A stretch of DNA of 64,000 nt, taken from the NCBI RefSeq assembly GCF_002105155.1, contig NW_019029019.1:1-64000 (forward strand). The letters are read 5' to 3'. The DNA is from Lobosporangium transversale. Lineage: Eukaryota. The notes beneath the pieces are model-generated. The model saw only the letters and a program-made list of their open reading frames with translations. It did no database searches and had not been told where the DNA came from. Shown here piece by piece: positions 1 through 64,000 of this stretch. How positions within the stretch are numbered: position 1 is the stretch's first letter; the number at the start of each line of letters is the position of its first letter. The position numbers were made by a program, and so were the translations under genes.

Positions 1-305
1 AACGGCCTGGGTGTGAAAACCAGTGGTATGGAACAGGACAACAGGACAACAGGATCCTCGTCCACTTCCAACCGTGAGATCCCTACTTCAGCATCACCTT
101 CCTCCTCATTCTTTTCTTTGCCAAGCTCATTCTCGTTAGCATCGCTCTTGCCCTCTTCCGCTTCTTCTTCAGCCTCTACAGAAGGATCTGGATTCTTTTC
201 TGGAGTTGGCAGTGAAAGTGCAAGGGCTGCAACGGCTCCTAGTGCTGGTATTGGATCTACCAACATGAGTGAGATTGAGTCGCTGTTGCTTCGGTCCATG
301 CCCAT
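1..305 (-). CDS. Partial CDS running off the window edge; acidic, low-complexity N-terminus, function unknown
   Basis: Open minus-strand frame from ATG at 305 (MGMDRSNSDSISLMLVDPIPALGAVAAL...EAEEEAEEGKSDAKENE...). Coding-like GC content next to AT-rich upstream DNA. It could be an internal exon. Confidence 0.5.
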   Translation of the reverse strand, partial: MGMDRSNSDSISLMLVDPIPALGAVAALALSLPTPEKNPDPSVEAEEEAEEGKSDANENELGKEKNEEEGDAEVGISRLEVDEDPVVLLSCSIPLVFTPRP

Positions 306-812
306 GTTTGGCAACTTGGTCTCGAGGGATTAAGGAAACGAAAAAAAAAAAAAAAAAAAAAAAAAAATAGTATTGTTTATTTTTTATTTATTCTTTAGTG
401 CTCTGTTCTGTATAATATAGTTTTATCGACCTATCTATCCTCTTTGTATATAGTTTCTTTTATTTCTGGAATGAAAAAGTCGATGAAAATTGTCTTTGTT
501 TTTTTTTTTTTTTTTTTTTATTGTATGGACATGTTAAGGTTGTCAACTATCGATAGTTTTTTTTTTTTTATTTTTATTTTTTTTATTTTTTTTTTTTTTT
601 AGCAATGCAAAAATCAGTTTTTAAATAAGTTGTATCGGTTTTTCTTATTTTGAATATGTAAACACATTCATGTTTATTACTTACAATGGATAATGAATGC
701 TAAAAACTATGTAACTACATGTATATATACAATAGAGACCGAATTACTCTTCTTTTTTTTTTTTTTTTTTTTTTGCAAAAAAAAAAAAAAAAAAAAAAAA
801 ATGGGAATTGCT

Positions 813-3595
813 TTAAGGAGCCCAGGTCTCACGGTGGAAGTCTGCGGACCAGTCGGCTTTCTTGACTTGCTTCTCAATCATATCGACGAAGCCATCAGGA
901 CCACCTCCAAAGACAGAGACCAAGCCCTGACCCTTGGCCTTGGAACCAACACCGGCATCGACGAAGCCCTGGATGACCTTCTTGACATCAAGGCGGCCAC
1001 GGGAGTAGACGACATCACCCTCATCCCAGTTACCGTCCTCAGTGGCCAAGCGTTCGTCTTCAGTAGCAAAGTCAGGGTATGGCAAGCCCTTCTCAACATC
1101 CTTACCACGGCGGCTGAGCATGACACGGGCGGACCAGACAGCCAAGTAACCAATGATGGAGGCCACAACGATCTGGATCGTACCAGGGATCAAGGCATAG
1201 GTCCAGCGGCAGTTGGCACTAACATAGGTTCCACGAAGCTTGGTGGTTGGGCACCAGTTCGAAGGACCCTCCCAGGCAACAGTACGGGCGATGCACCAAC
1301 CAGCCAGAGGGACAAGGATGATAAAGGCAGTGACAGCAAGATCGAGCTTCGCCCACTTGGTCGCAACAGAGACAGAGTTGCGGGCCTGGAACGTAGGAAG
1401 GGGTTGGTCGTGGTAAGTCATGGCACGGGTAGGGGAAGTAGCAATAGGCTCATCAGCCTCAGCAGCCTTCTCGGCAGCAGCCAACTGAGCCTTTTCAGAG
1501 CTGGAGCCAGAAGCCTTGGTTGGTTCGGGTTCCTCAGTAATGACCTCAAGATTAACAACGGTGTGGACTGAGCCGGATCGACGGACAGAAGAGTCAGTGC
1601 TGCTGGCACCTGATTCGTCGGATGAGACAGCAGTCAGAGCAGATTCAGGAACAGGAGACTTTTCCTTCTCCCTTTCGTTCTCGGCCACAATCGTGCGACC
1701 GGAAAGAGCACGCTTCAATATGGTACCGGTACGCTTAAGGCTTGCGAAGCGCTTCTTCTTCTTCTCGGGTCTCTTATTCTTGAGAGTGACTTGGATATCA
1801 TTCTTGATCACATGTGCGTGTGCACCCATCAGGGTCTTGGGCTTATCAGGACGGGAGACATAGATCTCAACATGCAACCAGGAAGTGAAGCGAGGGTCAC
1901 GTGTGATCTGATGCAAGAACGAACCATAGGCGTGGAGCTCACTGCGGGTACGGAATGTGCAAATCAAGTGAAGTTGGGTGCGGAGAGGTTCATTTGAAGC
2001 AGCGATCTGGGCAGCGATGGCTTTGATCAAGGCCATAAAGGTTGTGATGGCAGCACCAGCAACAAAGATGATCATAGTCTCAGACTTGAGGTAGTCATGG
2101 CGGCGGTCACCAAAGACACCGTCGACATTCGCCCTGACGCGGATACGCTTATCCTCATTACCACAGAGACGAGCAAGTGCGTGGGTCCAGCTGAGTTTCG
2201 AGTCTTCGAAGGTACGGATGAACAAAGTCATGGAGTAAGGGTCCTCAGGCCAGTATGAGGCGATGGTGAAGGGATGGTAAAGAGTTCCGATCTGGGGGAT
2301 CTGAACTGCAATGTAATCGCCAGGGTAGTAGGGTTTCATGGGTTCGGGTGAAGTGAAGGTCAAGCGAATGATATCAGCATCAGCATTGAGGGAGCAAGTG
2401 GCCTCGGGCTCGACAGTGCGGGCCATCATCATCTTGGGGACGAAGCGATCGACCAAAAAGAGGACGATGGTGGGCAAGAGGTAGTACCAGAGCATGGGGC
2501 TGGGGTAGTGGGTCACCATGCCGACAAAGAAAACAGCGGTCATGAAACGATGCGAGCTCAAGAAAAGCAAGTAGCAGCGTCTACGGACCTGGGGGATTGC
2601 GCCAAGACCAAGAAAACAGACAGCGCCCTTTATGATATAGTATTACAAAAAGAATTGATGAAAAAAAAAAAAAAAAAAAAGATTAATATGTGGGCAGTAA
2701 TTTGGAGTGGCTGAGTAAACCAGGGGTGGGTGATCAAAAAGGGGGAAGTAGACTTACATAGGCGAACACACCCATCATATTCATAGTACCGCGATTGCGA
2801 TCATAAAAGTTGATGTCACTCTGGAGTTTGCCCTCGTTACCAAGGTAAGTGATGTATCCGATTGCGTGGATGGTGCTCCAGCCAACGATGGCAGCACCCA
2901 ACCATCTGTGAAGAGGGATGATTTCTGAGTAGGTGAAGCCAATGGCATGAAGCATAGAGCGACGGAGGACCAAGAACAAGATCATGCCGCAGCATGCAAC
3001 GATAGTATAGCCACTGGCATTACCAATCATACCTGTTCAATATGACAAGTGAGAAGGAATGTGAGTAAAAAAGGAAGGGCTTTAAATGCATGGGAAAAGG
3101 GTTCACAAGAGGGGGAAAAAAAAAAAAAAAAAAAAAAAACTTACGACCAACACCGCTAACCACTCCAAAGCGTGCAACCATGTTTCCGGTGCCATAGACC
3201 ATTGGGACGATGAAGAAGGTTAAATTCAGGAGCACAACAACAAGGACCATGATCCAGTACTTGACAGTGTAGCCCCACCAGATATGACGCTCCCAAAGGG
3301 AGATCTTTTGGTTGACAGAGGCAGGGGCAGTAACTTTGGCGATACTGTGTTGGAATTCACGCTCGGCGCGGTAGTAGTGACCCCAGATGGTGGCGAAATG
3401 GCCCAAAACTGAAGGAGCAATGCAAAGACCAAGTACATAGTAATCACGTTGGTTATAAAAGTAATTGGGACCGATCTTGGTGTGCCATGTCAATTCATAA
3501 TCAACAAAGTTGTAGCCAATTGGGATTAGGATACAGATGAGGATGAAGATAAAGAAGGGGTTGAGGAGATGGGGACGCTTGAATGTGAACGCCAT
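813..3595 (-). CDS. Ferric reductase / NOX-family transmembrane flavocytochrome, paralog 1 (3 exons: 3595-3145, 3032-2758, 2627-813)
   Basis: Heme-ligand His pairs (PLHRWLG..STIHA; SHRF..VTHYP), FAD motif HPFT, PGDY, VDGVFG, C-terminal FHRETW. GT-AG introns 3144-3033 and 2757-2628 join the three ORFs in frame. Confidence 0.9.
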
Positions 3596-4848
3596 GGTGT
3601 GGAAAGGAGACTATATCGGCGCCGATAGGGTAATGAAGAAAAGAGAAACGACGGCTGTAATTAGAGGAGACTAAAAAAGGTCAACACTGGCCGAGACAGA
3701 AAGGAAAAGTAAAAAAGAGAGAGATATAGAAAAGTAAAAGAGATTATGCGTATATGACGAGAGTGGACGAAGGATGATGAAAGGTAGAGGAGAGGAGATG
3801 AATGATAGAGGGTAAATGGTCAGAAGAGACTTTAGTCTTCAAGAGCCAATGTTGAGTGATGAGCTGGAATGAAGGATGGAGGAGGAGGGGGGGGGGGGGG
3901 GGGATGGTCAAGAAACGGAGGCCTTTTATATCAGATCATTGCAAGATGGATCGAGTTTATGAGGGTGGACAAGGTAAGGGCTGGGCCATACCCGATAATC
4001 CGTATCAACATAACAGGATCGAGCAAGGAGGAGACCGAAAACCCCGAGATACTCAGCAACGCGAATGACAGCGACGACAGAAGCAACAGGGACCAAAACA
4101 AAGAAGGAAAACAGATGGGGATGGATGGAGCATCATGAGATTGAAGGGAGAGCGAGGGTCCAATTGAATTGAGTATTGAATGATGATTCACAGACCATGG
4201 ACATGGTTTTTTTTCAATTGATTGTGCGTACTGATTAGTATATATATGTATATATATAATATAATATATGTATTATATATTTTCCTATCAACGACAGTTG
4301 CTTTCCCAAGAGAGTAAAGAGAGAGAGAGTAGTGAATGTCTAATTGAAAGATAAATGAATGGAGTGACGAAAGAGGAATGGAGGGACAGATTGTATGCAA
4401 GTGCGCGTGAGTAATGAGTAATCTACTGTAATCTGATGAATAGCTTTTTGAATTATTGAGTTGTAAGGACTGAATTACGCATCTCACCCTGAGATTAAGA
4501 GCAGTATGCATGCGAAAGAGAGAGTTAATAGAGATCATTGATCCTTGCCTTGCAACTATATAACAATTATAATATTAGATACATGTAAGTGTATAATATG
4601 AATGTAAACATCACAAAAGAGTGGTCTGAGTGAACTGTTTTATATATATATATAACTGTAACTGTTTATATTGTATATATATATATTGTATATAGGGGCA
4701 TTAGAATGCAATTGAATGAGTGCTGATATATAGATGTGTTTACATCGATGGATGTTGATGCTGATTTCTTTTTTATTGATGCCACGATGTGCAATGATAT
4801 AAATTAAGGTTCACATTCAACATTCAATTGAATTGACATTTTATTCTG

Positions 4849-4930
4849 CATTTACATTTACATTTACATTTACATTTACATTTACATTTACATTTACATT
4901 TACATTTACATTTACATTTACATTTACATT
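4849..4930. repeat. (CATTTA)n hexanucleotide microsatellite, about 13 copies
   Basis: Directly visible tandem run. Confidence 0.95.
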
Positions 4931-6220
4931 TTAGATAGACAGAATATATACATTTATACATTTGCATTTACTTATATTTATTAAAAAGTCCTTAAAATAT
5001 AAAATATATATATATATATATATATATCGTTTCTCTCTTTTTGGCTCGAGTGTTCTCAATCGCTTGATCGTGTCCGGAGGTGTCCGTGACCCGAAGGGCC
5101 CAGGCTCAGTTTTTTTTTTTTTTTTTTTTTTTTTTCTTATTCTCTCGATGAAATCTTTTCACTTTTACTTTACTCCAATCCCCTACTGTCTGCCCTTAAC
5201 CACCCGCTCTCTTTTTAGTTTTCATCTTTTTTGTCCGCCCTCCTCCCCTGGCTGGTAGCTAAAAGAGTCCGGTTGCATCATCTAAAGTTCATTGAGTTGA
5301 CTTTACAAAGTTCATTATCAAATCCATACGTTATGATAGGATAGCTAATGGGCCAATGATGAGGTAGTAAGGAAGGATTGAAGGTGGGAATGCACATGTA
5401 GGGGTAAGGGGACAGAGAACAGAGAGTGACTGACTTCTAATTCAGTTTACTGTTCATGTAAAGTAAGAAATAAGAAAAAATAAAAAATAAAAAAAAAAAA
5501 AAAAAAAGATTACATATGTGGTTCTGGAGTGTGTCTCTAAATGACAAATATGGGATGAGCATTGACAGACACGGGTATTGATGTGCCTGTGGACAATGCT
5601 TTTTCTTTTTTCAATGGTCAAAATAAAAAATAAAAATTTTTTTTGCGCGTGTTAAAGCGAAGAGAAAAAAAAAATCTTTTGAAACTGATCCAATGAGATG
5701 AGAGAATGAGTAATATCAGATCCTGAATGGCCTTTCCAAATTCGACCTTTTTGTGTTATCAGATGGAAACAAACATGGACACACATACCCCCAATGCTCA
5801 TTTTTTTTTTTATTTCCCTCAACGGGACACATGTATACACACACACATCTTTTTTTAATGACCCCGGGGCAAGAAGGAAAAAAAATAAATAAATAAATAA
5901 TAAGGTACACACCAGAGTAGTGGACTTTGAATCATCTCTTTTTTCATTTTCGTAGGACAAAAGAGTAATAAAGACAAGCATATACACTTTTATGTACAAA
6001 TCGCTCACTCTTTCACTCCTCTTACATTTCTCTCTTTCTTTTTACTTGGATTGAGCGTCTAGGTTAAATAAAACGCACTGACTTTTAAAAAATAAAATAG
6101 TTCAGTCATATCCCTAACCTAGCCTAGCCTAGTCTAGCCTTTACACCCGACCGATCAGAAAAAAAAAAAAAAAAAAAAAAGGTTCGTTTAAGCATGGATC
6201 GGGCGGTCTGGCCTGGCTTT

Positions 6221-6251
<31 letters not shown>

Positions 6252-7396
6252 CGTATTTAGTCACAATTGGCGCGTGGAACCCTTTTTCGGGTACCTGCTC
6301 CCTATGCGGAAATCGAAAACATTCACAGGCGACCCGGTCAATCAGTCCCCTCTCCTCCTCCTTTTGGTTGATAAAAAATTTTCTTTCAGATAGAAAAAAA
6401 AAAAAAAAAAATCTGATAAGGGATAAAAGGTAAACCTTTTTTTAATTCATGGTCGGGCTGCCATTGGGTTAAAGAGAGCCATTGTTTTCCCCGATCGCTC
6501 TTTTTTTTTTTTTTTTTCTTTTTTCTTTTCTCTACTTCTTTGGACTCGATAGTTCTCGAGCATCTTCTTGTTGCTCTCTGAAATAAAGAAATAAAGAAAC
6601 AAAGAAAAGTTTTTTTCTGATCTGATAAAAAAAAAAAGAAAAAAAAAAAAAACGGCAGAGCCGCATCTGCGAAAAAAAAAAAAAAAAAAAAAAAGCCTAG
6701 CCTCCAACCTAATGCAAGTTCTTTATTTTTTTTTTTTTCATTGTTTGTGCTGTCATCACTTCCTTCTTCTTCTTTTGCTCTGGCTGAGATATATACCTTT
6801 ATGGTTTTAGGTAGTGAAAACAGATCGAAGCGAAACGACAAGCGATCCGAAAAGATAAGGCAAGCCCTAGCGAGCTTTAACATTAAATTATTATTATTAT
6901 TATTATTTTATACATGTATAAATTTTCTCAAGGTTGAGCGGAGAGAAAGAAAAGGTTAGAACAAGGCGGAGGTGTAAATGCAATGATGATGTTAATGGTG
7001 ATGATGTTAATAATGCAAGGTTGTGGATACGTCCGTTTTAGATGAACTGCACTCAAAAGGTCTCTGTCTAGTATAGGTCCCATCTCTCTCCATCTGATAC
7101 ATTGTATAGAGCATCTATGAAACGGATCCCTCTTTTCCCCATCCTTTATGCATTAATTTTTTTTTTAGTCTTTGCATCGTTAATAGAAGATAGCAAAGAT
7201 ATATAGCAAACCAAGTTTTCTTTTATTTAACGAGTGTGTATGTGTGTGTGTGTGTGTGTGCGTGTTTTTTTTTTTGTTATTCGCACAGCATATCTGAGTT
7301 TCTGAACGGTCCTACACACAAGTCCATATCGCATCTTTTTCTTAAAAAGTACTTTTTTTTCCGTATACGATTAGAGGAGGAGAGATATTCAGCCCA

Positions 7397-7434
<38 letters not shown>

Positions 7435-9492
7435 CTTCTCTTTCCCTTCCATCTATGTTTTTGAATTCTTGGAAGAAAACAAGAAAACAAGAAAAACAAA
7501 ACAAATGATCGCAACTTTCTTAAACTGTTTAAGCTAGTCGCATATTACCTATACACGTACATGTACAAAGGGATATTGCGAACACAAAGGAAATCTACTA
7601 TTATTCCATCTTTTTTTTTTTTTTTTTTTTTTTTGTTTTTTTTGTTTTGACAGAAGCCTAGAACGTGTTTTTTTCTATTTCCTATTTTGTATCTATTCTG
7701 TTCTAATAAGGGATCTTCTTTCCCCTTCAAATCTCGGAATCCCACAGTTGGAGGCTGCAGGGTACAGATGCATGGTAGCACAGCATAGACCGACTCTATG
7801 CAGCTCATGTACATGTATATATATACTGTATAATGTCATGTATATTATACACGAACATCTCCCCTTTCCCCCGCCCTTTTTTTTTTTTTTTTTTTTTTTT
7901 TCTTTTTTCTTTACACGTAATGTAGATGAACATTTTACTGTTCTATTTTATAATGTAAAATAAAAATAAAAAATAAAAAATAAAAAATATATATATATAA
8001 AAATGAAAAAGAAATAGATCGGACCACAAGGACATTGGTGTAATTATATATGTACTTGCTATTTAGTTGATGAGATCGTTGGTTCGGACGCAGGATCTGA
8101 CTTTGGTCAACTTTTATTTATTCGTAACTCGTAACTCGTAACTCGGAATGAGGAAAAAAGAAAAAAGAAAAAAAAAAAAAGATGTGTTCTATAGTTACAC
8201 ATCCATCTCTCTAGGCAATGTATTATATAGACGCGAAAGGACAGTTGATAGTGTATATATATATATAATATGTAAAAGATAATAGATTTTGGTAGACGTG
8301 TAAACCTGTATCTTGTTCTTTTATTGAATATATATAATATATACTTTAAAAATTACACTTTGGAAGGATAGAGAGACCCGAATCTATCGAAAAGAATAAA
8401 ACTGATAGATCATGCAATTTAAAAAAAAAAAAAAAAAAAGAAAAAGAAAAAGTCGATACTTTTTATATGTATTATAAATCGACTAATGTTGCATATAGCA
8501 CATAAACAAGACGCGACTCTAGTTGCTCTAGAAATCCGTAAACTTGAGACTTTCTAGGGCCTTCGTAGGCTATGATCACGTTTTTTTTATTTTTTATTTT
8601 CATCCGACATAGGATTGGTCCAAGAGAGAGAGAGATCACTCTGTCGTAGTAAAAGCGTAGATGTGTAGAAAACAAAACAAATGCAAATGCAAAAGCAAAA
8701 AAAAAAGAGAACTTGAATAACATAGCATAGTATATACAAATATATACTACATGTTATCTATTTTATCTATATATGTATGCTCCATAGTCATGCCTTGTCC
8801 TTCACAGGCCTAGATTGGCTTCTTTTTTTTTTTTATGTGGCATTTAATATTTGGTATTAAGGATATAAAACTAAGATATAGGATGTTTACACTCCTCGTA
8901 AGTGGTTATCCATAAACTGATCAAAAAGTCGATAACAATGTTTGAACTATATATATATACTAATATATAATAATGTATAATAACAATGATAATATATAAT
9001 AATAAGCAGATATGCAATTTCTCCAACAAAGACGTGTTTTTTGGAGACAGCTGACTTGAGTCGAGTTATCTATGACAAACATTGTCCAAAAAGAAAAAAA
9101 AAGAAAAACATGTAATAATGATCTAGAGCCATTCTATGCTCCTTTTGCTTTACCAATTGCAATTGCATAGAACGTCTTTGTTACTTGTGGCACGGATCGA
9201 CAATTTATTTTTTTTAAAAAAAAAGGAAGGGAGAAAGGAAAGGAAGAAAGGGAGAAAAAAAAAAAAAAAAAAAAAAAAAAGCCAAAGAATGAATCGAGTA
9301 TGCACTCTAAGATTCTAGAACAGGACAATGAGCGAGTAGACCATTGTCAATCGATCATAAAGTTATCGATCACGCCGCGCTATTGCTTTTTTTTTTTTTT
9401 TTTACCTCGTGTTTATGGCCTTACTTTTTTTTTATTTTTTTTTTACGCAAGATGACAAAACTGTGTTCTAATTCAATAAGGGTCCTCTTTAG

Positions 9493-9526
<34 letters not shown>

Positions 9527-9611
9527 CATGTCCGTGGAATGAAGGGAGCAAATAAAAAAAAGGTTTTTGGGGTGTATGTGTATGTGTAAAAAGGAGAATA
9601 GTAATAACAAG

Positions 9612-9643
<32 letters not shown>

Positions 9644-11073
9644 TTGTGGATAATCGGATAAGGATGGATTAGTTCGCCAATGACGCGTCGCGATTTCTTT
9701 TGATGACATTTCATTCATGCATGTGCAGCCCATTATCAGCTCATTGATATCGATGAGACGGTGGGACAAAAAACAAAAAGAAAAAAAAAAAAAAAAAAAA
9801 AAAGAAAAACGAGAACAAAGGAGAGAGAGAGAGAGAGAGGAGGAAGAGGAGAATTAGCTTTGTGAGCCCTGGCGTCCATTTTATGGCGCTGCGTTCAGCA
9901 GCTTTTACTTTGGATGTTCTGTAGTACTTGATTACATGCTATTCTGCATCGATGTGCGAATATGTGCGTAAATATATTATCAATCTGTGTCTCTCTCTCT
10001 CTCTCTCTTTCTCTTTCTTCTTTTTTTTTTTTTTTTGTTCTGGCTGTTTCTATGCATGATACAAAATAAAAGACGTAAAAGGAATGTATGTCTGTATGTC
10101 TGTATAGTTGTATATTACATTATACGCAAACATTCGTTCGTGTCAAAAGATGAACGATCAAGGTTATCTTCTGCGCCTTAACCCTTGTTTCCTATGGGTC
10201 GGATGCTTTTTGTTCATGATGATCATATGGATTACATATTACGTTTGATTTGTCAATTGTCTGTCTCCTTTGTTGTTGTTGTTGTTTTTTTTATTGTTAT
10301 TATTATCTTTTTTTTTTTTTTTTCAGCTGTGTCTTTTGTCTTTCCAGGTTAACGGCGCAGGTCGTATGATAAATTGAAGTGTAATTGGCAGAGAGAATTA
10401 AGGATGTTGGTGTATCATGTACTTTGTAGTCATCATTGCATTATAGTGCTCTATTGCTTTCTTCTTGTCCTTCCTATTGCTTCGATTGCAAAGTTGTTAC
10501 GTTGGAGAATATAGAGGAAAAGAAAATAAATGCAGACGCGTACTATATGATTCTTTCTTTTCTTCTAGCTAAAATTCCCTGCCGAAATAATTCGTTTCTT
10601 TTTTTTTAATTTCTACACAAACGACTATACACCTGCATAGCATACAAGGATAATGCATTCTCCTAGGGATCTGCTCCTTTCCTTGACTCTTAATTGCGTT
10701 AATGGCAATAAACTCAAATCTGATATCTCTTTGGTATACACAATATATATATTCAATAAAAAGTATTCAAATGTATATAAATGTATATATTGTTTATTGT
10801 TGTTGTATTGAGAACTTGTAACTTGTACTGCGACTAAAGTACCTATCCTGTACATGCGCATCTTTTTTTTTTGTTTTTTCCATGTCCATGCCTTTTTTCT
10901 TTTTTAGACATCATGCTTTCCAAACATGGTACATATCAGATCATGACCTAGACGGTTGTGGTATTTATTCGTACATGTAAAAAAAAAAAAAAAACCACAT
11001 GCATGAGTTTACTGGATGACTTTTTTTTTTTTTTTTTGGCCTTGCCAAAAAAGTAGCACCATCTCCGAACTGA

Positions 11074-11104
<31 letters not shown>

Positions 11105-11166
11105 GTTTCTTCACATCCTCTGCTTTTTCTTTTTTGTTTTCTGTACCCACAAAGCCGAATGCATCT

Positions 11167-11250
11167 TCATCTGATATTTCTCATCTGATATTTCTCATCT
11201 GATATTTCTCATCTGATATTTCCCATCTGATATTTCTCATCTGATATTTC
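11167..11250. repeat. 14-bp tandem repeat (TCATCTGATATTTC) x6, one GATA motif per unit
   Basis: ATCTGATA at 11169, 11183, 11197, 11211, 11225, 11239. Confidence 0.95.
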
Positions 11251-11947
11251 ATTTCTCTGTAGTTATATATTAATCTATACCTTTGTAAAGGAACTGAATA
11301 ATAATAATAATAGTAATAAAAAATATTTTATCCTTCACTGTTTTAGTTTCCAGACCTATCTTTTGCCCGCTATTTTGCTTTCTTTTTTTCGTCCGACGAG
11401 TTGAAAGGAATCCTCCAACTCAGCTTGCATTGAACTATAATGAATATCCCACGCCTCATAGAGCAAAAAAAAGAATGAAAGAAAGAAAGAAAGAAAGAAG
11501 AAAGAAAAGAAGAGAAAGGAAAGGTATTAGAAGAAGATGCAGAGTGGATGCATTGCTGCTTCATTCCTTTCATCTGATAATGTATATAATACATGGATGG
11601 CATCCATTGGTGCTAAATAACTGTGCTACCCGCATCGCGCCATTTTTCTTTATTGTTGTTGACAACAAAGAAATCCTTGGCTAGTATATATATACTTATT
11701 ATTATTAAGGCCAGTTGGTCATTACTAATAGAAAACATATTATATATATAATATATTATGTTATATATACATCTTGTTCGGAAAATGATGAACTAATATG
11801 GCTCTTGACTCTTGGCTCTCGACGCCCGGTGCATTCGCGACATGCGCGAATAATGAGATGGAAAAACAATGATGCAGGTGCTATGCCCATGTTTTTTTTT
11901 TTTTTTTTTTTTTTAATGGTCCTTTTTTGGATTCGGAAATCCGAGAT

Positions 11948-11980
<33 letters not shown>

Positions 11981-12874
11981 CTTTTCCTTACTATTGGTCT
12001 ATATTGCAAAAAAAAAAAAAAAAAAAAAAAACGATCGGAAGCGTCATTGTACAGCAGCAATGAGTATACTTTATGAGTATATAGTATGAGTAGATGAATT
12101 GCATTTATATTTGTATACTGGTGTATTACAATAACCGGCTGTAACCAAGAAGTAGAGTCCAATATGTATTACAGATGTATAGTATATATATATAACAATA
12201 AAATATAAATGCGTAAGGAGCTAAAATGTCCACGGCTCATTTTTCGAGAAAAAAAAAAAAAAAAAAAAAAAAAAACGTACACGGATGTGTGTGTGTGGCA
12301 TGAGTACAAATAACAACAATGCAGCATGCAGGTGTTGTTGATGTTGGCCTCGGAGATGAAATACATATTGAAAAGGATTTTTTTTACAATAGTGTTTGTG
12401 TTATACTCTGTGTATAGAAAATGTTTAGAGACTTTCTTTATGCTAATGGAGATGGCGCATCTAGATTGAGTCGAACTTCAGTCTACTGTACCTTTCGGGG
12501 AAAGGGGGAGAAGGTTTAGGAACGCCTTTTCCAGCATCTGCATCGGACTCATCTTTCCTTTTTCGAAAAAGAAAAAAAAAACCACTTTAACAACCTAATC
12601 AACTTAAACAACCTAAACAACCTAAACAAGATAAGGACATGGTAATGTTTACTCTGTCCCAAAGAAGACCGAAATCTGTTTTTTTTTGGCGTAATTCGTC
12701 TCTTTGACCCTAAGAAGAGATAAGAGCTCCCTTATTTGTCAATGAAGATAACCACGTTTTCAAAGATTGTGGTCTAGTATTTATTCTAGCACTATAGGAA
12801 TTATAGTAAGAAAGTAATACGCGTATCAAATGTTTTTATTTTTTATTTTTTTTAATCCGCCCTAGTCGTGGTCT

Positions 12875-13572
12875 CTAGGCTTGATCTTGCTCTGTTCTCG
12901 CGTCTTCAGGCACACATTTGTTCCATATGCACGATGGTATTAATCGACTCCACATTCTAATGAGCAGGTTCTCGAAATAGGGTCTTCTGCATACGATCGA
13001 TGATATAAGAAGGAGCATGCAGCTGTACAGTGGCAGTGTAAGGACAACATAGGCAATTCTGAACGACCATGGTCCTTGGCCTAAGGATCCTGTCAGTCCT
13101 AATGCCTTCATCAAAGGCTTAACAACCAACATGGTAGATGACCCTGTAACTGAAAACACGATCTAAATATTGAGACGTGGGAAGAAGAAGAAGAAGAAGA
13201 AGAAGAAGAAGAAGAAGAGGAAGAGGAAGAAAGAGGAAAAAAAAAAAAAAGTGAAGGGGAATTAGGATTAATGAGCGCAATAAAGTAAAAATGCCTTTAT
13301 AACTTTTTCTTTCCTTTTGAGATTCTTCTTACAAAGATAATAATCCATTCTATCCACCAGTTGGCACTGAATCGATAACGGACCATGGCACGATGGTGCT
13401 GTAGACGCTCGTCCCTCGGCTTGGGAGCATGGGTAGCAGTACCAGGGGTGACTCTAGGACCATCTTGATCATGAATATTCACAATAGTTGCAGTAGGAGC
13501 AGCATGGTTTACATCATGTCCCTGTTGTGGCTGCAGAAGGGGTTCAGCTTCTTGTCTAGTTGCTTGCGACAT
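12875..13572 (-). CDS. Small membrane protein, DUF6787-like (2 exons: 13572-13333, 13162-12875)
   Basis: GT-AG intron 13332-13163 joins ...WIIIF|IVFSVTGSSTMLVVKPLMKALGL...FRIAYVVLTLPLYSCMLLLI...YF...RMWSRL. This resembles the DUF6787 pattern as I recall it. Confidence 0.7.
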
Positions 13573-14013
13573 TTTGTTTTTTTTTTTTTTGAATTAGATT
13601 CTAGCAATGGTGATGAGCAGGTGAGGGTGTGAATGTGAACTGTGCACATCATGCAGTTACTCACACTAACAGTGTACATGTCCCATCTGCAATAAAGAAA
13701 AAAAAAAATTGAAACGTGACACGTTTGGTTTTTCCCAATCGCGCGTTTTTTTTAAATTTGAAATTTCGATCTGATAAAGCATTCTAGGGGGGAGGAAGGG
13801 AAATGACGGAGAGAAGCGGAAAGGAGAAACTTTTTTGCTCAGTGCTCATCTCTGAGCAAAAAGATCGGTCCATTTAAACTCGTAACTAATCGGTCCAAAT
13901 GCAACAAGAAAAAAAAAGGGCAAATGTATATATTCATGTATACATGTACTTTCCATCTCTCTTTTTCTCTCTTTTCTTTTGAAGATCCCTTGGATAGCTT
14001 TATTAATTATATA

Positions 14014-14047
<34 letters not shown>

Positions 14048-16340
14048 AAAGAGCTGTTATGGAGAAAAGTCTTCAATTATGCACCAAAGTGTAAATAAAT
14101 ATATATACTGTATATGTATATGCAGACATGCAGCACCGAAAGATCAGTGCATCTTGAATGAAAAGGTGCTAGATTCGACCCCAATGGTCTTTTTTTTTTT
14201 TTTTTTTTTTTTTTTTCTTAATCCGCGTGGCATTGTTGGCCAGGACTGGACTGTTTGAGAAACGCCTTGTTTTAGTCTGTGATGCAGAGTAAATGACGCT
14301 GAGTAAGAAGGAAAAGGAAGCATCTATCTATCAGATGAAAGAAAAAAAAAAGGTCCAACAGACTAGATGGAATACTTTCAAGAAAAGTTTTGCTGAGTTT
14401 AGTATCATTTTGGATGTATGTGCGTGAGTTTTTCTTTTTTTTTTTTTTGGCTTTACTATCTTGTCGTGTGTATTGGCGGAGTAAATAAAAAGAGACTAGA
14501 TCTGGTTACCCTCTGTAATATATACATGTGCAGTATACAAATATGTGTGTACCTTTTGTCTCTTTAGTCAAAAGATGATGACAACCTGACCCGAGTCAAA
14601 CTTATCAGATTCTGGCAATCCTGTGCCAGCATCTTATCAGATTTTTTTTTTTTTTTTTCCCAAGACGTTGTGATCTAGCCTCTTCAAGTAGAAGGAGAGA
14701 AAGAAAAGAGGACTAGACTGTATGTAATTCTGTCAGTTTTCACCTGAAAGGGGAGGAGGGGGCTAAAGGTCTAGTGCGGTCCGTGGCAATCCACATGCTT
14801 GGATGGTCCAAAAGAAGAAGGACTGAGTTCTCAAATTGTACGCCTGTGAATATTTTTGGAAGTGTCCAGCGGGCCTTCATCTCTTGTCTTTTAAGGTTAA
14901 TGTTATGCAATGCTGTATGTATATATTTGTACAAGCACTATTCAATAGCAAATTCAACTGTTGTGGATGCAAGTGTTACCTCGACCTGTTCCCCATGCAA
15001 AACAGGAACCATCGCTACAAGGACAAAAGTTTTTTTTTTTTTTTTTTTTTTTTTTTCTTGGTCTTCATCGATACGGAAGGAAAAAAAAAAAAAGAAAAAA
15101 AAAAAGAAAAAGAAAAAGAGAAAAAGCTCCCTAGAGATAGGCTGACCACCACCTGGTACGAGATGTCCTCCGCGCTTCAAAGGATTGAACTATATAAGAA
15201 AGGAGCTGCACAACACAATAAAATGAGCTCTAGATAAGTATGCAGTACGACGCGACCTCTGATTCTGCTTTGTCCTCTATCATCACTCCACCTGTGCCTT
15301 CTTCAAGTCTTTTCATTCCTTTCTCTCTCTCTCTCTCCTTCTCCTTCTCTTTCTCTTTCTCTTTCTCTTTCTCAGCCACTTCTTGATGTCTGACAAATTC
15401 ATATTCACTTGTCTGCATTGTCCGTGGAGCATTTCTCTCTTTCTCTCCCTCTCTCTGCGCCTTTTTGTGTGAGCAAGTAGAGGGTACAAAGCAAATGTTG
15501 GACAAAGCAAAGCCCTCTGTTCCGTGGACAAACATTAGTCCAGCATAACAGGGTCCTCATGCTCTTTTTTATCTTTTTTTTTTTTTTTTTTTTTTCCCTT
15601 CTGACCAGCTTTCTTGCTTGCGCCTTTACTTTACTTTCCTATGACCTCTTACTTTACTCTCTTATCGTACCATCAAACCATCAATGATCACATCATCACT
15701 GCATGACAATATCAATCCGCATGTTTATGTTGTTGATTTGTTTTTTTTTTTTTTTTCTTTTAACTTCATTATCTTTATTATCGTGAGCCAATCTTTCAAA
15801 TCCCTTGCGACCGATTTCTGAGAATTTCATTTTTTTTTTTTTTTTTTTTTTTTTGTTTACATGTACAATAATCATCATTCGTTCAAAAGAAAAAGAAAAA
15901 GAAAAAGAAAAAGAAAAAAGGCCTCCTCACTTTCTTTCTTTTTTTTCTTTATCAAAAAAACATGGTTTAGATCAAGGCGATATCACGCAACTGTGTTGAA
16001 AAGGGAGTTTAGATACATACAATACTGTTCACACGACAATGGAGAGGAGAGGAGAAGGGGGGAGGAATATCTTTCATCGATATGCATGATAACGCATAAT
16101 TAGTTGACTCCAATACATTGACATCAATTGCGATAATGGGCAACAACAAACAAACAACAAAAAAAAAAAAAAAACAACAACAACAACATGCAGTACATGT
16201 ATATAGTCTACACGGACAAAGAGAAAAGAATGAACCATTTAGTCTACATGTACATATTGAAGACAAAAGAAAAAAAAAAAAAGAGGAACGAAACGTAATG
16301 GACGATGAGGACACACATGTCGTTAATTTATTTGGATAGA

Positions 16341-17538
16341 TTAAATGATCCCAATTACAAATACGTTGTTCCTTTTATGGGTGTTGTTCACCCCACAGCG
16401 ACTGCACTGGTAAGAGTCAGGAGCAGACCGTGTCGATTCTTTGATCGAGGATTTTTTATAAGCAGAAAATCGGTTATTACGATTATTCTTGCTTCTAAGA
16501 GGCCCTACAGTGGTAGAGTCCTGTGGAGACTTCTGCTCCTTTTGTGCTCGGAGAGCAGAAGTGGGACCGCTTAGATCGCTAAGAATCTTAACAAAGTCCC
16601 TGATGGAGATGAACTTCTTCACCATCCTTCCTTTGAGGGTGTAGAGACGACTCACCATTACGTTGTGTGTCTCCGAGTCTATCGCGGATGTGAGTAAACC
16701 AAGTACCATCTCATTGTCATCCTTAATGCCATAAACCCTTACCTCTTTTGAAAATCTTATGGCGAATTGCTGGAAGGTCTCCGTTCTTTTCCGTCCTGTC
16801 TCCAGCATCTGTTTCATCTCAGTGGTGCGTTCTTGCTCATTGAGCGAAGTACTCAGGAACAGTATTTCACATTTTTCCCAGGTGAGCTCGTGTGCCTCGT
16901 GCTTCTTCATTTCGCGCATGAATAATTCTTTATGATGTTCGCTCACTATAAGGAGCTGGAGGTATCGACTGCACAGCTTCTCAAATCGATCTTTGCCTAG
17001 TAGCGCGGAAAGATAGTTTTTTAGTCGATCAAGAAACGTACGGGCATTTGAGTCTTCATAGAAACGCGGCATGTCATCCGTGACCTTGAGGGTGACCTCA
17101 TTGCTGCCAGAACTGTGGGTTGTTTTGGATGGAGTTGCATAGAGTGCCAACACCTCCCTCTCAGTATCTTGCAACAATGAAATCTTGTACGAAACAGCGT
17201 CGAGCTCAGCTTGGGTTTTTTTTTTTTTTTTTTTTTTTTTTTTCCAGAACTTGCTTATTGTTGCTGGGCGCTAAAGGGTCGGCGGAGCGTGCCAACTGAC
17301 TGGCAATGGCTCTCTTTCTTAACACCAGGGCCTTGTGTTCGGCGAGGAGTTGCAGGAGCAGTTCTTCGTCGCTGAGAGGACTGCTGGGGATGACCTGCTC
17401 TTCTTCAAGCAAGTCATCAATATTCATGTCTTGTTCAAGATCGGTCAGAACATAATCATCCTTTCGTTCATTATTCTTGGACGGTATCATGCGGACGGAC
17501 TGGCCAGAAGTAATGGTGTTTGTATTGGAGGAGAACAT
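16341..17538 (-). mobile_element. LTR-retrotransposon gag-like relic, frameshifted in an A28 tract and truncated at the zinc knuckle
   Basis: ORFs 17538-17206 and 17177-16341 join if the A28 run (17216-17243) is shifted (…K-TQAELDAVSYKISLLQD). Capsid-like segment (ARTFLDRL...LTWEKCE...ETFQQFAIRF), basic linker, incomplete CCHC (CSRCGVNNTH). No pol or LTR seen. Confidence 0.6.
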
Positions 17539-17843
17539 GTTTTTTTGTGTGTGTGTGTATGTGTAGTGCTGCGAGAACTGAATGTGGATCGCAGCACCAC
17601 ATTGTCCGAGTATTTATTCATTCATTTTCTACATATAAAATTGATATCCCAATGTAAATTATATTATCCTTTTGTACGTGTACATTTGTACGTGTGATCA
17701 GATATGCAATAAGCAACAACTCTCTCCCTCCTCGAGGAGAACGAAGCATGAGTTCGTGGTTCAGGTACAGAGCATATGAGGCTGTGCTGAAAAAGAAAAA
17801 AAAAAATGCTGATTGCTTAGAGACCATTATTTCTCCCTCTCTC

Positions 17844-17875
<32 letters not shown>

Positions 17876-18639
17876 GACCACATGCAGGAAGAGACATTGA
17901 TGATTGGTTGGAGATCGTGACGCTTCAAGTCACCACTGCAATTCGCAAAATGTTAATTGGTCGAGTAAGATCATGTGGATTAGTAATGTCAGGAACGAAT
18001 GAGAATGAAGAAAAAGATGTTGATGGATGGATGGATGATTGTGGACATAAATTGTTTGCCATTCAGTTTTCATCCCTCCATTCCTCATTTCACTACTCTC
18101 ACACTTTTCGACCAAACTTCAAGAGACCTCATATTTTCGTTGACACCTCCCGTATTAATACATTGATGTATTTGCGGATTGAGATTCAAGATGGCCCAAC
18201 AGGTCGCCTCACCTCACACTCTAAATGGACCACTCTCAATGCTGCTCGAAAATCTCGGATGCTGCTTCATTAATCGGGCGCTGCTCGATTTATGGGGACT
18301 TGGATTCGCGCCTTGTGCTTGCTGAGATAGAGTTCTTGCTTATTGCCTAAACTCTGCCTTTCCTCAACCCACCCTGCGTCCATTCTCCAGCGAGCGTACA
18401 CACCAAGCTTGGCGGGCGCTAGGATGACATACTCTTTCAAATTGTCGTTTCTAGAATCTGGCTAAACTATCTAACGGCAACATCAACGAATCCAAGGCCA
18501 ACCAAATCGGTCAAAGCTATAGCAAATATAATCCCACGGAGCTAAGTGACATTTATAGAGCAATGATGCCATACTAGCTCCCAATGTAAATACTCTGCGT
18601 TCAAAAGCATGTAAAAAGTAAAGTAAGACAAGAAGAAGT

Positions 18640-20410
18640 CTAGATGAGTTCTATTTATAAATACTGGGATTGTCCATTTGTCTAATTTACGGTATTGATG
18701 ATCCTTGTTCGTCGTAACTTGAAGGTGATAGTTCGGAGCAATTAACATTTCCACACAGGCAAAGGTCTTACTATTTGGGATCCATAGCGACCCTTGTTTC
18801 TTGTCCTTGTAACACCCAAGAGTATTGAACCATTCAACCTTCAGGCTAGCTTCGATATCGATGGTTATTTCAGTATTGTCATCAAAGTTCCTAGCCTTAA
18901 AGCAGCGATTATCTTCTGTCGGATAATGGTGAAGAAGACAGCTGATGTAATATAGTGAACCCTTATTTTGTTCAAAGTTTTGAAGTATCTTCAATGGGTT
19001 CATGAGCTTGTCAAGGGCTTCATTAACGCGCTCAAGTGCACTGCTTTCTGCTTTTGCTCTCGCTTCATTTTTACAACGATCCTCTGGGGAGTCCACCAAT
19101 CATCTCATACAGGAGTTCCATAAGATCTTCCGGGACCTTATGAAAGGTTTCAACCTTGTCTCTGCATTATTTCAGCTCATCTAGATCCCACGGTGCCATG
19201 TAGTATTTCCATGGGACTTCCTCCTCGATTTCTTGATACAGATTGTTGTCAGAATTAAAAGTTTTTGGAGACACTGAAAAGATAGTCCTGGCAGTCAAGA
19301 GCCTTGGTGCTGGTGGGCTGTTGACTAGGAATCAAGTATTAGGTAGCCACAGGAAAGAGGTTTGAAATCCTCTATGATCCCACCGAAAGCATAGCACATT
19401 GGGTCTTCCTTTTGCTGGATGATAATAATACGTGGGTCTTCCAGGTACTCCTATTCGAACCATTCGAATCGAATTTCACTGCTATCGAATTCGATTCGTT
19501 TTCGAATAGATATCTAAATTCGAACCATTCGATACTCAAACCATTCGATACTCAAACCATTCAAACCATTCGCGTCATTCGGATCACTCGAACTATTCGA
19601 ATCGATCCAGGATAGGGCTTATTCGAAGCCATTCGAATTCGATTTGTTCGAATCGAATAGGAGCACTGGTCTTCCTCACTGCTAATGGCAAGCATTCGGA
19701 TGGCAAAGTATACGAGAAAGGATGATTTTCCTATACCGACTGTCCTTGTGAGAACCATTTGGGGGTCTTCGGCCTTTATATCTCTGTCTACACCAAACTT
19801 CTTGATGTTCTCATCGTAGAGTTCTTTGAAAGCTGATCTTACGTACAAATCTGGCATCTTGAGCATAGGAAATCTTATCCCCAAAGGGCTGGATATCACG
19901 TCGATTTCTTGAAATGATGCGTTTTGGAGAGAGGTGGCCATTTGGGGTATTGAATAGTAGTGGTCTTCCTCTCTCACCATGATGCCAACATTTTTAAGTA
20001 TTGAAACCAGCTCTTTACTCATAAGGGCACGGAGACGTGGGGCGCCGTTTATTAAACCCTTTTGGGTAAGTCCTGCCGCATTAATTGCCTCCATTAGCTG
20101 ATCTCGGCCTCTTTTTTTGAGATGATATCCAAGGTCGCCCTCGGTTAAATAGCGTAGCCGAGACACATCTCTCCAATAACAAATAAAAAAACTCAATTGC
20201 AACCATACCTTGCTGTGGTGGCTTGACAAAAGCATGGATAGTTTCCTCTGGAAGTTCAGAATTAAATATGTCCCCAAGCTTCTTTGGCGCGGGTGTGAGA
20301 GCCTCGTTCGACACGATTTCTGACTCAACGACGCAGTTCAGAATCAGCAGCAGTGAGATGGCGCTTTGTTCGTTGTGGTTGTTGGTTTTCTCTTTTTCGT
20401 TTATTGAGTG
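18640..20410 (-). pseudogene. Crinkler (CRN)-like effector/toxin pseudogene: header end, P-loop NTPase and restriction-endonuclease-like C-terminus
   Basis: LGDIFNSELPEETIHAFVKPP resembles the HVLVxxP end of CRN headers. Degenerate Walker A (LTRTVGIGKS). C-terminal LWIPNSKTFACVEML..LQVTTNKDH. Broken by a MITE, stops and frameshifts; ends approximate. Confidence 0.7.
19443..19667. mobile_element. 225-bp MITE with 8-bp target-site duplication (hAT-like)
   Basis: TIRs AGGTACTCCTATTCGA / TCGAATAGGAGCACT; GGTCTTCC on both sides (19435-19442, 19668-19675); interior packed with TTCGAA-type repeats. Removal restores SSEEDPRIIIIQQKEDPMCYAFGG. Confidence 0.85.
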
Positions 20411-22007
20411 TGGAGGTATCCTCAGGCTTATTTGTAGTCGTTTTTTTTTTTTTTTTTTTTTTTTTGTGCTTGGCTCCTTGTGGAATCATTTCAAGCCATT
20501 CTTTTTTGTACTAGGTTTCTTGTAGTGACCATTGTTAATTAAGATAAGTGAGAAAATGAGAAAGGCAAAAAAAAGGAAGGGAAAAATAATGAATGAAAGC
20601 TTGGAAAGAGGAAGAGAGGAAGAAGAAGAAGAAAGGGATGCGACTAAAAAGCAAGTGAGTGCATAAATGAAGTTAAAGAAAGTTGGACCATGCCATTTTC
20701 TTGATCATTGCGACGTCAAAGCCAGCCATATCTTTTAGGAAAGAGGGGTTCCCAATAGTTTCGTGTAAAGAAAAGGGGAGCCATGCCACGATAGATATTT
20801 AGCCAGGTGCTAGGACGACAATTATATTATAGAAAGAATTTGTCGTCCTAGTACCCGCCAAGCCTGGTGCGTGCACAGATCCTCTCTGCACCGCTAGGTT
20901 GGTGATAAGCTTAGAAAAAGTGAGAAAAAAAAAGAGACCAGTGATTTGGGTGTGTGTAGTTATAAACATACCCAGCAGCCACACAGAGAACGACCGTGGA
21001 ACGAGCAAATTTGCCCCTTTAGCTTTCATCAACTCATGCAGGCCAGGTCCAGTTCCTACAAGAAGAAAACAGCCAGCTATTGGATTCTTGCCACCCATGT
21101 GAAGCCACAGTTATGGTGCATAGGAGCAACGTCGGTGTTCCGGCCTCCCGATTTGCATACCAAGGATGACCAATCAGCAGTATAAAACAACTAGCAATAA
21201 CCAAGCAAAAACAAGCCAGCAAAAATCAATCAATAAAAATCAATCAGTAGAAAAATCATTAGAATCCATTTATCAAGCTTTGTCATCGCGATGCTACCAC
21301 GGCCATCTTTAAAAGGCCTCCGCCCCTCTGCGCATTTCCCAATTCACCTTCTTCTACCCAGATTAAAGATAAACAAGCGTCTATCTTTATTATTCTCTAG
21401 CTCCATCTTGGTTTCTTTATGCTGAGGTATGTTGCCGAGTCAGCCTCCATACTGATCTAAAAAATGTTTTGAAAAAAAAAAAAAAAAAAAACGGTGGGAA
21501 GTGCCTTGCGCATATGGCATCTCAAATGTGGCCTAGAAAGTTTAAACTCATCAGGATGGCAGCAAGAACTGTGAGGGGTTTCCGCGTTCGCCTCGCGAAG
21601 CGCTCGAGAAAGCAATTATTGGGGAGATCGACTCTCCCTTCACACCTTCACAAGTTTGTAAGTAAAAGGATCTTAGTTTTCATATGCTCGAGCAATGCCA
21701 TTCTTCTGTCTATGGAAACTTAGACTAACTTCAACTTGTACATGTAACAAATCAAGGGTATGCCACAATATTATATTGAGATACGTTGTGTTCTCCCTTG
21801 CCCAAACCCTCCACTTTGGCTTCTTCAATTATTTTCTCATTTTGATTGTTTATTTCTTCGGGATTAGGATTTCCTGGTACCACGTCGACCTCATTGCGGA
21901 TTGCTCATACCATCCAGAATAAGGTAAGTTGTGTATTGTTCTAAAAAATGAGTGAGAGTTTTCTAGAGTCATTGCCGGCCCCTCTGAATTCTTTCTGCAT
22001 TTGCTAG

Positions 22008-23904
22008 AATAGCTATATTGATCCATTCGTAGAGGAGGATGCCTTGTCCAGTCCGTCTATGTGGGCCTTGTCATCAAATTTAAAGGGAAAGCGGGCCGCC
22101 ACTGGATCTTTACAGACCACAAACAAGGAGAGGAGCAATATGACTTTGTCAAGGGACGAGTATGCCGGCGTTGAAGAGAGTCTGGACAGTACTGAGACCA
22201 CAGATAAGCATGGTGATGCAAGCGATGTGGCTGTTGTGGACCGACCGAAAATTATCTCAGAAGCATGCTCATTGATACAAAAGGAAAATGGGGTAGAGTA
22301 CGCGCAGGTGCTGTATTTGGCCCCCACTGATCTGTGAGGTCCTTGATTAAACATCTTTCATTATAGGAACAATAGTGCCCTTCAAATATCAAAACAAAAA
22401 ATGTGACATTTCGACTATTGCGTTCGCCTAAAAATGGCAAATGGCAAATTTTTGTTTTGATATTTGAAGGGCGCTAATCCGTGTCTCTCCCACCAACCAG
22501 AGTGCTACTGAGACACAGCAGGACGTCAAAGTCGGGTATTGCTCCAATTACTGCAAGGCATGGTGGCCATCAACCCCCAGAGCATGATGTCAATGATGGA
22601 GCCAGAACACCACCACGTAATGTTCAGGGATACTGTGAGGAGATTCCTCTTGCAAAAGAGTAAGTGGGATCCTCTTTAGATCTTGAGTTTATACGACTGC
22701 CGCACAATCTCTAACTCATGGCTTCCGTCTCAATATTTTCATAGCCTTGAGGCTGTTTTTAGACACGTTGGTATCTCCGAAAATTTCCTACTACGTGAGG
22801 CTGACCAACGTCTATAAGACGATGCCAGCAAATGGTTCAAGGCAAAGAATTAAGACATCAACTGAACTGACGATAGCTGAGATGAGAACGACACGTTTCC
22901 AAGAAGATTGGATTCACGATCTGCTCTACTACAGGTAACGGTCCGTTCTTTGGTATTTATAACGTATTCGACATGTGCGCAGTACGTTATTGATTATTGT
23001 TCTTACCGTCATCATCAATAGACTGATACTCCTACGTGCAGGACTCAACCCAAATGTCGACGAAAACACATACACCTCGTTTTGGGTCTCACCTGATTTT
23101 TTCGCTCTTCAGACCAGCGTACAAGGTCTCATCAGCTCTGGTTTCGTCAATGAATCCCATTTTGGGCCTTCTGCTTGGCGCCGTTCCCTCGCAAGAGGCA
23201 CACAGTCGTCGAAAGGTACGAATGTGGATGCGTACTTCATCGGAAGGGATGATTATGTGGACGTAATTTTCGAGAACATCAGTCCCCCTTCCTGTACCAA
23301 CCATTCAAAACACCATGATGACAAAGAAAAAACATGGCGCAATGCCGTGGATGCCTTACTAGAAAGATACTACAATTCGTCCGGTTCCTTCGAAATTGCC
23401 AAGGGCTACAAGATCGTATGCGTCATTGTGTTTGGTAAGTTATCTTGATACTGTTGCATTTGGATCTTGCGCTTGGCATCGACTAACATATAGTTTGATG
23501 ATGCGCCTACTCTATTCCAGGTTATGATATCTCGATCTACACCGTCAGCATATTGGACAGGAACGAGTATCTAGTGCAGAAGGTATTCCAGGACAAGTGT
23601 CATGTCCGTCGAGATGTATATCTTTCCAAGTTACTTGTGCATTTGAAGATTTGTCTTGCAATTAAGGTATGTTTATTGTTTACCGCTCTCACTCACACTA
23701 TCTTTGTTACATTGTTTCTGATCCTGAACTTTGTGACCTACAGCACAGACTATTATGGAGGACAACTGGGATGTCTGTGTCGAGTTTGACAATTCCATCG
23801 AGTCTACTGTGAAGGAAGAACAAGGACATTTTAACATGAAAATTCATACCACTTCTATGAAGGCTCAAATCTCGCCTACGAAGAACAGAAGATTACCAAT
23901 ATAA
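22008..23904 (+). pseudogene. Multi-exon hypothetical gene with a possible PD-(D/E)XK-like C-terminal domain, interrupted by a MITE; 5' end not resolved
   Basis: GT-AG-bounded exons (about 22008-22307, 22367-22660, 22745-22934, 23022-23434, 23521-23666, 23749-23904). Motif NVDAYF...VIFENISPP...KHHDDKEKTWRNAVDAL. The MITE creates TAG at 22373-22375. Confidence 0.55.
22374..22475. mobile_element. 102-bp MITE, ~27-bp TIRs, AAT target-site duplication (PIF/Harbinger-like)
   Basis: AGTGCCCTTCAAATATCAAAACAAAAA ... TTTTTGTTTTGATATTTGAAGGGCGCT, with AAT at 22371-22373 and 22476-22478. Confidence 0.8.
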
Positions 23905-24329
23905 GTCGAGGCTCTGCATCAATACCGCAAGGTCTTCAGCATGAAGAAGGAACTAGAGTCTTGTATCAGTAGTTATATCAACTTGTCATCAAATAAACTG
24001 ATTGCTCGCATGGATTAACGTGACTCTGAGACCTTGATGGTGCCACGAAATGCATGAAAAGATTGCTATCACGATCCAGTTAGATACCCTTAAGATACAA
24101 GAGTTGTTGGCAGTTCCGTGGTTGTGCATTTGACTTTGTTCTTTATCGCCTTTTGTTCATACTTGCCCCTGATTATCCACAGAATTGGCACTGAGTGTTC
24201 ATACGCCATTATAGTCTTATTAATTTAGGGCTATCACTTTGGATGGATTTCTTATCCATCGAACCCTCCCTTATTGCTCCTGTAACACTTGTTCGTAGTA
24301 CGTGGGATTACTGGCGCCATGTCAAGCCA

Positions 24330-24648
24330 CACAGACAGACGTTTTCTTAATGCGAGCAACGCTTGTATTCAAAATGTGGCTGGATTGAGTGAAACCAGCA
24401 GGAAGCTTTTAGAGCAACATGGAACCATAGCCAAGCAATCTCCGTCTTTAGTCAAACATGAGGAGTCCAAACAGATTCTGACGGCATCATCAGTGGCATT
24501 CAAGCCTAGAGCAGCCCTCAGTCAGGTGGATTGCTGTCAAAATTCATCAACAGAGGCGCTCTTAGGGACAGTAGTTTTGAGTGAGGGGCTACCATCGGTA
24601 GCAGTGATAAGGTCAATTAGATCGACCAAAGACTACCAGTTCAAATAC
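24330..24648 (+). pseudogene. Orphan 3' fragment of a NACHT-WD40 gene (post-WD40 tail only)
   Basis: FLNASNACIQNVAGLSETSRKLLEQHG...KDYQFKY aligns by eye with VLNASKIRIQDVDGLGEANRKLLEQRG...RDFRFKY at the end of the 46634-52796 gene. Confidence 0.85.
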
Positions 24649-25163
24649 AGAGGTGGCGTGCAATAAGTGAAGAGAGAGATGACCAAGAGAGGCAGGTAAA
24701 GAAGTTTGAGAGAAGCGGAAGAGAAGTGACCAAGTAAGACCAAGAGGTGAAGAAAGAAGCGATAAAGTCCATTCAGCTTTACAGAACATTATTGCAGCGG
24801 ATCCACTTCTTGGTCCAAAGCCTCATGAAACAAAAACAAAAATACATAAAGGACTATTTTCTTTTTCTACAATCAATGCAATGAGACAGGAGTGAACAAA
24901 TGGCAATTGCATGCTAATTAAACATTTAGCGATGATGGTGAAGAAGATTCAGGAAGGTTAGACCTGAGTTTAGTGCTTTGATTTCTTTTGCCACCAATGT
25001 TAGACGAGAAGTGGATAGGCAACTTGGTATGTAATTTTTTTTTTTTTTTTTTCTTTTTCATCCGCAGTCAATTGTTGTGAGTTGTAATCAAAAATGGCTT
25101 GACGGTGTGAAATATCTAATAAACATGGTGCAATGCTGCGATACTGTCTACCTTTTCTATCGC

Positions 25164-25238
25164 AATCCTAATAATCCTAACAATCCTGACAATCCCGACC
25201 ACCCTGACAATCCTGACAATCCTGACAATCCTGACAAT
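25164..25238. repeat. 9-bp tandem repeat (AATCCTGAC)n, about 8 units, mirrored at about 37854-37928
   Basis: Directly visible. Confidence 0.9.
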
Positions 25239-26278
25239 GCAGTTCCTCAAAGCAGTAAGACAGGCAAGACAATGTGTTTCTCGGGATAGCTTTGTTTAAG
25301 GTTGCGACTACGCACATCTACATCTCTGCGTCATAGTGCAGTAAAATATATTCACCCCACTCCGCCCACTCTCTGCTCTCTTTGTTGTCTTGCAATCTTA
25401 CCAAAACAAGCAAACAAACAAACTCTGTTGGTATGAGAGCACAGACCACGCAGCAAAGAGCTGCAAACGAAAATAAAAATAAAAAGAGCCAGGATGCTGT
25501 TGATTGTCAAAGGCAGATGGGATTGTAGCCAGATGGATGCTTGTTGGATATTTCAGAGGATGAAGAGAAATTAAATGGGTTTTCATTCAATAGCATTAGA
25601 GGGGAAATGGGACTGCACTTTGTTGAAAAAAGATGAAAAAACCTCCAAATTGCGAAGCGCTTTTCATACGGAAAAAAGGTCCCACAATCGATCGACCATG
25701 TCAAAGGTTGGTGACAGATGAAAGAAAGCAAGCCACTAGGTCCTGACAACGTATAAAAAGGCCTCTCTTTCCTTTCTCTTTTGAATCTGTAACGGTGTAA
25801 CGGCCTCCAAAGCGTTGAGTTAGTGCGCTCGAGAGTACTAGCCAATGTCCAACGGACTCCATTTGCAGCCTGCAGGACGCTGTAGGTTGGATGGCGGGTT
25901 GGGCCCTGCGACGGGCGTGTCGGTAGACTGCTCTAGGGTTTATGGACCGGGGGGCGCGCAACCAGACCACCTCCACGTGGTGCGCCCTGGGCTGTCTGCT
26001 TCGCGGCAGACAGGCGAAGAGTCTGGTGTCTTTTTGTTATTTATTTATGCACAACTACCCATCAACACTCTACTGCCCATTATGGGTGTCAAAATGGAAA
26101 TAAAAAAAAGATCTTTCTGGCATCGTCATGTTTATATGGCAATGGTGACTTCATAATGAGAAAGCCGCAGCTTTTATTGTCCTTTCTCTAGAGTCCAAGT
26201 CTTTGTCGCAAGGCCAGCATGGGATCTCCTTTTTCTGCCCACTTTCTTAGACCTGCAGAACTGTGTATCGAGCTCGTT

Positions 26279-26330
26279 GTCTTGTCTCGTTTGTCTTGTC
26301 TCGTTTGTCTTGTCTCGTTTGTCTTGTCTT
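26279..26330. repeat. 14-bp tandem repeat (GTCTTGTCTCGTTT) x3.5, mirrored at about 36762-36813
   Basis: Directly visible. Confidence 0.9.
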
Positions 26331-27870
26331 GGCAAGTGCGCCACCAAATTGAAACATCTGCACTCATCAATAACATCTTCAGCCTTGTTCAGGCGATTTT
26401 TTCTTAAAGTCATTGAATGGGCGCCCCCATTTCAACAATGCCATCGCAACATGCATCTTCAGCCATTGACCATTTCTGAATTAGTCCAATTACCTGAAAA
26501 CATGAGCATTCTTGTTGACGAAAAATATTACAGAAATTGTCAACGTGTCTGTAAGGTTTTCCACATTGCTTTGCCATGGCTCTTATCATTATAGTCTTTG
26601 ATCAAGTACCACGTATCATACCATCTCGACGAATGCCTACCATTGCCAGGGTGTGGCTCTTCAGATCATACAGACCATAGCACTGTCGAGTTTGTTCATC
26701 TGACTTACTCATCTAACCAAGTTCCATAGCCCCATACGACAGACTGAATGTTCCTTCAATGACCGAGACTCATAGTTACCCTTGGGATTGGAGCTTTGGA
26801 GAGTCCCTATATTATCACCTTGCGTGCGATAAATAAAACTGGTCTGTACTTGCTGCTTTGTATCAGTTTGAAGTAAATGTCTTTGAGCGACACAAGTATC
26901 TTTACTCTATTCTGCATATGGCCAAAGACCGTATCACTTCGCAGGCCTCTTAATCCTTAATCAACGGCGCTTGTTGGGGGATACTAGCTCGAAAGTGTCT
27001 AAAGTTGCAGAGCTTACATCCCAATCCTCATAGCTGCAGGGCCAACGGTGAAGACGACAGGGCAGTATCTACAGAATGGAGCTCCTTCAATATTCATGTG
27101 CATTTCCGTGTCTGAAGGGTTTAAATTTGAAGGGCGTCTTATCAAGCAGTGAAGAGATGGCAGTTATCCTGGGACACACAAAATCGTGGACGATGTTAGG
27201 ATTAAGCAGGACTTTCTCAGCTTGATTAGATAAACTATCAGAACCGAAAGACCTAGAACATCTAAAAATCCAGCCATGATCGTCGTGGAGCGGAAGGACT
27301 TGAAGAAGCGATATGGATTGTAGAGCAATGGCTTAGGATCAACGAACCGAGACCACATAGAAATTCTGCTTGGTAAAAGAATGTGGTGTCTTCGGTAAGA
27401 GAAAAAAAAAAAAAAAACTACAATAGAATAAAAAATAGATGCATTTATTGAGCATATCGTGGTCTTTAGTAACCGTCGAGTTTTGGAGGGAAACTGTGTT
27501 TGCTCTCCTATAGTCTCTCATGAAGCCCAAGCACGCGATCGCTTAAGTTTTGGGTTATGAATAGCTGAATGGATGTATATAAAACTACTTTGCGTCCGAT
27601 TCAGATATCTGACAGACAACTTGAGACGAAAGATCAAGAAATGCCTCTCAAGAATGTCTTCAAGATGTCGCCCACGAAGCAACTGCCGCAGTGAAAGGCT
27701 TCTGCAAAAGGATCTAGTCTTGAGAGACACACATGAAGCTTTGGAAGGCATATATTTTCTCACTCTTGTCATGCGGTGGCGAAGATTTTAAGAAAAAGGA
27801 TGCATATGTTACTCAAAAGAGAAATGAGGGAGCCTTGCATTCTGTCCTCATCCATCCAAGTACCACCGAC

Positions 27871-30800
27871 ATGGCGGAACATCAATACCAACAATTTCGA
27901 AGGGCTGGCATTATTGAGAGAGTTTGTGTCAGAATTGCTTCTACCTTTGCAAACAATGGCAGCTCGTCCTGCCATGTGAGTCTGCAAGACATTCGAGACG
28001 TGTTTCCAGATGCACAACGATTCAAACTGGAAGGACTTCCCATTCCATTCCTCATAGACCCTAATGGGAACAGGTGTGTTACTGATTATGGAGCGCTTTA
28101 ACAATTATCTTTGGAATATAAACGAAAAAACTCAATCTAGCATATTCTGTCTTCTTATCAGAGTCGAGCCACCATGCATTGCATTCTATCCTTACAAGAT
28201 TCTGGATGTCATTACAGAAGCGCCGCAGTTAGGAAACAGCAATAGCAGCAGCAGCAGCACTGAAGCTAGCAGTACCAACGTCAGCAGCACCAACACCAAC
28301 ACCAACACCAACACCAACACCAACACCAACACCAACACCAACACCAACGCCAACACCAACACCAGCACAAATACCAACACCGACAATACCAACTGCAGCT
28401 GCATTAGCAACAGCAATCACAGCACCGCCATCCACTTGCCTACATTGAGAAAGTCAGCAAAGTATGGGCGGGATACTCCTTCACCATTATCAAACTTGAT
28501 TCAATCTTTCAATTCACTCCTTACTACTCGCAACAATGCACATATCGAGGCGGTCAACTTTAACCTTGTGAAGGTTGCGGATTTGCTCTTGGAGGCCGAA
28601 GAGAAGGACGACAAGGTGGCTAATATGCTTTTGGAAACCAAAGAAAAGGACAGCGAGCTGTTTGAACTGAAAGATAAGGTGCTTAGTCTGGTATTGGAAA
28701 CCAAAGAGAAGGACAGCGAGATGTTTAAACTACAAGAGAAGATGCTTAAACTGCAAGAGGAGATGCTTAAACTGCAAGAGGAGATGCTTAAACTGCAAGA
28801 GGAGATGCTTAAACTGCAATTGGAAGCTACGGAGAAGAATGAAGAAATGCAGCATCAAAGCCTCAACAAACTTGCCCTGCTTCTACAGCATGTTGATGCT
28901 ATTCTCACCCAGAATACCGGACTTCACGAATATCTATTTCCCCGACTATTTATCATTTTACCTGTCGACCACACCAAGTGGGACCCAATGAATGTCTTGA
29001 AGAACAAGTTCCGTGTTCATTTCCTATGTGAATGTGGAGACCACGCTACAATGGCAAGCAAGAGTAGTCAGAGTCAACTCCATATTGTCAATCATGATGG
29101 GTACGAGATCCGAGACAGCGCGGGATTCTTCCGCAAGTATGGAAAGTACATGTTCATCCTCTTACAGTGGTTCAAGCTAGGAATGTCTTCGTCTGCATCT
29201 CTGGCACTATCCCCAGATTCGATAGATGCCGGTATCGATTGTTCAATCGACTATATGGAAGCACTCTCTAAAGAGGACCCAGCTTTGAGCAACATTGCTA
29301 CAATCGATGACTATGATGGACCGAAAGGATCTGATTTTCAAAATGTGAGGACATTCCTTCGAATCAATGATGAAGGCAGGAAATTCGGGGATTTGTACAG
29401 GATCATGACCGAAACAGGCCGGGTCAAATGGGTTTGTCTCGAACACTGTCGCTCGATGTATGAAGAAAAAGGACAGAAGGCATTTATAAATGCAGTGAAA
29501 GTGAATAATGGCGAATATAACTGGCATCTTGGTAAAGTAACTATCACATTGGGGTACAGAGAGGGAGCTAAAGAGCTCTTCGATGCACTAACCAGTTCAA
29601 GACGAGTTTACGAGTTGGATATCACATTTGGCTGGGATTGGACGGAGATTGATCTTGAAGCATTTGAGAATGCTTTGGCAGTGTCGAGTGTATCGAATCT
29701 TCGACTTGGCCTTGTACCGACCGACATAAAAGTATCCACAACGTCTGCGCGATATGAAAGCCTTATTCGCATTATAGAGCTCAGTAATATGAAAACAATC
29801 CATATTACTCTAACTCAGGACCACATAAAGCTTCTCAGTTTACGGCCCAGAAGATCGTCATGTCTTCAAAAGCTGACGTATGAGGTGAAGGCTCAATGGA
29901 TTGGAGTCATTGAATTACAAGGACTTGTAAATTCACTCAAGACTGGCGCGCCATTGACGATTTTGAACTTGCGTGACGGCTCAATCAAGGATGAAGGGGC
30001 TCTGGCACTGTCAGAGGTACTCAAGGTTAATACTAGTTTGACGACTTTGGACTTGGGTTACAACTCAGTTGGGGATGTAGGGGCTCAGGCATTGTCAGAG
30101 GCACTCAAGGCTAATGCAACACTAGCAACTTTGGACTTGTGGGACAACTCGATCGAAAAGGAAGGAGCTCTGGCATTGTCAGAGGCACTCAAGGTTAATA
30201 CTAGTTTGGCGACTTTGAACTTGGGTTACAACTCAATTGGGGATGAAGGAGCTCTGGCATTGTCAGAGGCACTCAAGGCTAATGCAACACTAACAACTTT
30301 GGACTTGTGGGACAACTCGATCGAAAAGGAAGGCGCTCAGGCATTGTCAGAGACGCTCGAAGTCAATGCAACTTTAACGACCTTGACCTTGGGCAACAAC
30401 AGAATTCGAAAGGAAGGAGCTCTGGCATTGTCAGAGGCACTCAAGGTTAATACTAATTTGTCGACTTTGGCCTTGGATGGCACCTCGATTGGAAAGGAAG
30501 AAGCTCTGGCATTGTCAGAGGCACTCAAGGCTAATGCAACACTAACAACTTTGGACTTGTGGGACAACTCGATCGAAAAGGAAGGCGCTCAGGCATTGTC
30601 AGAGACGCTCGAAGTCAATGCAACTTTAACGACCTTGACCTTGGGCAACAACAGAATTCGAAAGGAAGGAGCTCTGGCATTGTCAGAGGCACTCAAGGTT
30701 AATACTAGTTTGACGACATTGGCCTTGTGGTACAACTCAATTGGGGATGAAGGAGCTCTGGCATTGTCAGAGGCGCTCAAGATTAACACTAGTTTGACGA

Positions 30801-31033
30801 CATTGGACTTGGGCAACAATGGAATTCGAAAGGAAGGAGCTCTGGCATTGTCAGAGGCACTCAAGATTAATACTAGTTTGGCGACTTTGAACTTGCGTAG
30901 CAACTCAATTGTGGATGAAGGAGCTCTGGCATTGTCAGAGGCGCTCAAGATTAACACTAGTTTGACGACATTGGACTTGGAGCCCAACTCAATTGGACAA
31001 TTTCAGAAGCACTCAAGGAAAACGCAGTTTTAA
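27871..31033 (+). CDS. LRR protein copy A, ~1024 aa: small N-terminal header, (TN)n linker, coiled coil, Cys/His domain, 13 RI-type 28-aa LRRs (exons 27871-28073, 28162-31033)
   Basis: ATG 27871 MAEHQYQQF...LQDIRDVFPDAQRFK; in-frame GT-AG intron 28074-28161; repeats LxxLxLxxNxIxxEGAxALSEALKxNxx; the last repeat is frameshifted. Confidence 0.9.
28289..28362 (+). repeat. Coding (ACCAAC)n microsatellite giving a Thr-Asn linker (mirrored in copy B)
   Basis: Directly visible. Confidence 0.9.
28722..28818 (+). repeat. Coding 21-bp tandem repeat giving the heptad MLKLQEE, about 4.5 units (mirrored in copy B)
   Basis: GAGATGCTTAAACTGCAAGAG units. Confidence 0.9.
29954..30996 (+). repeat. 84-bp coding minisatellite (LRR array A, 13 units)
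   Basis: Near-invariant GCTCTGGCATTGTCAGAGGCACTCAAG every 84 bp. Confidence 0.95.
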
Positions 31034-31617
31034 CTCAATAAATAAGAGCGTCTTAAGCGTCAAATAAGGGACACTGATGCTGTTAGGCACACCCAGGACT
31101 GACTGACCGACTTTGGATCTTTTTTTGGGATACTTGATTGGTTGATGGTTGAAATAGCTCTAGAATAGTTAAAGAAAATAGTTTGGTTTAAATAAAAGGC
31201 TTGCTTGTAGCGGCCAAGCGGCCATGACAGCGTTGGCTTTTAATCCTTTGATGTCAGCTCTTCCCCTTTGAAAGCTCATTCCTTATAATGACAGCACATC
31301 AATATCAGTTCAGTGGAAGATTCGTACAAAGCTTTCTCCAATGTTAAGCTACGTAGAGCATAGTTACAAAATGTAAAGACGGTAAATTGTTCTCCCTTAG
31401 AACAGGGACTTCAATCAAGTCAGTTGAGGGAGCCCAAAGAAAAGATTGTCGCTTGGCTGCTACAAGCAAGGTTTTTATTTAAACCAAACTATTTTCTTTA
31501 ACTATTCTAGAGCTATTTCAACCATCAATCAACCAAGTATCCCAAAAGTCGGCCAGGCAGTCCTGAGTATGTCCAACAGCATCAGTGTCCCTTATTTGAC
31601 GCTTAAGACGCTCTTAT

Positions 31618-34600
31618 TTATTGAGTAAAAATTGCGTTTTCCTTGAGTGCTTCTGAAATTGCCAGATCTGCTTCCCCAATTAAGTTGTACCACAAGGCCA
31701 ATGTCGTCAAACTAGTGTTAACCTTGAGTGCCTCTGACAATGCCTGAGCTCCTTCCTTTTGAATTCTGTTGTTGCTCAAGCTCAATGTCGTCAAACTAGT
31801 GTTAACCTTGAGTGCCTCTGACAATGCCTGAGCTCCTTCATCCCCAATTGAGTTGTACCACAAGGCCAATGTCGTCAAACTAGTGTTAACCTTGAGTGCC
31901 TCTGACAATGCCAGAGCTCCTTCCTTTCCAATCGAGTTGCCACCCAAGGTCAAATCTGTTAAAGTTGCATTGGCCTTGAGCGCCTCTGACAATGCCAGAG
32001 CTCCTTCATCCCCAATTGAGTTGCTACGCAAGTTCAAAGTCGTCAAACTGGTATTAACCTTGAGTGCCTCTGACAATACCAGAGCTCCTTCCTTTTGAAT
32101 TCTGTTGTTGCCCAACTCCAATGTCGTCAAACTAGTGTTAATCTTGAGTGCCTTTGCCAATGCCAGAGCTCCCTCATCCCCAATTGAGTTGTACCACAAG
32201 TCCAATGTCGTCAAAGTAGTGTTAACTTTGAGTGCCTCTGACAATGCCAGAGCTTCTTCCTTTTCGATCGAGCTGTGGCACAAGTTCAAAGTCGTTAATG
32301 TTGCATTAGCCTTGAGTGCCTCTGACAATGCCTGAGCTCCTTCCTTTCCGATCGAGCTCTCATTCAAGTCCAATGTTGTCAAACTAGTGTTAACCTTGAG
32401 TGCTTCTGACAATGCCAGAGCTTCTTCCTTTTCGATCGAGTTGTGACACAAGATCAAAGTCGTTAATGTTGCATTAGCCTTGAGTGCCTCTGACAATGCC
32501 TGAGCTCCTTCCTTTTGAATTCTGTTGTTGCTCAAGTCCAATGTCGTCAAACTAGTGTTAACCTTGAGTGCCTCTGACAATGCCAGAGCTTCTTCCTTTC
32601 CAATCGAGGTGCCATCCAAGGCCAAAGTCGACAAATTAGTATTAACCTTGAGTGCCTCTGACAATGCCAGAGCTCCTTCCTTTCGAATTCTGTTGTTGCC
32701 CAAGGTCAAGGTCGTTAAAGTTGCATTGACTTCGAGCGTCTCTGACAATGCCTGAGCGCCTTCCTTTTCGATCGAGTTGTCCCACAAGTCCAAAGTTGTT
32801 AGTGTTGCATTAGCCTTGAGTGCCTCTGACAATGCCAGAGCTCCTTCATCCCCAATTGAGTTGTAACCCAAGTTCAAAGTCGCCAAACTAGTATTAACCT
32901 TGAGTGCCTCTGACAATGCCAGAGCTCCTTCCTTTTCGATCGAGTTGTCCCACAAGTCCAAAGTTGCTAGTGTTGCATTAGCCTTGAGTGCCTCTGACAA
33001 TGCCTGAGCCCCTACATCCCCAACTGAGTTGTAACCCAAGTCCAAAGTCGTCAAACTAGTATTAACCTTGAGTACCTCTGACAGTGCCAGAGCCCCTTCA
33101 TCCTTGATTGAGCCGTCACGCAAGTTCAAAATCGTCAATGGCGCGCCAGTCTTGAGTGAATTTACAAGTCCTTGTAATTCAATGACTCCAATCCATTGAG
33201 CCTTCACCTCATACGTCAGCTTTTGAAGACATGACGATCTTCTGGGCCGTAAACTGAGAAGCTTTATGTGGTCCTGAGTTAGAGTAATATGGATTGTTTT
33301 CATATTACTGAGCTCTATAATGCGAATAAGGCTTTCATATCGCGCAGACGTTGTGGATACTTTTATGTCGGTCGGTACAAGGCCAAGTCGAAGATTCGAT
33401 ACACTCGACACTGCCAAAGCATTCTCAAATGCTTCAAGATCAATCTCCGTCCAATCCCAGCCAAATGTGATATCCAACTCGTAAACTCGTCTTGAACTGG
33501 TTAGTGCATCGAAGAGCTCTTTAGCTCCCTCTCTGTACCCCAATGTGATAGTTACTTTACCAAGATGCCAGTTATATTCGCCATTATTCACTTTCACTGC
33601 ATTTATAAATGCCTTCTGTCCTTTTTCTTCATACATCGAGCGACAGTGTTCGAGACAAACCCATTTGACCCGGCCTGTTTCGGTCATGATCCTGTACAAA
33701 TCCCCGAATTTCCTGCCTTCATCATTGATTCGAAGGAATGTCCTCACATTTTGAAAATCAGATCCTTTCGGTCCATCATAGTCATCGATTGTAGCAATGT
33801 TGCTCAAAGCTGGGTCCTCTTTAGAGAGTGCTTCCATATAGTCGATTGAACAATCGATACCGGCATCTATCGAATCTGGGGATAGTGCCAGAGATGCAGA
33901 CGAAGACATTCCTAGCTTGAACCACTGTAAGAGGATGAACATGTACTTTCCATACTTGCGGAAGAATCCCGCGCTGTCTCGGATCTCGTACCCATCATGA
34001 TTGACAATATGGAGTTGACTCTGACTACTCTTGCTTGCCATTGTAGCGTGGTCTCCACATTCACATAGGAAATGAACACGGAACTTGTTCTTCAAGACAT
34101 TCATTGGGTCCCACTTGGTGTGGTCGACAGGTAAAATGATAAATAGTCGGGGAAATAGATATTCGTGAAGTCCGGTATTCTGGGTGAGAATAGCATCAAC
34201 ATGCTGTAGAAGCAGGGCAAGTTTGTTGAGGCTTTGATGCTGCATTTCTTCATTCTTCTCCGTAGCTTCCAATTGCAGTTTAAGCATCTCCTCTTGCAGT
34301 TTAAGCATCTCCTCTTGCAGTTTAAGCATCTCCTCTTGCAGTTTAAGCATCTTCTCTTGTAGTTTAAACATCTCGCTGTCCTTCTCTTTGGTTTCCAATA
34401 CCAGACTAAGCACCTTATCTTTCAGTTCAAACAGCTCGCTGTCCTTTTCTTTGGTTTCCAAAAGCATATTAGCCACCTTGTCGTCCTTCTCTTCGGCCTC
34501 CAAGAGCAAATCCGCAACCTTCACAAGGTTAAAGTTGACCGCCTCGATATGTGCATTGTTGCGAGTAGTAAGGAGTGAATTGAAAGATTGAATCAAGTTT

Positions 34601-35221
34601 GATAATGGTGAAGGAGTATCCCGCCCATACTTTGCTGACTTTCTCAATGTAGGCAAGTGGATGGCGGTGCTGTGATTGCTGTTGCTAATGCAGCTGCAGT
34701 TGGTATTGTCGGTGTTGGTATTTGTGCTGGTGTTGGTGTTGGCGTTGGTGTTGGTGTTGGTGTTGGTGTTGGTGTTGGTGTTGGTGTTGGTGTTGGTGTT
34801 GGTGCTGCTGACGTTGGTACTGCTAGCTTCAGTGCTGCTGCTGCTGCTATTGCTGTTTCCTAACTGCGGCGCTTCTGTAATGACATCCAGAATCTTGTAA
34901 GGATAGAATGCAATGCATGGTGGCTCGACTCTGATAAGAAGACAGAATATGCTAGATTGAGTTTTTTCGTTTATATTCCAAAGATAATTGTTAAAGCGCT
35001 CCATAATCAGTAACACACCTGTTCCCATTAGGGTCTATGAGGAATGGAATGGGAAGTCCTTCCAGTTTGAATCGTTGTGCATCTGGAAACACGTCTCGAA
35101 TGTCTTGCAGACTCACATGGCAGGACGAGCTGCCATTGTTTGCAAAGGTAGAAGCAATTCTGACACAAACTCTCTCAATAATGCCAGCCCTTCGAAATTG
35201 TTGGTATTGATGTTCCGCCAT
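31618..35221 (-). CDS. LRR protein copy B, ~1171 aa, same N-terminal part as copy A but 18 LRRs (exons 35221-35019, 34930-31618)
   Basis: Mirror of copy A through LRR7, then 11 different repeat units and an intact terminal repeat. Confidence 0.9.
31630..33138 (-). repeat. 84-bp coding minisatellite (LRR array B, 18 units)
   Basis: Same unit on the minus strand. Confidence 0.95.
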
Positions 35222-38200
35222 GTCGGTGGTACTTGGATGGATGAGGACAGAATGCAAGGCTCCCTCATTTCTCTTTTGAGTAACATATGCATCCTTTTTC
35301 TTAAAATCTTCGCCACCGCATGACAAGAGTGAGAAAATATATGCCTTCCAAAGCTTCATGTGTGTCTCTCAAGACTAGATCCTTTTGCAGAAGCCTTTCA
35401 CTGCGGCAGTTGCTTCGTGGGCGACATCTTGAAGACATTCTTGAGAGGCATTTCTTGATCTTTCGTCTCAAGTTGTCTGTCAGATATCTGAATCGGACGC
35501 AAAGTAGTTTTATATACATCCATTCAGCTATTCATAACCCAAAACTTAAGCGATCGCGTGCTTGGGCTTCATGAGAGACTATAGGAGAGCAAACACAGTT
35601 TCCCTCCAAAACTCGACGGTTACTAAAGACCACGATATGCTCAATAAATGCATCTATTTTTTATTCTATTGTAGTTTTTTTTTTTTTTTTCTCTTACCGA
35701 AGACACCACATTCTTTTACCAAGCAGAATTTCTATGTGGTCTCGGTTCGTTGATCCTAAGCCATTGCTCTACAATCCATATCGCTTCTTCAAGTCCTTCC
35801 GCTCCACGACGATCATGGCTGGATTTTTAGATGTTCTAGGTCTTTCGGTTCTGATAGTTTATCTAATCAAGCTGAGAAAGTCCTGCTTAATCCTAACATC
35901 GTCCACGATTTTGTGTGTCCCAGGATAACTGCCATCTCTTCACTGCTTGATAAGACGCCCTTCAAATTTAAACCCTTCAGACACGGAAATGCACATGAAT
36001 ATTGAAGGAGCTCCATTCTGTAGATACTGCCCTGTCGTCTTCACCGTTGGCCCTGCAGCTATGAGGATTGGGATGTAAGCTCTGCAACTTTAGACACTTT
36101 CGAGCTAGTATCCCCCAACAAGCGCCGTTGATTAAGGATTAAGAGGCCTGCGAAGTGATACGGTCTTTGGCCATATGCAGAATAGAGTAAAGATACTTGT
36201 GTCGCTCAAAGACATTTACTTCAAACTGATACAAAGCAGCAAGTACAGACCAGTTTTATTTATCGCACGCAAGGTGATAATATAGGGACTCTCCAAAGCT
36301 CCAATCCCAAGGGTAACTATGAGTCTCGGTCATTGAAGGAACATTCAGTCTGTCGTATGGGGCTATGGAACTTGGTTAGATGAGTAAGTCAGATGAACAA
36401 ACTCGACAGTGCTATGGTCTGTATGATCTGAAGAGCCACACCCTGGCAATGGTAGGCATTCGTCGAGATGGTATGATACGTGGTACTTGATCAAAGACTA
36501 TAATGATAAGAGCCATGGCAAAGCAATGTGGAAAACCTTACAGACACGTTGACAATTTCTGTAATATTTTTCGTCAACAAGAATGCTCATGTTTTCAGGT
36601 AATTGGACTAATTCAGAAATGGTCAATGGCTGAAGATGCATGTTGCGATGGCATTGTTGAAATGGGGGCGCCCATTCAATGACTTTAAGAAAAAATCGCC
36701 TGAACAAGGCTGAAGATGTTATTGATGAGTGCAGATGTTTCAATTTGGTGGCGCACTTGCCAAGACAAGACAAACGAGACAAGACAAACGAGACAAGACA
36801 AACGAGACAAGACAACGAGCTCGATACACAGTTCTGCAGGTCTAAGAAAGTGGGCAGAAAAAGGAGATCCCATGCTGGCCTTGCGACAAAGACTTGGACT
36901 CTAGAGAAAGGACAATAAAAGCTGCGGCTTTCTCATTATGAAGTCACCATTGCCATATAAACATGACGATGCCAGAAAGATCTTTTTTTTATTTCCATTT
37001 TGACACCCATAATGGGCAGTAGAGTGTTGATGGGTAGTTGTGCATAAATAAATAACAAAAAGACACCAGACTCTTCGCCTGTCTGCCGCGAAGCAGACAG
37101 CCCAGGGCGCACCACGTGGAGGTGGTCTGGTTGCGCGCCCCCCGGTCCATAAACCCTAGAGCAGTCTACCGACACGCCCGTCGCAGGGCCCAACCCGCCA
37201 TCCAACCTACAGCGTCCTGCAGGCTGCAAATGGAGTCCGTTGGACATTGGCTAGTACTCTCGAGCGCACTAACTCAACGCTTTGGAGGCCGTTACACCGT
37301 TACAGATTCAAAAGAGAAAGGAAAGAGAGGCCTTTTTATACGTTGTCAGGACCTAGTGGCTTGCTTTCTTTCATCTGTCACCAACCTTTGACATGGTCGA
37401 TCGATTGTGGGACCTTTTTTCCGTATGAAAAGCGCTTCGCAATTTGGAGGTTTTTTCATCTTTTTTCAACAAAGTGCAGTCCCATTTCCCCTCTAATGCT
37501 ATTGAATGAAAACCCATTTAATTTCTCTTCATCCTCTGAAATATCCAACAAGCATCCATCTGGCTACAATCCCATCTGCCTTTGACAATCAACAGCATCC
37601 TGGCTCTTTTTATTTTTATTTTCGTTTGCAGCTCTTTGCTGCGTGGTCTGTGCTCTCATACCAACAGAGTTTGTTTGTTTGCTTGTTTTGGTAAGATTGC
37701 AAGACAACAAAGAGAGCAGAGAGTGGGCGGAGTGGGGTGAATATATTTTACTGCACTATGACGCAGAGATGTAGATGTGCGTAGTCGCAACCTTAAACAA
37801 AGCTATCCCGAGAAACACATTGTCTTGCCTGTCTTACTGCTTTGAGGAACTGCATTGTCAGGATTGTCAGGATTGTCAGGATTGTCAGGGTGGTCGGGAT
37901 TGTCAGGATTGTTAGGATTATTAGGATTGCGATAGAAAAGGTAGACAGTATCGCAGCATTGCACCATGTTTATTAGATATTTCACACCGTCAAGCCATTT
38001 TTGATTACAACTCACAACAATTGACTGCGGATGAAAAAGAAAAAAAAAAAAAAAAAATTACATACCAAGTTGCCTATCCACTTCTCGTCTAACATTGGTG
38101 GCAAAAGAAATCAAAGCACTAAACTCAGGTCTAATCTTCCTGAACCTTCTTCACCATCATCGCTAAATGTTTAATTAGCATGCAATTGCCATTTGTTCAC

Positions 38201-38374
38201 TCCTGTCTCATTGCATTGATTGTAGAAAAAGAAAATAGTCCTTTATGTATTTTTGTTTTTGTTTCATGAGGCTTTGGACCAAGAAGTGGATCCGCTGCAA
38301 TAATGTTCTGTAAAGCTGAATGGACTTTATCGCTTCTTTCTTCACCTCTTGGTCTTACTTGGTCACTTCTCTTC

Positions 38375-38425
38375 CGCTTCTCTCTCGCTTCTCTCTCGCT
38401 TCTCTCTCGCTTCTCTCTCGCTTCT
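38375..38425. repeat. 11-bp tandem repeat (CGCTTCTCTCT) x4-5 at the outer edge of the right arm
   Basis: Directly visible; only one unit at the matching point of the left arm. Confidence 0.85.
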
Positions 38426-41400
38426 TGATCTGTCTCTCTTAACCACCTCTCTCTTCACTTCTTGCACGCCGCCTCTCTACAACCAATCCGCGACGAGTCC
38501 CAGTAAGACATCTCCGCTGCCAAAGTAATGCCGCCATAAGTTCGTATACTATATATTTATAATTGGAAGACCTTACTACCAATGCCAGAACTAAACATCA
38601 AAGTGTCCATGGATCCTGCAGTTATCTCCCATATCTTTGTTCATATCCCTCACTTTTAGCACAGAGGGTGAGCGCTAGAAAAAACACAGCCTACTGAAGC
38701 TGCTACGTCAAAGCAGCAGCATGAGCTGATTAGTATCGTAATTCCTTTTATGTATCGTCCAAAGGATGATTACCTGCACGGGATATTTAATGCGATGGAA
38801 GTAAACGAAAAATCACCAGCTCAGCTCCTATTAGATGTGTTCAATTCGGATAATCAGACCATTGAAGAAGTATTCAGAGCTTTTACAAAAACAAAGGCCT
38901 GCCTCCATAGTCAGGATCTGGGCCTTGCGATTAAAACCCGAAGGGGCTTACAATGGATATGGCGATTTCTCTGAGGCCGGAAAGATATTGTTGTTGAGGA
39001 TGCAAAAAGCGAGCTCAAGGAGCTTACTTGAGTCGACGACCTGAGGCTCCCAACCAACAATCTGTTCCCCACAGTGGTTCAGAAAATATCATTAAGTTAC
39101 TGCTAAACCCTCCACTCCAACCCCTCTATCAGCCTACTTTGGACCACAGCCTCCTCCACAATAAGGGGTAAAGCCCATAAATATCACGCTATTGCTAACA
39201 TAGATCCTGTACATTAATTGCCCAATTGTTCGGGCAGAGTTGCGGCCAAAATGTAGATATTTGGAGCTTGAATTCTCCCCTTTAGATATACAGATATCGG
39301 TAGTAGACGCTGAGGAGCCAAGCGTTGGCTCTCAATAAACCCCTCTTCTTTATCCATCTAAAGACTGAAATGGCCATAACCCTGTGCTTGCTCTTCATAG
39401 CTGTTTATTTTAGCAGTTGTCTTGCTTAAATTAACCGCAACATGAAATGTCTATTGAAGACGTAAAAAAAGTAACGAGAGGTCATTGTGACGTTATCAGA
39501 CCTTTATTTAAGTTGCTTACTCTCATGTTCCTGTCTTCTGTTTTCAACGACCTTCTCAGAACCAAAATTTGATTGCAGCATTGCAATTACATGACTCGTA
39601 TCTGCATTCCGTGCAATAGTGGCAACCATGACAAACAGCCCTTAAATACAAGGTCTGTTTTTATTTGTTTTACCTTTTTATGAATATTATTATTTTTTAT
39701 TAACCCTCCATCGCTGTTGCTGATAGCGGGCCTAAACGAGGACATGTGGCATTTGTGATCGCTCAGGACACAACTGAAGCACATGTCCAGGCAATGAAGG
39801 GTGAGTTCCATATTCAATATTTCAATTGTGTCATCATCGCTAATACATTTTTATTAATCCTAAACTTTTATTCTCTGTTGCAATGGCATAGTTAGTGTCC
39901 CCTGTAAGCGAATCGAGCCTATGGCGGTCTGCAGGCGGAGTGTTAACCTTGGCCGCCTTGGTGAAAGTGAAAGACCTGTGTGAAGGCGAAGGTAAACTAA
40001 TCTTTTGTTTACATTCTATTATACTTTCAATCTTTGTGGTGTGATTGTATATATTTATTTAGGGTCTGTCAAAGACAGATAATAGGATTGCAAGGTACGG
40101 TAAGTGTGGCAGGAACTTGGATAAAGGTATATGGGTAGTTTTTATTACAGGCTGAGGTTTTCTGTATTAAATGGCGATGGCGTTTGTACTTCTACGTCCT
40201 TGAGCTGAATTGCACACATATTATATTAACTATTGATAACTACCAGTATACAGGGTTGCCAATAAACACCTAAGCACCTCAGCATTGCCTTTAAGATTAC
40301 GATCACCCATAAGTATGGTAAAATGCGCTGTCCTCGTAACAGAAGCCCTAGAGGGACGATCGACCAAAGCAATGATGGGGTTTCTAAACCTATTTTTGCT
40401 AGTGTTCATTTAAATAAAGCCTTGTGTTAGGAGACCCTTACGAGGGTCTGTTATACAGTTCAATGTTATCAAGCATGTCACTGACTCTTGATCCTTGTAT
40501 ATAAAGCCCTATTGCTTATCTTCTGCTTTGTAGACATGATGGCTTGTTCGGTAGATGATAAGTAAGAGGAAGTGTATATATGTATATATATATATATACT
40601 ATAGCTGAATTTTTCAAGCAGTATTGGTTAGTTCAGAAAGTGACATTGTCTTCGACCGGTGGAAGCGGAGAATGGTTTATCTCGTATATAAAATAAAAGA
40701 GAGCAAAAAGGAGGATTCATTGTCTACATTTACACCACCAATAGAAGCAAGGGACGACATACCTTTCTGGCTCATGATTCCCGCGCGGTGTTTTTTTTTT
40801 TTTTTTTTTTTTGTTAAATGTAAACAACATTATGGCTAGCCATTTACTCGGAGATCTCCTTCCTAAAAGCGTGCTCAAAAAGACCTAGCATGGACAAAGG
40901 TCGATCATTCTATCAAAAGTTTTTTTTTTTTTTGATTTCGTCCATCAAACAAATATAAAAAAGAAAAGATGGATTGATCCAAGAGTCCGTGGCAAAAAGT
41001 TTAAAAAAAAAAAAAAGAGAGAGATGGACTTAATCAGTTTTTTAAGAAAAAATTTTTAACAGATTGCTCGTACTCGAGTGAAAGCAGCCAAAAACCGATT
41101 GGAACAATGCATTCCGCAATTACAACGAAAAAGGCCTAGAGGGGCCATGCTCTTTAGCCTGGATATGGTAACACATCTAGTCCAGTGAGTAAAGTAAACA
41201 GAAACTCTGCTCTTGAAAAAGTATGTTTGCCATAGAATAAAGAAAAAATTAGACCCCGATCTGATAGGGACATAATATACATGTTAATAATGCGTCAATA
41301 ATCTATCCACGTCCAGGGCCATCATCATAAACAATTGTTACTGCATGCATGCGTACATCCATGTGCATTTGCTAGTCTATAATTCATACCTTATGATTTG

Positions 41401-41624
41401 AGCAAGGGTATGGACAATGCAACAATGTCCGACAAGGGCAGAGCGGCGTTGCAATACTGTGGCTGCTCGCTTACTTACTTGTTGTATGCATGTTCATGTA
41501 TATATTCTTTTATATTATTTTATTTTAATTTTTTTTCTTATCGAAAATGAATATAAAGCGCTCATGAACATCTCTCTTCATTTTGCTCTTGCATCCTCTT
41601 TACGTTTCTTCTCTTTGGTCGTAT

Positions 41625-41656
<32 letters not shown>

Positions 41657-41781
41657 CTACCTCGCTTTCTTTTTCGGCAACGACCCTTGTACAAATATAG
41701 CCATAACTCTCTCTTCCTCCTCAGTCATTTGTATATAATTTTAACGATTTTCATTCACAGAGAGATTAATCAAATACTACC

Positions 41782-44367
41782 ATGATCTCTATTTCAACCC
41801 TCATTATCAGCGCCTGTCTGGCTGTGTTCTCAGTATGGTTATTTGCAGATTACTTTATTCTCTGGAGAGCAAAGATAAAGTCACATTTTGTTTGGAACGA
41901 GATGGACATTTACTGGTCCCTTGTCTGTTTGCTACCTATCCTATTGGGTCACTTCATCACCATCTGGGGGAACTACTTCCGCGCAACGAACCATTTCCAG
42001 CATTCAATCTCAAAAGTCACCACTCCTGCAACAGAGAAGCAGCGCATCTCGTTCTGGGAGCGCCATGATTCATACTTTGGGTACACGACCAAGTTTTGGT
42101 GGCTGGTCGGTCTGGTCGTCACAATGAACATTTACTGGTTCATCCTGACAACGGTCCTGAGCAGGGATGCGTACGTCGAGACCTATGGTTATATCCAGGG
42201 CAATCTCCGTTCCATCGCCTATGGTAGTTCTCAAGCTGTACTGCTTGATACATCCCTCATCCTCTTCCTGGTGCTCCGTCGGTCGATGCTTCATGCCCTC
42301 GGCTTTACTTATCCAGAGATTATCCCTCTCCATCGTTGGCTTGGTGTTTCCATGCTTGTCTGGTCTACAATCCATGTAGCATTTTATAGCGCCTGGCTGA
42401 TCATGGAAGGCAAGTTTGTCAGCGACATTGCATTCACTGATAAGTCCCGTGGTACCCGCAACATGCCTGGAGTCTTTGCATGGGTATGTATCTCACTTTT
42501 TTTTTTTTTTTTTTTTTTTTTTTTCCGTATTGGGCTCCAACTTATTAATCCTGATCTGACTTTCTTCCCTTGCAAAATATACGAATTGGTGTTCACCTTG
42601 ATCCGCTAGATCGGAGTCGTTATAATGTCCTTCTTTGCGCTGCCCCAATTCCGTCGATGGGTTTATCCAGTCTTCGTCTACGTCCATCGGGCAGGCACTT
42701 TTGTTTTCTTCATTGGTCTCATTATGCATTACCCTTCGTACATGCTTTGGTACTACATGCTTCCAGGATTCATCCTCTTCCTTATCGACCGCTTCGTCCC
42801 TAGGATCATCCAAGCACGTACAATCGATCCCATGGCCACCTGTGCTCTTAACACTGACGCCGACATCATCCGTGTCAAGTTTACATCACCAGAACCCATG
42901 AAGCCATATTATCCCGGTGATTACATTACAGTTCAGATCCCTGGTATGGGCCAGATCTTTCATCCATTCACTATTGCCTCGTACTGGCCCGAGGACCCTT
43001 ACTCCATGACCCTGTATATGCGTGTCTTTAATGACTCCAAATGGAGCTGGACCAAGAAGCTTTCCGAACGCTGCGGTACGGATGACAGACCCATTCTGAT
43101 CCATACCAATGTCGAAGGTGTCTTTGGTGACCGTCGTCATGACTATCTCAAGTCTGAAACCATGGTCATCTTCGTTGCCGGCGCTGCCATCACAACCTTT
43201 ATGGCCTTGATCAAAGCCGTTGCTGCCCAAATAGCTGCTTCAAATGACCCGCTCCGCATGCAGCTTCACTTGGTTTGTACATTTCGCACCCGCAGTGAGC
43301 TCCATGCCTACGGGTCATTTTTGCATCAGATCACACGCGATCCTCGTTTTACCTCTTGGCTACATGTTCAAATATTTGTCTCTCGCCCTGACAAGCCCAA
43401 GACTCTGATGGGTGCCCATGCTTACGTTGTCAAGAACGATATCCAAGTTCCAAGCCAAATCAAGAAAAAAGATGGCAAGAATTTCCTCCAGCGTACCGGA
43501 ACCAGACTAAAGCGCGCTCTTTCGGGCCGTACTGCAGTCAATGCCCCCGCACCCATCATGACGTCTGTGGTAGTGGAGAATGCTGGCGAAAGTTTGGAGC
43601 GATTCAGCTCTGCAAAGCCCACTGCTGAAACACTAGACGACATGAAGAGAAATCCTTCAATTGCTGCTGTTATGATTGACCCTTCATCCATGTCTCCATC
43701 ATCTTCACCCTCAATCGAAATAAATCCCATTTCTGAAAAGCCCAGCAGAGCCATGACATACCATGACCAAGCTTTGCCAACGTTTCAGGCTTCGAATGCG
43801 GATGCAGTCTCCAAGAGGCTGGCCCTACTGGACCTCTTTACAAGTGCATTGTTAGTTCTTGTGCCCATGGCCTTTTACTATGGTATGCGTGCTGCCCGGT
43901 TCGAGGGCCAACCGCAATGGTGTCTAACTACCAAGAGCAAAGACAAGTGGACAATCTTTGTCTGCCATTGGACAAATGCCTTAGTCCCTGGTCTTGTTCA
44001 TACAATCGCCATGCTTGCTCTTGGCTACTTTGGCATTGCTGTAGCCAAGAAGATCCATATGCGTCACCACCAGTGTGCTTCTAACAACATCGCCAAGGAT
44101 ATTGAAATATCTGGGGCTCATTCCGAGAAGCAATCGGTTGAGGGCGGTAACTGGGATGAAGGAGATGTCGTCTACACACGAGGCCGTATGGATGTCCGTA
44201 AACAGATCCAAGCCCTGGTGGATCAGGGTGTGGGTATGAAAGAAAATGGAGAAGGGCTGACTACTGTCTTTGCTGGTGGGCCCGAGGGTTTTGTTAACAT
44301 GATTGAGAACCAGGTCAAGAAGGCAGCGTGGGTCGTCGATTTTAATCGTGAAACTTGGGCACCTTGA
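41782..44367 (+). CDS. Ferric reductase / NOX-family transmembrane flavocytochrome, paralog 2 (exons 41782-42483, 42610-44367)
   Basis: Same motifs as paralog 1 (PLHRWLG, STIH, HPFT, VEGVFG, FNRETW) with long identical peptide blocks; in-frame GT-AG intron 42484-42609. Confidence 0.9.
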
Positions 44368-44456
44368 ACGAAAAAAAAAGAACAACAATGCCGCATCCTT
44401 TGTATAATATCGACTATAATTCGCTTCAGTATATATTTCACAGTATTTTTATCCCA

Positions 44457-44490
<34 letters not shown>

Positions 44491-44606
44491 CAAACAAGAA
44501 AATGTAGTATACTAATGTTGTCAATTAGTAAAAGCTCCCACTGCGGCTTCTACGGCTATGAAAATTATTTTACTTTTTATATCTATTTATTTATTTACTT
44601 ATTATT

Positions 44607-45499
44607 TTACATCCTACGCTTTTCTTGCTTTTGTGTCCGTCGCCTTTCTTTTTCCTGTGCCAGCCGTTGTTTCTCCAAAGCCAATTTGTTCCTTTCCTTT
44701 TCATTCTCGCTCGCTTTCTTCATCTCTGCCCTTCGTTGAGCCTCCTTCTGTTTCACAATGTCAGCGTTGGTATTGGCCATAAGTAAAGGATCGGAGGACG
44801 AGGTTTTGGGCCCTGAACTACTAGCGGATCGATCTTTATAACGGATTTCCATCTCTCCATCTTCACCCTCCACCATTTCATCCAGATCGTATGCATATTG
44901 AGCTAATAGAGCCTCACGTTTTTTGCGTTCTTCTTTGGTCATGTTCTTGACAACATGTCGTGAGGACATCGATAGAACCTCACGACCACTTGGATTCTCA
45001 AACTCTGCCTTGAGAGCAGCCCGTTCTTTTTCTACACGCGTTTTATTATTATTATTATTATTATTAATCTTTTGATCTAGAGGTGCGATTTTTTTTTCTT
45101 CCTTATTTTCAATTACCTTTGGCTGCTTTGAGTGTTTTTTCCTTCTCTTCTTGAGCCTTCTTTGCTTCTGCTTCCTTCATTTTATTCCAAAATTGAAAAA
45201 CTTCATCAATTACGGTTTGTGTGGGTTGTTCCGTAGCATCTGCCAATAACTCTGTGATAGCTTCTACTTTTTCGGGTTCTTCCATTGTTTCCTCTTCCAC
45301 AATCCTTGCAAAATACTCTGTAATGGCCTTGAGGGAAAGGAAAAAAAAAAAGAGAGTATTAAAGATATTGTACATATTCTTTATTTTTTTATTTTTTTTT
45401 TTGGTCCGCTTATTAAAGAAAAAAAAGTACCTCATCTTCAAGACTAATAGTCGCTAGCCGCTCTGCAATAAAAGCCTCGATATTATTATTGTCCGTCAT
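44607..45499 (-). CDS. CCDC43: Coiled-coil domain-containing protein 43 homolog (exons 45499-45431, 45327-45117, 45031-44607)
   Basis: MTKEERKKREALLAQYAY...NTNADIV...RRTQKQEKRRM pattern; three exons join in frame via GT-AG introns. Confidence 0.75.
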
Positions 45500-45730
45500 T
45501 ATTATATTCTATTCCCGTCTATGAAATTACTTCTGTTCTCTTGTCTCCCGCAATGTTTGTGAAGGTTGGAATCATGAGCTTGTCATTTTGTTCTGTTTTG
45601 ATTGAAAACCTACAGGTACCAAATCGGCAGTCACACATCCTTTGACTTCCTTGGACAGCCTTGTCTATCTCATTTTTCACGCACTTTCGTTTGGAAAAAA
45701 AGAAAGAGAAAAGAAAAAAAGTAGATTCCA

Positions 45731-46355
45731 ATGACTCAACAACAACAGGAAGAAAAAGTACAACATCCTTCAAGAGCTGATCGCCAAAAGTGCTGGAAGG
45801 TCCGTGATGCATTCTTTGCATGTCTAGACCAATCCAACGTCGTGGACCCTTCTTCTCCAGAAGCTGCTAATATCTGTCAGGATTTGAGAAAAAATTATCA
45901 TGATGCATGCATGAAGAGCTGGGTAATAGAACCGATTTCTTTCTCTCTCTCTCTCTCTCTTTTTTTTTTTTTTTTTTTTTTTTTTCTGTAAGAACATGGC
46001 TAGATATGAGCAGTCTTACTTAGTCTCCTTTTTTTTTTTTCTTTTCTTTTTTTATTACTAATTAGGTCGAATATTTCAATAAACGTAATGTTCAATATCA
46101 AAACATTTGGAACAAGATCAGTTGAATTGGCTATGCCCTATACAGAAAAAAAAAAAAACTATCACGGATTGATAATGGGAAAACTGACTCTCTGAATTAT
46201 CATCATTTTTTTTTTATTTATATTTTATATTTTTTCCAGGTCGAGTATTGGAAGTTGAACAAAAAGAGATGCTGGAACGTATGAGAGCACAACACAAGGC
46301 TGCGGAAGATCGTGCTGCTGAAACTGCAAAGGCGAAAACACCAAAGGCAGCATAA
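45731..46355 (+). CDS. COA6: Cytochrome c oxidase assembly factor 6 (COX6B-like) (exons 45731-45922, 46066-46084, 46240-46355)
   Basis: PSRADRQKCWKVRDAFFACLD...C...CMKSWVEYFNKRR with the four conserved Cys; includes a 19-nt microexon; divergent from CCDC43 across 231 bp. Confidence 0.85.
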
Positions 46356-46633
46356 AGCATAAAGCATAGGCATAGGCATAGGCATAGATATTGTGTAGTA
46401 TTAAAAAAAAAAAAAAAAAAAAAATGGAATTCATCGAAATTTCGGCCATCCAAAACTTAAACACCCTCGCCAGTCGGTTTAAACGCTTGCTTTCAGGATT
46501 TTAGTCAAGATTGGTTGGGTGCATCATACGCCTAGAAAGTAATTTGATATCTCTTAACCTCATTGCGGTATATAAACAAGCGTTCCTTACACTTTCTTCC
46601 TTATTCTAAATATCATCCTGCTTATCCATCCTC

Positions 46634-49600
46634 TTAATCGCGAGGCCTACATGAAATGACATGTGCAAAACTACATTCGCTACACACACTGTACTTGAAC
46701 CGGAAGTCTCTGATCAATCTACTTGGTGCTATCAATGTTGTCAATGGTACCCCTTCTCCCAGTGATTCTGTCTCTAAGATTGCCTCTGCTGATGGGTCTT
46801 GGTAGCGATCTTCTTGACTGAAGGCTGTCTTGGGTTTGGATCCCATTGATGCTGTCATGATCTGGTTGGACGCATTATATACGGTCAAAGGAGGGGCATG
46901 TTCGCCTATAGCTCCACGCTGCTCCAGAAGCTTCCTGTTGGCTTCACCTAATCCATCAACATCTTGAATACGTATTTTGCTCGCATTAAGGACCGTTTGC
47001 CTGGTGCTCCACTTCAGGCGATATTGATATTGATCATTCTCCTGTACAATCTGCCACATTCGAACAGAAACATCCGTACATCCCGTGACTAGAAAGTAAC
47101 CTTCTTCAGAGACACTCCATACAAGCGTTCCAACATATCCAGCTGTGAATGGGATAATAACCAAACACCGGCCTGACTCTGGATCCCACACTCGCACTGT
47201 CCTGTCCAAACTACAGGAGGCAATGTATTTTCCATTAGGCGAATAAGCCATACCAGTGATCCACGCAGTATGTCCTCCAAGCGACTGTACAACTGTTCCG
47301 GATTCCGTATCCATCACAACAACCAACCCTTTTTCAAATCCAACGGCCATCTGTTGATTACTTGGTGAAAATGCCATACTTCCTGTACTACCTTCCAACT
47401 GAGCTTCGTAACATATCCCACCCGTTTCTGCGTCCCGTACTTGTAAGCTGTTACCGTAATTGCCGCGATTATACATTATCTTTCGACTGTCAGGGGTGTA
47501 TACGATAAAAGAATTATCACTTGTTCTATCCTTCACTACATACTGAAGATCCCCTGATTGAGCGCACCAGACTCTAATACTGCCACTATTATCATACGAA
47601 GCCACCTGACGGCTATCGGGCGAGAAAACCACGCACTTCACAAGCTTGTCATGGCCCTGTAGAATGCGATTGAGGTTTCCCGTCCGTGCGTCCCACATGG
47701 AAACGTCTCCATATCTATGACCACAGGCAATTTGGTGACCGGTAGGCGAGAAGTCCAAAATGTAGATGTTATCAGCTTTTTCTCCTTGCATTCCCAAGGT
47801 ATGGACGACTTGACCTGTTTGAGCATCCCAAAGATAGACGCATGAAGAATTACGATGGCAAGAAGCAAGCAACTGACCATCAGGTGAATACTTGATGTCG
47901 GATGCGCGCCCGCCATTGCTTTGTAAGACATGAATGGACTGTCCTGTTTGTGTATCCCACACACGAACTATCCCATCATAACTGCTTGAGGCTACCTGCC
48001 GTCCGTCTGGCGAGCTAATAACGTGATAGATTGGGTTTGAATGACTCTGTGAACCATGGCTAGACTGCTGTGACCGAGTATCCCAAAGGCGTATCGTCCC
48101 ATATAAACTGAAAGATGCAATCTGATGGTTGTTTGGTGAATATGCCACGCAATTAATATCATTAGAATGGCCATAAAAGATATTCATGAGCTGCCCTGAC
48201 CCCGCATCCCAAAGCCGTACTGTAGTGTCCCTACTGCAGGTGGCTATCTGCTCTCCATTCGGTGAATACTTTAGGTCCTTGATCGCACTGGAATGTCCTC
48301 CAAAGGTATGAATGGCTTTTCCTCTTTGTGTATCCCATTGGTATGCCTTCCCTGAGGCGAATGAAGCAGCGAACCTTCCTTTAGGTGAATACCGGACGCC
48401 TTGGACAATATTATCATGCTTTAAGGTCCACATTTTTCGACCAGTCCCAACGTTCCACACATACAGCCAGCGATCCTCGTGACAACGAGATATTATTTCA
48501 TGACCATCAGATGAATATATGATTTGCTCAATCCTAGATCCAAACTCACGGTCCATTAGCATCACCATCTGTTGCTGCCCTGATGTCGCATCCCACAACC
48601 GTATCGCCTTGCCACCGCTAGTTGCAATCTGAAGTCCATTAGGCGAATATGCCAGACTTCTCACACCGCTAGTATGACCTGTTGTCATAAACAGGAACAT
48701 GCCTGACTGAGCGTCCCATACTCGTATTGAGTTATCATCGCTGGCCGAGGCAAGATGATTTCCACTTGGTGAATATGCTATACAGTTAACTTGTCTTGTA
48801 TGGCCTACCAACTTGTGAATTAATACTCCTGATGTTGTATCCCATATAAAAACTTCATGCTGACCACCCCAGGAAGCAATATTTCGGCTGTCTGGAGAGT
48901 ATATAAGGCTGTCATCGGCCCTACGGTTCTTTAGGGTCAAAAGCTTCTCCCATGTTGATGTATCATACATAATGATTGAAAGCCTATATGTCCCATCCCT
49001 AATAACAGCAGCGAGTGTCTTGCCATCAGGTGAGTACATTCCTTTCAATACCATACCGCCTCCTTCAAGGAGTGGCCATTCACCAAACTGTACGCCTGCC
49101 ATATTCGCACCACTCAGATCCGCTTCGCGGAGCCAACAGTTTCGTAAAACGACCTTCCTTAAATCTGCTCCTTGTAACTGAGCACACTCAAAAATACCAT
49201 AGCTAAGGTCTGCTCCTGGGATCTGAATGTCCCGCAAGTCTGCTTCGATGAATGACTCGCCTGCTCGAACCAAGATTGTCATCGCATTAGCTGCTGCTAT
49301 GCGCCACTTGCTATCGTTCTTCGAAAGCTCTACATAGGTATACAGCTGCTGTTTGAATATCGGTTCAAGGCGGACACGATCCTCTAGGAACTGAAGGATT
49401 GATGGTTCATCCACAAAGCTCCTCCATACTAAAGGTGAGCCTTCACCAGCCTTGACTAAATCGACTCCTTGCTCGTCTTCCTTGACATCTACGGCCTCAA
49501 AACTATATGCTGAACTAACACTCCGTCGACGAGAAGTTGATGTTGCCGCCTTTGTTTCTCGATCACTCGTAGGAGCACTCATTGCTGGCAGTGGCTCAAA

Positions 49601-52600
49601 GATCGCTCGTACCAGACTATATTCCAGAATAGTTCGATGAATAAACCGGTGCTGATTACCTGTACGGCTCAGCGGAGAAGCCTCGCGTAGGAGGTTCCTT
49701 CCATCCTCTTTGCTAAAGTACTCTTCCTTCCATGTACCTTTATCTTTGAATGGTGAGTAGTCCACTACTGGATTGCCATCTTGGTGCTTATAAATTGCTA
49801 TAGCTAGCTCTGCCAGGTACCTGATCCCGTTCTGTGCAAACCCTTCGTCCGAGAGTATCCGGAACATCCTTCTATCTTCTGGCCTTAATGTCTCGCCTAA
49901 CCGCTTCTTCCCTCGTTCAAGCCATAGCTCAACGAACCGGTCATACAACGTGACCCGCTTGACCTTCGTGTTGGAATTGTCTTGATTTGGATCAACCATC
50001 CGTGGAAGTACTTCTAGCGACATCGACAGCATGAATGGGTTCTTCACAAGTTCCTGTAGACTAGGGACCATTTTGAGAGCACGCTGGTACACCTCCACAG
50101 GCCACAGTGGATCCATAGCTGCGACATAATGCTTGATGTAGTCCTCGATCTGAGTCTCGGAGAATGGTACAATCACAGCCTCTTGAAACAGTCTAGCATC
50201 TGTTTGGTGATTACGGTCCATAGGTTGGAAACGATCTCGGTAGTCTAACCCAAGGTACTCACTGCGGCAACTGACCACCATCTGGGCCTTCCACTCGCCA
50301 GGTTGATTCAGTTGGTTGGCAACATACAGATTGTTGGTCTGCATACTCTCATCGTATCCATCACAGATCAAGACAAATGACCGATTCATCTTCAGCTCCT
50401 TGATCTGCGTGTCTGTGAAATCATAGTCTCGCAGCTGCTTTGTAACCAGATCCTTCTCTGGCTTATCAATGGCTGGAAGATTGATATACAATGGAATCCG
50501 TCCACGCCTCTTTTGATATGTCTCCCAGAGTGTGCGCTCCAGAGTGCGATTGAATGTGGACTTGCCCGCCCCTGAGTTACCTTGGACGAGTAGCACTTTC
50601 TGATCGCTGTTTAGGAACTCTTTTACCTTTTCCATCAGCAAGAACAGCTTATCATCGCTTGCTTGAGGATTTGCTTTGGCATATAGTTGGATGTAGAATC
50701 CTTGATCATTTCCAACCTCCATCCGCTGCCTCTTTAGTTGGCGTAGACTATTCTCGACACCAGGCTTCTTCTGTACACGGTCAAGTAGCTTTGAGGATGT
50801 AGGCGGAGGGAGTGTACCAATGAAGGGGTACTGGATCAATGCCCCTTTGAGACAATTCCTGTATACCTCTTGCTTCTTGAGGTCTCCATCTATTTCTAGC
50901 TCATTTAAGAGAGTGCTTGTACCTGAAAATAAAAGAAGAAAAGAAGAAAAAGAAGAAAACAGGGTATGTGTGGAGTATTAGAATTAATTATTATACACTG
51001 AGTGATCCCGAGGATTCCAAACATGTCCATAGGAAGGAAAGAAAATACATACATTGTAGTCCATCCAATGATAGCGAAGATAGTTTCCTTAGGATATGTA
51101 CGATCCACTGCTTGATATCTACATGACAGCCCCACTCCTGGTCATTCTTGTAGATCTCTCCAAGTAGTATGATGGCATCCTGCCGAGCATCCATAGTCCA
51201 CTGTGTGCCACCTGCAATCTGTCCTAATCTCTGACATAGTCCCCATTGGAATGCTGCGTCATTTCGGCAGGGTGCTTCACACACAAGGGTCTTGAATTTA
51301 ATGAGCTCGCCTGTCTGGAGTAGTGCATCCGCTCCACGAAGTGCTGGGTACCATGCTGACTTGCGACTAAAGCTGAGTCCTTCTTCCATACACTGTTTGA
51401 ATGTTGCTCCACTCGTATATAGTGAGGCTATACCTGTGTACATTTGTAGACCCGTGGCAACGATATCTGTTACATATGGAAGCTCTTTATGGATGCTGCT
51501 TATCTCGCCTATGAAGGCATTCAGATCCATGGCTTTAACTGCGCTGACTGCTCCAAATGCTCCTCGGAGTATATCTGATGTCCGTCGAAGCATGGCTTGC
51601 ATTGCTGTTTCATCATCTGGAATATACAGTAGAGCTTGGAACCCATAGGCTGCTTGATAGACTAGATGTGGCTCAGAGCTGTCTTTCAGCCCTTGGAGAT
51701 ATGCTGCAAGTGGCTCATGGAGTTGTTCTCGCCTCAACCCCTTGACTTGGTTGTTGACCATGGCATCAAGCACATCTGACACTGTAGCTGACAGTCGGTA
51801 AAGATGGTCGGTAGATTGTCCATGTGTGCCTTGTAGGCGGGAACTGAGGGTGTTGAGGATTGAGACAAGGTCATCCGAGTCGAGGTATCCAGAAGGTGCA
51901 CTCTGCATCAGCTGGGCTAGTCCTTCCAGCAAATGAGTCTCCAACATGACGTTCTGCTTGATTCCATTGACCAAACCCATAAGCAATGTCCTGAATTGGA
52001 CTCGGTCCAGAACTGGAGCCAGAGATATAACCTCCGCGACAGTAGTCTCGGTCTTGGCGTTGTCATCGATGAACATCTCAATCACATCCGATACCAGTTT
52101 ATGCAGTCGCTCTTGTTCATCCTGATCGTTTGATATGAACTGGCGCCATTCATCCTCATGGTCATTCAGGTCCGTTGTTGGGATAGGAGCATTAGGAAGC
52201 AAACTAAGACAATATACAAGCTGGTGGACACTATTCAAGTTTGCATCAGCATCCGGCAAGCTATATCTGATGACTGTTGGAGGAATGTTTTGATTGAATA
52301 TGTCCTTTGAGATAGTTGCTATGGTATGCACTGGCATAGGTTGTGCTGCTTTTGCCACCTTAGTCAGACTGCGACTATTGGTGCTGTTGACTCTGCATTT
52401 GATGGTATTATTGATATTGTCGTTGTTGCTGTTGTTGTTACTGCTCTGTTTGATGTAACCCCATTTTTCAGCTTTTTTCTCACGACCTTGAGCAACATCT
52501 GGGTGACCTAGCTGTTCAAATAAGCGAGCGAGTTCATAGCAGGCTGAAGCAACACCTTGACGCAATGCCATATCCTCACTAGAAGCTGAAGATGGTGGAG

Positions 52601-52796
52601 AGGTTGAAGAACTGAGTGACTTTTTTGCAGGTCGTTGGATTCGAGACAGCACAGAATCAGCATCAAGACATAATTCCATCACTATATCGCTGTCGTCGTC
52701 TAAGGTACGAGCGCCCTTCATATAGAAATCGAAAAGTCTTAAAGCCTGTGCCGGCAAGAGTGCACTCCGGGATGGAGTATTCGTTATGCCGAGCAT
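46634..52796 (-). CDS. NLR-like STAND protein, ~2010 aa: ARM-like N-terminus, NACHT, pentapeptide repeats, WD40 repeats (exons 52796-51053, 50922-46634)
   Basis: Walker A GNSGAGKS, Walker B FVLICDGYDE, NPF and FIHRT motifs, ADLR/ADLS pentapeptides, many GH...YSP.G...WD repeats; in-frame 130-nt GT-AG intron. Confidence 0.92.
49911..52779 (-). repeat. 2869-bp inverted repeat, copy 1 (pairs with 59573-62441)
   Basis: Mirrored ORFs with coordinate sum 112352; identity includes the intron; sharp mismatch boundaries. Confidence 0.95.
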
Positions 52797-54061
52797 TGTC
52801 TGTCACTTTCTTTTTATTTCCTTTGGTGTGAGAGAAGAGAGAAAGACGAAATGTTTGAAACGATAATGCCCGGAACGATAACGTTTTTATTGGTCCCAAG
52901 TGGATTGTGTGACGTGAAGGAAGAATGAAAGAATGCATGCATACAATATAACTTCTTCCCCCCCCCCTTAAGCGATGCGTTTTCTTTTTTTTTTCTTTTT
53001 GGAATACTCATGTATTTACAGTACTTGAATGGGTAGTATTATCAGGAACGGCATTTGGGTCTGGAATAGCTGATGATGAACACGAATGAAGCCGTGAGCA
53101 TAGTGTTTAGCATCTGTCTGAAGGTAATAGCCAATTTCTTGATGAAAGATTGAAGCACGGGATTTAAAAAGAGATTTGGGCGCAGCACTTGGATAGTATC
53201 GCAAAATAAAGTTTGGATGGAATAATAGGGTTGATTAAAGTAACCAGGATTGATTGTTCTGATTTCTCTATTTCCCAATCTTTGTCCCGACACGAGTATG
53301 TCTCCGAATGTAAGCTTACAAAAGACACTTTCACTTTCGCACTTTTTTACTTTTGGACTAGCTGTGTCTCCTCTTTTGTCTTTGGGGCCATTTTTTTTTT
53401 TTTTTTTTTGCGTTTATTTTCCATTTCCATTTCAGTTTTTATTTTATTTTTCATGTTTAGCCTGGGAAACTTTTTTTTTTTTTCAGTGCTACTTGGAAGA
53501 TTTTCACCGTTGGTGGTTTCTGATGTGGTATACCGTCGATATAGTAGTATATTTGCCACCATACTATTATTGATACATCAGCAGTAACTGTACATTACAC
53601 CAACTAAAGTCACTGATGAAAAAGAAAAAAAAAAGCACTGGGCTTTGGTGAAATCACATGTAACAATTAAGGTAACTACAATAAATAAATATAAAAAAAA
53701 GCAAGGCGCTTAGACCGCTAAATCATAAAGCATTTCAAAATACAGCAAGGATAGGGCCCATCATCATTTGATGGATAAGTGGCCAAAGAGAGATGTCATT
53801 CATTTGTATTGTATATACTATTTAATAATAGATGCAAGACATGTTTAGCCGTAAAATAATAAAAAAAAAAGTCATGATAAAAATGCAAATTTAAACATAG
53901 AGAAAGCTATGGTTGTGGCCATCGCTTTTTGAAGAGGGGGATAATTAGAATGATGGTATTAAATATATGATAAAGATATGACAAAGATATGATTAAGATA
54001 TGATAAAGATACGGCAGTGGTGGTAATAAAATACTTTAAGAATGTTTATGAACGCTTTCAA

Positions 54062-54681
54062 TTACAGAAAACTGGCAAGAGCAAAGGAGCGAGCACCAGT
54101 GAAACCTAGGTTAACAAAGCGTTTAAATTTTTTTTTTTTTTTTTTTGTATTATTAGTTTTTGTTTCAATGCATGCTTACAAATTGACAATAATGTCAGCT
54201 TTGTTCTTTTTTTTTTTTTTTTACCAATGAGGCCAAGGTATTGTAGATCAATGTTCTCGGGTCGTTGCAGTCCATTTGAACATCGTGACCTCAATAGCTT
54301 GATCAACACATACCGACCAGACCGAGTCGGGGTTAGATCTAATGTGCATGTTTCATCTGGCCCATCCATTTGAAAGAACGCTGCTGGGATCAATGCATCT
54401 GCATCAGCTCCATGAGTCTGGAGTATTTTTCGATACGCTGAACCATCACTATCATTGATACCCTTCATATATTCCTCATATCGATCTCGCGTCATGTTAT
54501 CAAAGAAGGTAGTCTTTTCCAGTGGAATGGGTTCATGGCTAATAAAAATAAGCCCCTCCTTACAAGGTGCTGTGAAGCCTGTGGTTGGGGCCTTAGCTTG
54601 GAATTGAGTCAAGACAAATGACCTGTGGGGCTCGGCCAATTTGAGGCATATGTTGATATTCGTAGGTCTTCGGGAACTGGA

Positions 54682-54733
<52 letters not shown>

Positions 54734-57223
54734 CAATTAGTTTTTTCTTTATCCTTTTGTACAGGGACGTAAAAAGGCTAGTATGCGGTGGACTCAAAGA
54801 GACGAATCTTACCAATAAACAGAGGAGTCATTCTTGAGCACATTCTCGACTGAATGTGCAGCATTAAATTCACCACCATCAGCATAATACATGTTAAACT
54901 TCAATGGCCAGACATCACCTTGAGCCTCTATGTTCTCATTAGATACAGCTTCCCTGCAGGTTCTATGGTCAAGCGCTACTCCCGGACTCGCGGCTGTGCC
55001 CCCCTGAGGGTACAATTGGTTGCTGCCGTTATAACGAGTCACCAAATTAAAAGTTGGAGTTGGGAACGAACGTCTCAAATCAGCTGTGCCTCTATTAGAT
55101 GTTGTGGTAATGGTAGTGGTGGTAGTACTAATCCTGGAACTAACTGACCCTGGTTGCCCATTACTGGGTGGTGTATGATGCATCGAGCTTCGGTGCAGTG
55201 ATGAAAATCCGACTCCAATGTTGCTGTTGCTATCGTCCCTAATGACGGGAGACGGTGAAGTCAGAGGTCTGCGGAAATAAGGGTTGCTATCGTATTCATG
55301 TTGAATAATTTGCGAGAGCGTAAGCAAACCCGAGGCAACAGATGAATGGATGGCTGGATGCGGATGCATTGATCGGCCGTTAGCAGAGAGCATTGACGTG
55401 AGAGCTGCAGCAGAGCGTGGCGAGAGTTGAGCATGTCGTGGGCGCTCTAGACGAGAGGTGTATGACGAGGGGGCTATCATATCCGAGTCCATAGAAGCCA
55501 CACCTGCTCCACGTCGCTGCCTATTTTCTATGACTTGCTCGATACCATCATCGTCATCATCGTCATCATCGTCATCGTCATCATCGTCATCCTCGTCGCT
55601 ATTGTTATAAGAATCATCGTTTTCATCGTCTTCGTTCTCTTCTTCCCGAATTAATGAAGGACGGTGAGGATGTGTGTGAAGCATCAGAGATGCAAATCCA
55701 TCTCCTCGAGTGGTAAGCGCGGAGCTAGAGGATTGTGAAGGTCCATAGTCTATACCATCCATTTCGTCCTCTAGTATGTATTCGTCCTCTTGGTCTGAAG
55801 GGTCGCTTTGGGTATCCAAACGCCTTCTTTGATGCCGAAGCCCATGTGGGAACATAACAGATGCTCTCATGGCTTGGCCTTCGTCATGGCGAGATAGTCT
55901 ATTCGAGGTCGAAAAATACATGCTATTCAGCTGTCGAAAATGGATGCGTTCATCGACCTCATACCGTGCTTCATTTGGTGGCGTTAGTCTTCCTCTTCTA
56001 ATTGATCCACGTGGAGCGCTATTTGAATTAAAGTTGGAAGCGTTACCACGATCAACGGCCATAGACACAGACGTCTGACTTGAAAATCTGGAGGAGGTGG
56101 CGCTCAAAGGCGGGCTGGGAATGGAGAGTGAGGGCATACGGACAGATGCTATTGGGGATGAAGAAGAGACAGAGATGGATATAGAATCCGAATCTGGTGT
56201 CACAGTTGCAATGCTAGAGAGAGTAGAGTTGGAAAGCGAGTCCATAACAGGATTGTTTGTCAAGGATCGCTGCATTGGTGTAGATGTGAGCATACTGGTG
56301 CTAACGGAACTTCTCTGAGACGGAAGCTGTGACAGTCGCTGACTTGCAAGACTAATGTGGGCTGGAGACAGTGTTTGCTGGTGACTACTGAGTACTGCAT
56401 TACCACCAGAAGCAAGAAAGGTGGAAATATTTGTGGCGGGATCAGAACTGCTCATTGACATTATAGAAGGAGCAAATGTCTGGTGATATGCTTGTTGCTG
56501 CAGCTGATGAGGAGGAGGAAAGGAGTCAGGAGAAGGTGCAGTTGCTCTTGATATCGATGTTGTTGAGCGCTCGCTAGGGGGAGACAGTGAATGTGAAGGT
56601 GATGATGATACCAATGTTGTGGTTGTTGCTGCTGCTATTGTCAAGGGTAGTGTGGGGGGTATTGATGGCAATGTTGAGACCATCGTCACAGTTGCTGAGA
56701 CTGGTGATGACGAAGAAGTGAGAGAAGATGTATCTTCTGCATTTTGTCGGCTAGTAGCGATGTTGTGGTCATGGGGCCCTAACCGTGGTTCTTGGTATAA
56801 TGATGAGGATATTGGAGCATCAAAGGTTTGCTGGTTTAAGATCAGTGATCCAGAAACAGATGGGTGACGGTGGGAATAGAGCAGCTGAGACTGATTCAGA
56901 CGCTCTGCACGACTATTGGGATGACTCGATGGTGTAACAGGGTAATAGCGCGTCCGCGGCGAGTGATGATGATGTGTGGATGAAGTATCAAAGGGAGATC
57001 GACGCTGCAGCCTGCTCCAACGCCGGAGGACACTAGGGCCGTTATTCAGACCTAGTTGGTTTGGAAGATGGTTGGAGCTGACATTATGGTTCCCCTCAGC
57101 ATTACTACCATTAATATTTCTGTCGGAGTTGACACCTGAACTGTTGGCATTGCGGTTACCACCAGAAGAACTACTGTTGACTACTGGGATAGGGCTCTGC
57201 GTTGTAGAAAATGGGATGGGCAT
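54062..57223 (-). CDS. Conserved fungal protein: long Ser-rich disordered N-terminus, poly-Asp tract, C-terminal globular domain (exons 57223-54813, 54676-54225, 54105-54062)
   Basis: First ATG at 57223; splicing gives ENVLKNDSSVYCSRRPTNINICLKLAEP...KAPTTGFTAPCKEGLIF...ENIDLQYLGLIGFTG. Function not assigned. Confidence 0.8.
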
Positions 57224-59555
57224 TGGAAACAAATGGAGTGTGACTAATGGAAATGGAGTGAATGAATGTGAATGGAGTGACTGCAAGCTTTTTTTTATAT
57301 ATTTGTGTATAAAAAATAAAATAGAATAAAATAAAAAAAAATAAAAAAGAGAAGTTGCAAAGTCGGGGAGAACTTGTCTTTGTGTTGTTTACAATCCGTG
57401 TTCAGGTGTAGGTTTGAGACGAATGTGCCTGGAGAAGAGGAAGAAGAGGAAGAAGAGGAAGAAGAGGAAGAAGAGAAAGAAGAGGAAGAGGAGAGAGTTG
57501 TTGAACAGACCGTGTCAAGGAACAAGGGGCGAATTAGATGTGAATTATGCGTGGATGTGAATGTAAAGGATAGGCAGGTGTAAACAAAAAAAAGCCAAAA
57601 AAAATAAAAGCAAAGAATTATCAATTAGGGAAATGCCTTGCAACAATAAAACAAAAAGCAAAAATAAAAATAAAAAACTTAGACATTGTTTTGGATGCCA
57701 CAGGTCCGGAAGAGATAGTCATCTGAGCACATCTTTATTCATTTGCCTACCCCGTTGTCTTCTTTCATTATACTAACCATCAAGCTGTTGGCGTGGCAAC
57801 GAACCCTTTCACTTTCGCACTTTTTGCCTTGACTTTCATTGTCGCACAGAAACAATGACCGTTTGACGACAGTAAATAGAACAGCAATAGATCATCTGAA
57901 GAGGACACTGCTCGTCTTTTTATTTACAAAAGATCAAAGGGCGCATGGCATTGTTTTATTCCCTGGATTCTTGATCATTTACTCTCAAATCCATGCTATT
58001 CATCCTCGGAAGTGTAGCACCGCATGGCAACCAAAAAAAATAATAATAATAATGCGCGAGAGAACTTTAATAACGACGCTACAAGCTTTTCTGTTTATAA
58101 AACATTCGTAGAGCCATACTTCGTCCAGTTGTGTTTCAAAAGGACTGATTGACCGCTATTACTGCTGTTGTTGTCACAACTGCCTCTGTGGATATTTTTA
58201 AAAATTCAGGAGACAAGGAGAAAGAAAGAGGTAGGCAAGTGAGGGTATAAGAGAATGAAAAAATAGGGAAGACGAAAAAGAGGAAAAGAGAAAAATAAGA
58301 GTTGCTGATTAGTTCATGCTGATGTTGGAACTAGGTGCGTTTTGCATTGTGCATTTATTTAGTTAGCACACCGACTTTTTTAAAAAATCAGCGCACCGTC
58401 CGATTACAACAAATAAAGGGGATGTTGCAAGATGTATGCGGGAATTCTTGGATCGGGCCAATCGTCGCGTAGATCAAAAAAAAGCTTGAAAAAGGGGTTC
58501 AGTATGGACTGGGAAAAAGGTTGACCACATCCCTTTTTACTTAATCAAGATCTGTTTACAGCAGAAGGAAAGGAAAGAAAAGAAGAGAGATGGGAATCAA
58601 TATTTAATACAACGGACACACTCCCTTGAACTGTATCCAATAGGTCAGTAATGTAACGTTCTTTCAATCCCCTGTCTCTTTGTTCACCTCACCATCTCCA
58701 GTCAAAACACGTTGCTCATAACACCAATACCACATACCACAACACTCCTTTTGTGAACACAATCAAAGACAACATGACCAATGGGAAGAGATGAACACAA
58801 ATAAGGCTTCGCCCAATTATCCACGTGCTCAAGGGGATTAGTTTTTCAATTTGCGGGAAACGGAGCTCTTGAACTTCGCGGGCCTTTTAACGCCCGTCTT
58901 ATGAAGACAAAAAAGGGGGGAGAAGAGGGGGAGCAAAAAGACGGGAAGGGAGGTTGGGAGACTGTTCGAAAGAACATAGCCATACGGTGCTGCTCGCCTA
59001 ACGTGACCACCTCTCCAGAATCTGCTTCATGAGCCCCTGTCACCATGAGTCTGAGGCATGTTGGTGAGTCTAATCTTCCTCTTCCTCTTCATTGCTTTTC
59101 GTATTATCATTTGTCATTCATATCCATACTCTTCAACATACTGTTAGCAAAAGCAGTAACAGCGGTGCCACATTGTGCATTTGTTTGGATGATCTAACCA
59201 ATCTATCAGAAGCTCGGGCGTGACCAAGGCTGTATGGATGGCTATATTAGTCATGTCGATTGGGCATGTTTGTGCTGCTACAAACAGGCAGGATTTTCAT
59301 CTCAGGTTTTGAGAATCAGGCTCCACTGGTTTTCAAAGCTTCTCTTAAGGAGGCTTTTTTTTTTCAAAGAGATCATTTTTTCTTTCTTCCCTCACGTCAC
59401 AATCCCGCCACTTTTAGGTTTGGGTCTTAATGACAGTCATACATGCAGAGGACGCATGAACAAAAAAAACATTTTCCCACCCAAATAAACACAGGCATTT
59501 TTCATCTAAAACATTTGAATTGGAACCTACAGTCCAAAAGGAAAAAAAGGAAACA

Positions 59556-62500
59556 ATGTTTGGTACGACCAGTACTCCATCCCGGAGTGCACTCTTGCCG
59601 GCACAGGCTTTAAGACTTTTCGATTTCTATATGAAGGGCGCTCGTACCTTAGACGACGACAGCGATATAGTGATGGAATTATGTCTTGATGCTGATTCTG
59701 TGCTGTCTCGAATCCAACGACCTGCAAAAAAGTCACTCAGTTCTTCAACCTCTCCACCATCTTCAGCTTCTAGTGAGGATATGGCATTGCGTCAAGGTGT
59801 TGCTTCAGCCTGCTATGAACTCGCTCGCTTATTTGAACAGCTAGGTCACCCAGATGTTGCTCAAGGTCGTGAGAAAAAAGCTGAAAAATGGGGTTACATC
59901 AAACAGAGCAGTAACAACAACAGCAACAACGACAATATCAATAATACCATCAAATGCAGAGTCAACAGCACCAATAGTCGCAGTCTGACTAAGGTGGCAA
60001 AAGCAGCACAACCTATGCCAGTGCATACCATAGCAACTATCTCAAAGGACATATTCAATCAAAACATTCCTCCAACAGTCATCAGATATAGCTTGCCGGA
60101 TGCTGATGCAAACTTGAATAGTGTCCACCAGCTTGTATATTGTCTTAGTTTGCTTCCTAATGCTCCTATCCCAACAACGGACCTGAATGACCATGAGGAT
60201 GAATGGCGCCAGTTCATATCAAACGATCAGGATGAACAAGAGCGACTGCATAAACTGGTATCGGATGTGATTGAGATGTTCATCGATGACAACGCCAAGA
60301 CCGAGACTACTGTCGCGGAGGTTATATCTCTGGCTCCAGTTCTGGACCGAGTCCAATTCAGGACATTGCTTATGGGTTTGGTCAATGGAATCAAGCAGAA
60401 CGTCATGTTGGAGACTCATTTGCTGGAAGGACTAGCCCAGCTGATGCAGAGTGCACCTTCTGGATACCTCGACTCGGATGACCTTGTCTCAATCCTCAAC
60501 ACCCTCAGTTCCCGCCTACAAGGCACACATGGACAATCTACCGACCATCTTTACCGACTGTCAGCTACAGTGTCAGATGTGCTTGATGCCATGGTCAACA
60601 ACCAAGTCAAGGGGTTGAGGCGAGAACAACTCCATGAGCCACTTGCAGCATATCTCCAAGGGCTGAAAGACAGCTCTGAGCCACATCTAGTCTATCAAGC
60701 AGCCTATGGGTTCCAAGCTCTACTGTATATTCCAGATGATGAAACAGCAATGCAAGCCATGCTTCGACGGACATCAGATATACTCCGAGGAGCATTTGGA
60801 GCAGTCAGCGCAGTTAAAGCCATGGATCTGAATGCCTTCATAGGCGAGATAAGCAGCATCCATAAAGAGCTTCCATATGTAACAGATATCGTTGCCACGG
60901 GTCTACAAATGTACACAGGTATAGCCTCACTATATACGAGTGGAGCAACATTCAAACAGTGTATGGAAGAAGGACTCAGCTTTAGTCGCAAGTCAGCATG
61001 GTACCCAGCACTTCGTGGAGCGGATGCACTACTCCAGACAGGCGAGCTCATTAAATTCAAGACCCTTGTGTGTGAAGCACCCTGCCGAAATGACGCAGCA
61101 TTCCAATGGGGACTATGTCAGAGATTAGGACAGATTGCAGGTGGCACACAGTGGACTATGGATGCTCGGCAGGATGCCATCATACTACTTGGAGAGATCT
61201 ACAAGAATGACCAGGAGTGGGGCTGTCATGTAGATATCAAGCAGTGGATCGTACATATCCTAAGGAAACTATCTTCGCTATCATTGGATGGACTACAATG
61301 TATGTATTTTCTTTCCTTCCTATGGACATGTTTGGAATCCTCGGGATCACTCAGTGTATAATAATTAATTCTAATACTCCACACATACCCTGTTTTCTTC
61401 TTTTTCTTCTTTTCTTCTTTTATTTTCAGGTACAAGCACTCTCTTAAATGAGCTAGAAATAGATGGAGACCTCAAGAAGCAAGAGGTATACAGGAATTGT
61501 CTCAAAGGGGCATTGATCCAGTACCCCTTCATTGGTACACTCCCTCCGCCTACATCCTCAAAGCTACTTGACCGTGTACAGAAGAAGCCTGGTGTCGAGA
61601 ATAGTCTACGCCAACTAAAGAGGCAGCGGATGGAGGTTGGAAATGATCAAGGATTCTACATCCAACTATATGCCAAAGCAAATCCTCAAGCAAGCGATGA
61701 TAAGCTGTTCTTGCTGATGGAAAAGGTAAAAGAGTTCCTAAACAGCGATCAGAAAGTGCTACTCGTCCAAGGTAACTCAGGGGCGGGCAAGTCCACATTC
61801 AATCGCACTCTGGAGCGCACACTCTGGGAGACATATCAAAAGAGGCGTGGACGGATTCCATTGTATATCAATCTTCCAGCCATTGATAAGCCAGAGAAGG
61901 ATCTGGTTACAAAGCAGCTGCGAGACTATGATTTCACAGACACGCAGATCAAGGAGCTGAAGATGAATCGGTCATTTGTCTTGATCTGTGATGGATACGA
62001 TGAGAGTATGCAGACCAACAATCTGTATGTTGCCAACCAACTGAATCAACCTGGCGAGTGGAAGGCCCAGATGGTGGTCAGTTGCCGCAGTGAGTACCTT
62101 GGGTTAGACTACCGAGATCGTTTCCAACCTATGGACCGTAATCACCAAACAGATGCTAGACTGTTTCAAGAGGCTGTGATTGTACCATTCTCCGAGACTC
62201 AGATCGAGGACTACATCAAGCATTATGTCGCAGCTATGGATCCACTGTGGCCTGTGGAGGTGTACCAGCGTGCTCTCAAAATGGTCCCTAGTCTACAGGA
62301 ACTTGTGAAGAACCCATTCATGCTGTCGATGTCGCTAGAAGTACTTCCACGGATGGTTGATCCAAATCAAGACAATTCCAACACGAAGGTCAAGCGGGTC
62401 ACGTTGTATGACCGGTTCGTTGAGCTATGGCTTGAACGAGGCAAGAAGCGACTGAGCGGGATATTAGCGCCGGAAGACAGAAGAATGTTTCACAAACTAT

Positions 62501-64000
62501 TGGATGAAGGTTTTGCACAGAACGGGATCAGGTACCTGGCCGAGCTAGCCATAGCAATCTACAAGTATCAAGACGGTAATCCAGTTGTGGGCTACTCACC
62601 ATTCAAAGATAAAGGTACATGGAAGGAAGAGTATTTTAGCAAAGATGATGGGAAGAACCTCCTACGTGAAGCTTCTCCGCTCACTCGTACGGGCAATCGG
62701 CACCGCTTTATCCACCGATCTATCCTGGAGTACAGCCTGGCACAGGCAATTTTTGAGCCGCAGAAGGCAATGAACACCTTTACGAGCGATGGGGGAGCGG
62801 AAGCAAGAATATTGCCTTCTCGTCGACACAGTATTAGTTCAGCCTATAGTTTCGAAGCTATGGACATCGAGGAAGGCGAGCAAGAGGCCAACCTAATTGA
62901 CGTCGATGAAAGCTCACCCTTGGTATGGAGAAGCTTCGTAGATGAGCCATCTATCCTTCAATCCCTAGAAGACCGCGTCCGTCTCGAGCCAGTGTTTAAG
63001 CAGCAACTGTATACTCTCGAAGAGTGACAACAAATGGTGGATAGCAGCAGCTAATGCGATGACAATCTTGGTTCGAGCAGGTGAGTCATTCATCGGAGCA
63101 GACTTAAGAGGCATCCAGATTCCAGGAGCAGATCTTAGCCATGGGGTCTTTGAGTATGCTCAGCTACAGGGAGCAGATCTGAGGAAGGCCATTTTACGAA
63201 ACTGTTGGCTTCGTGAAGCGGACCTGAGCGGAGCGAAGATGACAGATGTACAATTCGGAGAATGGCCACTTCTCGAAGCAATCAGTGAGGTATATGGAGG
63301 GTCTTATTCGCCTGATGGCAAGACACTCGCTGCAATCATCAGTGATGAATCATACAAGTGTTCAATCAACGTCTATGATACATCAACGTGGGAAAAGCTT
63401 TTCACTCTGGACGACGATGAGCTCGGCGACTACCTTATATACTCACCAGACAGCCAACGCATCATCTCATGGGGCAATGAGCAAACTGCAGTCCTAATTT
63501 GGGATGCCCCGTCAGGAGCATTAGTTCATAGGTTGGTAGGTCACACAGCACCTGTCCTGTGCGCGGAGTACTCCCGAGCGGAAACGATCTTGCCACAGCT
63601 AGCGATGATGCCTCAGTGCGAGTCTGGGACACTCAGTCGGGCGTGCTCAAACACATATTTGAGGGCCATACCGACGCGGTGAGAAGCGTGGCATATTCGC
63701 CTGATTGATCGCAGATTGCAACTGGTGGTGATGACAATACACTACGGCTGAGGCCCGCAAAAACAGGACAGCAGCTAATCCTGATGAACCATGACTCTGG
63801 GATCCAGCAAATTGTCTATTCACCTAATGGCCAGGATATTATAGCTCGTTGTGACGAAGATTGTTGCCTGCATATGTGGGATGCCGCATCTGGCCAAGAA
63901 AAGCTGATCCTGAGCCATGACGACGACGTCCTAGGTGTTCAATACTCGCTTGACGGAAAACATGCCCTTTCCTTCGCTTCGGAGGTTGTATATGAATGGA
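59556..64000 (+). pseudogene. Paralogous ARM-like/NACHT/pentapeptide/WD40 NLR-like gene, disrupted in its 3' half; runs off the window
   Basis: ATG 59556, intron 61300-61429; 11-nt deletion near 63015 (stop at 63025-63027), 1-nt deletion near 63573, in-frame TGA at 63706-63708. Confidence 0.88.
59573..62441 (+). repeat. 2869-bp inverted repeat, copy 2
   Basis: Reverse complement of 49911-52779. Confidence 0.95.

What the first reader, a model, noticed from the sequence alone, without database searches (positions are those of the whole stretch)
24649..38476. 13.8-kb palindrome holding two tail-to-tail LRR genes with a shared body and different sensor arrays: candidate receptor-diversification system
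Seen: arms 24708-30530 and 38384-32562 are reverse complements over 5823 bp, covering about 3.1 kb of upstream DNA, the intron, microsatellites and LRR1-7. I found only two mismatches. Identity stops inside the LRR array, after which copy A has 6 further units and copy B has 11 different ones, with a 229-bp unique spacer. Known: high-identity repeat arrays are shuffled in fungal HNWD/NLR genes and lamprey VLRs, and palindromic arms undergo arm-to-arm conversion. Inference: with the two 84-bp arrays facing each other, out-of-register crossover inverts the centre and redistributes repeat units between the genes without deleting any, and fold-back conversion copies cassettes. That would generate new binding surfaces on a constant N-terminus.
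Basis: partly seen in the sequence, partly recalled or inferred. Interest (0 to 1): 0.9.

Follow-up and report, generated by a model that had tools for sequence, protein, structure and literature searches.

The report
Mirror-image fungal LRR twins, reshuffled tails
Two mirror-image copies of a predicted sensor gene in a soil fungus share an almost letter-perfect 5.8-kb front part but differ in their repeat tails, most likely because ordinary DNA copying between the neighbours keeps the body identical while the repeats are reshuffled, and nothing shows a dedicated flipping switch.

Summary
The arms 24708-30530 and 38384-32562 match over 5823 bp with 2 mismatches. Short-read contigs carry the arm sequence at about twice single-copy depth, so a fold-back artefact is unlikely. 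The genes belong to a Mortierellaceae family (closest: Lobosporangium transversale): predicted ubiquitin-like head, coiled coil, uncharacterised domain, 28-residue RI-type LRRs, no NTPase. The pair is older than its identity: 86-94% homology continues beyond both ends of the arm. Copy A switches register inside a 29-bp shared window, from unit 7 to an exact 206-bp copy of units 4-end/5/6. Repeat units are mosaics, with excess amino-acid change at exposed positions. Best reading: likely arm-to-arm gene conversion plus out-of-register repeat exchange, as known for Podospora HNWD genes, here on LRRs. A dedicated inversion system is not supported: the one visible event looks non-reciprocal, and a head-to-head NACHT-WD40 pair 12 kb away shows the same homogenisation (2869 bp exact, equal to a contig length in another draft). 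The inner junctions and the spacer orientation were not verified with reads. New variant of a known kind; moderately interesting as a candidate fungal LRR sensor family.

The parts
24647..24707 (.). Older, diverged homology just outside arm A (partner 38385-38476)
   Evidence: 36 matches, 6 substitutions in 24647-24690 vs 38433-38476; alignment
24708..30530 (+). Arm A, 5823 bp homogenised tract (upstream DNA, exon 1, intron, body, LRR 1-7)
   Evidence: arm sequence at 2.0-2.5 times median single-copy depth in contigs of X1, X3, X4
27871..28073 (+). Gene A exon 1, most of a predicted beta-grasp (ubiquitin-like) head domain
   Evidence: fold of paralog P0070 N-half: residues 3-89 match TDP-43 NTD Z 7.7, rmsd 1.9, 68 aligned, and TBK1 ULD Z 6.1-6.2
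28074..28161 (+). 88-bp GT..AG intron
   Evidence: joint 28070-28159 (cut +3) in RNA-type contigs X7; homologous proteins join here
28162..31033 (+). Gene A exon 2: Asn/Thr linker, coiled coil, uncharacterised Cys/His-rich domain, degenerate LRRs, 12 full RI-type LRRs and a frame-shifted cap; spliced product 1024 aa
30502..30707 (+). Exact 206-bp out-of-register copy of 30250-30455; overlaps the end of the arm tract by 29 bp (30502-30530)
   Evidence: junction not verified with reads
30531..31033 (+). A-specific part of the LRR array (units 8-13)
31000..31220 (+). A 3' end and UTR, homologous to B 3' end (about 94% at aligned bases)
31221..31449 (.). 229-bp central spacer
   Evidence: a variant seems to exist elsewhere in the genome
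31450..31658 (-). B 3' end and UTR, homologous to A 3' end
31618..32561 (-). B-specific part of the LRR array (units 8-18, intact cap)
31618..34930 (-). Gene B exon 2; spliced product 1171 aa, first 857 aa identical to A
34931..35018 (-). Gene B intron (mirror of A)
   Evidence: arm identity
35019..35221 (-). Gene B exon 1
32562..38384 (-). Arm B, 5823 bp
38385..38476 (.). Older homology outside arm B, with an 11-bp microsatellite (38366-38425) at the tract end

Best explanation
Two inward-facing LRR paralogs share a 5823-bp near-identical tract inside an older duplication, likely kept alike by recent arm-to-arm gene conversion, while their 84-bp repeat arrays are likely reshuffled by out-of-register copying and their exposed positions are likely under diversifying selection, in proteins predicted to be cytoplasmic non-self sensors. 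Shown: the identity pattern, the older flanking homology, the 29-bp switch window, mosaic units, excess amino-acid change at unit positions 5, 7 and 8, a second twin pair of the family, and no NTPase, signal peptide or transmembrane segment. Inferred history: (1) an older inverted duplication; (2) one or more conversions homogenised the arms at least to unit 6; (3) a later conversion with B as donor ended out of register, pairing the end of B unit 7 with the end of A unit 4, so A became units 1-7 plus its own 5, 6, 10-13 while B stayed unchanged. A 206-bp cassette copy onto A8-A9 fits equally. Conversions that erase the tail differences would be lost, leaving a constant body and two different binding surfaces. 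The inverted layout would allow exchange without deleting either gene, but no dedicated machinery is needed. Inferred protein function: the LRR arc binds a variable ligand, and the beta-grasp head and coiled coil mediate oligomerisation or recruit a partner.
For: Sharp steps from 99.97% to about 94% (inner) and 86% (outer) identity. The arm tract and the 206-bp copy overlap by exactly the 29 bases shared by the ends of units 4 and 7. Among 20 non-redundant units (A8, A9, B7 left out as near-copies), 67% of informative site pairs fail the four-gamete test and linkage falls with distance (Spearman -0.29, permutation p 0.0005). pN at positions 5, 7, 8 is 0.48, against pS 0.30 over all sites (ratio 1.62, bootstrap 1.2-2.1) and pN 0.13 elsewhere. 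The arm sequence is at 2.0-2.5 times median single-copy depth in three DNA runs, and a second allele, matching only P0070/P0071 among 6 readable paralogs compared, is at 1.8-2.2 times. P0070/P0071 have adjacent accessions, share 657 identical residues and differ in LRR number and cap. Of 300 pairs among 25 family members of one long-contig draft, the 8 longest exact shared peptides all join genes on the same contig (20 such pairs); 7 of the 8 end before the conserved LRR array. The NACHT-WD40 pair in this window has a 2869-bp exact tract, and the identical protein P0084 lies on a contig of exactly 2869 bp in a short-contig draft, as expected of a collapsed true repeat.
Against: The junctions A7/A8 and B7/B8 and the link through the spacer were not checked with reads, so A8-A9 could be an assembly slip. 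Contig depth is a rough measure, and contigs hide single-base differences. X1, X3 and X4 may be the window's own strain. No second isolate with a different array or orientation was found. pN/pS was computed on related, recombining units without multiple-hit correction, and positions 5, 7, 8 were chosen after seeing the data. Same-contig sharing also follows from plain local duplication. A's cap is frame-shifted, so A may be impaired. No function has been tested.
Confidence: 0.65

Rival explanations
1. The pair is a dedicated receptor-diversification device: crossovers between the inward-facing arrays would invert the centre and redistribute LRR units between the two genes within a mycelium.
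For: The geometry allows it and conserves the 31 units. An out-of-register junction is present. A second twin pair with the same body/tail split exists. A spacer-like variant contig suggests another locus with a similar centre.
Against: The visible event is non-reciprocal. Only 1 of 300 family pairs in the long-contig draft shares a whole body, and its orientation is unknown. A head-to-head NACHT pair is homogenised too, with the repeats facing outward. In Podospora HIC NLRs, somatic repeat changes were too rare to show in long-read assemblies (PMC12222747, passages).
Confidence: 0.1
2. A single recent event copied one gene's front part over an older inverted paralog; the pair is a neutral or decaying duplicate with no continuing exchange and no sensor role.
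For: One tract with 2 mismatches could be one event. A's cap is frame-shifted. The neighbourhood holds gene remnants. No database protein identical to A or B was found.
Against: The exact A8-A9 copy needs at least two copying events. Both long frames are open for about 1000 codons. The family is spliced in RNA-type contigs. Variation is concentrated at exposed positions.
Confidence: 0.13
3. Part or all of the picture is an assembly artefact: one consensus was used for both arms, or reads were joined out of register in the 84-bp array.
For: An exact 206-bp out-of-register copy is what a repeat slip would give. Long homopolymers are identical in both arms. P0004 and P0072, the same gene in two drafts, differ by one LRR unit.
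Against: An exact arm contig (29831-30112) lies at about twice single-copy depth in X1 and X4, and the window allele at 29171/29195 does so in three runs. The outer flanks differ, which a fold-back would not give. The comparable NACHT tract is matched to the base by a contig length in another draft.
Confidence: 0.12

Closest known systems
Podospora HNWD/NWD NLRs with high internal conservation (het-d, het-e; PMC12222747, PMC13449251, PMC4986451, passages read)
   Same: Near-identical C-terminal repeats, mosaic units, a few hypervariable codons, gain and loss of units, proposed exchange within and between paralogs.
   Different: Here the repeats are RI-type LRRs, not WD40/ANK/TPR; there is no NACHT or NB-ARC domain; the partner is an adjacent inverted twin with an identical body; no allorecognition function is shown.
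Zebrafish NLR-B30.2 family (PMC4852459, abstract and passages read)
   Same: Gene conversion acts differently on body and recognition module; nearly identical bodies carry different C-termini; positive selection on the recognition part.
   Different: Hundreds of genes with NACHT; the variable module is B30.2, not LRR; not described as inverted twins in the passages read.
Giardia vsp inverted pairs (PMC2996952, passages read)
   Same: Tail-to-tail or head-to-head inverted pairs with identical sequence in a variable multigene family.
   Different: There the whole ORFs are identical, 2-4 kb apart, and encode surface antigens; here identity stops inside the repeat array and the spacer is 229 bp.
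Ectocarpus ROCO-LRR and NB-ARC-TPR candidate receptors (PMC3341825, abstract and section list read)
   Same: LRR units reshuffled and under diversifying selection in candidate receptors; somatic recombination proposed.
   Different: There each repeat is its own exon and the proteins carry a GTPase; here the array lies in one exon and there is no Walker A motif.
Palindrome arms kept alike by arm-to-arm conversion, e.g. mammalian Y palindromes (recalled, not read); template switching between short inverted repeats in yeast (PMC8604942, abstract read)
   Same: Arm homogenisation, with possible inversion of the spacer.
   Different: Scale (5.8-kb arms), and a tract end inside a coding repeat array.
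Lamprey variable lymphocyte receptors (recalled, not read)
   Same: LRR modules copied by a conversion-like process to give new binding surfaces.
   Different: VLRs are assembled somatically into an incomplete germline gene from many cassettes; here there are two complete genes and no cassette library in the window.
Mortierellaceae NACHT-pentapeptide-WD40 NLRs shared with Mycoavidus (10.1101/2021.12.02.471044 and 10.1101/2022.03.16.484565, passages read)
   Same: The second inverted pair in this window is of this kind (ARM_5 and WD40; NACHT and a Mycoavidus relative) and shows the same conversion pattern.
   Different: It is a neighbour of the finding, not the finding; the passages read do not mention the LRR family or inverted pairs.

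Membership tests
RI-like (LRR_6, 28-residue) LRR proteins | Tandem 28-residue LxxLxLxxNxI repeats | tested here: met
   PF13516 E 3e-51 and 3e-75; units listed; family profile hits RI, NLRP and RanGAP chains
Fungal NLR (STAND) | Central NACHT or NB-ARC NTPase | tested here: not met
   No such Pfam hit in A, B or four relatives; no Walker A motif in spliced A
Fungal NLR with HIC repeats (HNWD-type) | Repeat units over about 80% alike at DNA level | tested here: met
   Non-copy units differ at 3-26 of 84 bases; TRF 76-83% matches
Fungal NLR with HIC repeats (HNWD-type) | A few hypervariable codons under diversifying selection | tested here: met
   pN(5,7,8)/pS(all) 1.62, bootstrap 1.2-2.1; positions chosen after inspection
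Fungal NLR with HIC repeats (HNWD-type) | Repeat number and order vary among isolates | tested here: inconclusive
   No other allele of A or B found; paralog P0004/P0072 differs by one unit between two drafts, which may be an assembly effect
Fungal NLR with HIC repeats (HNWD-type) | Triggers cell death or allorecognition | not testable with these tools
   none
Inverted repeats homogenised by arm-to-arm conversion | Near-identical tract bounded by older, diverged homology | tested here: met
Inverted repeats homogenised by arm-to-arm conversion | Arms of one strain closer to each other than to the same arm in other strains | not testable with these tools
   no genome held; no divergent isolate assembly available
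Programmed invertible (shufflon-type) systems | Both orientations of the centre present in a population | not testable with these tools
   only short-read contigs were offered
Programmed invertible (shufflon-type) systems | Site-specific recombinase and short fixed crossover sites | tested here: inconclusive
   9 window ORFs scanned, none a recombinase; the other 45 or so ORFs and the rest of the genome were not scanned
Variable lymphocyte receptor-type assembly | Incomplete germline gene plus a library of donor cassettes | tested here: not met
   Both genes are complete frames; self-comparison shows no further LRR cassettes in the 64 kb
Crinkler-type proteins with a ubiquitin-like header | Beta-grasp N-terminal domain matching the Crinkler family | tested here: inconclusive
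   Beta-grasp fold predicted (Z 7.7, Foldseek E 0.19 or worse); no Crinkler Pfam hit

The most novel reading that the evidence does not exclude
Mortierellaceae have an undescribed, NTPase-free class of cytoplasmic LRR immune sensors, and Lobosporangium arranges some as inward-facing twins that act as a two-gene diversity generator: conversion holds a constant signalling body while out-of-register exchange and inversion of the centre deal LRR units between the two tails during vegetative growth, giving a coenocytic fungus a somatically varying repertoire against bacteria or rival fungi.
Probability: 0.1. Interest if true: 0.9.

Novelty: new variant of a known kind. Interest (0 to 1): 0.45.

Why it matters
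Fungal NLR surveys report no LRR sensors (PMC4986451, passages). This family shows the marks of a variable sensor on LRRs: conserved repeats, mosaic units, hypervariable exposed positions and expansion. It does so without an NTPase, in a lineage that hosts endobacteria. The mechanism that maintains high internal conservation is stated to be unknown (PMC13449251, passage). This locus keeps a fresh junction, with a 29-bp switch window between two exact tracts, and a built-in partner, so intergenic repeat exchange is directly testable by long-read amplicon sequencing. The DNA process itself (conversion between neighbouring inverted paralogs) is ordinary.

Tried and rejected
No whole genome is held, so enrichment of inverted pairs could not be counted; adjacency was judged from accession numbers and contig lengths only. 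No read-level view of the inner junctions was obtained. No RNA holder on record was listed; X7 is only guessed to be RNA and is mostly 90-99% alike, so it speaks for the family, not for A or B. No database protein identical to A or B at near or shorter lengths; longer lengths were not searched. The idea that the middle domain is a COR (Roco) remnant, a resemblance from memory, got no support: no hit by Pfam, PDB sequence or fold searches, where LRR, coiled coil and head domain filled the lists; the domain was not folded alone, so this is inconclusive. The atlas search gave only unnamed clusters at 0.90 or less. The wide HMMER search could not be run. Fold-back artefact rejected (different outer flanks, double depth). 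A plain 252-bp tandem duplication in A rejected: A10 differs from A7 at 21 of 84 bases. A plain recent duplication rejected as sole cause because of the older flanking homology. Four relatives with nearby locus tags in Haplosporangium share at most 39 identical residues, so whole-body twins are not a general feature of the family. Earlier findings by place and by sequence: none. Ten paper searches listed no paper on this LRR family or on inverted LRR twins in Mortierellaceae; only listings were seen for most, subscription papers are missing and no supplements were read.
Full report
Observation. The two arms are reverse complements over 5823 bp with mismatches at 24947 and 24957 only. Each carries a two-exon gene (ATG 27871, intron 28074-28161); the spliced products are 1024 aa (A) and 1171 aa (B), identical for 857 residues. 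A has 12 full 84-bp LRR units and a cap that is 13 bases shorter than B's and so frame-shifted; B has 17 full units and a cap. The spacer is 229 bp.

The pair is older than its identity. Homology continues inside (3' ends and UTRs: 196 matches, 13 substitutions) and outside (36 matches, 6 substitutions). At the inner rate about 362 mismatches would be expected in the arm, against 2. An identical tract with sharp edges inside older homology is the expected footprint of gene conversion (established knowledge) and not of one recent duplication.

The inner edge is informative. From 30502 to 30707, A is an exact copy of 30250-30455 (end of unit 4, unit 5, unit 6). The arm tract ends at 30530, so the two exact tracts overlap by the 29 bases that the ends of units 4 and 7 share. 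A10 is not a copy of A7 (21 of 84 differences), so this is not a three-unit tandem duplication. A reciprocal crossover would have left B as units 1-4 followed by 8-18, which it is not. The simplest reading (inference) is a non-reciprocal, out-of-register copy, which also needs an earlier homogenisation to unit 6. An assembly slip would look the same, and this junction was not verified with reads.

Is it real? Seven of 8 listed runs hold part of 23200-32560, four at 0.71-0.72 of its words; all are short-read contigs and may be the window's own strain. Laid on 20561-32560, an exact contig at 29831-30112 has depth 265 in X1 and 20.9 in X4. As single-copy baseline I took 11, 11 and 9 values from tables 3 and 8 (medians 120, 10.4, 8.9 for X1, X4, X3), leaving out rows that looked like merged or multi-copy contigs. 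The arm sequence then stands at 2.0-2.5 times, and a second allele at 29171/29195 at 1.8-2.2 times. That allele gives the residues of P0070/P0071 and of none of the four other readable paralogs compared. The tool warns that summed depth is no copy number and that contigs drop variants, so this supports two near-identical copies, not base-perfect identity along the whole arm. Parts of the upstream DNA reach about 5-6 times, so they recur at other family loci.

What the genes are. The non-LRR body finds 69 relatives, 44 of them at 47% identity or more, almost all Mortierellaceae, best in Lobosporangium transversale at 82%. Pfam shows LRRs only. There is no Walker A motif and no strongly hydrophobic segment (best 19-residue mean 1.2). 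Folding the N-half of paralog P0070 (mean pLDDT 75) gives a beta-rich head, a disordered linker, a 95-residue helix and an alpha/beta domain. The head matches beta-grasp domains (TDP-43 NTD Z 7.7, rmsd 1.9 over 68; TBK1 ULD Z 6.1-6.2; Foldseek rows of the same fold are not significant). The stretch before the conserved array folds as further degenerate LRRs. The middle domain stays unassigned. RNA-type contigs show the intron removed in a family member.

Repeat evolution. Among 20 units (three near-copies dropped), positions 5, 7 and 8 each hold 7 residues. pN there is 0.48 against pS 0.30 over all sites (ratio 1.62, bootstrap 1.2-2.1) and pN 0.13 elsewhere. 67% of informative site pairs are four-gamete incompatible, and linkage decays along the unit (p 0.0005). 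In LRRs these are the x positions of the LxxLxLxx strand on the binding face (established knowledge). The test is crude and the positions were picked after inspection.

Not a one-off, and not LRR-specific. P0070 and P0071 have consecutive accessions on another contig, share 657 identical residues, and differ in unit number (10 and 7 matched units) and cap; their orientation is unknown. Among 25 family members of that draft found, this is the only whole-body twin in 300 pairs. The 8 longest shared peptides all join same-contig genes, and 7 of them end before the conserved array. In this window a head-to-head ARM_5-NACHT-WD40 pair has a 2869-bp exact tract (49911-52779 with 62441-59573) followed on the 3' side by roughly 65-88% homology. 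The tract ends at codon 337 of exon 2, and the WD40 repeats start near codon 630. A short-contig draft holds the identical protein P0084 on a contig of 2869 bp, the length a collapsed true repeat would have. A ferric-reductase-like inverted pair is old and unhomogenised (69-77%). So neighbouring inverted paralogs of sensor-like genes in this genome repeatedly share a constant front and keep different repeat tails.

Comparison with what is known. It works like the Podospora HNWD genes, where unequal crossing-over and exchange between paralogs are proposed to reshuffle conserved repeats (PMC12222747 passages; PMC13449251 passages and section 12), and like zebrafish NLR-B30.2 genes, where conversion acts differently on body and sensor (PMC4852459 abstract and passages). 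It is not an NLR, as it lacks the NTPase. Fungal NLR surveys found no LRR motifs (PMC4986451 passages; PMC10197012 passages). Sordariales NLR clusters and 13 head-to-head pairs are described, with no mention of tail-to-tail pairs (PMC12258605 passages). Identical inverted pairs occur in Giardia vsp genes (PMC2996952 passages). LRR shuffling in candidate receptors occurs in Ectocarpus (PMC3341825 abstract). Mortierellaceae NACHT-WD40 genes are shared with Mycoavidus (two bioRxiv texts, passages). Y palindromes and VLRs are recalled, not read. Ten searches listed nothing on this family; supplements were not read and may list these proteins. Three earlier AI notes from other genomes reached similar readings for inverted LRR pairs; they are not support, but they suggest the pattern is common.

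Verdict. The feature is real as far as could be tested. The best reading is conversion-maintained twins with reshuffled, diversifying LRR tails (0.65). A dedicated inversion system remains possible but is unsupported (0.10). Neutral duplicate 0.13; partial artefact 0.12. New variant of a known kind, interest 0.45: the process is familiar, while the NTPase-free LRR sensor candidates and the fresh, testable junction are the new part.

Noticed in passing
window 46634-52802 (-) and 59460-64000 (+): Head-to-head ARM_5-NACHT-WD40 gene pair, 6793 bp between the exact tracts, with a 2869-bp exact tract (49911-52779 / 62441-59573) that equals the length of the contig carrying identical protein P0084; the right copy has a frame break near 63027.
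   Followed up: yes
window 813-3610 (-) and 41770-44367 (+): Old inverted pair of ferric-reductase-like genes (named by eye, not scanned), 69-77% alike, bracketing the region that holds the LRR twins.
   Followed up: partly
window 24292-24648 (+): Remnant of the C-terminus of a NACHT-WD40 gene directly outside arm A (tblastn E 2e-16 to P0078).
   Followed up: partly
window 22167-23970: Multi-intron gene spliced in RNA-type contigs X7, present in two versions in DNA runs; one ORF of it gave no Pfam hit.
   Followed up: no
window 16341-17697 (-) and 18542-20485 (-): Broken ORFs: one ends in a zinc-knuckle-like motif (retroelement gag-like), another holds a P-loop-like motif as in Crinkler-type genes; both resemblances are recalled and had no Pfam hit.
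   Followed up: no
P0004 and P0072: The same LRR-family gene in two L. transversale drafts differs by exactly one LRR unit: true polymorphism or short-read collapse.
   Followed up: partly
P0002, P0003, P0005, P0006, P0204: Five family members on one contig are mosaics of each other, with exact shared stretches of 324, 124, 85, 62 and 53 residues.
   Followed up: partly
P0069: A protein named from the rotifer Adineta steineri carries both the head and the middle domain of this fungal family: transfer or contamination.
   Followed up: no
window 25209-25531 and 25999-26264: Upstream parts of the arm reach about 5-6 times single-copy depth, so several family loci share this non-coding DNA.
   Followed up: no
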